Shown here: piece by piece, positions 1 through 64,000 of the stretch
How positions within the stretch are numbered: position 1 is the stretch's first letter
Layout of the letters: the number at the start of each line of letters is the position of its first letter
Assembly: GCF_964355755.1 (NCBI RefSeq)
Contig: NC_092678.1
Span: 7,456,422 to 7,520,421 of the forward strand
DNA from: Antedon mediterranea
Taxonomy: Eukaryota; Animalia; Echinodermata
Direction: 5' to 3'
DNA: 64,000 bases
The notes under the pieces: model-generated
Told to the model about the DNA's origin: nothing
Database searches by the model: none
What the model saw: the letters and a program-made list of their open reading frames with translations, nothing else
Translations under genes and position numbers: made by a program

Positions 1-1477
1 GAAGAACGAATACACTTACTTAATACATCACAATGTACTGCTGTAAGCTACGTTTTATTCTGTTAAAGATTTTCATTAAAATGAATATGACTCAATAGCT
101 TTTAATAAGAAGCGCTCGTAATACACTACTTCTTACTATTATGATTACAACCCAGAAATTGGCATCATGAAACTAGAATTACTTTCAATGTTTTCATCTA
201 TCAGTATTTTGTTATTAAAGATAATAATCCAATATAGTTTCATCTCGATCCAATTGCAAAAGAACTCCAAAACAGTACTACTGTAAATTATTGAATATTA
301 ACAAATACCGTAAGCGTCTTGATTGTGTAAGTGCAGCTCTGAAACATACAATACATGTTTATGACTGCTGTGGAGCTTACGTTTTGAAAATAACTTGTAT
401 TTTTAGTTTTTCAAAGTAATAAACAAGCCTACAGTATGGTGAAATAACAAAATAATTACAGACGGTTACATGTGTCTCCTGACCAAACCAAATCACCATT
501 TTCCAACAACTTAAATACTACTCATTTATAGCTAATTTATCTAACTTTCGCGAATCACATTCACTTTTTATTTTTACTTTGGATGGTTCATAAGATCTTA
601 ATGTATATAATAAAATAAGTCAGGCAATCAGAAATTTAGAAAAATACATGGCAAAATACAACATTAAACAATTTAAAAATCAGTGCAACAGTAAGACTAG
701 TTAAAAAGGATATATCGCAAAAAGTAAAATGCTTAACTATTTCATTGGGGTCCAGAACATGGAAAACAAATTAAAGTTCCATACACAAATTATAAAAGAA
801 GAAGTTAAAAAATCAATAATCAAAAAAATTGTAAAATCGTTAAAAAGAAAAAAAATTAAATATTTCAGCCTATATACATATTACAGGCATTTAAATATAT
901 AGCATATTTGTAACAGGATAATTTGAAAATTGTGGACAAACGTATAAACATACTACACAAGTTTGCAAGTATTAATATTAATTAATACTAATGTTAGATT
1001 ATATTATCTAACACCTAAATAAATTCCAGTCATTTGAGTGGACGATTGTGGGTCACATGGCGTGCAATAGTATCTAACTGGGGATTTTTGTAAAATTTAT
1101 TCTATAATATAATGCAAGTACTATACTACGATCAATAAACTGTAATCCTTTGATATGCAACAATTAATTTAATAATCCAGAATACAGTAGCAAATAGCTT
1201 AATAGCTGTCTATAAAATTATCATCAAGATCACTTCAAGTGACCAGGCAATCAATCGGTCAATATCATATGTCAATATCTAGTGGTCAATCTACAAGTCC
1301 AGTGTGTAATGATAATCTGATCCTTTGCTAAGTGGTTTTAACACTTTCACCCTAAAGGTTTGCTGGAATGAAGATGTCAATAAACTAGAATAGATCTCTC
1401 ATCTCAGCTGACCAAAACATGTACTGTGTTTATTCTATATAGGAATAGTTGCTACAGCTGTTGTGGTCATGAGTTAC

Positions 1478-2771
1478 TTTCCCGATTGATCGTAATCAAA
1501 ACGGTACTGGGTATGGTCTACTAGCGTTCCTGACCCCAACAAATACATCCATTCATAGAAGCCTTAATGAAGTAAGCCTACCTGGTGGTGGCCATTGAAC
1601 GGTCCCGAGATAACGACTATACTTCGGCTTTAGTCGATAGAAGATTGAAAAAAATTGTTAGAGATAGAGTATACGATGTTTGATTATGTGTAGATATGTG
1701 ATTTGTTCTTTTATTCAAATGATGTTCTGCATAAGGAAACGGAGATAGTAGTTGGGTGTAATGATTTTTTATATCAATTAATTAAATTATTGTAGATTGT
1801 ATTATTATGCGATAAATATTATTTAAATATTTGATATATTGTTATTATTGGGATGCATGTAAAGTATAAAAGTATACCATATATTCCATGTATTTTTCAA
1901 TATATATTCATTCTTCTTCAATACACTCAGGAGTATAAACAGGTACCAAGCTACATTATAAAATCGCATACATGAGTGAATATTTAGGTTATATGCATTA
2001 TCATGCATATAACCACTTGATTCTGTCAGGATCTTTTATATTTTCTTATAATTATTATTATCTATTTTTCATATTTTTTATTTTGCTCCAGTAATAATTT
2101 AGAATATATAAAATAATTATCTACATGATTGTGTCAACACAGCTTTTAAAACAGAGTAACAAAAATGTGCCTTAGTACATTTGTTAGGCCTAACCAATTC
2201 ATTATGGATGAATACATTAATTTAAACTAAAGTTACAGACCATTTCATAATTATTCTTACTACAGTTACTGCAGTAAAACACTATTTTTTAACCTGGCAC
2301 TTATTTAGCAAGATAAGGCGTGGCTCATGGGTGATACCACTGTCTTGGAGGGGAGTTCAGGAAGAAATTTTTAATTTTCGGTTATGTTCTCCCCTTGAAG
2401 GGTAAAGGCCTTTGTCGGTTCATCCAGGTAAAGCTAATCACATAATAGGCACACTGTTTATTGCAATGATATAGCCTCATAAATTTCTAAATTTAAATAT
2501 TTAACTCCATTTCCTTATGTAGAACATCATTTGAATAAAAGAACAAATCACACATCTACACATAATCAAACACCGTATACTCTATCTCTAACAAATTTGT
2601 CTCAATCTTCTATCGACTAAAGCTGAAGTATAGTCGCTATCTCGGGACCGTTCTATGGATACCACCAGGTAGGCTTACTTCATCAAGGCTTCTATGAATG
2701 GATGACTGGTTGGGAGCAAGCACGGTAGTAAACCAAACTTAGTACCGTTTTGATTACGATCAATCGGGAAA
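1478..2771. repeat. Long inverted repeat pair (arms 1478-1744 and 2505-2771), possibly a long-TIR element
   Basis: tttcccgattgatcgtaatcaaaacggtact...aaggaaacggag is the reverse complement, with scattered mismatches, of ctccatttcctt...agtaccgttttgattacgatcaatcgggaaa. TTAC lies directly outside both ends. Confidence 0.85.
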
Positions 2772-5700
2772 TTACCATTAAATATCAGAATTTTACTAAA
2801 AAGGCCAACATTATTATAGTCGCTGCCAGAATTAAAGACTCCGGATTTCTTTAACACGTATTGACAAGGAAGAGCAATCTCAAAGTTGACTGCAGATTAG
2901 CAAAAAAATAATTATTGCTTTTAACTAATTCATTTCTGGCCTAAGGTTGCCTTTTTATAGGTTATTGATTAATGGTAATTTATTTATTTAATAGATCTTA
3001 TCACATTATGATAATGAGGTAGACCTGCCATCTGTAGATACTAAATGTTAAGTAAATATCAAGTCTAGTTTAAAATCATTAATATTGGGTTTTTTTTTGG
3101 CAAAGTACAGGTGTATAGCTACATAATGGCTTACATAGCTAATAAAACAAATATAGTGAATAGTCAATCGTGTTTGCATTAAATAGATTACCCTTTATAA
3201 TCATTAAATATTCATACGGATGTATACACTAATATCAAATAAAACCAAATAAAAATACATTTTTGTTGCCATTAAAGTAATATCGTGAGTCATAATTTTT
3301 ATAGAGATAAAATCAATGCATTTGATTTTTGTACAATAACCCTTATCCTTCATAGTCTAGGCACTTTATCCTCTGCAGGTCGTTGTCAATAGTTCTATAC
3401 ACGTGATAGTCAAATTTAGTAGTTTTTGGACAGACTACAGGTGTTCGTGTATGTTCTTTGTTTAAGATATGTATTTGATACGTAGACATACACTTTCAAT
3501 TTACTAGCTAAGATAGAAGGAAATTGCCATCAAAGATGAACGTTTAATTTAAGCAAAAAACGAATACAAATGGGCCAGTAAAAACTGTCTATAGTTAGTA
3601 AACTTGTCTAATAATGTCAAGGAGTCCGATGGAAATGTTACCAAAACAATGAGAAAAAAGAACAAGGAAGAAAACAATCCTGATTACCTCCTCAGAATAT
3701 TTAAAGTGTGTTTTTACCACAAGAGAGAAAACACTATATTTCCCTCCTTAAATCTTATACTGTACATAAACATTTTATGTAAAGAAACCAATGGAGAATA
3801 CCGAATGGATATAATTAATTTTCTTTTACGGTAATGATATTTCAACTAGCCTACAGTACTTTTTCTACATGAGAAAAATGAAATTCAGATATTTCTATTA
3901 AGGCTATAAAACTTAAGCTTTAAAAAACCTAATCTTGCATTTAGATATAGTATTGCAGCAGAAATATCATGTCAGCATGGACAGAGAGAAATAAAATAAA
4001 TATATGAATGATCCTTGGTTCAAAGTTAGGCCCATTTGAAGTCTCCCTTCCTTAATCAATGACCATGAATTCTAGCAATAAAATCAATTCCATACCCTCT
4101 GTTTTCTAGGCCAATATATTAAATCAAGCCTAGAAATTGACCAACAATTTAAAGACCATCACAAACAGAACACGTGGATGATCAGAATAAGCTTTTATGG
4201 TAGTGTTTTCTACGAATTCCTAACATATATCATTAGCTGTATAACCACATCTAAAGAGCTTTGAAGGGCCAATGTTATTCAAGAACAAATTTATTGTTTA
4301 TTTATACATTTTTATTACAACTCAAGGAAATGAGAAATACAGACAAGCATTCCTGAAGGACAAAATTAGAAAGTTTGTCAAAGAAAACAAGTATAAGAAA
4401 ATACATAAACTTCAGTGCATTGAGCAAGTTTAAACACAATATATTGAAATACATGTTGTCGTATAATTTTATTTTAAACAACTTCATATTTTCACTTTGT
4501 AGCAAAATGAATATAATTATGCAAGTGAGAAATTAAATGTATGGTTTACAAAATTTGGTAAACAGGTGCATAATGAAAATAGTATTTTCCTATGTAAAAT
4601 TGATTTTTTAAAATTTTTTTTTGCTAGAAATTTGCATAAATGTTGGTAAATTTCTTAAATAAATTTCGCAAAAAAAATGGACCATTAATAACTGCTGAAT
4701 AAAATATATTTTATAATATATAATTTTAAAGAGAAGGTTTATTAAAAAAAACTGTTTATGTTGTACTAATAAAGTGATATCAATATTGATAATTTATTTT
4801 GCTTTTTAACTGAAAATCTATAATATGAAAAAAGATAATGTTTTGTATATATTTGTTTATGTATGTTTTCCTATAAAACCTTATCAATCTCAAAGTAGTC
4901 AATGAATACTTTATATCAGACAACAGATATTTATGACTTCTGTAGTGTTTCATTAGAGTAAAACGCATTAAAACTAAATATATGAGAGAGAAAGATAGGT
5001 AAAGGGTGAGTCACGTTCAATCCCGCACACACACGCAAACAATGCTTAATCATTTCAGATCGCGATTAACATCACGCTAAATGTCAAAATCATAAAGCAA
5101 TATTAAAGAGATATATCAGATTTATTTCAATGTTTTTTTTAAAGTTAAAATAAACAACAACATTTTCTTTCTGGATTTATTTGTCCAGAAAAACGTTTTT
5201 ATTTATTTGAATAAGTTTTTATTTATTCAATCTTTCACTCAGAGGCTCCTAAGAAGGCAAAAAGTTTCATATTGTACATAAACATATTTTGCATTAGTTC
5301 AGAATACAGAAACTTGATTGTTGTTGCCTGAAACATACAAGCATTTGTTGTGTAAAAATTTGAGAAATAAGTATTTGTATATATACATCAAAATTATTAT
5401 TACAGAATACTAAACTTTATTGGTGTCGCATAAAACACACAAGCAGCAATTGTTGTGTAAAAGTTTGAGAAATATATATATATATATATATACATCTAAA
5501 TTTTATCTGTACTGTACAATTTAAAAACTTGATATAAAAAGTTTTTCACAAAAAAGTTCATCCGTTGAAAATTTTAAAAACCTAAAAAATGCTGTTAAAA
5601 TAAGATAGAAAAAGAGTGTTCTGTTCTCACAGAATACTGATATGCTAAATTTTTTGAAAAGTATAATTTTTCAACTTTATAGCAATATCGTTTTAGTATC

Positions 5701-6693
5701 CTTAAACAATTTTTTTTTCTGATAAAGGACAAATTAAATCAATTTACGGCAATGGATTCTTCTGATGTGTTCTACGAGGATGCATCTATTCAATAATAAT
5801 TGAGATTTACGACCAGGGGCAAACGCATATGAATCATTCCACGTATAATAGTCACATACGTAATTTATAATATATTACTAAATGTAATTCATAATCCCAT
5901 ATTTTTTAATTTATAGCTGATATCCACAGTTCGCATTACTTAATAATTCTTGGGTTTTTTTTTTATCTTTTATGGGTCTCTCCCATCTTTATTCATTCAA
6001 TCTTTATTCATTCAATAATGTATATACAAAATTCATTATTATATAACATAATAAAATAATATAATATAATAATTCTTGGGTTTATGTTTCATAAATGATT
6101 TGCGATAAAACATGCATTTTCTAGAAATTTGTAAAATTTTTTGTTGATAATACACAAAGTTTATTGCATCGACTACCCTACCTAAAAAAAAATGTTAGTA
6201 TAAAAAATACAGTTGCTGCAGTAATTGCAATAGAATAATTTTGTCAAGGTCTCTCAAGTTATTCATTTTGTTTTTTGTCTTATGAAACATTTCTAGGTTA
6301 CTCAGAAATTGTCCTTCTAGCGATGTTTAGGAATATTTTACTGTTATTAGTTTTTCCCCCTATCGCTGTGAGCAAAATCATTAAATTTATCTGTGTTGCT
6401 ATGAGAACAGTTGCCAGAAAATTATTTTAAAATAAAGTTGTGATGCTTTCAGTTTCTTTTCAAAAGAAAAAAATAGACTATATTATAAACAATTTTTTTA
6501 GTAAATGTTCTTAGGAACTTTTTCACAAAAATTGTTTATGAATTTAACAAAAGTTCGTGTTTTTAGGAAATCACATTTTATTTCAAATATTTTGGGTATT
6601 GTTAAATGTTTTTTGTTGATGGAAACCCACTACAGCAGAAACAGACCTCTTTACAAGTATTGACCTTAGGAATTTCTCCTTTTCTTTTTATAA

Positions 6694-7494
6694 GGGCCTG
6701 TTTCTATAGAGCAGAGAATACAGTTTTGAATACCGTTCTTTACAAGAACCGTTTTTTCTTGCCAGCAGAAATGGGTCTCCACAAAAAACCACAAAAAAGA
6801 ACCGATCTTAAAAAACGGTTTCAAAAACCCCAATTGATTGCAAAGAACCGTTCTGAAACCGGTTTCCGCAGAGCAATTTTTAGCTGCAACGCGGTCTCAA
6901 TTTGACCCCAAAAACTGAACTCTGCAGTCTGCTGCACTGGGACGATTGCGGTCAACTAAGTCATTTTTATTTCTCTAGATAGTGAGTATTTTATTTAACT
7001 AAAAAATGTTGACCGATGCCATTATGAGGTTCGTAAAAAATATGTGAAGGGAAGAAGATAAGGGGACTTGTCGGGAGTCGGAAGAAACACTCACGTAGGC
7101 CTAGGCCTACATGTTTTAAGAATATTGTAAAGCCTGTGAAAGCTAGACGAGTTCAACTTGACAATATCAGAGGGTGTGACGTACCTATACTTTAACCAAG
7201 GACCACAATAACGTTTCAGGTAATAATTCCCCCTTCTATGATGAAATGGATGCTATTTCCTGGGGATCGCGCTATGCGAAAAAAAAGTAAACATGACCTC
7301 GATCCAATCACGCTTCCACCTAACGAACTGCATTGTGGTGTATATAATGACGTCATTCATAACGAACGCACATGGACGGAACCGGTTTTATTGGAGTAAA
7401 AATTGAGCTGCAACGCGATCTTTATTTATAAACAACAGCCGAGACCGGTTTCGAAAAAACCGTTCTTTTTTTATTTTTCAATAGAAACAGGCCC
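6694..7494. mobile_element. Non-autonomous PIF/Harbinger-type element (MITE)
   Basis: Perfect 14-bp TIR GGGCCTGTTTCTAT...ATAGAAACAGGCCC. TAA is duplicated at 6691-6693 and 7495-7497. No transposase ORF. Confidence 0.9.
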
Positions 7495-7571
7495 TAAATC
7501 TTCCTTTTTTAACAATCTTTTTTTTTTTAAATAATAATAAACAGTAGAAATGTTTAAAAGATTAATAATTG

Positions 7572-8052
7572 TATGTTATTACAATATTACAATGGGGCGA
7601 GTTTAATTGTTACTGTAGCATATTTGAAGAAAAAAGTGATTTAATATTTTGTACATAGATAAAATAACAAGACATGGTGCATTGTGATTTATTGCTTCGG
7701 ACAATGATACTTATTCTAAAATATTCTAGTAGAACAAATGTTACCCAACGTTCGTGCCTTTGTGGACATTTAAAGCATTGGTCAGATTAGGAAAACCAAG
7801 ACAAAAGGCTATATGTTATTACAATATTACAATGGGGCGAGTTTAATTGTTACTGTAGCATATTTGAAGAAAAAAGTGATTTAATATTTTGTACATAGAT
7901 AAAATAACAAGACATGGTGCATTGTGATTTATTGCTTCGGACAATGATACTTATTCTAAAATATTCTAGTAGAACAAATGTTACCCAACGTTCGTGCCTT
8001 TGTGGACATTTAAAGCATTGGTCAGATTAGGAAAACCAAGACAAAAGGCTAT
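7572..8052. repeat. Exact 240-bp tandem duplication
   Basis: 7572-7811 is repeated at 7812-8051, with no difference I could find by eye. Confidence 0.95.
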
Positions 8053-11000
8053 CAATCACCCAATCAAGCTTTTCTATTTTATAAGTATTCATGTTCACTT
8101 AAAAAGAACAAAAGAAGTTAGCAAACAGTGTGGTGTTTGTTTTCCAATTTTTATGAGTTTACACACATGTTATGAATCACGTGCAACTGGCGATTTTTAA
8201 TAAACAATTTATTATAAGAAAATATTTGTGTAAGTTGTGATTTTTTATTTCCATTATGCATGTTTTGGACGCAGCTTCAGAAGTTGAAGTGCGATGCTGA
8301 TACAAAAATCATTGTTACCAACATTAGTGCAATACCCACTACTAGTTACTGACACATACCTAAACATAGTCTGCTGGCTTTGTCTGGAAGTACAGTATGA
8401 ACGCCAGGCTATTGATCTGGATTCTGTGGGTTTCGATAGACGCCATATAATATTCTGCAGTATTCTCTGTACTAAGAGTATTACTTCTACTAGCTCATGC
8501 CTCCACTAAATTGGAGCTTTCCAACATACTATTACTACAGTACTCTCATTTCTTGAGAAGGGAAAGCTTAGCACTAAAATAGACCTACCTAGAGGTAACA
8601 AAGTCTACTAGCCCTTCCCATAAATATGGATAAATATGAGTATTACTCATTACTTTTTGATTATCCATGAAAGCTAGGCAGGAAAAAAACGTACTATTCA
8701 AGTTCGACATAGGTAAAACGACATTTTATATGAATACACGACTATTCATTGACACTGTATATGATTTATAGTATTTTGATTTACAAGTTAATTATAAGTG
8801 TAACTATGCTAAAGCCAGCAATCATATAGGTGAATACATCGCATGCCATCGCTCTGATAGATCCACTATTGCAAACTAGTCTGTCCAGTACGCATATCAG
8901 GATTATCATATGTAAAGTCGTGATATTATTGTGATCTAAAATCATATATCAAATTCATATTGAATTATGATAGAGATTTGAAAAATCAAAGCATGAAATA
9001 TAATCCTGATATTGAATTACATATTAATAAATCAAGAAAAATATTTGCAACTTCTGTAACATTTTCAAGATCATTAATTATTTATAGTATAATAACTTTG
9101 TATCCTGAGGCAGTACATTAATATACATTGTAGTGACTGATTGACCAAGCAAAATTAAAAAGTTAAAATTGCAATAATAAAACCGGTTTTATACTAGGCG
9201 ATTTTATTATTATTTATAATGAGAACAGTTGTTTTAACTAGACTGATCAGTAAGTAACATTACAAAAAAGATGTTTAACCCACAAGGCAAATTATTGTAA
9301 TAATATAATATCTCACAGATCTGCGTAAAGGCCATTACTCACTACTTTATCATGCAGAATTTTACAAAGGGCAGTTAGCGGCATCTTGTCTATTCAAGAA
9401 TGAGGGAAAACACATAAGTTTGGAGGGCCAAATATTGCAATATACTTTTAGTTATACTATTATTTTCACTCAGGCCATATATATAAAATATAGTTACAAC
9501 TACCATGTTTTTGGATTTATTTCTGAATAAATTGAGGTAAAAAGAGGGTCGCTGTAATTTTTAAATTATTTAAAGGGGAGTTTTCTTGACCAGGAGAGTT
9601 TGCTTCAATGACATGAAAAGTTTGCTTTGACTGGGGATGTCACACGAATGATAAAACCTCCCCTAGGCTACAGGCCTAGCATAATCCATTCAAAATCTAA
9701 TTCTCTAAATTATTACTACAATTGCAAACAAGTACATCTCACCTTTCTCAAAATTCTAAGTCAATTCTCCCAAAGGGAGGCAAATTATCGGCAAATTGAA
9801 AGGAATTCAAATTGACATAAGGCAACCTTACAACTGTTTGGGAACATACATTTAAAATGTTGTCTGCATTCTATGGAGGTTTTTAGTCCCAAATGGGAGT
9901 TATAAAATAAGCACACTAGATGCAATAAATTTGCTTTGATCAATTTATGTTGTTTAGTTACCTCAATTGGTGTTTTGAAATTCCATTAACAAAATAAGAT
10001 AACTTTAACTACCAAACCATCTGTGTTTACAGATTTTAATTCATGTAGTTTATCCCTGGAAATATCAACATTTTAATTTAAAACAAACTTGCTTCATATG
10101 AATAGGTTTATACTGTCTAAATTTTAAACATAATAATATTAAGAGCTTCATCTGTTAGCAAGCATAACAAATAATTACTTGATAAGATGAACAGCAACAA
10201 AATAAATAATAAATAAAACATTTAAATTGTGCCAAATCCACTCAAAAAATGATCTAAAGGCCAATTGTATCCAGAAAGTTGATCAGTTTTTATATTAATT
10301 TTAAATTAATCAAAAGTTGGTAAATGTCTGACAAAAGGAGTAATCTCGTTCCAGAGAGAGGATGCAAATAATTTGTGCATCCACCAATGTGGAAAGGGGG
10401 TTGGTTTATATAATGGGAATTCTATGTAAAGGTAAAGTCTTTTATTAACGAGAATAACTATTATACAAAATGTCTGTTTCTATCATTATGTTGTAATGCA
10501 TAATTTTCTTTTCCAACATAAATTCCAAAGTTTGTGAAAAATAAATCATAAATTGAAATAAATTTTTACTCCAGACTACACAAATAATGTCAGTTAAAAT
10601 CCGACACAAAAACACAAATATGTAGGGTGGTGATCTCCAACAGTGTCGATCATTAAGGTACGAATACACAGTGTGGGGCTTGCTGGATCATGATTTTCCA
10701 TGAGAAATGTTACAAATTTTGCCCTAATTAAATGTATGGAGCTCTATAATCAGATGTGCTGTGATAGAACTCTGTATCAGTTTATCCTAATCTTATAAAA
10801 GATCTCACAGGAGCGTAAATACAAATACAAAAGTCATACAAAACTTCTCAATGAATTTCAGTTTCATCTGTCTGTCTGTCCACAAGTAGTAAAGTAGAGT
10901 AATTTGAAAAAAATAAAATGCCACACAACATACTGTAGATGTGCCTGGTATTATTTAATTTGTTATCAGAAGGGCTCATCATAATTCTACCTTTTGTGGT

Positions 11001-12589
11001 TCAACACTTATATTATTAGCCGAAAATGAGCAATTCAGTTCAATAACAAAGTACATAGTGAGAATCCGCTGTTTACAATACCAACTCCTGTTATCTGGCA
11101 GATCAAATTCAAGGGAAATATTATCACATTATTTTAAACAGCTGATACCAGGAGGTGTTATGGCTACAGGCCTTTTTAATAGACGTCAGACAACCGAAGA
11201 AACAACTCAACTGCACAAATGAAGATGTAGACAAAGTTAAATTAATTATTTTAAATTGAGCTGATTTTTAGAAATTCTCTTCCCTTCCCCTACCCATATA
11301 ACTATCCTCCTGGGACAACTAAAATATACCGAGAAAAAACAGATTACTCCTACTTAGGACAATCTGCCAGTCAACAAATTAAACTATCAATCAAAGTGTA
11401 CCAGTGAAAAATCCAAGATTTTGAAATAGGAGGAGGTGGATGGCTGAAAGTAATCACAAAACCCATGAGGGGGTACACTACAATAGTTGCACCAGGGAAT
11501 TGAACAACTCCCTGGTTGCACTAGCTAGAGAGTAATTGTACTGTGTGGTTGTAAGTGGTTGTGCAGATACTGAAATTGTTTGGCAAACTGTTCAAAATCG
11601 TGTGTTCAACAGAAAAACAATGGCCAAATGTAAAGATGTTTTAAGAAAGCCTTTGTAGACACAATTTCCTATTCCTTGTAAAAAAAACATTAACATTTGA
11701 ACTACTTTAGGTCAACACAAATTTTAAAAGATTAAACTCCATTCACTTGAAACTAAATGTGTATTGATTTTGTACTTCAGCAATCAAATGTTCCTAATTA
11801 GTCTATTTTCATGAGTCTTGACAGAATTTCCAACAAGTTATTGGAATAAATATTTACACACTTCAAATATTCATATATTGTTGTTAAAACATTAATTTCA
11901 GCCAGTGAATCTCGTTTTAATATTTGATTTGTAACTTGCGAGGAAGCAGGATTATTGACGCTGTAAACATGCATGGAAATAATGTATCCATCAACAAGCA
12001 GATACGAGATATTAAACCATCGTTCATCGAAAGCTAATCACTGTACATGCTTGCTCCGTATTTACTGTATGATATCAAGAAGCTGTCAGAGAGAATGTTG
12101 GTTGGAAGTGAAACAGACGATTGATTCTTTAATCAAACTATTAAAAAATGGATAAAAACCTGATGGAATAGCACATCCAATTACATATTAAAGAGGGCAT
12201 TCTTTGAAAACAGCTTTGGTGATTTTTTAAAAATTGTGGCCACCTAATTTTACACTAAAAAAGGCCATTTTTGTATGCCTTTTCCTTTATAGGAATTAAA
12301 TTGCGGTCTATCAGAGATATGTTGTAGGTTAGGTTGTTCTGCATAGAAACGCGCAAACAAAAAAACAACATTGTCTAATGTTACATTTTAAAAACATGGT
12401 ATATACAGTACACTGTGGTTGAACAAGCCTTCTCTGATTTGGAATTAAATCTAGGTACTGTACACATCTGGCTTGTGTACACTTTAAAGAACTCTGTACA
12501 TCTTTCAGGCGAGTAGAGGTTCACCCCGGTTTTCTGGTCATCCCATAGTATGCACTGAACTTTGTGTGGCATCGGTCCAAAGAGACCTG

Positions 12590-13119
12590 GGGTGGATTGC
12601 TATAAAACAGTCTTAACTGATGGTCTTAACTCCCCGATTAAAGCCGGCTTTATCTGATAGACGGTCTTATTAAAGCCACTCCTGATAGACCATTGCTATA
12701 AACCAGTCTTAGGTAAGACCGCGTAAAGTAACAAATTGAGGGCGTACTTTGCGCGTAGAATACCAAATAAGGTAATGTTCGTCACGCTTGTTCAATTCAC
12801 AATCATAACAGTACGTACATTTCTACGCGAGAAAATCCATTCTAGGCCTATATAACAATAAAATCACCGTTATTATTTGATTAAACACTTAAAACTCGTT
12901 CAATTGGTTGTCTTTGACGATAAATAATACGTAAAAGCAACAAAAAGAGAGGTTTAAGACTGTTTTAAGACTCCTTCGAGTAGGCTTTAATTTTAAAGAC
13001 CGTTTACAGGTTAGACCGCGGTATAGCAATGGTCTATAATATAAGACTACTTGCTACGTCACGAATTATAGCCGGCTAAGCGCTAAGACCGGTTATAGAC
13101 TGCTTATAGCAATCCGCCC
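12590..13119. mobile_element. Non-autonomous Harbinger-type element with CTG (CWG) target duplication
   Basis: Imperfect TIR GGGTGGATTGCTATAA...TTATAGCAATCCGCCC. CTG lies at 12587-12589 and 13120-13122. Internal taagacc/ggtctta repeats occur in both orientations. Confidence 0.85.
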
Positions 13120-15460
13120 CTGATCTGAATTTTTTAAGTTAAGGAAACTACAGAAATACAAAATCACATACACCATACTTTTCCTTCCCTACAAACAATT
13201 TGAAAAAGTATTTAAACCGAGACGTAATTAATGATGACTGTGCCTACAGCACCACTGACATTTTAAAGGGATACCTTCCCTGTGATTTCAATAAATACAT
13301 ACCATAAACAATTTGCCAACACCTTGTAATTACGATGCCTCATTTACAAAATGTTCTCAACCACCAGCAACGGGCTATTTCACTAATTTGTTAGGCTATT
13401 TGTTAGGCAGTTTGGAAGATGTTAGAAGCCCATGGGAGGCATTATGCGCATCAGCAATAATAATTGCAATGACAAGGAAAATAAATATGAATTTATTAGC
13501 AAAGACAACACACATGAATAGTTGTCTAGAGGATCGAATGAGATTTAAAATGCAGTCGTACTTGTGCACTGATTAGAAAAACTATGCAAGTGAATACAAA
13601 AAATGTTATAACTTAAAGATGAAGAAGACGGAATAAAAAATTATTACTCAATGCACATTGCAAACAGAAATTGTGTTTTGATTGAGTTTATTTTTTTTAA
13701 ATTATTTTCTTTATACCTCTTCAGTCAAGGACTGGTCTCCCAGAGGGAGTTGGGACAGTTGTTGCTACAAGAATTGAAATGGATATCCAAGGATGTACTG
13801 ATGGTCTAGTGGTGTGAGTGTCAAAAAGTAAAAAGTGGGTGCTGTGTTGAATTAGGCTACAGTAGATCGAAAACTTATAAGTTGGCTTATAGACTGGAAC
13901 AAAGATTTTGAAGGATAGGATAATTACACTGGAAGGCTTATACTCAAACCAAGTCGAAGATAATTGTAAAATAGTTCATAAGGTATTAAATTGAGCCATT
14001 TGGAATCAAATAAAATTGTATTCCTGCGTGAATTAAACTTCGTTTTTACATTTCACAAAGTGCAAAGTATTCAAATGCGTGCCTCTGGCCATGAACTAAC
14101 GCTTCATAAGTAGATACATGAAATGTAATTATAGTTGTTCAGATAAAATTTGTCATTCCAATTTGACCTTTGGACAGGCACTACAAGATACTATACAAGA
14201 TCATTAGTGACGAGCCAATAGCAAAACAGACAGTACAGTACTGTACATATAAAATAGCAATCAAGTACAGTAGAATCATCCAAACCATCAGGACCAAACA
14301 ATCCACTTGATAGGGTGTTATCCCTGAATATGGGTTTACAATAGTTTTAACCATACATTTCGCCTCATTCATTTCAGTGTCCCCTGAATGGGGGTGACCC
14401 ATCTTTTTTTTTTTTTTTTTTTAATCTTATCTGTTTTTCTCTCCTCTTTATTTTTAAAACACTTTGGGACAATTAGATAAAAGGGTTTTTACTGTACGGT
14501 ATAGTAATTTAATAACATTTTTAATAATTTAGTGATCTCCTGCTTTTCATGAAGGAGTGTCGCCTGTCAGGGCATATTAATTAGTATTTTGTCATAGTAT
14601 TAAATATTTATACTACTAATTCATGATTGAAAAACTTTGAACGAGCCACACAATTTTGCGAAAATAATTTGCTTTAAGTTGATATAGCCAATTCTGTACA
14701 TTAAAATTCAAATTGAATTTAAACTAAGCAATATAAGACGTCTACTTAGTCTTCAGACTCTCTATTCCGAATTTACAAAACGTGAAATACATTAATTATT
14801 CGAAGATATACGGATGATGGTTCTCCACAGAGAGTGGTCATGAATTATTCATATATTACCCTGTTGCTGATTGCCGTGGAATGAGTTTCAATGAGATCAG
14901 AGGCTGAGAGGTTTGTACAAAATGTCTTTAGCCCAATGGCTATGTTGCCGTGGCAGATCACTTTAGTTTTATATAAACTTTCAATGCTTCTGAGCACATG
15001 AAGATATCCTGTATATAAGAAGGTTTTAACATAACCTACTGTTTTAAGCCTCCTATGATAAGTTCAGTTGTACACTTTTTTCTGTTTGAACTAGGCCATG
15101 GATTAGCGCAGGACAACTGTCAATAAACCTTACACCTGGAGTTCATTCCACAAGCAAGGAAAGGTCTGATTAACAAATCCTCCTTTGTGATGCATCATTG
15201 ACTGAATCAAGTTGGAAAATGACAGAACTGAAAATGACTACAAGACAACCACTCGGTAAAGCAGAACTTTTACCAAAAAACTTTAGTTTTTTGTTAAGTT
15301 AATTGTTTTAACACCTTGACTTTTATAACTACATACAGTACTGTAGATTACCATACATCTGGACAATTCAATTCTCTGTAACTAGGTTGGAAGACCATGA
15401 ATCCACAGTGAAAAGCAATTTATATTTAATCATATAGTTTGTTATCTGATTAAAACTTAC

Positions 15461-16087
15461 CGGTAAATCCACTGTAACATAAGCATGTGTAGCCCGACTC
15501 TCTCTGCACGCAGTCGCCACTGTTTCCACATGGATTTGAGTAGCAGAAGTTGATTTCGGTCTTGCAGTAATTCCCAGTAAATCCAAGTGGACAATCACAT
15601 CGGTACTGCACTTCCGGATGCACTGGACGGAATATCACTGTTTGAACGGAGATGAAATCAGCGACATCCGTGAAGATGAATGGAGAGATACACTGTGCAT
15701 AGTAACTACAGATCTCATTTAGACAGAGGTTGTCACCAAATGGTAACACTGTTGCTCCGGAGACGCGCGACAACTCTGCTCTTTTCAAATACACACGTTC
15801 CTGAAGGTACTGCGATTGGAAGAAAGTACGATCATTTTGCTGCGCTGCGAAAGTAACATTGAGAATTGTTTGTTTTGCAATGTCGTCCCGAACACTAAAG
15901 AGGAACACATGATTCTTTTCAGCAGGTATGATGGCAGCAAGTGCATCGATGAACTGGAGTAGCTTGTTACTGAGGAAGTCACTGGATGAGATGTTCTCCA
16001 GTTGGACTGTGACAGAACTAAAGAACATCTCCTCTGTCACAAGTGTGTTGTGGAAATTACATGTTGCTCTTTTGACGTTCACACCAT
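15461..16087 (-). CDS. CELSR: CELSR coding exon 3: end of EC9, membrane-proximal (Flamingo-box-like) domain and first EGF-like repeats
   Basis: Acceptor ccctccag|ATGGT gives VS-D-GVNVKRATC. The exon contains LQERVYLKR, VLPFGDNLCLNEIC, IFRPVHP...CDCPLGFTGNYCKTEINFCYSNPC...REsGYTCLC, all characteristic of CELSR/Flamingo. Donor ACC G|gtaagt at 15461/15460. 627 nt, phase 1-1. I recognised no further CELSR exon in 1-15460. Confidence 0.95.
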
Positions 16088-17429
16088 CTGGAGGGAAAAA
16101 AGTAAACAATAATTTAGAAAATATATATACTATTTTATTGTTTCAGGTTCACTCTCCACCTCAGCAATAAAATGTATCAAATATTGACACACTTATTATT
16201 TTGAAGAATTTATGATAGAAAAAATGACGATCACAATTTTTAGATCATCTACACAAAATAAATAAATACTAATCAATTGATTAGATTCAATAAAAAGCAA
16301 GTTATGAAGTGACATTGTATAGTCATATGGATATATTTCTTAAAAAAGTATATATTATACCCAGTCATCTAGAAGCCACTTTAACAGAGATTTTAACCGG
16401 AGTTTGATATACAAACCTGGTATGATTTAAATTCAAATGGATAAAATGTAACTGGTAAAGTAACAATAGAATATCTAAGCACCACTCCCAAGACAATGGT
16501 TTCATTGTTGAACCGCACCCTTAGGTGGGACACTACGCCCATGCACACCTCACCATTTCTTTTCAAGTTATATTTTCCCCTTGGAAGGGAAAAAGCCTAT
16601 GTTGGTTTATCCAGGTAAGCTAGGCACGAAATAGATATATTATGTTGAAGTCAAAATGCCTTATAAAACAAATATAAATTCTGTATGATATTTTCCAATT
16701 TCCACTAACAGCTTGCCAAATATCATTACTACATAAGTCATCTTATACAAAATGCTAAAATGGTAATATATTGCTAAGAGGATTCTATCACTATCTATCA
16801 TGTAACGACCAGTTTCTGTCATTTCCATGGTAACCGCAATAAACAAACTAACTTCCCAATGGCCATGTATGAATAACATCAATAGATTGTGACAAAATAA
16901 TGGATGATAATGTAAAATAAATATAGAACTCTTGATGATTCATGGTGAACTGATTGTGATTAAAACGACTTAAAAAAGGAATCATTTCAGAGGCAATGCA
17001 CTGTCGTAGATTAATTAAAAACGTTTGAGAAAACATTCAAGATTATTTATTCATTCATAAACTAGAAATTTGACTTTCTTTTGGAAATTATACACATAAC
17101 ATACATTAAAACATCAAATGACATTTAAATTAGATAAAAAGTATGCTTAAAAACAAGATTGTTGAATATTTTCTAAAAAATGAGTTTTGATTTCTTCTAA
17201 AGATGAATTCATGGTACACATAGTCTAAAACCGGAATGATTAAAATTAATTTGGAAGTTGTTCTGTGTTCTGGAAAGACTGGAAGAAGATCAATTTATAT
17301 TATCATCACATTTAAATAAAATTCCTGAAGACATGTCTTAAATGATTCTCTTTGTCATCCTAGTAAGTAGAAGTGAATAAATGTATTAGCGAGTAGGTGA
17401 TTTCAGAGAAAAGAGATAAAAGACTACAC

Positions 17430-17975
17430 GGGTATTGCTAAACACCACAAACCCCCGCAAACCTCCAAAAAAACATAGCAAACCCCATCGAACCAACATA
17501 AAACTGATTGAATCGTGTATTGTACAACCCACTGGGTATATCCATGTAAAAAAAATATTAAATTTCTACTGTTAACTACTTATTTTTGGGGTAAAACATC
17601 ATTTTTTGGTCAAAAATGATTGCTAATTTTTAACCAAAAAATGATGTTTTATCCCCAAAAAAGTAGTTAACAGTAGAAATTTAATAATTTATATACCCAG
17701 TGGGTCGTACACTACATTATTCAATCACTTTTATGTTGGTTCGGTGGGGTTTGCTATGGTTTTTTGGAGGTTTGCGGGGTTTAGCAATCATTTTTGACCA
17801 AAAAATGATGTTTTACCCCAAAAATAAGTTGTTAACAGTAGAAATTTAATTTTTATTTACATTGATATACCCAGTGGGTTGTACACTACATGATTCAATC
17901 ACTTTTATGTTGGTTCGGTAGGGTTTGCTATGTTTTTTTGGAGGTTTGCGGGGGTTGTGGTGTTTAGCAATACCC
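17430..17975. mobile_element. Foldback-type non-autonomous DNA transposon, copy 1
   Basis: Ends GGGTATTGCTAAACACC...GGTGTTTAGCAATACCC. 8-bp TSD GACTACAC at 17422-17429 and 17976-17983. The body is made of roughly 170-bp modules in inverted orientation. Confidence 0.92.
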
Positions 17976-18990
17976 GACTACACTGTACAACAAACATTTG
18001 GAAACTAAACTCAAGAAGACACTGGATTAAAAAAAAGATTTCACCAAGAAAATAAGCAAAAACACAGTGACTATTTCATCAAGATGAAAATGTCATTTCA
18101 AAAAGTCATTCTGCACCACCACCGCTCAGTCAAGTGGCATGTCGCAAAAATTGATGTCTACCTATTTGGCTATCAGCCAATTGAACTGGAATCAATTTAT
18201 GTATTTCATCTTTTTTAATTCAATGTATAAATAAACTATTGGGGTGCTTTGCTGATTACATCATCGTACTGTATATGCAAAATAATTATTAATTTAGTCG
18301 TTCACATTTAAGACAGCATATTAAATATAACACGGGTTTAAATATATTTTTGAAGTACAAACTTTTCAGATGAGACAACCAAAATAACATAACAAAAGAA
18401 GGGATCCGTGCTTCATACCAAAAATCAATAACAGTCGTTCGTACAATGAAAGTGGTATAGCGTCAGGCATACATTGTCCTCGTGTTTAATGACACTCTGG
18501 GGACAATTGAAAAATAGTTATGGGACAATGACATTGGTAAACATCAACTGCAAGTTATTTCAACGATAATAGATGAGCAATTTACTATTTCTTCCTATTC
18601 AATTAGTTGGAACTATTTTAATTGTGTACCATGACTTCACTGAACACAGAGATTAAGTGACAGACATTATAAAACCTTCAATAGAATGTGTGTAGGGATT
18701 GTATTAAAGAAACTGAATTTACATTCTTGAAATCGTAAATGTACTTTAAAAATGAAAAAAAAATAGAAACATAGAATTTTCAAATGTCTTTCCATAACGA
18801 CTTTAAAAACAAGTGGACAGGGAAGTATCTATATACACACTTGTAGGGTTGGTAAAGTCTACACATGGTCCCTACAGTACAAGTCAGCATATTTCTTTTT
18901 TCTTCAATGTTGTGAAATATTTATTTCTAATTTTTCACTATGTTTATTTTTTACAAATTTATTTTTGTTTTACTGATGATTTTTTTTTTT

Positions 18991-20585
18991 TTGGTTATCC
19001 GCAACGAAGTTGCAGGATAACCTCTTGTGATTGTACGAAATCATCAACATCAACTTTTTATTTCTCTTCTTTCTTTCTGTATGATTTTTGTGGAACGCTT
19101 TTCTCGAAAACTTGCAAACATAACATTTTGTAACTTTCTCAACATATCGTCGTGCACATGAAGATGTGCAGCGAAGCTTTTCATGATGTTTACAATTGCG
19201 CAACGTGACTTACGCGCGATTTAACGATTTTGTCGTATTTAACATAGCTCGACAACCAAATAACATTTCAACTTGAAACTTTGCAAAAGTTTAATTTATA
19301 TCCTGCGCTAACTTTCTGTTGAAAAAAAATTGCGTGTTTTACACAAAGTTACGCACGCACGCGCATATAAAATTTCAAAATGCGCAAAATTAATTTATAA
19401 TCAACTTTCTACGCGTTTCATGTCGTTTTAAGCATGTCAACAATTCCCATGCGTGCGCACATTTTTACGTGTGCGGTGCGCACGTAGCATCGAAAACGTA
19501 TTTTATTCGCGTAATTTATGTTTTTCCAGCCTTTTCTAGTAATTTTACCAAATTTTATACAATTTCGACTTAAAGATACGTCATACGAGCACGTCGAATT
19601 GGACAATTTGCGCGCGTTTTTTATGAAAAGGTTAAAAAATTCGTTTAAAATATGCCTTTTTTTAAACAGTCGTAATTTCTAAACTAGACGGTCAAATTTT
19701 TGTGGATGACATATTCTAGAAGTAGATGAGTTGTAGATATCGGATCAGGTATTAATATGGCTAACCGGACATAGTGACGTCATCGTATGGCCACGCGAAT
19801 ATAAAATTTAGGATTTTTGTATCTTTCGTCATAGCTCATCACATTGAATAGAGCGCATCTCCACTTATCCGATGTCCATTTTCACCCCGATTTTGATATT
19901 GTCTAGGTCAATCAACTATCTTTCGCATGAGTTAAAAATATTTTAATTTTTTTGACGTCATCATGCCTAAAAATTTAAATCACGTGTGGCATTAATTTCA
20001 TCTTTACAGTAAATTTTAATCTGTTATAGCTCGAAAGAATAAAATGTGATAATCACGATTAAAACTTTTTCTGGAAGCTATTGGATTGTAGATACGAAAT
20101 TATGTAAAAATGTTGCCAATCGGATGTTGTGACGTCATTATATGGCCAGTTAAATAAAAAAGGTCGTATTTTCATCTTTTGCGTCATAATTCATTACATT
20201 TAAAAGAGCGCGCATCAATATTTCACGTATTCAAATTTCTTCTACACGCTAATACGTTGTTGCTGAGATAATTTCCTTTCGGAATTGCTATCTTCGCGTT
20301 TCATTTTAAAACCGTCAACATGTTAAAAATTGCAATAAATAGCGGGTCCCGTAATTTCACCTATTCTACACTGTATGTGATATGGATACAGATTATACTG
20401 TGTATACTATATATGAATTTAAATAATAAAATTCAGCAATAACAAACATATCATATTTTTCAGTTCAGGTCATAATGCCAACGTGAACACTTCCTTTTGT
20501 CCTCAACCTAACCCTTTAGTGTTAATGTTGCACCACTTGCGCGGCGGATAACCAAACTCGTCAAAGTGACGAGTTACATGTCTAG
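18991..20585 (+). mobile_element. Non-autonomous Helentron/Helitron-type element (HINE-like)
   Basis: Starts after a T run with GGTTATCCGC and a short hairpin (gcaggataacc). The 3' end has the subterminal inverted copy GCGGATAACC (20544-20553), then the hairpin ACTCGTC-aaagt-GACGAGT, then CTAG followed by TTT. It is CpG-richer than its flanks, with an internal duplication of about 355 bp. Confidence 0.75.
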
Positions 20586-21573
20586 TTTATTTATTTAAAT
20601 TTCTGCCAAATACAAGGTTTATTATGTAAACTTGCTACAGTAGTTAATCAAAATAAAACAATGAGATCTATTTATTTATTTGTTCTTTCTGTAAACTGAA
20701 ATACATTTTCAATACAAATGTACTGATTTCCAAAGTGGTTCAGTAAACATATTTATAAAAAAAATAAAATAGAATGCAAACGTTTGAAAACATTTTTAAA
20801 ATGAGTGTTGAATTAAATAAATGTAAAATTATGTCCTACAGTAGGCTCCATTATAATGTTGTCTATAATGAAATTCAAACCAGCATAGATTTTCACATAT
20901 TCTTAAATCTAGCTATCACATTTCAATTTACTTAAATGACTTCTAAATATCCTTGATATCATTTTGTCAACACAAAGTTTATTTTATCAATTTATGTAGA
21001 AATCATCTGACATAATTTAAGAGAAGATTAATATAGGATATAGTAAATTACCAACTTGGGAGCCAGCAATGTGGTAATTTATTGAAACTGTTTTTTCAAC
21101 AACTAAAATCAGTGCGTGTGTGTACACACATTTTTCTAGTGATAAATAATGTTAAAAATAGCTTTTTCATGCTGTATTGTGAGGGAAATTATTTTGTAAT
21201 TCTAAAGCCTATTCTAAAGTTCAGATCAATTTTTATTTTAAAACATTTTCCTGGTTGGTAAAAATGTTTACACAAACCCACCAACAGTGGTGTATGTAGT
21301 TTGTGTGCCTGTTAACCTGGATAAACCGAATATATTTATGAAAGAGGATAGTAGACCACCCCTATTGGATAATGGTATTGGAACGCTTATGTCTGTGATC
21401 TTGCAATTAGAATTTTGGTGGAAAATTGTATCGTTTAAATTGGTTATTTCTAACCAAATATGTATGTTCAAGAGATGTGGTCTTTACACCATACACTTTA
21501 TAGTATCTTTATTTTGTATAGAAAAGCAACAATTCCATGTTTACAATTTGGTAAAATCTTTTAAAATACTAAA

Positions 21574-21756
21574 AGTGGAGATGTAGCTTGGTGGTTATTG
21601 AGCTTGCCTTTTAATCCAAAGGTACGAGGCTCAATTCTGACCTAGTGCCAGGGTTGCAATTCACGACTCAAATAAATGAGTTTATAAGCACAATAAATTA
21701 TTAAATAGGTTATCCTGCCTGTAATTCGCTGTTGGATGCGTATGAAATAAAAAAAA
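21574..21756 (+). mobile_element. tRNA-derived SINE, copy 1
   Basis: Head has an A-box-like TAGCTTGGTGG and a degenerate B box GGCTCAATTC. Body contains cacgactc and gctgttggatgcgtatg, and the tail is A-rich. Homologous to 47195-47394. Confidence 0.75.
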
Positions 21757-23577
21757 TTATAAATTTAAATGAAACTTGCGGACATTGAACTTGTTCTGCC
21801 ATTTCTTTTTCAATTGTAGGTAAAACATGATTCTAGTTGTGTGGCACCAAACTTTTGCATACCTTTATGGTCCAAATAATTTAATAGGGAAAACACATTG
21901 ATATAGACATTTATCCTGGTGTTCCATGGCTAAATATTTTGACATTTCTGATGTAAATGAACTGTGAGAAAAATTCTAAATGCATATTATGTCTCAAACT
22001 GCCAGGGGGGTCAAAATGAATATGGTGAAGTGATAATAGAAAGACAAACGATGTATTTCAAAGAAATTTTTGTTTTTTATATATATTTTTTTCTTTTACA
22101 AAAATTTTATTTTACTACCGTAGGCCAAATATTTGTTACTTTTATCTATAATAAAGGGCCAGACTAGAGTACATTTTGCAACCTACTGTAATTGTGTTTG
22201 CCTTCAGGAAAAAATTTATTTATTTTAACAATTAATATTTTTATTTGCAACCTGTTTTAGTGTTTTACAGTATTGGTTTGAAATCAATAATAAACAACAT
22301 ATGAATAAAATATACTGTAAAAACACAACAAAATGATTCCATCTTTACGAATATTCCTGGAGGCATTTTGCACGTTTTTAATATTATTAACAAATGATCA
22401 AAGTTCAATGTCTATACAATGTAAACAGATACTAATCTTCCATGGAAGAAAAATGATACCTAATTGCTTTGGATGAAAAATAAGAATGGTTAGATGGCCG
22501 CTGGGCAAGACCACATGGGGATCGCACTGGACATTGTCGCACATCAATGTTGTCATCTCAGCTGGTTGGGTCTGACCCCTCAAGTAGGCCTAATGAACAA
22601 AAGACATGCCAGCAGTATTTTGAACATGATGGTATTTGGAGTTGCATTATATTATATCTCTCAAAGTACATGCTTAGCCTGTCTCATACGTGCAGTTAAA
22701 TTTTCCTAACCTGGAAACAAAAATGCAATTTTATAAAGTAATTATATTTTTTAAATAGTTAGGTATAGAAACACACTCAGTAGGAATCAGTGAACGGTGA
22801 AGATGATGGATTAATGAGAAAATGCTATCCCTAACCAAGATTCGAACCAAAAATCTTCTACTTGAAAAGTAGACATCCTACCATTAGACCACGAAGGCTT
22901 TTATATTATTTATCACAAAACCAGTTTTTATTTCATAGTTTTTTTTACATTATTATATATAAGCAGTTTGATCAATCAAATTTCAGTAATTTACAAAATA
23001 ATTGTAAGCAATGTCGACACTTGCATAGTTCTTATTTGGCGATATTACTATTCTATCATGTTGTGAAATTCTTAAACCCTTCTGTGTAACTGCCTACCTT
23101 CTATTCACTTCTAGTTAGTAGATTAAAGGGCATAAAAGAATTGAACCTGTTCGACAAAGCCACCTTTAATACACCCATTCATTTACCCTATTGTATGGAT
23201 CCATTGTGATTACTTGTTGTTTGTGGAATTACTCGCTCAAGCGTACTTAATGCTGCAGATTAGAATGAATTAAATGCCTTATGGAATTTTGATTCAACAC
23301 ATTATTAGATTCAATCAGTCAATTTTTACTAATTTTGTAACCTTATCTGTTAGATTATTTATAATGAAAATTAAACCTCTTTAAAGACAGTAGTATTGAA
23401 AACTACTAATCAATCCTAAAATTTACCAACTTGCTGCAATAGGATTTTGTTGTCCATTAAAAAAGATACCTAATTCTAATACTTTCTTCAGCAAAGCGGT
23501 TAAAAGAGAGTAAAAAAACATATTCTGTAGGCCTTTAGAAGAATTACACAAAATTTAGGGGGAAAAATATAGATACA

Positions 23578-23790
23578 GGGCCTGTTTCTACTGAGCAACA
23601 GAGAATACAGATTTAAAACGCCATATAATTTGAAGGGTTACCATTTTGAAAGAACAGAACTTTCTTGTCAACAGGTTCACAAAAAGAACAGCTTATTTAT
23701 ATACTTTTAAAAACCTCAATTGATTCCGGTCTCTATCATCAACTCTTGGAGAAATTTTCAGCTTCAAAACAATCTTTTATAAAACCTTTC
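23578..23790. mobile_element. Degenerate partial copy of the 6694-7494 Harbinger-type MITE
   Basis: gggcctgtttctactgagcaacagagaatacag matches the left end of the 6694 element. The right TIR was not found. Confidence 0.6.
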
Positions 23791-24194
23791 CATTCTTTTC
23801 AAATTGAGACTGAACACCTACAGTTATAAAACTATCAATATAACCTGTACAATTTCAATTTTTTAACCGTATTGAGATATTTCTTGTCTACTTTCAAAAG
23901 AATAGACAAAATTCTTTTAATAATGACATAATAAGATGATCTCATCCGTTATTGTGTGACAAGTTTTACTACTACTAAGTAATCTTTGTACATTATTGTA
24001 CCTTCACAATACCAATACTATTGTAGTGCAAAAGACATATTTGAATGACTTATCAAAACGCACATCGTTTCTTTTATTATATATTATAATGTATACAATC
24101 CTGGGCCTAATATTTACATCACTTTGAATGGTAACTGGTTACAATATTATACAATACAGGCTTCCTTACAGGCTTTCGATTTCTACATATTTAT

Positions 24195-24934
24195 GGGTAT
24201 TGCTAAACACCGCAAACCCCGCAAACCCCCGCAAACCTCCAAAAAAACATAGCAAACCCCACCGAACCAACATAAAAGTGATTGAATCATGTAGTGTACA
24301 ACCCACTGGGTATATCAATGTAAAAAAAAAATTAAATTTCTACTGTTAACAACTTATTTTTGGGGTAAAACATCATTTTTTGGTCAAAAATGATTGTTAA
24401 ACCCCGCAAACCTCCAAAAAACCATAGCAAACCCCACCGAACCAACATTAAAGTGATTGAATAATGTAGTGTACGACCCACTCGGTATATAAATATTAAA
24501 TTTCTACTGTTAACTACTTTTTTGCAGATAAAACATCATTTTTTGGTTAAAAATTAGCAATCATTTTTGACCAAAAAATGATGTTTTACCCCAAAAATAA
24601 ATAGTTAACAGTAGAAATTTAATATTTTTTTTACATGGATATACCCAGTGGGTTGTACACTACATGATTCAATCACTTTTATGTTGGTTCGGTGGGGTTT
24701 GCTATATTTTTTTGGAGGTTTGCGGGGTTTAGCAATCATTTTTGACCAAAAAATGATGTTTTACCCCAAAAATAAATTGTTAACAGTAGAAATTTAATTT
24801 TTTTTTTACATGGATATACCCAGTGGGTTGTACACTACATGATTTAATCACTTTCATGTTGGTTCGATGGGGTTTGCTATGTTTTTTTGGAGGTTTGCGG
24901 GGGTTTGCGGGGTTTGCGGTGTTTAGCAATACCC
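24195..24934. mobile_element. Foldback-type non-autonomous DNA transposon, copy 2
   Basis: Same TIR. 8-bp TSD ATATTTAT at 24187-24194 and 24935-24942. Two forward and two reverse modules form a near-perfect 740-bp palindrome. Confidence 0.92.
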
Positions 24935-25079
24935 ATATTTATAACCAGAATATAAATTAGTCTGTTATTAAACACTACGATTCTACATTCATATTCACTC
25001 TCATCACAATTACTTTTTTTTTTATGAACATATTAAAAATACATTATGAGATTTAATTTATCGAAATATTAATTGTTAA

Positions 25080-25266
25080 AGCTTCCATTCTCACTAGAAT
25101 GCAACACAAGGAAACACGCAACACAACTGATTTGACCAATCGCGAGATAATCCAAACGGTTGTTTTTAATTTTTGTTTTTTTGGACGCAAATAAATTATG
25201 TCTTTTGAATTGAATTATATGCGTTGTGTGTACGTAATTCTATTGCGTCCTAGTGGGAACCCAGCT
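25080..25266. mobile_element. Small old MITE
   Basis: Imperfect TIR agcttccattctcactag / ctagtgggaacccagct, flanked by taa/tta, with internal gcaac/gttg inverted repeats. Confidence 0.45.
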
Positions 25267-25387
25267 TTAGCAAGATGTGTAATTATGCTGCAGAAATCGT
25301 CCACTTATCCATCTAAAATCTTATTTTAAGACCTTTTACCTGCTGTACCTTAATTTTTAAAAAAACAAGAAAACAGTACCTAATTAA

Positions 25388-25899
25388 TATAGCAAACCCC
25401 ACCGAACCAACATTAAAGTGATTGAATAATGTAGTGTACGACCCACTGGGTATATAAATATTAAATTTCTACTGTTAACTACTTTTTTGCGGATAAAACA
25501 TCATTTTTTGGTTAAAAATTAGCAATTATTTTTGACCAAAAAATGATGTTTTACCCCAAAAATAAATAGTTAACAGTAGAAATTTAATATTTTTTTTACA
25601 TGGATATACCCAGTAGGTTGTACACTACATGATTCAATCACTTTTATGTTGGTTCGGTGGGGTTTGCTATATTTTTTTGGAGGTTTGCGGGGTTTAGCAA
25701 TCATTTTTGACCAAAAAATGATGTTTTACCCCAAAAATAAGTTGTTAACAGTAGAAATTTAATTTTTTTTTTACATGGATATACCCAGTAGGTTGTACAC
25801 TACATGATTCAATCACTTTTATGTTGGTTCGATGGGGTTTGCTATGTTTTTTTGGAGGTTTGCGGGGGTTTGCGGGGTTTGCGGTGTTTAGCAATACCC
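25388..25899. mobile_element. Foldback-type element, copy 3 (left-truncated)
   Basis: Near-identical to about 24423-24934 and ends in TTTAGCAATACCC. The left TIR is missing. Confidence 0.88.
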
Positions 25900-25919
25900 T
25901 TTTCAAAGAGCAAAACAAT

Positions 25920-26327
25920 AAACATAACGTTTATCTTTTTTCTTCATATTGTAATATATGAAACTTGAAAGTAATTATGCACTTTCATAATATGTCACTG
26001 TTTAAAATTTGTGAAGATTTTATCATAGTAAAAATTATGATTTAGTTCGGTATGTAATAATCAACTTGCATCGAGGGGTTCACGACAATTCTTCGGATTT
26101 TCTTCAGCAGGTGCTCATGTGGCTCGATGTGTAGTGCAACCGCCTTTGGTATCAGAGGTACCGGGATCGAATCCCATCAGGCGAAAACAATTAAATAAAA
26201 TGATTTATTTGGTTATTACACCGAAAGGGCAGTTTTAATTTTGAATGAGAGTACTTGAATGCGAAAGATAAGTTTTGTTACGGGCGGATAACCAAACTCG
26301 TCCTCAAGTGACGAGTTCCATGTCTAG
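25920..26327 (+). mobile_element. 3' end of a related Helentron-type element, containing a tRNA-like segment
   Basis: Same terminus GCGGATAACCaaACTCGTC...GACGAGTtccatgtCTAGttt at 26284-26330. The 5' boundary is uncertain. Confidence 0.6.
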
Positions 26328-28940
26328 TTTACAGTTATGTTTACTAAGGAATGTAATTGTATTAAACTACTGTGGAGTAGCTTTGCGTCAGGGAGTTGAG
26401 TAATTGGTCAGATGTTTAGCCCTACTCTGATGCAATTTGTACTTCATACTACAGTAAGTACATTTGAGAATACTTGCGAATTTTGCAAATGTCTATCAAT
26501 GTGGGCTGGTTAAGTCTTGTATGGCTGATGCAAGGTTGTCATTTAATAGCTTTAATATTCCCCAGCTTTCTGTAACAGCCCAAGGTATGATCTTATGACC
26601 TTGTTGCCATAGCAACTGTAAGTTTGGGTATACCATACCACATTCAAACTAACCATTCACAAAAGCCCATCATATACTGTACAGTACAGTTAGTACATTA
26701 ATAACCTGTATTAATGCCAACTATAGTACTGTATAATTATCAAAACTATTTTTGTGAATTACAAACGCATGAATCCAAGGTATTAAAACATTTCAATCTA
26801 ACAACCAAATCTGCTATCATTATTATATCATTTGGTATATCTATTGAAAGTAATAAAACCGACCAATTAAGTAAATTAATTACAGGCTTAAATTGTCTAG
26901 CAACCGTCAACAAACACCTAATGTAAACTTACTGTTAGCAATAATATTAGTCTAAAGTATGTTTTGTGTTTGTCCGACAAGCACAATGGTAAAGGAAGTT
27001 ATAGTGTGGATATGTTCAATCACGTGAAAGTAACCAGCAACGCTTTTGTTAACGTCTTTCAATCTTTAACACAAGAGGCGACAGGTTAAAACCAACAAAG
27101 AAAGTCTACAAAGAAAGCTTTTTTAAAATGTGTGTGTAACTACTACAGGTAAAAAAGTTTTTTTCTTTTAATATGATCTATTTAGGTTAAAAAATATGGA
27201 CCAAGACTTTGGTCAATTCCATTTTTAATAAAATCTGATTATAATTCCATCCCTAATTGTTGAAACATCGTGTACCAAACTTGATGGTGGGTGCAAATAA
27301 TTTTTTGGGTAGAATGAAGAAAGTTATTTAAACAACCCAGTCAACAACTACTGTATCTTTAAGTAACTTTATTTTTATAAATTAAAGTGAATTTGTTGAT
27401 ACATTTTTTTTAATGACTTATCATAATCATAGATAGTTAATATTAAAATGTAGATTGTACATAATAAATAACAATGACAAAATCATAGTGCAAATATTTT
27501 GCTAAATTGTTCTTTGGACTTCCTACTGTAGTTGTTGTAAAATTTGATAAAATATCAAGATATAAACAATAATTGCGACAGTCCGAGTCCATCACAGTTA
27601 AAATATGTGCAGTTGTTGGAATTTATAGATACCGGTAGTAAATTTAAAAAAAATTCTAAAATTACTAAATTATACTGATTGTATGTATATAAATTTAGGA
27701 AAGTTGTTTTTGAGTGGTGTTTTCGGTAACCTTTATTTCTAAAATAAAAATGATGAAAATAAATACTAGGCCTAGAGTATGATAGTGAAAAGTTCATTAG
27801 GAGTGTATTAATTACAATCCTATTTCGGTTTCATGTAAAAGATCAGTAGATATCAAACACATGAGAACAACAGCCCAGTTGATTAAACAATACCTCAGCA
27901 AGAGCAGGCATAGACCTCATTATCTTAACAATAAAAATGGCCTGAAAGGGTGTAACTGAAGGTGACACTGGACAATACCTCCTGGTTGTAGAGTTACAAA
28001 GTGCCTGTTGTGGAATTCTATTGTAATATGCCTCTACAAAGTGTTGCTGGGTGTTCAAATCATGGTGAGCTCTCCTGAATATGGACTTTCACAAAACCAG
28101 AAGTTTTTCAAATAATATGATGATGATTGAACAGACAATCAATATAAATTAGTAGTTTTACAAATTTTATATTAATTTTGAAATTTCATTCAGAAAAAAT
28201 ACAGGGTTTTCGATATTGAGACAGCATTAAAAAGATCTATAAACAGGTTTTGACTTTATATTTGAGTTATATTTAGCAAATATACAGTATAAATAGAAAT
28301 GGCAAGGAACAGTTGATAAAGGGAAATTCAGGACTTTTTACAAACTATTTAACACAGTTTTGGTTGATCAACTTTGCATTAAAAGAATATCTTGTAGAAT
28401 CTAATCTATTGATAATAGAAACTTGTACAGTATGATGTAACGTTTAAAAGATGCTATCTTTTATTGTTTGGAAAACTGGCAGTAATTTTGAAGCGTGTCG
28501 TAGTTATTATTTTTATTGTGATAAATAATGTACAATAAAATAAAAAACACAAGTTGTCCCACTCAACAAATATTTTAAGTATTTTTAAAAGATAAATTAT
28601 AAAACAAAACAACATTTTTATAGGCATTAAATGAATGAAAAACATTATATGCTGCTGAAGCAAAGTAAAAACAAGTTCATGCCTGTGATTTCAACACAGA
28701 GTTAATTTTGGAAATATTTTTTAAATGTGCTGACATCCCCCCCCCCCCCCAAATATGGTAGCAATATGCTTAAGTATGGTAGTGATATGACATTATCATA
28801 ACCATATATGGGCACAACACAAAAAAGTTTGTTGATAGTGTAGACAAAGATTTATAATGAAAAACATACTGTACATGACCGATCTCCAATATGAAGTTTA
28901 ACCTCACCCCAAATTTTAGGACACAAGACTTAGGTAAATC

Positions 28941-30641
28941 CAGGCCTCGAATTTGGGGATTTTAGGGGCAAGGCCATTTGGCCTCCGGTTTTCGTTGATT
29001 TGAGGGGCACCAAGGCCAAATGGGAGGGCACCAAGGCCATTTGTTTTAAATCGAAGGGGCACCAAGGCCAAAATTAAAAAATATTTTAATAACTAGGCCA
29101 AAATTTAAAAATAGCTTGTTTCCGGTTGAGCGCCGGGTGGAATTTTTTTCAAAAAAAAAAAAATTCTACCCGCAAACATTTTTGGGGGAATTTCCCCTAT
29201 TCATCAGATTGCGTAGTAGTAGTAGTAGGAGAGGACTGTCTACATCTTTTTGTATTTCATTATATATAAATATTACGTGTATTTACGATCCATATAAATA
29301 ATAATTATTAAGGTACGATGTTTAGCGTTCACAGTTGTTTCGTTTAGTTTCAAACAATGCGATCAAAAAAAGGCATGTGAAGCCGGCCAGGCCCAACGGG
29401 TAAAGACCCTAACAACAGCAAGCACTTAGCAGCACTAAGGCGCAGCGGACGGAGAACACAGGTTACAAAAACAATTTGTTTGTAGGCCTTAACTACAACT
29501 ATTCATACACAGAGTGTTAACCACGGTAAAAATCAAGCCAATGACATTATGTTGTAGAATATAAATTATTGTTATTTTCCGAGTTTCGATTTCTGAAGCT
29601 TTTTTGTTAGTATAATCCATATTCATAAGAATTCAAAACACGGACGGACGCCGACCCCTCTCTCTCTCTCTCTCTCTGTTTAGCCTTCTGCACGTGTATT
29701 GTGGTTGTGGATTATACCATTTCCTTGAGTTCGGTAAAAACGCGTTTGTTAATTTAGTGTACGACGTCGTTAAACAAGATTTTTCGATGATCTGTCGGCT
29801 GGATTATTGAGGTGGGTGCGATAAAATATAAATATAATATACTTCCAACGATCTTCGGGTTGAGGTACCGGTTTAACTTTAGTACTAAAAGTTGACACCC
29901 CTAATTTTACACGTATAATGGAATGGACTACACCATGCAGGAACGCACATGGTATTTTCATATCAGAGGGTGCGTGTACGTCAAAAGGAATTGTTTTTCC
30001 AACGACCGATCCTTCGTACTCACACGTACGACGACGACGTCGTGTGAAATTTCTTATCAGAGGGTGCGTGTGCGTCAAATGGAATTGTTTTCCCAATGTA
30101 TTGAATCGTGTGTGTTTGTTGATCGGATCGGCGGCGGGAGGATAGGACAAGGAGTGCGTGTAATTTTTTTTTCAACGAAGGCGGCTAGCTCGATTATTGA
30201 GGCGGGGGTGGTGCGACTTTAATACTTTCAGTGACCTCCGATCGAGGAACGTTTTTAGCTTTATTATTAAAAGTGTACACCCCTGTATTTTAATGTACTA
30301 TCTATACCATTATTTACCACGCACGGCGGCCGGGACGATATTGTTTTGGTTATATAAATAATAATTATGTTCGATGTTTTCTCTAAATGCGTTTAGGGAA
30401 ATCCCCTTGCAACGAAGACAGGCGATAGTTTTGCGTCTCGTCCGATATTCTTGACATTATTTTCTATCTACTTCAGTGGTTTTTATTGTGGTAAAACTCG
30501 GGAAGGGCACTCACGGCCAACGCAAAAAAAAGGGCAGGCCAGTAGTGGCCGTGGGTGCTATTAATTTTCGAGGGCATTGAGGCCAACTGGGAGGGCACCG
30601 ACGGCACTGGCCGCGGTGGCCGCGGTAAAATTCGAGGCCTG
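28941..30641. mobile_element. Non-autonomous hAT-like DNA transposon (1.7 kb)
   Basis: TIR CAGGCCTCGAATTT...AAATTCGAGGCCTG, with subterminal repeats of AGGGCAC and GGCCA at both ends. The flanking duplication is TAAATC (6 bp), or GTAAATCC (8 bp) if the ends are AGG/CCT. No transposase ORF. Confidence 0.85.
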
Positions 30642-30766
30642 TAAATCCATTGTTAATATAGATTATATCTCATCCCATGTTTGACAAATTTTTCACCCAG
30701 GCCCTATAGGACTATGTATACACGGCCATATACAGTAACTAACAGTAGGCTAAGATGTAGGCTTAC

Positions 30767-31543
30767 CTGAAACTTTCACAGTAAATGGCACAACACCTGG
30801 AATATTAGAGTCTTCTAAATCAGGATTCAATTTTATACCTCCAGTTTCACTATCCAAAAACAATATGTTATTTCTGTTCCCGTCAACAATATGGTAACTA
30901 AGTTTGTCGTTGACATCAGGATCTCGTGCCGGGACAGTACCGATGGTCTCGCCTTTCGGAAAATGGCCAACGTAATTATTAAAATAAATGTCAAAATTCT
31001 CAAGTAGTGGGGAATTATCGTTAATATCGTCAACGTATATGATTAACGTGGCAAACGAAAAGAAGGGATCAGAGGTTGCTTTGATTTGCAGCCAGTACGT
31101 ACTACGAGCCTCGTAGTCTATGTTACCGTTAGTGGTTATTTCTCCCGTGTATGCATCAAGGGAGAAGAGGTCTGCTACTTCTTCAGAAGTAATCTCGTAA
31201 ATAATAAAAGCATTAGCGCCCGTATCATCATCAGTGGCTTGAATAGTTCCTACAAAAGATCCTAAGTCGCTATTTTCCTCAATGTGCATTGTGGGATTTT
31301 CGTTGGTAAATACAGGAACATTGTCATTTACATCCAGTAACGTCACAAGTATGTTAACTGCCGTCTCCCGCAGTCCTCCATCTCTTGCAATGGCAACAAG
31401 ATGGTAGACTGATACCTCTTCACGATCTAATTTACAGTCGGGATGGGGACAAGTTCGTATTATACCACTCGCTGAGTCAATATCAAATTTACCATCGCCA
31501 TCATTACCACCGTCAAATGTATAGATTATGGTCCCAAATGTAC
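30767..31543 (-). CDS. CELSR: CELSR coding exon 2: rest of EC7, EC8 and most of EC9
   Basis: Acceptor tttttcag|GTACA at 31544/31543 continues the frame: G-TFGTIIYTFDGGNDGDGKFDIDSASGIIRT...LDREE...DVNDNVP...DINDNSPLLENFDIYFNNY...IGTVPARDPDVNDKLSY. Donor TCA G|gtaagc at 30767/30766. 777 nt, phase 1-1. Confidence 0.95.
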
Positions 31544-31639
31544 CTGAAAAAATATAAATAATCCCAAAAAATCCATATCAAATTACTATGTTTATTATGA
31601 TCGCGTATAATTCCATGGAGCATGGATATGACACATGGG

Positions 31640-31997
31640 CAAACCAAAAAAAAAAACCTGTGCAGACCTCCGCCAAATCACGTATTATTTTTTTCATAAA
31701 TTACTTCCTATGATAGTCCTAGTCATGATAGAACCAATAATAAGCCATTTGGAGGAGGTTTGCGCAGGTTTTTTTTTTGGTTTGCACGATTTAAACTGTA
31801 TCTGACATTTTACCCAAAAAATGATGTTTTTCGTCCCCAAAAAAAACCAACTTACATCAATTTCATAATTTTTTTTTCATAAATTACTTGCTATGATAGT
31901 CCTAGTCATGATAGAACCAATAATAAGCCATTTAAAGGAGGTTTGCGCATGGTTTTTTTTTGGTTGGCGCTTGGTTTGCGCAGTTTAGCAATACCCC
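31640..31997. mobile_element. Diverged relative of the foldback family in CELSR intron 1
   Basis: Ends in gtttagcaataccc, shares aaaaaatgatgtttt and ggaggtttgcg motifs, and has its own internally duplicated module (cataaattactt...gatagtcctagtcatgatagaacc x2). Confidence 0.7.
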
Positions 31998-32267
31998 ATT
32001 TTAGTCATCTGACAACATTTTTTACTACACTGTTGATTATGCATAGCTTTTTAAAATGCCTCTCAATTTACAAAATTTGTGTACAAATTTTATTGTATTA
32101 AATTTGAACTATCCTCCCACTGATAAGAAAGTGCTTATTTTTAACAAGTTTGTGTAACACAAATAAAATCCCAAAACTTATGAAACATAGGGGAAACTAT
32201 AGATCGATAATTATGGGAATGTATGATCAAAAGAAATTTTTTGTCTGCACCTGGCCTTTAAACTTAC

Positions 32268-35166
32268 CCTCATCTCGATCGCTTGCACTTATTTGGATCA
32301 CACTATGACGTGAATTTACGTTTTCTTTTACATCCGCCGAATAGGAGTCAAATTGAAAAACTGGATCGTTATCATTTACGTCTGTAACCGTAATTTCAAC
32401 ATTTGTATACCCATATTTCACAGGGTTCCCATGATCACTTGCTTTTACACGTATACTGTAACTAATTTGATTTTCGCGGTCGAGTTCCAATTTTGTCCTC
32501 ACATCTCCGGATACTGGATCAACTTCAAAGGTTTGCTCAAAGTCCATCGAATATGTTATACGAGCATTTTCCCCAATGTCGTTGTCAACAGCTTCGACGG
32601 TTATCACTTTGGTACCGACCGAAACATCCTCAGGTACATTCGCACTATAGGGCGCTTGATTAAAAACCGGAGCATAAGTGTTGGCATCGGAAACGTTAAT
32701 AAATACCACACATGTATCTGATAGCTGACCATCAGATGCTTCAACGGTCAAGGCAAAACGCCCTTCTTGATTATAATCCAATCGCTGGACAACTGATATT
32801 TCACCTTTGTTCTCCTGCGTTCGGATGTTAAATCGATTGCGTAAATTCCCAGCGGTAATCTGGTACGAAACATAGGTATCGAGGTCTGGATCATCTGCAA
32901 CAATTGTGATGACATGTGTAGGAATACCGGCGTCCTCATCAACTACAGTTTGGTAAGACTGCTGAGAGAATCTCGGAGGGTTATCGTTGATGTCAGTTAT
33001 TCTAACTATAACTGTAGTTGTTGCACTTTGTTGAGGATCCCCGCCATCTACTACTTTAACAGTAAATTGATATATTTCATTAGATTCTCGATCAAGTTGT
33101 GAGGATGTTGTAATAAATACACGACCACCAACAGTTTCAATTGTGAATGGAAAATCAGAATCTGTCTCTATAATACTAAACGTCAACCTGCCATTTTCTC
33201 CCGAATCTTGATCAAAAGCAATGACTTCCATTACTTCATGGCCAACGTCAACGTTCTCGGACACAGACTGTTGAAAGACATTTCCAGTAAAAGTTGGCGT
33301 GTTATCATTGATGTCAATGACATTCACAAGGACTTGTGTGGTGTTAGATAATGATTGAGCACCACTGTCCAGTGCCTTGACAACAAGACGATGGCTTCTC
33401 TCTACCTCATAATCTAACTCCTGTATCAGAGTTAAATCTCCATTTATACTGTCAATCATGAAAAGTCCTCGTTCATTTCCACTGTATATTCTGTATCGTA
33501 CCTCTTGATTACGACCTAAGTCTTTATCCGTGGCAACAATTCTTAAAAGGACTTGATTGTTAGTATTGGTGTTTTCTTCGACATCAATTTCGTAATTCCT
33601 TTGCATAAACTGTGGAGTATTGTCGTTAACATCCAGGACAGTGATTGTCATTTGAGTAGTGTTACTTCGAGATGGATTGCCATTATCAGAAGCTTGGATA
33701 TTGAGGTTGTAAGTGTCAATGGTCTCTCTATCCAACTTCCTTCTGGTTTTCACAGCCCCAGAACTCTGAATTGAAAAGACATCATTTGGAGGCTCAGGAT
33801 TTAAGATCTCATAAGTAATTTCAGCATTTGCTCCATCATCAAAATCTACAGCATGTACGGTTGAAACTACAGTTCCAGCTATCAGCCCTTCATTGATTTG
33901 TTCATGATAATGGTCTGACTCAAAATCCGGCGTGTGATCATTCTTATCCAGAACGTTGATAGTTAACATGGCTACTCCGATTCCTGGCGGATAACCGCCA
34001 TCTGTTGCCATAATATTGAAAGTATGCGTGGAAATAAACTCTCGATCTAAAGATGCTTGAGTCCGGATAATGCCATTTGTTTCTCCGATTGTGAATCTGG
34101 AGTTACTTCTGCTATCTGTCTGTGCTTCCATTGTGTAAGTGATTACTCCAGCAGCACCAGAGTCGCTATCCGAGGCAATGATTGTGTCAACAATATAGTC
34201 AGCATTCTCATTTTCAGGAACCGTCACTGTATAGAAATTCTGCAAAAAACGAGGATTGGAGTTGCGTGTTGACCGTCGTAATCTTCTTTTTGGCTCTTTA
34301 ATTTCAGAGCCGGAAAATTTTGACATGGTTGTATCTTTAAAAGATGCTGCCGAAATGGTTAACTTAACAGGAATGAGAAACAGACTGTAGTCACGTGCAG
34401 CGTTACACTGTGTTCCAGCATGTAAACCAAGACTATAATGCATTTCAATATACTGAGTGGTGCTAAAACAAAATGTTTGCGCAGGCCAGGCTTTGAGTTC
34501 TCCGGTAAGCGGGTCTAAAATCACACTAATGTGGGCACCGTAATGATCCAAAACGGAGTAAAGTAAATCAGGACAATCCTTAAACGATGCAGGGAGGAAG
34601 TCGTACAAAGGAACGATTGGTGATCCAGCTTGAAAACAATTTCCTGGCGGATAATTAACAACTATCATATGTTCTGCCTTTGGCCAAAACTCTGAATCAA
34701 CATCTCTGCCAAGATATGAAGTCCTTTGCACGTTTGCTCTCCAATGACAATTTTTTCCATGAACATGTACTGTAACTGGGACAAGGGAGTACACAGTTGC
34801 ATGACTATTTTCTATATAAGAATCTAATTTACTGTAAGAAGTCCGTTTATTTGTAGCTTCAATGTAAATAGTGAACGGATTATGAAATTTTGGCAATTGA
34901 TTTAAGCAGTTTATATTTCGTTTTAATCGAATTTCTCCTGATTCGGGTGATAAACTCAACAAGTATTTTCCCAAACTGGAACTCATTTTATCAAAAAAAT
35001 TATACTTCCAATGTTCACCGACTGTTGCATTGAAAATGAGTTCGTCAATCTCGATTGAGTCTGAAATATGTATGTTATACCCATGGATGGGGTAAACATT
35101 TAGTAAAATAAACCCTACACATAAAAACCACTTCAGATATGCGATCAGTCCGCGGTGGTACCCCAT
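32268..35166 (-). CDS. CELSR: CELSR/Flamingo coding exon 1: signal peptide, prodomain, furin site, cadherin repeats EC1-EC6 and start of EC7
   Basis: Lies within ORF 32227..35241, which opens on TTG. The ATG at 35166 has a strong context (gacaaaATGG) and is followed by the signal peptide MGYHRGLIAYLKWFLCVGFILLNVYPIHG. KRRLRR is at 34273-34290. Repeated LDRE/LDYE and DxNDNxP motifs follow, with the CELSR-typical non-canonical EC5-6 linker DANTYAP. Donor GAG G|gtaagt at 32268/32267 (phase 1). An alternative in-frame ATG at 35214 has a weaker context. Confidence 0.95.
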
Positions 35167-37402
35167 TTTGTCTACTGAGTACAAACAAACCCTACCGCCT
35201 GAGCATTCGCCCATAAAGCAAGCGATGCTTAAATTCAACAAGTACGTTCTCCGTAATAACTTCTATGACTTAAAATAACGAATCATCTTTACGTTCCTGT
35301 ATCCATCTTTAAAAAAGACAATAATAATCCATTGGAATTTAAAATACAAGTAGTCACTCAACGTAATTCCAGTAAATCCACAGCGTTCGGGTAGAATCTA
35401 CCTGTAGTACTACCAGCAACCGCTCGCTTCTTTCACTGTTTACCCAAGCGCATACTTACAATTCACACGATGCCCAGTTTAAAACAAGTTATTAAAGAGG
35501 GCGCTAGATAACTTTCACAGTCAATATTTGCCTTACTGCTACTGTGCTAAAAATATAAAATTAGAAATACTCCAAGCAAATAAACAAATAAATATTTAAA
35601 ATATAATAATTTCAATAACAATAACAAATAAAGAAAAAAATCTCAGAAGTTAAATTTATAAAAATGTAAATGTTCGTGTCTAATCGCCTGTCTAGGTTTT
35701 TCCTTATATTTGCCGTTTTCTGTGCTTTTTTATTGTTGAATCTTTTTATGTATGCCTGCCTTGATATTTACTACGCGCAATAAAATAGCGCTTAGTAAAA
35801 GAAAGAAAACAAACTAGAACATGCACCCTATGTATGATCTTTAAAACACATTGGGAAAAGCTTGTACTTTTATAAATTAAATATAGGCATATTATATTAT
35901 TTCTACAAATGTTCTTGCCAGAATTCCAAATCGATGTAGGCCTACTCGAAGTGAAAGTAAGAGGAAATTTGTCGTCTCTTTTCCTAAAAGTTTTATCTAC
36001 AGAGCACTAACCTATCCGAATACAGCATGCTTCCCTCCAAACTGAGGAACGCGGTGTCAATAAATAATGTTAAGTCTTCTCTGAAAAGTAGGCCTACACG
36101 TCCCTATAATAACCGTCGTGTTTTCGTAAAGTCCCTAATATAAATTCTTTGACTCCGCCTAAATCCGAGCACCGTCCCTTTAACTGTTAGCATTATTTGT
36201 CATTTTATAAGTGAAATAATTGTTGTTGTCTCTTTTTCTACGAAATGGATTAAAAAACTGCAAAATGACCTATTTCAGGACTGATTTTATTAAGCTTTAT
36301 TTTTAATGTTTTTGAGGGACACAATGCATCTTTCGTTTATTGAATTGACAACAAAAAGACAAGAGAGAAATCAGCGTCTAATTTATATTTATTTATAACT
36401 ATTATATACACATTTGTTTTATTGTAATACATTATACAGGTTGTTATTCTTCAGGTTCGATGGATAAGTATATTTGAAACGTTGCATTTTAATTTACATT
36501 GATGGGGTGCACACTTCTACATTCGTATACTTGTTTTCCAGTAGACATTGTAATAAATATCGCCCTCTATCAATTATATTAGGCCCAAATTCTGTTGCCG
36601 CGCCGCGTGTGTAGGCAGTTATATTCCAGAGGAGAAAAGCATTAGTAAACTGTATTACGGGGAAGCTTATACTTACTACGGCTGGGCATTTGGAAACTCG
36701 GATCGGCCATACGCAACTCCCAAAGCACGTCTGGGAGAAGAGACTATGAGATGTATGCATACTTTAGTGGTCCTTAGGGAGTAACGCCTCTGCTGCAGAC
36801 TTTAGTGTGGGTCACATGTCCTTAAGGAGTAGGCCTAACGTGTAACCCCGAAATATGTACAGTACTATAGTTTAGTATACGTTTATAAACGGGTTGTTGA
36901 TATTTATAACGATATTACCAGTATTATTACCAACTTAAATTTCTATATAGAGGGCTACGGCAAAGTTCCAAGAGCGCACTTGTTTCTTAGGCACCGATAC
37001 AAATATTTTATTTATCCATGGTCAACGAATTTAGAAGTAAAACATATTTTAGTTATTCTTATCATGAATTATCGTCTGTGGTTTCCCATTACAATTCTAG
37101 TAGGTGTTATGCACAATGAACATTAGAGCGTGTCGTAAGCACATATTATCCATGCTCAGGCTCTACTTTAGATCTAAGTCTAAATTTGTAATGAATTAAA
37201 AGACTTTACAGGGTTCCGTGTACAACCACTCATGTAGATCGGACTTCTAACCAGTGGTCAAAAAAGCCTTTAAAAAGCTGGATGTCCCTTCACTATTATT
37301 TAAATTAAAACAAAACTGTATGCTGTTCAGATCCCATAGATCTAGCATAGTTTCAATATCATGTCTTTTCTCACAGAAAGGCCTAAGTAATTAAAACGAG
37401 CC

Positions 37403-38220
37403 TCATATGTCTCCAATGATTTCCTGTGGTGGTAAGAAAGCTGGCACTCCACACTCTCTATCTTCTGCTGCCTTTAGCTGCTGTGTCCAATATCTCAGTC
37501 TCATTGAGGCAACACGTCTCTCCATTTGGCGAACTCTTAACTCCGTCTCTTGTGTTTCTAATTTTGTCTTCAAAATCGTCGTTGTCAGTTGTCTTTGCTC
37601 CTCATTATAATTGTTACAGGGGCATTTGGTGTTATCATCAATATCGTCTGGTGGAGATGACGTGACTGTAGGCCTACTTGTAGGCCTATAGACCGGCACA
37701 GTGGTTTTTTTAAAGAATTCCGCGGTAGAGATTTGGAAAGTTGTATTTATTGACCATTGGTAAGATTCCGGAGTCGTCTGTGAATCTAATTCTGGAACTG
37801 CAGTAGTTGAACCGGTGCTATTTGCATAATGTAATCTTAAAGGTGAAACTAATGATGTGACGTCAGTCGTTGATGGGACGTCGGCTGTTGGTGTGACGCC
37901 AGGTGTTGGTGTGACGCCGGGTGTTGGTGTGACGCCGGGTGTTAGTGTGACGCCGGGTGTTTGTGTGACGCCAGGTGTTGGTGCGACGCCAAGTGTTAGT
38001 GTGACGCCAAGTGTTGATGTGACGCCAGTTGTTGGCGTGACGCCAGGTGTTGGTGTGTCGCCAGGTGTTGGTGTGACGTCAGGCGTTGGTGTGACGTCAA
38101 CCGTTGGCGTGATGTCATCACGAATTTGATCATTAAGCGGTATTGATGCGTCTATAGTGTAGGATAAAGTAGTCTGTGAAGTTTTATTTTGTAAAGATTC
38201 TGGTGAAAATGTAATCGGTT
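37403..38220 (-). CDS. Secreted CELSR-derived cadherin-repeat protein, terminal exon 3 (Thr/Pro-rich mucin-like stalk, CPC, predicted coiled coil, stop)
   Basis: Acceptor ttttgttttgcag|AACCG at 38221/38220 keeps the frame (E-PITFSPES), and the stop TGA ends at 37403. Exon sum 2080+507+818 = 3405 nt = 1134 aa plus stop. There is no hydrophobic TM stretch. A candidate AATAAA on the minus strand lies at 37007-37012. Confidence 0.8.
37852..38115. repeat. Coding 18-bp minisatellite (about 14 units) encoding the TPGVTP hexapeptide
   Basis: GGTGTGACGCCAGGTGTT-like units are repeated in tandem and translate on the minus strand as (VTPTPG)n. Confidence 0.95.
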
Positions 38221-38457
38221 CTGCAAAACAAAAATTCAACAGTGTTAATGAAATAAACTCTATCATTAAGTGCCAATTTCATACCTCGTTTAAAATGTTG
38301 ATGTGTAATATATTGGCAGTTCTCTCGAAAGAGAGGAACGCACACAGTGTACTCTTAAAATGTACTGACTATAAAATGTTTGAAAAGTAATTTTTATTAA
38401 AGAATCTTCTTAAATTGTATTGTGTAAAAAAAAAAAACGTCAACATTCATGAATTAC

Positions 38458-38964
38458 CTGATGTCCTATTTCTTATGACTCGAATCACAAGTGGTTCTTG
38501 AATTGTGTATTGCCCGCATGTCGCAACAATCTCTAGTCTGTCATAAACATTCTTGTTTCGCTGTGCCAAATTTCGTTTTGTCACCAAAACACCCGATGTT
38601 GTACCAATATTGAAGAACTTTGAGTCTTGTTTACTCAAACGAAATCGCACAGGCGTACTTATCTCATCATCCGGATCGGAAAGTTCTACCTTTCCGATGT
38701 AAGTTCCACTTCTACTGTTTTCATGTACCTCATACTCTGTCGGTGACACTATGCGCGGAGGGTTATCATCAACGTCTGTAACTTTGATATGGATAGGTGT
38801 GGAAGTCTGATGGGTTCCGTCTGATGCTGTGGCCAAAAGGTTGAATTCTGGTGTGAGTTCTCTATCAAGGCTGTAGTTTTCTCTGGTTTTAACTTCACCC
38901 GTTTTAGCATCGATAACAAAGTAAATGCTATACGTGTTTTCTTGTAAACTATAAGTTATGCCGG
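38458..38964 (-). CDS. Secreted CELSR-derived cadherin-repeat protein, exon 2 (rest of EC7, EC8)
   Basis: Acceptor ttcttttttcag|CCGGC gives A-GITYSLQENTYSIYFVIDAKTGEVKTRENYSLDRELTPEFNLLATASDG...DVDDNPP.... Donor TCA G|gtaatt at 38458/38457. 507 nt, phase 1-1. Confidence 0.9.
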
Positions 38965-39395
38965 CTGAAAAAAGAAGAAAATCTTGGTTATTTCTATCTA
39001 TTCATCGCTTTACTAATAGTTTTCAATTACGCCGCTTGCCATCATTCCAACCTAAACTCATCATCACATTCTCAGCACCACGACATCGTCATTACTAGGC
39101 CATATTACTATCCCATTGTGAAATTGAGTTCTGCCGAAAATCACAAGTAGCAAGATTTTACTAATTTGCTAATATCTTTATTGGAAAAAAACAATACGCA
39201 TAGTAGGCCTAAGTACAAATGTTGACATGGTCGATTCTCTATAGTGCCGTTTATACTTTCATTGATCCGAGTAGGTTGGAAGATTACGTCATACACATAG
39301 GAATTATTTCAATGTTAAATTAAGCTAAAATTTGGTAAAATATGTGGCGCAACTTCAACCACACTTCACACAATTTGAATAAAGACCGTATTTAC

Positions 39396-41475
39396 CAGAA
39401 GTATGGTTATCTTTGTCGTTGGCTTCCACTTTTATAACATAGACTGAGTTGTTGTTATTTTCCTGTACCACTCCAAAATACGGTAAGTTCAAAAACTGGG
39501 GTCGGTTATCATTCATATCAACCACTAAAATATTTACTGTCGTCCAGCTTTGTCTAGGTGGTTCACCCCCGTCTGTAGCAGTTATATTGAAAGCATGGCG
39601 GTCAATTATTTCACGATCTAACTCCGCAGCCGTAAAAATTTCTCCCGATGATTGATCAATGGTAAAATACGGATTGAATTTCATTGAGTATGTTACGTAA
39701 CCGTTTACGCCCGCGTCATTATCGGTAGCTCGTACCTGCAAAACGCGTTTGCCAACAGATTGATTTTCATACAAAAACGCATTATAAATCCAATTTTCAA
39801 AAAGAGGTGTGTTTCTGTTTATAATTTCAATAGTAATGTTACAAATAGACTCATGCACAGAGTCAGATGCCGACAATGTTATATCATACCTGCGAAGTTC
39901 AATTTGCTTAGAAACTAGAACTGAAACTCCATTTTCATTTGTAGATATCTTAAACACATTCCCCTTATTACCAAACTTAATTCGATACGAAATATCGCCG
40001 ACAGAGTCGACATCAGAAATTATCAGACGAGTGACCTCAGTTCCCAGAGTAGTGTCATGCAATTGTATTTTGTCTTGACAATTTTCAATCACAGGTTGAT
40101 TGTCATTGACATCTTTTATCAAGATACGCATGCGAACAATATACGGTGACTCACATTCCACCTGGATTTTAAAAACATAAAAATTAATAGTCTCTCTATC
40201 TAAACCAGATGTTGTAAACACTGATCCAGTCTTTTCATCTATTCGAAAAGGCAAGTCTTCACTAGAGTTCAACATATTATAACTTGAAACTTCCGCGTTA
40301 TAATCAAATTTGTGGATTTGGGAATTAGTGGGTGTGTCCTCTGGTATTGATAAATTAAACGAACTTTTGTATCTCTGAATGAAAGGTTTGTCCACATTAA
40401 CAGTTACTGACGTATCCTTCACGCGTAAAGCAAAACCAACATGTTGCGCGCGCACCAGCAGACGATAACTCATAAGATCATTTTCTAAATTATTTGTTAA
40501 ATATAATTCTCCACTAGATTGATTGATTTTAAAATAAATACTTCCATTAATGATATTATACGAGATGTTGGCTTTTTGATCAGACGGTTGCCACGACGTT
40601 GCCTTAACTTCTCCAATTTTCGAATCTTTTGTTGTGTTTTCAGAGATTGTCATTGTATAATTCACCGACAAAAACTTTGGTCTGACGTCATACACTGATA
40701 TCTTAACTTTGGTCCTAGACGTCTTTGGCGGGTTACCACCATCACTCCCTTCAATGATTAAAGTATAATCACCAATTCTATCAACACCAAATATCTTTTT
40801 GTTCGCGATTTCCCCGTTTCTTTTGCACCTGAATATCTTGTTCCTATGCAGTGGATTTAAGAGTCTGTACGTAACCTGCCCGTTTTCATCGTTGTCTTTA
40901 TCGGTTGCTTTGACGGTCAAAATCGTTGTTCCTTTACTAACTTCAAACGCAACCGAAGCTCTATATCGCAACTGCTCAAACACTGGTGTGTAAAAGTTTC
41001 CTACCGTTAAGACGTCAATAGTCAGAACTGCAAGCGCCATTGGCGATGTTAATGAATTGACGGCTGTAGCAGTAACTATGAATACATGCGTCTTTAAAAC
41101 ATCAACCCCTGGCTTACTAACCCGTATGACTCCAGTATTTGGTTCAACATAAAAATAATCTTTACTTAAGCCATTGTCTGTTCTAAGTTGATATGCTATT
41201 CCAGTATAATCACGAGACGGATCGTCCTCAACTACAGTTATTCTCCCGATTGTGTAACCTGGTTCAGCACTTGCTGGAATTGTAAAATTAAACCGATCAG
41301 AAGTAAAACGGATTTTGTAAATGTCATTACCAAAATCTTCTGAGCCGCTGCCGTCTGGGTCGAAATCCGTCAGCGTTCGATGTTCAGAGGTTTGACTGAA
41401 ATCAGGCGGTGAATAGCCATATGTAAACGGACAAAGATAACTAATCATAAAAACTAATACAAAGGTAAAATCCAT
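39396..41475 (-). CDS. Secreted CELSR-derived cadherin-repeat protein, exon 1 (signal peptide, EC1-EC6, start of EC7)
   Basis: ORF 39355..41544 opens on GTG. The ATG at 41475 has a strong context (gacacaATGG) and is followed by the hydrophobic signal peptide MDFTFVLVFMISYLCPFTYG. Cadherin repeats are collinear with the neighbouring CELSR exon 1. Donor TCT G|gtaaat at 39396/39395 (phase 1). Confidence 0.9.
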
Positions 41476-42639
41476 TGTGTCTTTGTAAACTCTACAACCA
41501 GATACACATGGTAGGCCTGTCAGCCTTGGCTCTTCTGAGCTCACTCGGGCCAGTTATCGTGGGGAATCAAATATTACAATGAGCATAGTTCACAATGACG
41601 GTTTAGATAGTCCTCTCCGGAAAAAAGCGCGCCATCTATTAACTTATTGGTCGATTATGATCGATCACTGCCGGCCTATTTCATAGAATCATGAGTCTAA
41701 AGTCGCAAAAATATTATACATGATGTTTGCATAAGAGTGTAAATCATTACAAAATAGAGCACAAGTCCACGGTGATGTGTCTATCTGTAGACCTAATTAT
41801 GTTTATGTTCCACACAAGTTGTATATAATTCAGCCAGTAAATGTGACGTGGATATAGGCCCCAACAAATATTGTGTAAAGTTCGGGTTACAAAGTTTATT
41901 TTATAAGCAGACGATCAGAAAATTCCCAGGCCCTACAGGAACCCATCGATTGATCTTTATTGTTTCCACCTGTGGTACTAGTAAATGTAGGGGCAACACG
42001 TTCCTTAGCTTCACTTGCTATTTTAGGCCAATAATAAACTTAAACGCTACCCAACGGAACAGTGAGTAATCGGTATCGGGTCGCAGTTCATATTTCCACA
42101 AATAGCAAGTATACGGTACATTTTAAAAATGTGATAACGAAAGGGACAATGCGTGAAAATTTCTAAAAATCTAAAAAAAAGTTCAACGTCACAATTAACA
42201 ATGCCATATACATGGCTGCAGTCGCGTGCTCAAATTTGAGTTAGTGTTTACCGACCAACCGACCGACCAACATAGTAAGCTGAGTATTGTAAATAGACAG
42301 CACACTGTAGATTGGTTTCGAACGCGCACAGTATTAGGCCTATTCATCGATATAATAAAAGATTTGAATAGAAGAAAACAACAAACAGCACATGTTACGA
42401 ATCAACCTGTCGAGTTGCACAAAAACCTCAACATGTTGTCACAAAAAGCTGACCGTTGATTAGTAGGCCTACTATCTTTAAAAGAGTTGAATAGATGAAA
42501 GTAACAAACGGCACGTATGATATACAAATTAACCAATCAAAGGTGGGAGAATAATCGTTGAATGAGGTGAACTTGGTGGAACATACTAAAATTACTCTCA
42601 ACGTCTTTCAAAAGATTGTGTGTTCCGTAATTAGTTGCG

Positions 42640-43860
42640 GAAAATTATTGAGTTTTAAACTTCATTAGAAATACGATGCGATACGACAAGAAAACCTATG
42701 GGGTAATAAGGAAATTGTTTGTAAAAACACTACTTTGTTTTATAAAACGTGGTGTAATGTAGGTTTCAATCAGATCAATGATTTAGTAAGAATCAATAGA
42801 CTAATGAACCCACATGAAATTTTATCAAAATTAAATGTCAAAAGAAACTGGCTTAGTGAATATGCTACACTTATGCAAGCTATTCCTAAAGGTTGGCTGG
42901 ATTTAATAAAAAATTATAATGGAGATAGTGTTAAATTAAATTCAGATGATTATAAAATAAATAAGATATTTCAGATGAAAACAAAACAGATATATTAAAG
43001 TTTTATAGAAGGTATGTTTGTTGCTCCTATTACTATGGGAAAAGAAATTGATATTGAAATTACAAACTGGTTTGATATTTGGTCAAGAAAAGTAAAAAAT
43101 GAGAAAAACAAAAAATATGCACAACTTAATTACAAATTGCTTCTTAGAATTTTACCAACAAATTTACAATTATATAAATGGATTTTAAGAACACAAAAAA
43201 ATGTGAGTTATGTGATGTAACTGAGGATGAAAAGCACATGTTTTTCAAATGTAAAAGCAATGTCTTATTATGGAAAAAAATCAATGAAATATTTAAAAAG
43301 TTAGATAATAGTAACTGTTCTTTTGAAGAACTTGTTTTTGGGTCTGAATGCAACATAAAAAATAAGTTATACTCAATTGCTCTATATTCTATATATAAAA
43401 TAAAAATATTGTCAGAATTAAATAAGTCAGTCTGTAAAAACTCATGGATAATGTTTAAAAATATACTTACACAAGAGTATACCATGAATGTATTTTATTA
43501 ATTTTTTATTTTGAAGGTTACTGTAAATAAAGTAATTTGTACAAAAATGTAAATAGTGCAAATAAAACAGAAAAAAGAGAAAAAAAGAGAAAAACAATAA
43601 AAAGAAGAGTAAAAAAAAAAGAGCATGGCAAATTCTATACTCTACAAGCAACTGGTTATTGAGTTGCTTTTGATTTTCCATATTTATTGATATTGTTTTC
43701 AGTTTATATGTAATGTAAATGTATAAATGATATCTTGCAGAGTTTTTTTAAGATGTAAGGGGAAACTTTATGTCTATGAATGAAAATAGTACATATTTAA
43801 AAAGATAATATACAAACATAATACAATTGTTTATTTATGTTTTGAAATGAAATAAAGGTG
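42640..43860 (+). mobile_element. 5'-truncated, frameshifted L1/Tx1-clade LINE (ORF2 C-terminus with CCHC zinc finger, plus 3' UTR)
   Basis: Consecutive fragments LWGNKEI...LFYKTWCNVGFNQINDL...LMQAIPKGW, then W..IW...QLNYKLLLRILPTN..LYKW, then KCELCDVTEDEKHMFFKC....LW. These are typical of the post-RT region of L1/Tx1 ORF2. Confidence 0.85.
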
Positions 43861-45133
43861 AGTGAACCTCACAAAAGAGAAAAAAATACGATTTTTATTT
43901 TTTAGACACATATTATTCTATATTTTGTATTACGTATCAATACTATCTTTTACACTCAACAATAGACCCATTACAGTCGTACTGAGTACGGTAATTCATA
44001 TGGCGTGTGGGGTTTCTTCTTTTTCCCATTGGATCTGTCAAACTTCAGCAAGCAAAGACAACTTAAATACGGCATGCGATGGGCCACATCTGTAAGCTCA
44101 ACGACCCAATATTATCAAGCAAGTGTGTAACGTATAATTCCACTTTACGTAGAGCCGACCCATGTAAACAACACTGTATATAGTAGGCCTATAATGATTC
44201 ATTTTTTACTCTTGCTAGGCCAAATATGACATTAAACGTCCGACTGCCATCAAAATTAAAGTCACCTGCAGGTGTTATGTTGTTTTTGCACCTGGGACAA
44301 AGGTGTTCCGGCGGTAAGAGAAACAAATCTTTGCAATTCATTAAGTAGAATGACCATAAAAACTCTGGCCTAGATTAAGCATATCGGAACACCGCTAATC
44401 GAATTTTATCCAATGTGGTAAACAAGGTAGACGTTTTCGTTCTGGATAATAGTATTTTCTAATGTTATTTATAGCGATAAAGCAACGATCGAAAGATCTT
44501 TGACAGTCCGACTATTATCTAAGCGAATTTGACCTAAAGTTTAGGATGTATAATGACCGACTGTTGAATGACATCTTAATGTCACAAAATAGCTATTTAA
44601 TTTGACCAAACATTGGATTAAAACAATTATTTACCTAAAAAACTGTATTTAAAGCAAAGAAATCAAATTTAGACAATACAGTTTTGGTTAAATTTAACCG
44701 TTTAGGCCTATTTTGTCCTTTTATAAGTAAAATCATTACGGTATTGTTCGTGTTATTTTCGGATCGGAATAAGTTATTAAAACTGAAATATTTATTTAAA
44801 GTCCTAAGTGTATTATTCTTTATTTTCCATGTTGTTGGGGAACCGATACATCTTTGAACATGTTTTAGCAAATGTAGGATAACAGGTAGAAGTGAAAAAT
44901 GGTTAATTTCAAATGGCATTTTTTGTTAAAACGATTTAATGTCAATTTTTTTAGATTATTATCTGGGTTGATGCCATTCTTTGAAATAAAATATAATAAC
45001 GTTAGGCCTATATTTGTTTATTTTAAAAATACGCTTATTAATCGGAACCAGATAAATGTATTCCTGATATTGAATATGAATTATAGTAGGCCTAAAATTT
45101 AAGTGATACACTATTTAAAATTGAACAAACGGT

Positions 45134-45218
45134 ATATTAAAAGTATAGATGTTAATATTAAAAGTAAAGATGTTAATATTAAAAGTAAATATATTAATAT
45201 TAAAAGTAAAGATGTTAA
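45134..45218. repeat. 21-bp tandem repeat x4
   Basis: atattaaaagtaaagatgtta units. Confidence 0.85.
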
Positions 45219-45554
45219 GGCGCGTTGATGGTATCAAAATAAGTTGGAAAATAAACTTAAGTTAAAAGTTGGAAACAGTCCCTGCAAAATTAACTGTGTA
45301 GTATTCAAAAGTTATGTTTTATCCTTTAGCAAAACTCCAACAGGAAATTATGATATTAAGGTATAGTTTAACCATGGAGGTATCGGATACATTTATATTT
45401 TGGCAATTGAATATTATACTGTAACTACTACTACTAAAAGACAGACAACAAATTCACTCAAAAACAACGGAAGTAATTACTGTTGTTGTCAAAAACACTA
45501 ACAATCAACGGAACCATTTTGCATTATACACATCCCAATCTGAACAACTGACAG

Positions 45555-45765
45555 ATTGATTGATTGATGAGTCATTGATTGATTGGCTATTGATTGATTG
45601 ATGAGCCATTATTGATTGGCTATTGATTGATGATCCATTGATTTATTGGCTATTGATTGGCTGATGACTGATAAGCCATTGATTGGTGAGCCATTTATTT
45701 ATTGATTATTAATTAATTCAATTGATAATTGAACCAATGATTGGTGAGACATTTTATTACAACTG
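45555..45765. repeat. Degenerate (ATTG)n microsatellite
   Basis: attgattgattg and attggct runs. Confidence 0.85.
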
Positions 45766-47194
45766 GACACAAACAACTTTATTATTCACACATATGGCAC
45801 AAGGCAGCCTTGCTTTTATTCTTAATATTAACATACTGTATTTAACAATAACACTTATCATATTTATCAATATTTCTTTCTTTCCAAAACTATCTTGAGC
45901 CTTTATTTACAAATTAAGCTATCTCTGTTTACTCTTAAAACATTATAAGCAATATACAAATATTTACAAAATAATACACGATATTAAAATATACTGCATA
46001 TCTTGAATGGCGAATGAACAGGCAAGTTTGTCGAATACGATTTTTAACACATAGCCAAAAAAATCGGACTTTATATGAGAAACTGACCTAAAATAGTAAA
46101 CGATAACATGATTTATAAGAAATCATAGTACATGTTTTATTTATTTTTTAATTTGCTTACAATAGGCATATAAATAAAAATAACATAAACAAAGATAAAG
46201 TCAATTTATTATCATCGTTTTTGTTTTATTATTATTTTTAAAATTATTTTTTATTATTTTAAGTCGTAAATTTTATTAGTTTATAAATGTGTATGGCAAT
46301 TAATATATCATTTATCTATTTTTAAATTGTTTCTGGGGTCTTTCTCGAGAAACTTCATTTCTTCTAGAAAAGACCCCAAATGATGGTTTGTTACGATGTT
46401 TATTTAAATAAACAACTATGTTTAACTGTACAATAATATGCCATTATTGAATAAATAAATGTTTTTTTAACTTGAACTTAAAATAAAATCAAGCCCTGTT
46501 AAATATTTACACTTACATTTTTGTATAGGTCTAATCTAACAATTTATGTTTATTTAATGGATGTAATGGAAAGGAGGCAAATAAATAAATAGGCTATGTA
46601 AACGATACCGTCAATTATTAAACTTTACATCTTAAAATTCTGGGTACAATTCGTTTTTAAATTATGAAGAATATTTTATAGATAGTTTTAATTATAAATG
46701 ATTTTAAAACTTAAAATTGCAATCAAATAGGGAAAGGTATACTCTAGAAGCCGGATCATACACGGGTCGTTGTTATTTACTTACTCCATAACATTCAAAA
46801 TCAAGGAGTTTTGATAAATTCAAACTGACAAGAAAAACAGTAAAAAAGGATTTGTTAAATATAGTGCCAATTTTCAAAGTTCACTCTCCTTCTGTTTGTA
46901 CTTTAAAGTCTGTGGTTCAATGTGGATTATAAGATAAATATTTGTCAGGAGATGAAGCTTACCTTACATTTAAATAAATCGTTTTCTAAAACTATCGCAA
47001 CATATTAAAATGATAAGCTGATAACGCATTGTTTTTAACTACTTTACGGTTAATGTTGAGGAACCCATCAATATCAATTGTTGATATTAGGATTTAGCTG
47101 CAGAATCCAGCGATTAGACCCTAATTACACGTAATGATAAATTGAATAGGCCTACACTTTCAAATTAGGATGGTGTTCGGGTGAATAAAATATA

Positions 47195-47394
47195 TTTTTG
47201 TTTGCATACGCATCCAACAGCGAGTAACTCGTCAATTACAGGATGGATAAACTATTTCATAATTTTTCATTTGAGACTTAGGGAGTGGAGTTGAAAGAGT
47301 CGTGAGTTACAACCCTTGCACTATTAGATCAGGATTGAACCCTGGACCTTGGGATTGAAGCCAAGCATGTTAACCACCAAGCTACAGCTCCACT
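47195..47394 (-). mobile_element. tRNA-derived SINE, copy 2
   Basis: The reverse complement reads agtggagctgTAGCTTGGTGGttaacatgcttggcttcaatcccaaggtccagGGTTCAATCC...cacgactc...gctgttggatgcgtatg, which matches copy 1. Confidence 0.78.
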
Positions 47395-49004
47395 AAAAAA
47401 GAAAATGTGTCCAGTAGTTTATAAAAAATAAAAATGAATTATAATATGAACATTGTTTAGAAAAGAAAACTCCAAATTAGGCTATATGGGTTATTTTTAT
47501 AATTTCAAATATTAACACATTTTTAAAGTTATTATTTCTATTTCTATCATTTTTATTTTTTCTTTTTTGTCTTATATTTAAAAACAAACATTTAGTTTAA
47601 GTTTATATTTCTTATTTTGCATTGATTTAGATAAACTCTTACTATATTGTATTGCTTTAGCATTTTGATTATTTTCACATCAACCCAATGTAAGAACTTG
47701 ATTAATCTTCTTTGGCGGTCTTTCAGTTTCCATCATCTACTTTCATTATTCTAATTTAATCTAGGCCTACTAATCTCATTATGTTGGGTTTCTTTTCCAT
47801 TTATAGATACCTTTCGGCCCGACCTAGTACAAAAAAATACGCAGATATCGCGTTATCAGACATACACTGCGCACGCTCAGAACCCAACGAAAAGTCAATC
47901 TGAATTTGAAAACGCCATTATACTAGAACTTCTTAACCTTCGACATCGAAATAATATCTATTATACAAATTGTTATTATTATTGGTATTCTTTGACTTCT
48001 TCGAGTATGCATATATATTTCAATTGCTGATACTGTTCTTGATATTCATATTGATATATATAATACGATATACCAGGAAAGAGTGAAATTACTCTGATTA
48101 ATTTTACTTTCATTAATTTCACTCTTGCCTGGATATACTATATATATACTATTCCTATATTATATTATGTTAAAGGAAACAAATACATTTTTATTTGAAA
48201 TGAAATCAAATAAATGCTGAAAAATAATTAATAAAAATCAGGAAAAAAAATTTAAAATAAACAAGACAAAAAAAGACAAAACAAAAATATTTAAAAAATA
48301 AACAAAATAGACAACACAGAATCGGTATAAATTCACAAACAATAATGTTTGTTTTAACTTCAAATTTAAAATTTCAAACATGTGGTAAAAATAATTTTGA
48401 AAGCATCGCTCGAAGCATTAGATTTAGCTATCTGTCAGAGGAAGCACATTTTAAAATAAAAAAATCTTTACTCAATAGCGTTAAATTTTATTTCCTACAA
48501 AATTGACATTATTGGTAACTTTTTGGCAGCGTGTACATTTTTAAAGCTTAAATCGACATAATGAAAGAACCAGGCAGATTGTACTAAACTGTGTTGGCAT
48601 GTTTAACAGACTCAATAATGTTTACAATTTTTTTTTTTTTTAGTAATAATGTATGTTGGTTTAAAAACAAGAAAATAATAATATTGGATAATCATCTAAA
48701 GCAAAATTTCTGATTACAAGACTGGAATTCATTGAATAAATTATTTACATTCATTCCTACATTTTGGACATGTGATAAAACTCACAAAAGTAGTATAAGT
48801 GTTTACATAAGAAAAATAACATGTACGTGTTATAACAAACATTTAAAGTAACTTTGCAATTAAAGTGTTCATCAAAACTAGAAATAATAATATAATTGGC
48901 AAAGTTTATCCACAAATCTAAAACTATTGAACTCAACTCCATGCATGAAAAAAAAAATAGCCTATACCTCTGAATGAGCAGTTATGTAAAGATAATTTAT
49001 TCTT

Positions 49005-49210
49005 TAGGATGAGCCTATACTATAGGGTTAGCCACCTATATCAAGGGTGAGCCTAAACTTTAGCTGAGCTGAGCTGAGCCTGCACTAGACTTAGGTGAGT
49101 CTATACTTCAGGTTGAGCCTACAAATCAGGGTTAGCCTAGGCCCTATACCTCAAGGTGAGCCTACACTTTATGATGACCCTATACTTTATGTTTCAGTGT
49201 AGGCTTATAC
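49005..49210. repeat. Degenerate 21-bp tandem repeat in the presumed 3' UTR of the actin-like gene
   Basis: ggtgagcctatactt-like units recur. Confidence 0.7.
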
Positions 49211-49279
49211 ATTATACTGTACTGTCTTATGCCCATGTTAGTACACTACAGGTCTATATAAACACAAATTGAAAATATT

Positions 49280-49426
49280 CTAATCGCCAAGCCATTTGGT
49301 GATACTTGTTGGTCCGAGTTCTCTCCATTCCTCTTTGCTAATGCTCATGGTATCAAACACGGACAGTGGTGCTAAAATGGTAGCACCATTGTATGCTGCA
49401 TGATATCGCTCTTGCGCTGCATGGAC
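49280..49426 (-). CDS. Actin-like domain terminal exon I with stop codon
   Basis: catgcaccag|GTC...TAG, 147 nt: VHAAQERYHAAYNGATILAPLSVFDTMSISKEEWRELGPTSITKWLGD* (actin [42 protein letters not shown]). Confidence 0.92.
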   Translation of the reverse strand, partial: VHAAQERYHAAYNGATILAPLSVFDTMSISKEEWRELGPTSITKWLGD

Positions 49427-51524
49427 CTGGTGCATGGAAAGTTAAAGAAACAAAAAGAACAATTAACAATAATTAGTAATGAAACAACAAATGAATGTGT
49501 CCTAATTAAATTTGATGTGATACAAACAAAATCAAAGTGTAAATTTAAACGTGCAGCTTGGTCTTTTGGAAAGTTAGACAATACAAATTAGTAATGCAAC
49601 TACAATGAACGTGATTTCAATTTAACACAAGACCATAAAAAGTACAGTAATTAAAAAAAAAACAACTTAGCAGTTAAGTGCATGATGTGAAGTTAATTAT
49701 AAACAAATAATTAATTAATAATTTCTATTTAAAAAGAAATACTACTGAATATATAGAAATTAAAAGTATAAAGTTGATTAAAATTATGAAACATTGATAC
49801 AAATAATGTAATGTAAAGTTTAAAAAATAAATTAACAACAATATTTTATGGTTAATGATTAGTTATCTTTACACTATCTCCTCTTATTATGTTATATGAA
49901 TGTTATAATTAGGTTATATGCATGATAATGCATCTTGATTCTCTCAGGATCTTTATTTTAATCTTGAAATTAAAACATTGATGAGTACGAAAATGTGATC
50001 TTAGAATTAATTTTTGTTGGTAGAGTTAAAATTAATGTTTGTTGGTATAGTTATTATTGCAAGTGAGAAAAGCAATTAAGTGCAGTCACAAGCCACATAA
50101 GTCAGTGCCAACACCCTTCTAAATCTAATTTTTAAAAACCCACCACGCCCACCTTTCTAAATCAATATAGACTAAAAAAAAACCGTCCTCAATTTGCCCA
50201 ATGGAAAGATGTCAAAATGTTATTACTAGGCTGGTGCTAGTCATCTCGTACCCTTGGCAGCTTGTACCCAACTTACATTACAAATACCAAAATACTAGGT
50301 ATGTTTGTTAGGCATGCTACATTACTATGTTATTGCTTATAGCCTATGGAAACTACAAAGAAAAAATCACCATGGGAAAGATAGCATGACCAAGATCGAG
50401 GTCACTCAGATGAATAAACTGGGTTTTGATTTTCCAAACTAGATCCGTATGTATGAATCTGGAACAGCGATCATTATTTAAGATTGCTTCCTGGGTTTAA
50501 TATAATTGTCTTTCCCCAAAACTAGGTCATGGCCATCACAGATTATTAAATATCCCAACTTATTTCAATAAAGAACTAAATCCATTAGGATGCGTAGAAG
50601 AGTTTACTAAAAGGTTAATTTACTAGGAAATCCATTGTAAAATATTTAATAACTGTCTTGTTTTAGATGCTGATTGTTTTGTGTTATTATTACAACCATA
50701 GAGATAACATCATAAACTAGAGGGAAAACTAGGTAGATATGGCCAACAAAATTTATCAAATGCATTGTATTTAATTTCCACAATTTAGAAATGTGAGAGG
50801 GCCTTGATTCCCTGTGTAAGGTACTTTAAAAAAAAAAACAATTTTTTTGGTAAATCACATCAGATAAGTACTCTATTTTTGTCGTTTCATTCCATTTTTT
50901 AACAGAGTATTTTTTACATAATTTTTGTTTCTTTTTTTTTTGTTTTTAGAAGATTTACAAGATGATTTGCTATTTATAAATAATAATATTTCATGAGGAA
51001 CAAAATTAAAAACATATTTGTATCAATAGAATGCAGTTTTAATAACCCTATTTCAATAATGAGAATGGTAAAAATCTTAGGTTTTGCCTGATATGAGGTT
51101 CATTTCAAACCGTCAGATAGAGCATAGGTTTTATAGTTTAATATATCTTTCTATGGGCGGCAAATGGTGTATGGAAATTTCTTACATATACAGTATTGTC
51201 ACAATCGCAACAACCAATTTACAACATGAGGTAAAATTGAGTACAAAAGTGTTCTCATTAAATCCCAGTTTTTGTATGCTACAATATCAAGAAATGATCT
51301 TTCCAAACCTACTGAGCTTAATTATGCCACAGTGAAAGTGATTTCAGTACAATAAATATAGTTATTTCAGTAGAATAATGTTTACACGACCTTTTATGTA
51401 TGATGTTTGCATGCAACTCTTCCCCACCCCCATCCCCCTATTACAAACTCTAATCAATAAGTTTACTGATAGTAGAAATCAAAATAAATTGGATGGTTAC
51501 TTTTAAAACATGTTATTTATTTAC

Positions 51525-51624
51525 CTTTATTGTTGCAGACTTGGGAAAAATCTTAACTAGTTCTCCCTTGAGGCGTCCTGCCAGGCCTGGTAATTTGGTG
51601 CTTCCTCCGCTTAAATAGATGCTT
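51525..51624 (-). CDS. Actin-like domain exon H (adenosine-binding motif)
   Basis: tctcaacag|A...AAG|gtaaat, 100 nt: R-SIYLSGGSTKLPGLAGRLKGELVKIFPKSATIK (actin [20 protein letters not shown]...IK). Confidence 0.92.
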
Positions 51625-51791
51625 CTGTTGAGACGAAAGTAATATGCTTGTTAGTGAAAGGCAAAACTGTGGGAAAAGTGGGTACAAATCAGCAATGAAA
51701 CTTAAGTTAAGTATTAGGAAAATCTGGAATTTAGATTAATAAAAAAAGTAGTGTAGTGTAATAAAAAAAATTGATTCATTGTAATGCAATA

Positions 51792-51792
<1 letters not shown>

Positions 51793-51832
<40 letters not shown>
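51793..51832. repeat. (CA)n microsatellite
   Basis: About 20 CA units. Confidence 0.95.
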
Positions 51833-51835
<3 letters not shown>

Positions 51836-52054
51836 CATGGTTTATGGTTCATATTATATATAAAACCAAATTTGCCAAAATAAATATTTTGTTTGAAAAA
51901 AAAACATAAATCCTTCTTTTTAGAAAAAATTTTTTTGCCAAAAACTTTACAATCCCTCTTTCAAATAAATATCAAATCATACTTCAGCTCAATCTTGCCT
52001 CTTAAAAGAGGCCTCTGTTCTTCGTGTATGGCAGGAAAAGCTGTCATTGAATCT

Positions 52055-53270
52055 ATTAACCTACACACATTTTCACTAACAAAATAACCATAACCAATTC
52101 CACTAATCTAATCCACTAACTAAACTACCGTAACTAATTCCACTAACTACATATTATGTTTACATTAACTAAACTACAGTTAACTAATTCCACTAACTAC
52201 ACATTATGTTTTCTGTTATCCAAAAACTACAGTAACTACTTCCACTAACCTATACACACGTTTGCACTACCAAAGAATAACAAATTCCACTAACCTATTA
52301 TGTTCACACTAACCAAGCTACAATAACTAATTTCACTAACCTGTGTTTAGACTAACCAAATTAAAAACTAATTCACTAACCTATTATGTTCACACTAACC
52401 AAGCTACAATAACTAATTTAACTAACCTATATAAGTGTTTAGACTAACCAAATTACAAACTAATTTAACTAACGTATTATGTTCACACTAACCAAACTAC
52501 AATAACTAATTTAACTAACCTACACATGTGTTTAGACAAACCAAATTACAAACTAATTTGACTAACCTACATATGTTTACACTAAGAATACTACCACAAA
52601 TTCCACTAACCTATTATGTTTACACTAACCAAACTACAATAACTAATTTAACTAACCTACACATGTGTTTAGACTAACCAAATTACAAACTAATTTCACT
52701 AACGTATTATGTTCACACTAACCAAGCTACAATAACTAATTTAACTAACCTACACATGTGTTTAGACTAACCAAATTACAAACTAATTTTACTAACGTAT
52801 TATGTTCACACTAACCAAGCTACAATAACTAATTTAACTAACCTACACATGTGTTTAGACTAACCAAATTACAAACTAATTTCACTAACGTATTATGTTC
52901 ACATTAACCAAGCTACAATAACTAATTTAACTAACATATACATGTGTTTAGACTAACCAAATTACAAACTAATTTTACTAACGTATTATGTTCACACTAA
53001 CCAAGCTACAATAACTAATTTAACTAACCTACACATGTGTTTAGACTAACCAAATTACAAACTAATTTTACTAACCTATTATGTTCACACTAACCAAACT
53101 ACAATAACTAATTTAAACTAACCTACACATGTGTTTAGACGAACCAAATTACAAACTAATTTGACTAACCTACATATGTTTACACTAAGAATACTACCAC
53201 AAATTCCACTAACCTATTATGTTTACACTAACCAAACTACCATAACCAATTCCACTAACCTACACATATG
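52055..53270. repeat. Minisatellite of 46-47-bp subunits forming a 93-bp higher-order repeat, abutting exon G
   Basis: For example, tattatgttcacactaacc recurs at 52705 and 52798. Units contain actaacctacacat, the reverse complement of the exon G donor junction. Confidence 0.92.
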
Positions 53271-53406
53271 TTTTCTGTTATCCATTCCACAGGCTTTGAT
53301 TGATTTAGCCACCAGTAAGTGAAGACCAGGATGATCCTTCCCCCAAAGCTCAGGGTGGAATAACCCTTCAGTACTCCGGAATCTACCATTGTCAACTCGT
53401 ACATGT
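53260..53406 (-). CDS. Actin-like domain exon G
   Basis: atttacag|A...AG|gttagt, 147 nt: G-HVRVDNGRFRSTEGLFHPELWGKDHPGLHLLVAKSIKACGMDNRKHMC (actin [21 protein letters not shown]...GIHE...SIMKCDVDIRK). Confidence 0.9.
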
Positions 53407-53954
53407 CTGTAAATATCAAAAAAGTTAAATAAAATAAAACCTAACTTTTTGGCAGAAGCATAATAAAAAATTGAGATTTTCAATATATGTCTTTAATTGA
53501 AGTAACAAGATCAAAGTGACTATTTACTGGATTTTAATATATAAACTAAATACAATTCATAATTGTTTAATAAATTGTATAAATGAAAAAAAAAATGAAA
53601 CAAATTTCACATCCAGGATTTGAATTCTTTTATGATGATGATCTTTAATGTTAGCTATTTTGTGATGTATTGAAATGAGAATAATAGTTCAGTCGTTTTT
53701 CACACATCTCAAAACACTTGACACCCACAATCATAACATTTCAATAGAAAATTCCTTTGAATGCAAAATTTGTTTTTAAATAAATAAAAATAGCAGCAGC
53801 TATGCAGCTCCAAAATGTGATAAAAAAGGGAATTTAATGGTACTGTACAATTTTATTTGGCCTAATCATAAAGCTCTGTATAACTCTCAAACTTGATGTG
53901 AAAAAAATGGACACGATGATGTCATATTTCAGCACATCGTTTTATAAAAAAGTT

Positions 53955-54570
53955 AGGTCCCCGATCTCATGTTGGTCAATCTCAGCTAAACGACGTTGGT
54001 ATGTTAAAAGTCCAAGACTGTGTCGAATTTCTTAGAGTCTGTCATGTTTTTAAAATATATAATCATTGTTGTCCACCTTATTTATGCATTCGTTTTATTA
54101 AAATTTCAGACAGTCATAATTACAATACTAGGGGATGCAATTTTAATTTTAGAATCCCAACTATCAAGCCAATGGCACATGTGACCTTTTTTTACAATGC
54201 TATTAAAAAATGGAATAATTTACCAATTAACATTAAGGAATCACAAACTGTTTTTTGTTTTAAAAGTAAAGTTAAAAAGTATCTACAGGGACGTTCACTA
54301 GCTCTAGAAACTATTTAATAAGCGCTTCTTCTTTTTTCGATTGTCCTCTTTGCTGTTTTTTGTAATTTTTATTTGTTGCATTGTTTGTCTTTTTTGCTGT
54401 TCTTTCAAAGGACCTCATTGGAAACAAGTCCGTAGAGGACTTTTATGAGTTATCCTTGGCATCCTTGTTTTATTTTGGTATTTTTATATTTGCCAATTTT
54501 AATTGTATGTCTGTGATATTTTATGTACTGATGCCGAAATAAATCAAATCAAATCAAATCAAATCAAAAT
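53955..54570 (+). mobile_element. 5'-truncated CR1/L2-group LINE (ORF2 C-terminus, 3' UTR, (AAATC)n tail)
   Basis: FKIYNHCCPPYL...HNYNTR...TFFYNAIKKWNNLPINIKESQTVFCFKSKVKKYL is the hallmark end of L2/Crack/Daphne ORF2. The UTR has a stem ggacctcat...atgagttatcc, then AATAAA followed by AAATC repeats. Antisense within an intron of the actin-like gene. Confidence 0.88.
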
Positions 54571-56207
54571 CACACTTTTTTTTAGGAAACTAGTTTGATT
54601 GTGTAGACAAAACATTAGAATGGTTCTTGAAATGGAAATGCATGTCATAAATAGAAATAATTTAAAAGGTAGCTGTTTTAGCTGGTTTATAATTCTATGA
54701 TGATGACAATGCATTCATTATGTTGAAAGTGAAATCTTAATACAAACACGATCACTTCCTGTGAGCCTTGTGGTGGAGTAAAGCCAAACTGATCCACTGG
54801 GACCAATGGATGAGAGGTGTGCCAACATCTAATAACTGTCCATTTAGGGGTATGATCTAACTCACTCAAAGGTGCTTTGCAAAAGTCGATCATGTCATCT
54901 GACATTTTCGCATACACTCATAGCTCTGATCATTTAAATGCTTAATAATCAAGGACTGCTTCACTAAGCCTGGCAACAGTACATTATATACACAACTGAC
55001 TTAAGTTGCTTAGAGAATACTAACAATCTGCATTGAGTTCACTCTATCAATCAAAGTTCTGATTTTTACATGCATTAAACTTAGTTAAGTTACTCATGTA
55101 TAAAATGCGCCAATATTTTAGGACTGCATAATGTAGAATTAAAATCAGGACCTCCCTGAAAGCCTGTTACAATCTGTTTTCCTTTAACTTTTAAAAAAGC
55201 CACAGCTGACGTGATCTCCTCAGCCAAGTAACCAGTCACCGATGGATTTCATAAGAACTAAGCTATTCATAATTGCATTTAAAATAGTTTATCTTCTGAA
55301 GTAGTACAATGAGATGCTTTTACTTTTAAAATCATTCCATACAGAGCTTTGTTTTCCTTGCCATTTGAATGGTTGATTATACGTATCATATGCTGACCAT
55401 TTGGATTTGTTTCAACATTTTGATAATTTTGTCCAATGACTGCTACAAGTTTAAAAACTAATATGTAGTGTGTACTGTTACGGTTATACTCCCGTCGGAA
55501 TTCCTAGTCATATATTTTGTTAATGAGACCACACAGTCTGCTTTCCATACATGAAAAAGATTTTTTAGAATATTTGAACGACATACTGGTCCATAGACCA
55601 TTCCATTTTTCAATAAATCAAACTATTCTATCCATTCAATCTAAGCATTTATCATTTGTATAACATTAAGCTATACTCTATTGACCTTACCCTGGCATAA
55701 GTAGAATCCAGGACTGCTTGTTCAGTTGACTATGATTTGTCAGGCCTAGCCTGTTAACTTTAATCTCAACATTCCCAGGCACATGAATGAAATATTCCAT
55801 ACATACTTTTTTTTCCATTCTTATGATACAAGTTAACCTAATGTCATTGGTTTTAGCCTTTAAATGTGATGAACGTTTAACCTCCTCTGGTAAAACATTG
55901 GCGGAGCACAATTGAGACAGAGCCAATTTTAACTTCGAACATGTTACAAAATATCTGCATATTACAGCTGTATAACAGTTCGAGTCCACATAATCTTACC
56001 AACAATAAACTCCACATAGACATATATTAAGTATAAACCAGTTTGGCATTGTAAATTTATCCAAAGTTGTCTCTGTACTGTGTCACTAAATAACTGTACT
56101 ATAACTGTATGCATAAATAGATTAGCAAGCCAGACACTACTAAATACAGTATACTGTACGAAATACAATTTAGTATAGGCCTAAATTTTGTTGACATTTT
56201 CACTTAC

Positions 56208-56320
56208 CCAAACCCATCAGGTACATGATAACGATCCAAGTCCACCAGGGTACTGCATAACTCTGTGTCTACACTGCAAAATTGTAGTTCTGCCTGGTAA
56301 TTTTGTGCAACAAAACATGC
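56208..56320 (-). CDS. Actin-like domain exon F
   Basis: tttttag|GCA...GG|gtaagt, 113 nt: ACFVAQNYQAELQFCSVDTELCSTLVDLDRYHVPDGF (actin LCYVALDFEQEM...YELPDG). Confidence 0.9.
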
Positions 56321-56551
56321 CTAAAAATAAACAGAAAATTGTTAATATCATTTTCAAACACACATAAAAACATATAGATTTTATATAATGGAGGAGGATC
56401 ATCATTCTGCGGAGGAGGATCATCATTCAGTTGATAAGAACCCTCATTGTGTTCATGAAATGATGATCATCATTCTCTTGATGATTGACATTCAGTTGAT
56501 GATGATAGGATCTATTGTTAGTTTGGCTAAGTTACTATGCAATACTCGTAC

Positions 56552-56600
56552 CTTTTCTTTGATAAACCTGCTTATGTATGATTCTACATCAGAGAAATAT
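56552..56600 (-). CDS. Actin-like domain exon E
   Basis: cttttcag|A...AAG|gtacga, 49 nt: R-YFSDVESYISRFIKEK (actin FTTTAEREIVRDIKEK). Confidence 0.88.
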
Positions 56601-56897
56601 CTGAAAAGATAAGCAAATAAGATAAAAAGATTTAAAATATATAATTTTATAGTAAACATTAGACTTTTGTTATAAAAGACATAAACAAATCTAGAATTAT
56701 GTATCGACATCTTGAACATTTGTACATAGCAAAGGTTGACATCCTAATGGCAAGATGAGGGCAGCAAAGCATTTGAAAAAGTGCAAGTTGGCAGAGAAAG
56801 GTCAAAACTCATGCCTTCTCAGTATGCACCACTTCACTCTTGCTGTTATATTCTGATGATATAAATCTCAATGTACACTATAGCAGAGCCTACTCAC

Positions 56898-57033
56898 CTG
56901 TGACCCTGTTCTGTTAATAGTCTGGTAAGGTGCTCCGTAATCTGCCGTCCCCCAAATGGTAGCCTACTAACACCTCCTTCAACTATGTATCCATCCACTA
57001 TTGGCACAATATCAATTCTTTCACCTACATTTA
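56898..57033 (-). CDS. Actin-like domain exon D (phosphate-2 region)
   Basis: tttgttatag|TA...AG|gtgagt, 136 nt: VNVGERIDIVPIVDGYIVEGGVSRLPFGGRQITEHLTRLLTEQGH (actin DSGDGVTHTVPIYEGY...[22 protein letters not shown]). Confidence 0.92.
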
Positions 57034-57371
57034 CTATAACAAAAAAAAAGTCTTTAAAAAGTAATTCATACAGTTTGTACATGATTTATATTGAAGCTCT
57101 AAGTCATTTGGGATTCTACAACCTGCAAGATCTTAGAGCTTTTGGCCATATTTCCAGACTGCAAGAAAGATGAATTTTGGACATTACACAAATCTTTTCT
57201 GTTTGTCCCAAGAAATTAAATTATACAAAAGCAACAAAAAAGGACATACAGTATTATAGCACTCTGTCCTATTGTGTTATAATGAAATTATTATTATACA
57301 CTACTGGTGTCATGAACTTGTTGTCAATGCTGTTTTTTCTCATCCCTCAATGCATAGCCTAGAAATCTTAC

Positions 57372-57480
57372 CAACAACACCAGACGTTGCTTTGTAAGAG
57401 TATAGCGCCATCAATGCTTGTTCTTGAATGAAACATCCTTCCACGTGGAATCTTTCAAATAAAAGCTCTGCAAGTTTTTC
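57372..57480 (-). CDS. Actin-like domain exon C
   Basis: ttttacag|GAA...G|gtaaga, 109 nt: EKLAELLFERFHVEGCFIQEQALMALYSYKATSGVV (actin EKMTQIMFETFN...IQAVLSLYASGRTTGIV). Confidence 0.92.
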
Positions 57481-58109
57481 CTGTAAAATATAAATACAAA
57501 GACATATTTTGCAGTGGGGTTTCTAAATTTCATGAAAAACTACTCTTTTGTAGGGTTTGATTTACTGTAAACATCAACATTGTGTGTCAACATTTCTAAA
57601 ATTGTGATCATCAAAAGACAGAATTGTATTGAACATAAACTTGTTTTCTAAAGAGAGGTACTATTTTTTTAAACTTTATTTTATTCGGAATTATATTTTT
57701 TCAGGGTCTCTGGGTTTAACCAGTGAGTGATCACAGCCGCCAGCCACTGATCACATTATTGGCCTATCAGATATGCCAGTTGAAGTCACACGTCCCCTAC
57801 TCATTCATGCACAACTACGCCCATGTTCATCATATCACCTTTCTTCTTACACAATCTTTGTATGTAAAAATTGTATACATTTATTAATAGAACAATATCA
57901 TAAAAAATGTACTATAATTTAATTCAGATTGATGTGGTTTAGATACTAAATAGCATAATTGAACAGATGTAAGTGTAACAATACAGTGGCCATTTTAAGG
58001 AGTCCGCTGTCATGTTGGTATCCCTTTTCTTGCTCCTAGTTCACTCTTTACTTAATTATTTACACTCTTTGGTATTTCTATATTTTTTATTAATTGGTAG
58101 TTCACTCAC

Positions 58110-58232
58110 CAGAGTCTTTTTACCAAAGTTGAATGGCGTGATGAGAAGCGTCGTAAAAGCAATCGGATCAACTTTTAATTCTGTGTACACATAATTTAAT
58201 AAACCTTCAACGACATCTAAATTTAGTGTAAA
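58110..58232 (-). CDS. Actin-like domain exon B
   Basis: ttttacag|TTT...CTG|gtgagt, 123 nt: FTLNLDVVEGLLNYVYTELKVDPIAFTTLLITPFNFGKKTL (actin [30 protein letters not shown]). Confidence 0.9.
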
Positions 58233-58312
58233 CTGTAAAACAAAACATTGGATTAAATAATTAAATTATTTGATTATTGAATTTCCTCAAATGTATCTAT
58301 AGTACCAGTGAG

Positions 58313-58594
58313 AAAATCTTTATTGTTAGAGAGAACATGCATCTGCTCATCATTCTGTTGATGAGGATCATCATTCTGTTGATGAAGTATCATCATTCTG
58401 TTGATGAAGTATCATCATTCTGTTAATGACAGTCATCTTTCTTTTAAATGAGGTACATCATCCTGTTGTTGATAAACATCATTTTGTTGATGAGAACGAA
58501 CCTGCATTTTGTTGATGAGGAATAATTCTGTTGTATGAGGGTCATCATTCTGTGGAAAAATCTTTATTGTTAGAGAGAACATGCATCTGCTCAT
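58313..58594. repeat. 21-bp tandem array bracketed by a 38-bp direct repeat
   Basis: catcattctgttgatga units. aaaatctttattgttagagagaacatgcatctgctcat lies at 58313-58350 and 58557-58594. Related units occur at 56388-56500. Confidence 0.85.
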
Positions 58595-59043
58595 TCAATT
58601 CTTGGGTCGGAGTAAACAACTTCAAGATTCAATTTTTTGTCACATAAAATTTAAATGTAATTTCTTTTTCAGTGGTTTCAAAATAAAATACAAATAAAAC
58701 ACACAATTGAATAAACATAAGTATGACAAATTTACATTACTGTATACTAGTAGTATACTGTAAGTATAAATGAATGTGTCATCATTTGCGGTAAAAATAT
58801 GGTATGCAAGAATCAATTTGATTGGTTTGTGATTTGACATTTTTGTTGTTTTTCTTGTACGCTATTCTGATACCTTTCACCTCCAAACTCTAAATCGGTG
58901 TGTGGTTTACACTAGCTGCTAGCATTACCTAGTGCATACCTAGGGAGAATTATACAATCTCCATTGGTCTGAACAGGCTCTTAGTTGAATAAGGGCAATA
59001 ACAATACAATGTGTCCAATAGGTTACAAATTGTGAACGCCTAC

Positions 59044-59256
59044 CTTTTCTTGTTCTAGAAGAGGTTTTAATGGATAAACCACTTTTGAACTTGCTCTGCA
59101 ATCTGGGTGGAGTGCATCAAACCCATACACTTTTCTGTCTTTATTTTTCTTGTGAGTTGCCACCACACATGGAAAGAAGAGTTGCGGGGTGGGGTTGTCA
59201 TCTGTCAGCACTCCTGCTCTTACTGCTGAACTACCAAGGTCAATAATAACAACAGG
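59044..59256 (-). CDS. Actin-like domain exon A (phosphate-1 loop)
   Basis: ttttgtatag|CCT...AAG|gtaggc, 213 nt: PVVIIDLGSSAVRAGVLTDDNPTPQLFFPCVVA...VYGFDAL...VYPLK. Aligns to actin [29 protein letters not shown]...YVGDEA...KYPIE. Confidence 0.9.
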
Positions 59257-60469
59257 CTATACAAAACAATAACACATTAGAATACTTCATCTGTAATATG
59301 CAAATAATATAAATCAGGCTGCAAACCATTGTGGACTTCAAACTGAATGACTTTCTACTAGTATTCAGAAGTCTTTTCTGAATTGTGTACAGTACTTTTA
59401 CATGAGAAACATAAAAGAATCTACAGTAAAATAGTCCCATTTTTGGCACTGCATTATTAAAAATATTATTAATGCACTGCAGCTAGAACACAAGAGGGCA
59501 GCAATATGATTTGAGCAAGAAAATCTTCCAGTTCATTGTCCAGTACAGTGACTATTTAAAGTTTATATGTATTTTTTATAATTTAAATGAACAAAATAAA
59601 AATATCGTTCATCAAAGTACTACCAATATCCATTTTAAAAACCCTTAAAAAAAGACAAAATTTGTCAAGAACACAAATTTGGCCGTATATAACCATGTGC
59701 AAAATTTGAAAGAAATCCATTTTTGTTAGTCTGCCACTATTTTTGATATTTCTTTGATTCTTACAGACAATGGCTCTTAAAGTTTATATGTAGTTTTTAA
59801 ACCAGGAAATCGCTTCATCACTTGCATAACACATTTAATCTCTACCTTATAAATAATGTTCAAAAAAAAGAGAAATATTCAAAAATAAGATTTGTGTTCT
59901 CTCATATTTCACCATAATTATGAAACCTTAGATTGAATAAACATCTGCATTCAAGCACAAGTCTCAACTACTGCTGGAACTCTTTATGTATGTACTCACA
60001 TGTTTACTGTTTCGCATTAAGGCCAATTTACAAAGAAGAGTGGTAAAGGTAGTAAAAATATAGAAACTATATGTTATTCCTTATGACCATTTACATACAA
60101 TGCAGACAGCGTTTTCCGCTTACCGTTAAGCTCGTCTGTGTAAATTGGTTGGGTATACTGTATAATATTGTTGGGGATTTCAGATTTTGTTTCTTGGCTT
60201 TCAATTTTTTTTTTCAATTTAAACAGATATGTTTTACAATACCATGGAATCTCCGTAAACAGACATCCTCAAGACTGAGTGAGAAAAGTGCACATTTACC
60301 AGAGTTTTGACAGATTGAAGACTACATGATATTTCTTTTCTCTGCATTTGAAACACAGTTGTCTAGTCATTTACATGGTAATTCAAGGTAACTTTCTTAC
60401 CTGATTCTCAGTGATGTATCTCAACATATGACAATATTCCCCCAGTAATCTCAGAAATATTTGATAATA

Positions 60470-60708
60470 AAACATCTCATTTTTATCACACTCTGTGTTT
60501 CCTGTATCATTTCCTTTGTTTGGTCACCTAGGTAGGGGTCCGGGACCGCGACAGAACGAGAACGGATGGGGACCCTCCAAAGAAATTGCATTTTATTTGT
60601 CAGGCATTTGTATGATTTGTTTTTATTTTTTTGAATGCGCCTTGAGCACTCTTGAGTGGTATGTGCGCTATAAAATCCTGTTATTATTATTATTATTATT
60701 ATTATTAT
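60470..60708 (+). mobile_element. L2-type LINE/SINE 3' end
   Basis: The terminus gcgccttgagcactcttgagtggtatgtgcgctataaaat followed by (TTA)n resembles the conserved L2 3' stem-loop and tail. Confidence 0.65.
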
Positions 60709-60901
60709 CATGGTTAGGTTATGGTCTATGATACTAGGAAATACATGTGATATTAATACCAAATATTGCAATGATAAAATCTAGATACAACACCGAGAAC
60801 CGAGTGTTTAACCATCCATTTTAAGTTCCTTTTATTTTATTGGTTTTGTAAACAAGGAAATGACCAAATTTATTTTTTACTACAACACCATATGAACCTA
60901 C

Positions 60902-61027
60902 CTTTGTGTATCTTCTTGATAAGGTTGCACCAATTCCTCCACAATCTTTAGCCTCAGCAATCAGAGCTTTCCTCCAATCTTCAAGTTCTGTTTTCGTTCC
61001 ACACCTCAAAAGCAGCACCCTACCTTT
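60902..61027 (-). CDS. PH-domain-like exon upstream of the actin-like domain
   Basis: tctctag|AAA...AAG|gtaggt, 126 nt, phase 0-0: KGRVLLLRCGTKTELEDWRKALIAEAKDCGGIGATLSRRYTK. The L-x-C-x-T-x-x-E-x-x-x-W-x-x-A-L pattern is the last strand and C-terminal helix signature of PH domains. Confidence 0.75.
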
Positions 61028-61161
61028 CTAGAGATAAATAGAATTTGTAAGATTTTGTTATTTAACTAAATTATCAGCAATTGTCAATCATCTTCTTTAA
61101 ATATGCTACTTCCGCGTACACAAGGAATTTAATGATACGTGATAGCAAACTAGCGTATTTA

Positions 61162-61424
61162 GGCCATGTTTCCGCAGCCAAAAATTAATCGATAAACTGC
61201 CTGTGGAAACAGGGTTTAACCGATTCTGCTCGAGAAAAATTAAACAATAATATTATCTAATTCAAATCGGATAATTATCAGCTAAACGCGATAATGTTTA
61301 ACCTTGCTGCATTGTGATTGGGCACTCTGTAATGACTGATGATGTACACTTTAAAAAAAAAATTATTACCTCATTGGTCAAAAAATTAACCAATCAATTT
61401 TGTTTTGGTTGCGGAAACACGGCC
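61162..61424. mobile_element. Small Harbinger-like MITE
   Basis: 22-bp imperfect TIR GGCCATGTTTCCGCAGCCAAAA / TTTTGGTTGCGGAAACACGGCC, with flanks tta/ata. Confidence 0.65.
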
Positions 61425-62079
61425 ATAGACACAATTAATTCAAAGCTTACGAGTAAATTCACCTTGTACAAAGCATTGTGTGGATGCTCATGGGAAGTAA
61501 TTTCATGATTGACGTAACTTTATCTCAGATGTGAGGCCATCTGAACATAATACATGATACATAGATAGTTTTAATTAATTTGACTTAGTGAACATACTTT
61601 AAACATGAACTTTCCAATTGTACAACTTTGTTATCATATACTTTTTTGCCAGTCAGTGGTTTCTAGATTTAAGGACATGTTTTGTTTTGTATAGAGACCA
61701 CTGATCATTTTGAATAAATAAAATTGCATACTTTCTAACCACTCATACTTCATTGAATGTTATGTCAACATATCTACAATCCTCAATTCATCATAATTAA
61801 TAATCCAAATGACGAATACAATTAGTCACTTGTGTGACAAACTTACTTCTTATTTGAATAGTCTATTTTAATAGCATGTCAACACTAATGTATTGCTCAT
61901 TAATTTCCTTAATTAATGACAATGATTCTAATAGAATATTAATTAGCAATCAATCACATAACAACTTTCGACAACACAAGTTGAGTTTAGAAGGTTATCC
62001 ATAGGCATTCTACACTATGCTACTTAACATAAAGCATCACGACAAGACAAATTTGAATTGTGACTAAGTGCTGTAGATA

Positions 62080-62640
62080 GGATTGAGTAATAAGCACTGA
62101 AATTGAATAAGTTCTGCAGTCAAATAAGTGAAATAGTAAAAGTAAAAAAAGCACTGTTACAGTCTAATAAGTGCTGTAATCAAATAAGTGACACAGTTAA
62201 ATAAGTGCTACGGTTAACAAAAGTGCTGCAGTCAATTATGCAACACAGTTATAAGTGCTGCAGTTGAATAAGGGCTGAAGTAAAATAAGTGCTGTAATCA
62301 ATTAAGTGACACAGTTAAATAAGTGCTACAGTTAACAAAAGTGCTGCAGTCAATTATGCAACACAGTTAAATAAGTGCTTCAGTTGAATAAGGGCTGAAG
62401 TAAAATAAGTGCTACAATCAAATAAGTGACACAGTTAAATAAGTGCTACAGTTAACAAAGGTGCTGCAGTCAATTAAGCAACACAGTTAAATAAGTGCTG
62501 CAGTTGGATAATGGCTGAAGTCAAATAATTAAGTGCTACAATCAAATAAGCACTACAGTGAAGTTCCCACGGTCAAATAAATATAGTGGAACCTTAAATT
62601 AAGTACCAGAAAACTGAATGCTATAGTCAAATAAGCACTG
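62080..62640. repeat. Minisatellite of about 20-bp units (aaataagtgctgcagtc-like) with about 120-bp higher-order period
   Basis: The blocks aataagtgctacagttaacaaaagtgctgcagtcaattatgcaacacagtt are repeated three times. Confidence 0.9.
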
Positions 62641-64000
62641 AATACTTTGTAAGAAATGTAGCACATCATTTACAAATACTTTCTATTAATAGCTGTCAAA
62701 TTCTTAGTAAAGGGTCACAGAATTGATGTGTTAGAACAGACAGGATTAACTTATAAAATTCACATAATTGAAAAGTTTCATTTGTTGAATTAAATGTTTT
62801 AAAACCAGTTTATAAGATAACAGCGACTGATCATCAATTATAGGTTAGAAATTTTCCGAGAAATGTTCTGGGGCTAAATGTGTTTAAAATAAAAAATGGT
62901 ATTTTAAATAACTCAGAATTTAGGTTATTTGTGCATATGTAAAATATTATGAATTTTGTTTTTTAATATTTATTTGATAGAATGTTAACACCAGATGAAC
63001 TAAAAAAACACTACCAAAATATGACATAGCAGAGATTGTTTCAGAAGGGGTTCAACAAATTTTAAACTATAGTTTATAGGTGGTTATATAAAAAGAATTA
63101 TCTGTAAAATCAATAGTTTTAACCTGAATATTTAACCTTTCGATAGAAAAAATAGATGCTTACAATTTGTGCTGAATTTATCCAGAACCAAGTGTAGGCA
63201 GCGGGGTTTGTAGGGTTCTACAGAACCTCCCCTTTTCCATAGTGCCCTTGAAGCTAGAGACAAGCAGTGATTTTTTTACCAGCAGACAAATTATTTTCAT
63301 CTACTAGACTACTATCTTTTCATCAGTTGCTTAGGCCTACGCACGCCTGCACTTTCCACTTTTTGAGGAAGTTTAAATGCTTTCAGTTGCACCTGCTAAG
63401 TCATGGCTACAAACAGCAATTAGTATAGAAAACTGGAATGATTACTTAGGCCTAAACAATTTGTGTCTGGTGATTGTTCTGATATGACTGAACTTTTTAA
63501 ACAATAGAAGTTCTGCAACCAGATGTTTGAAACGACATGTTGAATTTTAGGGCACGTGATAATTCGTAACAACCAGAGACATTCTCTAAAATTTGAAACC
63601 ATTATACAATGTTTGGCAAAAAGCCTCAATTATATTAAATGTGTTTTAAAACAAAATCAGAAACTTTTTTGATAATAAGAAAACAATTTGATTGTAGAAT
63701 GTTGCATTGTAAGTGTGTGAGAGTCGGCTATGTAATAATTTTACATATTCTAGAAATCAAAGCGTTATGGCTACACAAATTTGGTTTAGACTCTCTCTAA
63801 AGTCATAATACAATGGCCTACAATACAATTATCTCAAATACGGAAATAGTCGCCTATTTTGTAGGCAGTTCTCAAAACAAAAACCAACATCTTAACATCT
63901 CATCAACAGAAAATGTAATGTGAGTACAGCATCTTGCCTCAATACCGCTTTTACACTGCAAGCAAAAGTTCAGTGTTTATTGGGAATTGTGCACAACTTT

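Follow-up and report, generated by a model that had tools for sequence, protein, structure and literature searches.

The window (the whole 64-kb stretch of DNA analysed) contains, head to tail with CELSR, a real, spliced and conserved paralogue of that gene, encoding no membrane segment. Prediction points to a secreted product, and sequence comparison strongly supports derivation from CELSR EC1-8. The EC1-8 arm is not intact. The best explanation, which we give an even chance as a whole, is that CELSR exons 1 and 2 were duplicated in tandem and the copy was remodelled into an oligomeric, multivalent matrix adhesion protein, predicted to be secreted and to form disulfide-linked multimers via a Cys-x-Cys coiled-coil tail. 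Papers describing the paralogue or its Anneissia orthologue were not found in the literature.

Gene structure and transcript

The paralogue was assigned the following parts:

39396..41475, minus strand: exon 1 coding part, with the predicted signal peptide, a short acidic leader and EC1 to the start of EC7; X1 contig cover spans 39396-41693.
38965..39395, minus strand: intron 1, 431 nt, phase 1, within EC7; joint present in X1.
38458..38964, minus strand: exon 2, with the remainder of EC7 and EC8.
38221..38457, minus strand: intron 2, 237 nt, phase 1, immediately past EC8; joint present in X1.
37403..38220, minus strand: exon 3 coding part, with the Thr/Ser/Pro stalk and conserved tail.
36374..37402, minus strand: 3' untranslated part under the X1 contig, with AATAAA at 36423 and 36393; its true end is not fixable from the contig.

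The three exons had been described as splicing into one open frame, and they do: the spliced paralogue comprises 3405 nt and 1134 amino acids with one terminal stop, beginning at the first in-frame ATG downstream of a stop at 41556. Both introns are GT-AG and phase 1, and a single donor/acceptor combination was returned in the ranges scanned. The RNA junctions predicted at 39396-38964 and 38458-38220 were both found in X1, an RNA-like run whose kind was guessed and is backed by its CT..AC joints; one 4610-nt contig, with the stop codon inside it, carries such joints at 38220/38458 and 38964/39396, matching both introns exactly. Both joints are missing in X2-X5, and DNA runs retain both introns. 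Only contigs were used, and X1 is the one run on which expression is based; it also carries spliced CELSR. Cover in X1 is zero at 35524-36195, between the two genes, where lack of cover proves nothing, and expression cannot be ranked from the depths of 44 and 56.

Protein architecture and membrane anchorage

41416..41475, minus strand: predicted signal peptide, residues 1-20, hydropathy 1.48 (1.92 in the orthologue), cleavage site by eye.
41344..41355, minus strand: D-G-S-G motif, residues 41-44, candidate glycosaminoglycan attachment site.
40099..41316, minus strand: EC1-EC4, from profile and ligand count, with calcium ligands mostly lost at linkers 1-2, 2-3 and 3-4; model pLDDT 89.4.
38459..40098, minus strand: EC5-EC8, spanning intron 1; linkers 4-5, 6-7 and 7-8 retain calcium ligands and 5-6 is non-canonical, as in CELSR.
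37856..38096, minus strand: 18-nt tandem repeat, 13.4 copies, encoding stalk Thr/Pro hexapeptides, mostly missing in Anneissia.
37406..37624, minus strand: tail, with Cys-x-Cys at 37616-37624, a heptad helix at about 37460-37603 and a third Cys; 65% identical to Anneissia.

A profile made from Fat-type repeats only returned eight repeats in the paralogue (E 4e-7 or better), the exact number first reported, and eight in the Anneissia orthologue versus nine in the adjacent CELSR. Pfam searches of the three paralogue exons gave no EGF, LamG, GAIN or seven-pass domain, and a ninth repeat was also absent. The CELSR pro-region, EC9 and all downstream parts are lacking, and the last exon is new, with zero similarity between 37403..38220 and the examined part of CELSR.

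The signal peptide was called by eye and hydropathy. The highest 19-residue hydropathy values are 1.52 (a strand pair within EC1) and 1.48 (the N-terminus), versus 3.31 and 2.57 for the membrane segments of two control protocadherins, so that the original statement that no transmembrane segment is present holds; a single membrane segment as in Fat, Dachsous, cadherin-23 or protocadherins was not found by hydropathy. Cell-surface adhesion by a lineage-specific homophilic cadherin, through an unseen transmembrane or GPI isoform or through a basic tail held by a membrane partner or surface glycans, appears distinctly improbable. The tail helix is indeed basic (+6/+4) and conserved, and contigs from the one RNA-like run used drop rare isoforms, but the C-terminus is not hydrophobic (mean of the last 25 residues -0.1 in the paralogue and -0.52 in the orthologue) and both RefSeq isoforms of the orthologue share the same tail end. 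Splicing onto an exon encoding a membrane segment was looked for, and no other splice-type joint was seen in X1 contigs across 35300-42000.

The D-G-S-G motif, of the proteoglycan-type acidic Ser-Gly class, occurs once in each orthologue, 0 times in the examined part of CELSR and 116 times in 628,670 control residues; it is described in PMC8418075, where such a motif by itself is called an unreliable predictor. The stalk is mucin-like (48% Thr/Ser/Pro), and the protein has many N-glycosylation sequons. In the tail, all three cysteines are conserved in Anneissia, and a cysteine pair followed by a C-terminal heptad helix gives a matrilin-like pattern in both species. The heptad pattern is modest against shuffles (p 0.047 and 0.015) and covers 43 residues without Pro or Gly. 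No match to Pfam coiled-coil families was obtained, and relatives beyond Anneissia were found neither among 29 candidates nor among 1.84 billion representatives. The Atlas gave no usable tail match, and the whole orthologue matched generic cadherin clusters below 0.9 only. A possible origin of the tail from a Myb/SANT or transposon coiled coil was not supported, the Anneissia protein being the sole match.

Descent from CELSR EC1-8

The parent gene was examined over its first two coding exons:

32268..35166, minus strand: CELSR exon 1 coding part, with a pro-region of about 300 amino acids bearing a furin-type site, then EC1 to the start of EC7; X1 joint 31540/32265.
30767..31543, minus strand: CELSR exon 2, with the remainder of EC7, EC8 and most of EC9.

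In-register summed scores against CELSR reached z 18.4 and 20.0, versus maxima of 9.1 and 10.3 over 3173 control windows, and 1 of 362,880 permutations reached the observed score. In a concatenated tree, paralogue, orthologue and CELSR formed a clade with support 97/94, and with these two results the proposed derivation from EC1-8 is upheld. Only one CELSR was included in that tree, since all 120 matches listed for the CELSR orthologue search were giant cadherins, of Fat type or other kinds, and none was CELSR-like by BLAST; the shifted-CELSR row was left out. The stem measures 1.16 changes per column and the tips 0.30 and 0.19, lengths suggesting fast change and then constraint. Contiguous BLAST matched CELSR best (286 and 312 bits versus 221 and 240 for controls), the best in-register stretch was found on vertebrate CELSR1, and the top fold match of the EC1-EC4 model was human CELSR1 EC1-4.

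Correspondence in detail is less complete than first described. The repeat-for-repeat match to CELSR stands for seven of the eight repeats, while EC7 prefers EC6 in both species; identity to CELSR is 20-42% per repeat. The EC7 introns are both phase 1, as claimed, but lie three codons apart (offset 37 in the paralogue, 34 in CELSR), and CELSR has no intron directly after EC8, at the site of paralogue intron 2. The common non-canonical EC5-6 linker was borne out, with 7 of 10 calcium ligands in CELSR and 5 of 10 in paralogue and orthologue. Nucleotide similarity between the two genes is almost erased (best 65 nt at 71%), and tblastn found no EC9 remnant or extra copy within the window.

Origin of the repeats from Fat, Dachsous, cadherin-23 or protocadherins, with adjacency to CELSR by chance, was weighed against these data and is very improbable, being largely refuted. 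For most single repeats, some control repeat gives an equal or better match; paralogue EC2 alone scores higher on CELSR than on all 4679, and the named controls contain no crinoid Fat or Dachsous. The per-repeat phylogeny originally suggested as a check (100 rows, 105 columns, quick search, 62 of 97 inner branches open) placed 0 paralogue repeats beside the CELSR counterpart; it was uninformative because its weak joins to Fat repeats were flagged as long-branch meetings. Against this origin stand the colinear test, the concatenated clade, the BLAST scores, the CELSR1 matches, the shared linker defect and the nearby EC7 intron.

Calcium linkers and charge

The preliminary description called the adhesive arm intact, which the linkers contradict. 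Calcium ligands kept from linker 1-2 to linker 7-8, out of 10 at each, number 10, 10, 10, 10, 7, 10 and 9 in CELSR versus 5, 2, 5, 10, 5, 10 and 9 in the paralogue and 6, 3, 5, 10, 5, 10 and 9 in the Anneissia orthologue. The losses at linkers 1-2, 2-3 and 3-4 are the same in both species.

40684..40989, minus strand: EC2, net charge +6/+7 versus -12 for CELSR EC2; 84% identical between the two species, the best-conserved repeat.

A charge of at least +6 was found in 14 of 4679 control repeats, and the shift in EC2 is partly due to lost acidic ligands. EC8 of the paralogue is also basic and its EC7 has a net charge of -7/-8; CELSR EC7 and EC1 carry -11 and -8.

Orthologue and constraint

The orthologue in the crinoid Anneissia japonica (XP_033106747.1 / XP_033106746.1, database name 'CELSR1-like') has the same build and 64% identity (58-84% per repeat, 65% in the tail). 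Neither entry has a membrane segment, and isoforms X1 and X2 of Anneissia differ by one residue at the site matching intron 1. This orthologue and splicing at both introns in run X1 establish the gene as real.

A duplicate that decays or drifts neutrally while retaining transcription would account for the lost calcium sites, but this is extremely improbable. The frame is kept open in two species differing at about one-third of residues, both show the same ligand losses, and EC2 and the tail are conserved whereas stalk length varies (196 versus 112 residues in Anneissia). The polymorphisms listed in the paralogue are 12 non-synonymous and 13 synonymous, a pN/pS of 0.27 from just 25 sites; for CELSR, from a partial list, the ratio was higher (0.45).

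Proposed function

Decoy, ligand and matrix roles had all been suggested, and the matrix role is favoured here. The soluble ligand or decoy, whose arm would pair antiparallel with CELSR EC1-8 and either activate by clustering as a multimer or block CELSR-CELSR bridges, tuning planar polarity, is a possible but doubtful alternative. Exactly EC1-8 is held, and the cut point is not simply an exon border because CELSR exon 2 continues through EC9. The division between CADH1-8, the adhesive module, and CADH9-GAIN is in print (PMC12038025), and in flies isolated, membrane-tethered CAD1-8 engages full-length Flamingo in the absence of Frizzled and causes it to recruit Strabismus (PMC7616066). The basic repeats EC2 and EC8 could face CELSR EC7 and EC1, which are acidic, and both genes are spliced in X1. 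The matrix role was nevertheless preferred because identity to CELSR is low, no higher per repeat than for CELSR-Fat windows (up to 36%), and three calcium linkers are degenerate, whereas CELSR dimerisation is calcium-dependent and every repeat contributes (PMC12038025 and PMC7616066); deletion of any of three tested repeat pairs abolished Flamingo binding (PMC7616066). As a separate observation, adjacency to CELSR and presence in the same run fit a CELSR-pathway role equally well.

Larval attachment and calcite ossicles are features of crinoids. A narrower matrix reading makes the product a secreted glycoprotein specialised as a cement or for the skeletal matrix, serving larval attachment or the matrix of ossicles or ligaments, its repeats forming a fibrous or mineral-binding scaffold and not a recognition surface. 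Relatives were found in a crinoid only, the mucin-like stalk and numerous sequons would suit such a material, and coral skeletal matrix includes cadherin ectodomains (PMC4890752). The 84% conservation of EC2 suggests a specific partner over a bulk scaffold, and this reading is improbable.

In the preferred matrix adhesive, the signal peptide would direct export, the tail would bundle several chains in the fashion of matrilins, which oligomerise via cysteines and then a C-terminal coiled coil (PMC2427018), and the glycosylated Thr/Pro stalk would be a spacer between arms. The C-terminal half (EC4-5, EC6-8) would be calcium-rigid, with EC1-4 freed from calcium dependence. Arms may bind one another or sulfated glycans: basic EC2 would stand opposite acidic EC7 in CELSR's antiparallel register, a pairing taken from net charges and not from an interface model, and EC2 with EC8 could hold a glycosaminoglycan chain carried on the leader.

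EC1-8, a module isolated by design in two laboratories, has here been excised by evolution and retained in two species as a gene of its own, seen only in apparent crinoids. What was a receptor ectodomain appears to have become a protein that lacks an anchor and is probably multimeric, and its calcium sites were lost in a pattern common to both species. The gene offers a natural experiment for finding the repeats and linkers on which Flamingo adhesion depends. CELSR/Flamingo is a membrane receptor in planar cell polarity, and to our knowledge an extracellular polarity cue is a long-standing gap. If CELSR binding persists, the paralogue is a candidate for such a cue. A bolder and rather unlikely extension is a secreted, multivalent, 'always-open' Flamingo in the matrix of feather stars, which would bind CELSR via charge-reversed EC2 and EC8 and recruit Van Gogh/Strabismus without Frizzled, as a receptor-derived extracellular planar polarity cue.

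Comparison with known systems

CDHR5 (mu-protocadherin), T-cadherin and shed cadherin or adhesion GPCR ectodomains carry repeats on a mucin-like stalk or lack a cytoplasmic part; they span the membrane, are GPI-anchored or arise by cleavage, whereas the paralogue is an independent gene that has neither kind of anchor. Matrilins are secreted matrix adaptors with adhesion domains followed by cysteines and an oligomerising C-terminal coiled coil (PMC2427018); the paralogue sequence shows adhesion repeats, then a cysteine pair and a putative coiled coil. The paralogue has no vWA or EGF domain by Pfam, and the likeness is analogy, not homology, because its tail has no Pfam family and no relative beyond Anneissia.

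With the adhesion GPCR CELSR/Flamingo (ADGRC), the paralogue shares eight repeats colinear with EC1-8, the non-canonical 5-6 linker (PMC12038025 for CELSR), a phase-1 intron in the same EC7 loop and the same fold. It differs in lacking the pro-region, EC9, EGF, LamG, GAIN, 7TM and cytoplasmic parts, and in having three more degenerate calcium linkers, basic EC2 and EC8, and a new stalk and tail. The engineered CADH1-8 and CAD1-8 constructs (PMC12038025, PMC7616066) cover the same domain span and suffice for adhesion in cells; they are, however, unchanged, membrane-tethered receptor, and the paralogue is a natural, diverged and anchorless gene.

Gene structure

The paralog adjoins the CELSR/Flamingo gene head to tail, and the features considered here are as follows.
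41475-39396, minus strand, paralog exon 1
38964-38458, minus strand, paralog exon 2
38220-37403, minus strand, paralog exon 3 (stalk and tail)
35166-32268, minus strand, CELSR coding exon 1
31543-30767, minus strand, CELSR coding exon 2
16088-30766, CELSR intron 2 (about 14.7 kb by appearance)
16087 to about 15460, minus strand, next CELSR exon (end of EC9, following domain, EGF repeats)
22827-22898, minus strand, weak tRNA match in CELSR intron 2 (33.6 bits), possibly a tRNA-derived repeat
24554-24902 and 25519-25867, near-identical 175-nt two-copy arrays ~1 kb apart, with a relative at 17626-17953
32005-32505 (CELSR intron 1) and 42025-42525 (just upstream of the paralog), high-copy repeats, where the depth summed over contigs runs from thousands to tens of thousands
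52108-53273 (periods 93/49, overlapping a strong GC skew of -0.38), 58347-58553 (period 22) and 62158-62550 (periods 120/17), longer upstream tandem arrays

Joining of the three paralog exons gave 1134 codons with a single stop at the end, and a profile made from 150 of 1008 Fat-type repeats found eight cadherin repeats (EC) in the paralog and nine in the adjacent CELSR, which reproduces the open 1134-aa frame and exact repeat count of the preliminary description. The absence of a transmembrane segment, also claimed there, was borne out by hydropathy, which peaks at 1.52 and nowhere comes near membrane level, while two protocadherins score 3.31 and 2.57; a surface-held cadherin was considered improbable. 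A signal peptide was predicted by hydropathy and inspection alone. An R-x-K-R site within EC2 (40819-40830), kept in both species (residues 216 and 207), contains a cysteine with no partner inside the repeat; EC8 has a second such cysteine, and EC5 a conserved cysteine pair.

Expression and splicing

Contigs of five runs, none annotated as RNA, were compared over the paralog. In the RNA-like run X1 a single 4610-nt contig spanned 36374-41693 with CT..AC joints precisely at both predicted introns (junctions 39396-38964 and 38458-38220), whereas contigs of the DNA runs X2-X5 (one sample, perhaps that from which the window itself comes) read straight through both; the three-exon form, stop included, therefore exists. 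CELSR intron 1 was likewise spliced in X1, on a separate contig. No other splice joint, to a membrane-encoding exon or otherwise, was present in X1 contigs on 35300-42000, which give no rare isoforms, strand, transcript ends or tissue. The sole further joint, at 37003-37043 in the 3' untranslated region, marks a 41-nt deletion that X1 has in common with the DNA runs and that is hence a polymorphism rather than an intron. Upstream of the paralog start, the stretch 41476-41984 under X1 contigs has nine ATG triplets.

Ortholog and selection

The top match, best of 143 among 7991 candidates, was Anneissia japonica XP_033106747.1 (1046 aa, 64% identity across exon 1), the runner-up reaching 26%. 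RefSeq lists it solely by the name 'CELSR1-like'. Leader (a short acidic stretch before EC1), eight repeats, stalk and tail are all as in the paralog. At the intron 1 site a single residue distinguishes the two Anneissia isoforms, which suggests that this intron is probably shared. From this match a crinoid is the likely source of the window. A word-based search, weak for distant relatives and scoring part of the candidates, found no ortholog in another echinoderm class.

Between X1 and the window at least 25 coding differences were listed (12 non-synonymous, 13 synonymous), giving pN/pS 0.27; 12 of the 17 in the exon-1 piece were listed, and were the remaining five all non-synonymous the ratio would be 0.39. 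Since CELSR gave 0.45 among differences listed, this is modest support for constraint. In CELSR exons 1-2 (30918-35023) at least 19 non-synonymous and at least 12 synonymous differences were among those listed, more than such a conserved gene would lead one to expect.

Descent from CELSR

The neighbour was identified as CELSR by unbroken alignment of its EC1-7 part with solved vertebrate CELSR1 (498 bits), supported by EGF domains in its third exon. Over EC1-8 it was the best non-ortholog among 242 proteins for the paralog (286 versus 221 bits) and the best for the Anneissia ortholog (312, next best 240), whose best stretch against vertebrate CELSR1 was in register. The repeat-for-repeat match described previously held for seven of eight repeats in both species, EC7 scoring best on EC6. 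Single repeats were weak evidence of descent, because EC2 of the window protein was the only one to outscore every one of the 4679 control repeats, and the tree of single repeats, proposed earlier as a check, lacked resolution.

Whole arrays argue strongly for such descent. Summed z in register with CELSR EC1-8 was 18.4 and 20.0 (window protein, then ortholog), falling to -0.9 and -0.6 after a shift by one repeat, and the highest values in 3173 eight-repeat control windows were 9.1 and 10.3. A concatenated tree with one CELSR only, and with the best windows from 14 of 129 control proteins, the named ones excluding crinoid Fat or Dachsous, united both orthologs and CELSR at 97/94, so that the arrays joined CELSR rather than another cadherin family; the stem of the paralog pair was long (1.16) and the tips short (0.30 and 0.19). 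Human CELSR1 EC1-4 was the top fold match of an EC1-4 model (pLDDT 89.4), narrowly ahead of protocadherins. Both genes have a phase-1 intron within EC7, as previously described, although at positions three codons apart; the second paralog intron directly follows EC8, where the CELSR exon continues through EC9.

We infer that CELSR exons 1-2 were duplicated, the pro-region and EC9 lost and a new last exon gained, in line with the proposed duplication of the adhesive arm. The CELSR pro-region has roughly 300 residues (34258-35166) and ends close to residue 295, where there is a furin-type site; only about 35 residues separate signal peptide and EC1 in the paralog. As a gene the paralog is well supported; that it is real, CELSR-derived and devoid of a membrane segment is almost certain, and a non-CELSR origin or neutrality is, jointly, very improbable. 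Since it lacks the receptor domains that define the CELSR family, the paralog falls outside it.

Calcium sites and charge

The arm had been called intact, which the calcium sites between repeats contradict.

Calcium ligands kept, out of ten per linker (1-2 to 7-8)
CELSR: 10, 10, 10, 10, 7, 10, 9
Window protein: 5, 2, 5, 10, 5, 10, 9
Anneissia ortholog: 6, 3, 5, 10, 5, 10, 9

At linkers 1-2, 2-3 and 3-4 the motif is broken or shortened, with the same pattern in both species; the EC5-6 linker is non-canonical in both genes, as stated before. EC2, the most conserved repeat between species (84%), has a net charge of +6/+7 in the paralog pair against -12 in CELSR, and EC8 has +2/+8 against -17; among the 4679 control repeats, just 14 are at +6 or above.

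Leader, stalk, tail and possible function

One D-G-S-G copy lies in each species' leader and fits the glycosaminoglycan attachment motif as given in PMC8418075, which cautions that the motif by itself is misleading for prediction. In the stalk, which varies in length, Thr, Ser and Pro make up 48% and 38% of residues. The tail (65% identity) has a conserved Cys-x-Cys, then 43 residues free of Pro and Gly, and a third Cys; its heptad pattern is modest (p 0.047 and 0.015), and sequence and cluster searches found no tail relatives outside Anneissia.

CADH1-8 of CELSR is reported as necessary and sufficient for adhesion, through a dimer that depends on calcium and is proposed to run antiparallel, repeat 1 facing 8 and 2 facing 7 (PMC12038025); tethered CAD1-8 needs no Frizzled to bind full-length Flamingo, its binding leads to recruitment of Strabismus, and binding is lost when any one of the three repeat pairs tested is deleted (PMC7616066). 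The same EC1-8 span makes a CELSR ligand or decoy attractive, but with per-repeat identity to CELSR at 20-42% and calcium sites lost at three linkers, it is doubtful that binding to CELSR was retained, and such a role is unlikely. The derived gene probably still works by cadherin-arm adhesion. Of the roles put forward earlier (decoy, ligand or matrix protein) the last is favoured, since the putative glycan motif, mucin-like stalk and cysteines before a C-terminal heptad helix would match the parts of a matrix adaptor; a secreted multimeric matrix adhesive has about an even chance, and a cement or skeletal role is quite unlikely.

No description of such a protein was found in the searched literature (mainly open-access, supplements outside scope), including PMC4948710 and PMC4890752, in agreement with the preliminary description. 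There is a likeness to matrilins, in which, according to PMC2427018, cysteines likewise stand ahead of a C-terminal heptad helix.

Follow-up and report, generated by a model that had tools for sequence, protein, structure and literature searches.

The standard conserved set of actin-related proteins is given as Arp1-11, and other Arps are treated as lineage-restricted orphans in the surveys of PMC2441452 and PMC7038667. One of the conserved proteins, Arp11/ACTR10 of dynactin, is described at the pointed end of the actin-like filament of that complex (PMC8047447). An actin-like protein with a membrane-type domain appears in C. elegans gene lists: F42C5.9 (WBGene00018349) is listed as 'Actin-like PH domain', and its annotation comprises actin and pleckstrin-like domains (PMC3651406, Table 7; PMC2694363, supplement 6). 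Its GFP fusion was reported at the cell membrane and on filament-like and dense-body-like structures, the fusion being C-terminal and overexpressed, a caveat flagged by the authors (PMC3096668). RNAi of the gene is listed with myofilament disorganisation (PMC2694363, supplement 6), in the mildest and commonest phenotypic class, of 82 genes (PMC2694363). A search of titles and the starts of abstracts, covering few subscription journals and no older Arp surveys, found no description of a family combining PH and actin domains; in PMC12050087 the term 'PH domain' occurs 0 times.

We analysed a 64-kb window of the genome of the crinoid Antedon mediterranea. Its minus strand carries ten exons between 61027 and 49280, all with AG acceptors and with GT donors at the nine internal ends. 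The exon phases join into 1263 nt, that is, 420 codons and a stop, open throughout and encoding the end of a PH domain and an actin fold of exactly 378 residues. The initial annotation had assigned the actin part to nine small exons with consistent phases, and all its coordinates hold. The 420 residues are identical to residues 651-1070, including the exact C-terminus, of P0001, a 1070-aa 'uncharacterized protein' of this species. The features are as follows, with P0001 residues in brackets.

60902..61027, minus strand: PH-end exon, 126 nt (651-692), last PH strands, C-terminal helix and linker; joined to 59256 in a contig of run X1
59257..60901, minus strand: intron between the PH and actin parts, 1645 nt, phase 0, GT-AG, containing high-copy repeats
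59044..59256, minus strand: actin-fold exon 1 (693-763), phosphate loop 1 and shortened D-loop; Pfam Actin 6-64, E 2.6e-4
58110..58232, minus strand: actin-fold exon 2 (764-804), placed by splice frame and tblastn; no Pfam match by itself
57372..57480, minus strand: actin-fold exon 3 (805-841), equivalents of Gln137 (Q825) and Tyr143; Pfam Actin 111-146
56898..57033, minus strand: actin-fold exon 4 (841-886), remodelled phosphate loop 2 with a one-residue deletion; Pfam Actin 153-190
56552..56600, minus strand: actin-fold exon 5, 49 nt (886-902), equivalents of Arg210 and Glu214; placed by splice frame and tblastn
56208..56320, minus strand: actin-fold exon 6 (903-940), placed by splice frame and tblastn; no Pfam match by itself
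53260..53406, minus strand: actin-fold exon 7 (940-989); Pfam Actin 271-325
51525..51624, minus strand: actin-fold exon 8 (989-1022), adenosine motif (equivalents of G301/G302); Pfam Actin 329-360
49280..49426, minus strand: last coding exon with the stop codon (1023-1070); Pfam Actin 361-407, E 3.7e-8

Nine exon pieces were scanned singly against Pfam, namely eight actin exons and the PH exon, the 49-nt exon being too short. Six of the nine matched Actin, in profile order (6-407 of 410), and two of the eight actin pieces and the PH exon had no match when scanned alone. The closest AATAAA downstream of the stop codon is at about 49001. A candidate exon near 61540 was rejected, as it has stops in all three frames, failed the exon scan and does not match P0001. 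No exon for residues 1-650 was found in the window by tblastn of P0001; thus the N-terminus of the gene lies beyond position 64000, as initially proposed. The actin domain was also said to have no start codon of its own, and indeed reading 100 codons back from 59256 shows an in-frame stop right at the acceptor, leaving no unspliced start.

The gene is spliced, and in its protein a divergent actin fold follows directly on a PH domain. The expected junction between 60902 and 59256 was observed in a 2976-nt contig of run X1, which skips 1645 nt with CT..AC ends at a depth of 19.5; this run is probably RNA, a status guessed by software, and no listed run is recorded as such. The DNA run X2 has no such joint and covers the intron evenly. 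Reads were examined at 59000-61080, that is, at this one junction of the gene.

The fusion could in principle be an artefact of annotation, or a read-through from a PH gene into a separate actin-like gene: the junction is seen once, in a contig of a single run of guessed RNA status, and six rows within the clade described below have no PH match at threshold. This reading is hardly credible and is largely refuted, as the actin exons lack a separate start and the order of PH followed by actin, at a spacing of 18-49 residues, recurs in 130 homologue rows across phyla. Among the six PH-less rows, three start at most 44 residues before the actin domain, one matches PH weakly and one keeps the upstream W-[DN]-P motif.

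In each of these 130 rows a single C-terminal actin fold directly follows a PH domain. Choanoflagellates, a sponge, cnidarians, echinoderms, molluscs, arthropods and nematodes are among them. As first guessed, this is a conserved unnamed family, and an older one than was supposed. In a tree whose outside rows were actins and divergent actin-like domains, with no Arp1-11 sequences, they form one group apart from actins with 100/100 support; 14 nematode rows (six by name, more by clade) fall within it on long branches. Four-PH/actin proteins have also been noted for Diphylleia and Rigifila. No chordate was found among the named matches, and no C. elegans protein either; F42C5.9 is nevertheless likely to be the worm member, judging by its domain annotation. 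Identity to actin is 23-35% in the family (33% between P0001 and P0244), whereas conventional actin rows in that set reach 83-98%. The database names of members (actin, actin-like 7A, POTE) are misleading, which helps to explain why the family has been passed over.

P0001 consists of a helical hairpin (30-126), an acidic disordered linker, a W-[DN]-P helix near 547, a PH domain (581-674) and an actin fold (693-1066). With the Pfam cut-off set at E 1, the sole matches were Actin, PH and PH_8, with no filamin, F-box or ankyrin domain among them. The match to PH (PF00169) has E 1.2e-9 and 39 bits against a curated cut-off of 25.1, and that to Actin (PF00022) has E 3e-62 over profile positions 5-407 of 410, in agreement with the proposed fusion. 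The folds are AlphaFold2 predictions. The PH model has seven strands (583-658) and a C-terminal helix (662-676). No PDB entry matched the PH-containing fragment P0093 at E 0.01 or better, so its PH domain has no known close solved counterpart. The actin-fold model superimposes on actin at 1.6 A over 343 residues (Z 43.5; Foldseek TM 0.93 to target) and has the full four-subdomain fold. With its four subdomains, phosphate-1, phosphate-2 and adenosine motifs, the modelled C-terminal domain is a member of the actin superfamily. A second actin-like domain, for which a check was initially advised, is not there: none of the 130 rows has a second actin or second PH domain.

The N-terminal hairpin could be assigned to no family. 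Foldseek gave no matches at E up to 0.001, the best VIA Z of 9.3 is in the range of generic helical bundles, PDB profile matches were coiled coils with E no better than 0.002, and Pfam matches were scattered. An HR1-type GTPase-binding role is unsupported, HR1 being matched in one of nine members at E 0.018. The lead from Atlas, a Bcr-Abl oligomerisation domain (0.78), is under its threshold.

Of the site sets compared, the nucleotide pocket is the best conserved in the family (74% top-residue agreement). The Mg-nucleotide residues are kept: D/E11 in 128, Q137 and D/N154 each in 127, R210 in 124 and E214 in 123 of 130 rows. Identity to actin is 52% over the nucleotide-site set versus 28% overall, and one of 5000 random site sets was as high. 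On the other hand, phosphate loop 2 lacks one residue between G156 and P164 in all 130 rows and in 0 of 13 other divergent actin-like domains, used as controls. A basic residue (R/H/K) follows G156-[DE] in 123 rows, from choanoflagellates to nematodes. Histidine in the 161 register is found in two rows, H73 in 11, G15 in three and K336 in none.

The D-loop, His73, Gly158 and His161 all have established roles in conventional actin. In particular, polymerisation-linked hydrolysis is described as triggered by flipping of His161 (PMC10062479). The family D-loop is short, with 9-11 residues between actin positions 36 and 55 in 117 of 130 rows versus 18 in actin; loops of 12-13 residues are also seen in 4 of the 13 controls, so its shortening is not family-specific. 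Given the short D-loop, the deletion in loop 2 and the loss of His161, self-polymerisation of the family is unlikely.

The rebuilt phosphate loop, in which a basic residue and an acid replace Val159 and His161, may be read as part of a membrane-bound nucleotide switch that would run an ATP/ADP cycle of its own, set off by a partner or by lipid binding instead of polymerisation. The conservation of the pocket, of Q137 and of the basic residue would be consistent with that. However, the pocket residues are also kept in the control domains (60% identity), where they may just hold nucleotide for stability, and P0001 itself carries Asn at 154. We consider such a switch improbable.

We compared the interaction surfaces using presumed site lists (barbed, pointed, lateral, cleft). 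The barbed face and the cleft are 40% and 46% identical to actin, that is, 1.46x and 1.66x the family background, versus 0.96x and 1.18x in the 13 controls. This is a modest excess: the random-set P values are 0.035 and 0.033 for actin identity and 0.18 and 0.09 for within-family conservation, and seven site sets were tested after the fact. Identity to actin is 19% at the lateral filament contacts and 10% at the pointed face of subdomain 2. Within the family, top-residue agreement at pointed-face sites is 20% and 42% versus 51% overall. As one would expect both faces to be conserved in a homopolymer, this counts against short membrane-bound oligomers or filaments of the protein itself, with a geometry unlike that of F-actin. 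The completeness of the fold and the filament-like structures marked by F42C5.9 would fit such oligomers, which nonetheless seem quite improbable.

Another possibility is that the actin fold serves as a structural platform and makes no contact with actin filaments. In the manner of nuclear Arps within their complexes, it would bind family-specific partners or the W-[DN]-P helix of the same protein, and the PH domain would set it at membranes. In addition to the poorly kept lateral contacts, many positions that are strongly conserved in the family have other residues than actin (P743 95%, Y833 95%, G954 97%, W961 94%, H1024 93%, H1031 89%). W547 and P549 are both kept in 118 of 130 rows, and the helix containing them is predicted by AlphaFold2 at pLDDT 85-91 with disordered stretches on either side, which suggests docking on a folded domain. 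However, the barbed-face and cleft sites are nearer to actin than both the background and the controls, and the likely worm member was seen on filament-like structures. The platform is thus a possible but somewhat unlikely reading.

The beta1-beta2 loop of the PH domain of P0001 contains a K-Xn-(K/R)-X-R motif (K589, K604, R606). The motif is present in 80 of the 115 rows with all three columns and absent from 35, including both named choanoflagellate rows. Nematode rows align poorly here, two of 14 being covered and none having the motif, and the nematode PH loop differs. The motif by itself is described as not telling lipid binders from non-binders (PMC8282632). Going by this basic loop, the protein may be membrane-targetable.

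Our preferred reading, held tentatively and at somewhat less than even confidence, is that the protein is a membrane-recruited, non-polymerising actin-related scaffold that anchors actin filaments by their pointed ends, or holds actin regulators, at the cell cortex. Firstly, the basic PH loop would bind phosphoinositides and bring the protein to the plasma membrane. Secondly, the actin fold would hold Mg-nucleotide and could not extend a normal filament, as it lacks the His161 trigger and 7-9 residues of the D-loop. Finally, the better-kept barbed face and hydrophobic cleft would receive the pointed end of a conventional filament, as Arp11 does in dynactin, or cleft-binding regulators.

A broader conjecture, which we regard as rather doubtful, is that of a pre-animal, single-copy-like, lipid-targeted Arp subfamily that predates the choanoflagellate/animal split, has persisted in most invertebrates but disappeared from vertebrates and Drosophila, and needs neither Arp2/3 nor formins to cap or seed filaments directly on the membrane. 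By keeping a single architecture and pocket signature from choanoflagellates to echinoderms, the family would give the Arp list an ancient subfamily with its own membrane-targeting domain, a candidate link of cortical actin to membranes at the origin of animals. The family is directly testable, as its likely C. elegans member has a published membrane and dense-body-like localisation.

Among known systems, conventional actin (PF00022; PDB 4pl7_A, 8ccn_A) shares the whole-domain fold and most nucleotide-site residues with P0001 and is its closest solved relative by structure and by sequence, the best 60 of 164 PDB matches all being named actins. P0001 differs from it in its 33% identity, short D-loop, absence of Gly15, His73, His161 and Lys336, one-residue deletion in loop 2 and some 690 extra N-terminal residues. 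Without the identity level, full D-loop, His73, Gly158 and His161 of conventional actins, it would not be counted among them. Structures of Arp1 and Arp2 exist in the structure bank, and neither appears to be the closest solved relative. By structure-based alignment the model likewise seems no closer to any of Arp3-Arp11 than to actin: Z and identity are 43.5 and 33% for actin, 38.6 and 24% for Arp2/3-complex chain A, 35.8 and 22% for Arp4, 34.1 and 22% for Arp7/9, 32.2 and 22% for dynactin chain J, 31.1 and 20% for Arp8, and the identity to remodeller chains is 18-24%. Chain labels missing from the titles are our assumption, including 5adx_J, which we take to be Arp11. The placement outside the classical Arp classes, as first proposed, is supported by these sequence and structure comparisons. 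Arp11 itself is a stand-alone subunit without a PH domain, and the likeness to it is proposed in role, not in membership.

Other actin folds carry N-terminal additions. Plant ARP8 (F-box and actin, an arrangement also seen in rows P0061-P0065) and the POTE-actin fusions both have one before the actin domain, but P0001 has no F-box and no ankyrin match. The N-terminal domain of Dictyostelium Filactin is filamin-type, not PH. With no filamin, F-box or ankyrin domain detected before its actin fold, P0001 probably belongs to none of these three types. Filactin resembles P0001 in having a C-terminal actin domain on a long protein, but that domain is described as highly similar to conventional actin (PMC2441452). 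The orphan Arps, such as Drosophila Arp53D and the mammalian testis Arps, are also actin folds outside Arp1-11; they are described as lineage-restricted (PMC7038667), whereas the PH-actin family extends from choanoflagellates to most invertebrate phyla. F42C5.9, known from localisation and RNAi screens and proteomics lists, has the same actin and PH annotation as the crinoid protein.

The actin-like exons of the window belong to an undescribed, ancient actin-related protein subfamily with a built-in PH domain. Literature searches, with most subscription journals outside their reach, found no paper describing this family. Its members are uncharacterized or misleadingly named in the databases, and the candidate worm gene F42C5.9 has screen-level mentions. 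The gene and its introns contain the following features.

61027-49280, minus strand: ten exons of the PH-actin gene
61027-60902, minus strand: 126-nt PH exon
59256-59044, minus strand: first actin exon
52114-53273: intronic tandem array, 93-bp unit x10.7, strong strand skew
62158-62550: intronic tandem array, 120-bp unit x3.2, made of 17-bp subunits
59560-59840, 59980-60190, 60400-60680: intron stretches that are high-copy mobile elements, summed depth thousands to tens of thousands in a DNA-like run

The window is AT-rich animal DNA. AG acceptors precede all ten exons and GT donors follow nine; the phases are compatible, and the joined 1263 nt form 420 codons plus the stop codon. Nine of the exons, from the second on, give exactly the 378-residue actin part claimed in the initial annotation. 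As stated there, this part has no start codon of its own, because, read upstream from the first actin exon, the frame is closed by a stop at the acceptor. Of nine pieces scanned singly, six matched Pfam Actin, in profile order; the other three, two pieces of actin exon and the 126-nt exon, had no Pfam match alone. The proposed junction 60902->59256 is present in one contig of X1, a probable RNA read run whose type is a guess, with CT..AC ends and a depth of 19.5; the read check covered this junction only. The contig matches the window throughout the actin exon and differs from it once, at the PH exon's edge. Its flanks, 1666 nt ahead of the PH exon and 970 nt beyond the first actin exon, have lengths compatible with the long gene model. 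In the DNA-like run X2 the intron is evenly covered and the 60902/59256 joint is absent, which argues against a retrocopy. That the fusion is an artefact is scarcely credible.

The remainder of the window contains the following.

15450-35262, minus strand: 5' portion of a gene for a Celsr/Flamingo-like cadherin; six cadherin matches lie in an open frame of 1011 codons, and exons resembling the ninth cadherin and EGF parts of CELSR2 come next
37403-41553, minus strand: second cadherin-repeat gene, immediately upstream of the Celsr-like one; it has three open frames, of which the final one carries an 18-bp x13 Thr/Pro/Gly/Val repeat (37856-38096) and a coiled-coil-like end; a transmembrane segment is not evident, and the product may be a short secreted cadherin-like protein
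17626-17953, 24554-24924, 25519-25889: 175-bp dimer followed by a 9-bp array, near-identical at the three places
42669-43501, 53920-54318, plus strand: short open frames, which we take to resemble remnants of LINE-type retrotransposon tails

The first actin exon matched two proteins among 57 candidates: P0001 of Antedon mediterranea (1070 aa, 'uncharacterized protein' at NCBI, 100%) and P0002 of Anneissia japonica (94%). Residues 651-1070 of P0001 are exactly the 420 residues of the window. No exon for residues 1-650 lies within it, and the N-terminus is thus outside, as anticipated. The domains of P0001, PH at 581-674 and Actin at 693-1066, bear out the PH-actin fusion. In the AlphaFold2 model (47-row alignment, mean pLDDT 67) a confident helical hairpin (30-126) is predicted, most of 130-536 is disordered, and a short confident helix pair (542-556) precedes the PH domain and the actin fold. 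The linker 130-535 has a net charge of -48. W547 and P549 are retained in 118 of 130 family rows. The hairpin was found in 31 of these, from Acropora through arthropods, and was not detected in the named choanoflagellate rows; sequence, profile and structure comparisons match it to no known fold beyond generic bundles.

With P0001 575-1070 as query, 47 of 7992 scored candidates matched at E <=1e-20; the taxa named are echinoderms, hemichordates, a brachiopod, nemerteans, molluscs, crustaceans, chelicerates, a myriapod and insects. A search of shorter proteins (18 matches among 3609) adds snails, a thrips and three nematodes. An unfiltered search of 50% representatives listed the best 150 matches. 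Cluster look-up adds the cnidarian Acropora and further nematodes; in a set of nine family rows it gives names for four: the choanoflagellates Salpingoeca urceolata and Hartaetosiga balthica, the sponge Sycon ciliatum, and Hydra vulgaris. Removal of 66 redundant cluster members, and of actin matches below 330 residues, from 268 proteins left 176 domains, of which 130 have a PH match at most 80 residues upstream and constitute the family rows. The suspected conserved family is thus real, with the same PH+actin order in 130 rows, choanoflagellates and a sponge among the named sources. No row contains the second actin-like domain that had been looked for, nor a second PH, and in 120 of 130 the protein ends within 15 residues past the actin fold. 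Three ESM Atlas clusters at 0.91-0.95 all contain Actin, two of them also PH; nematodes and arthropods are their commonest taxa.

In the FastTree tree all 130 rows fall inside one clade of 136 (support 0.93), and the six additional rows also carry the loop-2 signature. A maximum-likelihood tree, midpoint-rooted and built from rows excluding Arp1-11, splits 32 family rows from 22 actins and divergent actin-like domains at 100/100. Two Logan proteins with both PH and the loop-2 deletion, P0204 and P0227, diverge at the level of the choanoflagellate rows or below it; knowing which organisms they come from would date the family. Misleading names include 'POTE ankyrin domain family member' (P0182, Hydra), 'actin-like protein 7A' (P0078, Acropora) and 'actin' (P0007, Holothuria). 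Outside the family, P0218 (Anaeramoeba flamelloides), P0221 and P0231 contain two divergent actin folds in tandem, and P0265, a 362-aa actin-like protein with 45% identity to actin, is recorded from the bacterium Streptomyces vinaceus (89.8-kb contig).

Conventional actin is nearest both by sequence (the best 60 of 164 PDB matches are all actins) and by predicted structure (Z 43.5, 33% identity), whereas Arp rows score Z 26-39 at 18-24% identity. Identity to actin across the family is only 23-35%; the two named choanoflagellate members have 41-43% identity to P0001. In actin numbering, the 130 rows keep D/E11 (128), K/R18 (128), Q137 (127), D/N154 (127), D/E157 (119), R210 (124), E214 (123) and G302 (121), and have largely lost G15 (kept in 3), H73 (11) and K336 (0). 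The G156-P164 interval has six residues in 130/130 rows, but seven in actin and in 13/13 control domains, which are other divergent actin-like domains. In the strand register G158 is deleted, with a basic residue for V159 and an acid for H161; in the MAFFT alignment the gap falls at 161. Judged by sequence, Gly158 and His161 are absent under either alignment. Flipping of His161 is described as triggering hydrolysis upon polymerisation (PMC10062479). A nucleotide switch is an improbable role for the fold. By lists of functional sites, identity to actin is 52% at the nucleotide site, against 28% overall.

By the same lists, identity is 46% for the hydrophobic cleft, 40% for the barbed face, 28% for the subdomain-4 pointed face, 19% for lateral contacts and 10% for the subdomain-2 pointed face. 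In 117/130 rows the D-loop region lacks 7-9 residues, and it is also 5-6 short in 4/13 controls. Assembly into a homo-oligomer is slightly less probable than a nucleotide switch. The barbed face and the cleft show a modest excess (for each, P is about 0.03 before correction across seven sets) that exceeds the one in the control domains; conservation of these sites within the family is not significant. Another possibility, to which we give roughly a quarter of our belief, is that the actin fold is a platform without contact to actin.

The basic K-Xn-(K/R)-X-R loop of the PH domain is present in P0001 and in 80 of 115 rows having those columns. Lipid binding by the domain is no more than likely, since this motif failed to separate binders from non-binders among the 67 human PH domains surveyed in one study (PMC8282632).

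The C. elegans gene F42C5.9 is a candidate member, given a matching annotation and the nematode rows in the clade. It is catalogued as 'Actin-like PH domain', and in a sensitised background its RNAi has a weak modifying effect on neuroblast migration (PMC3651406). In muscle cells its GFP fusion marks the membrane, together with structures that look like filaments and dense bodies (PMC3096668). It belongs to the mildest class in a myofilament RNAi screen, which lists no human orthologue for it (PMC2694363), increases among actin-related proteins after exposure to a pore-forming protein (PMC9704757), and has an entry in a table of antifungal RNAi results (PMC4850687). D. melanogaster is reported to have only Arp1-6, 8, 10 and Arp53D (PMC7038667), which fits loss of the family in flies.

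The best-supported reading, held tentatively and at somewhat below even chances, is a membrane-recruited nucleotide-binding actin fold that sits on a filament pointed end or holds cleft-binding regulators. Firstly, the fold would be recruited to the membrane. Secondly, it would bind nucleotide. Subunit addition at its own pointed face would be blocked, with the actin-like barbed face and cleft left exposed for partners. Finally, this geometry would allow it to be seated on the pointed end of a filament, or it may hold cleft-binding regulators. The proposed position would be analogous to that of Arp11, which occupies the pointed-end place in dynactin (PMC8047447).
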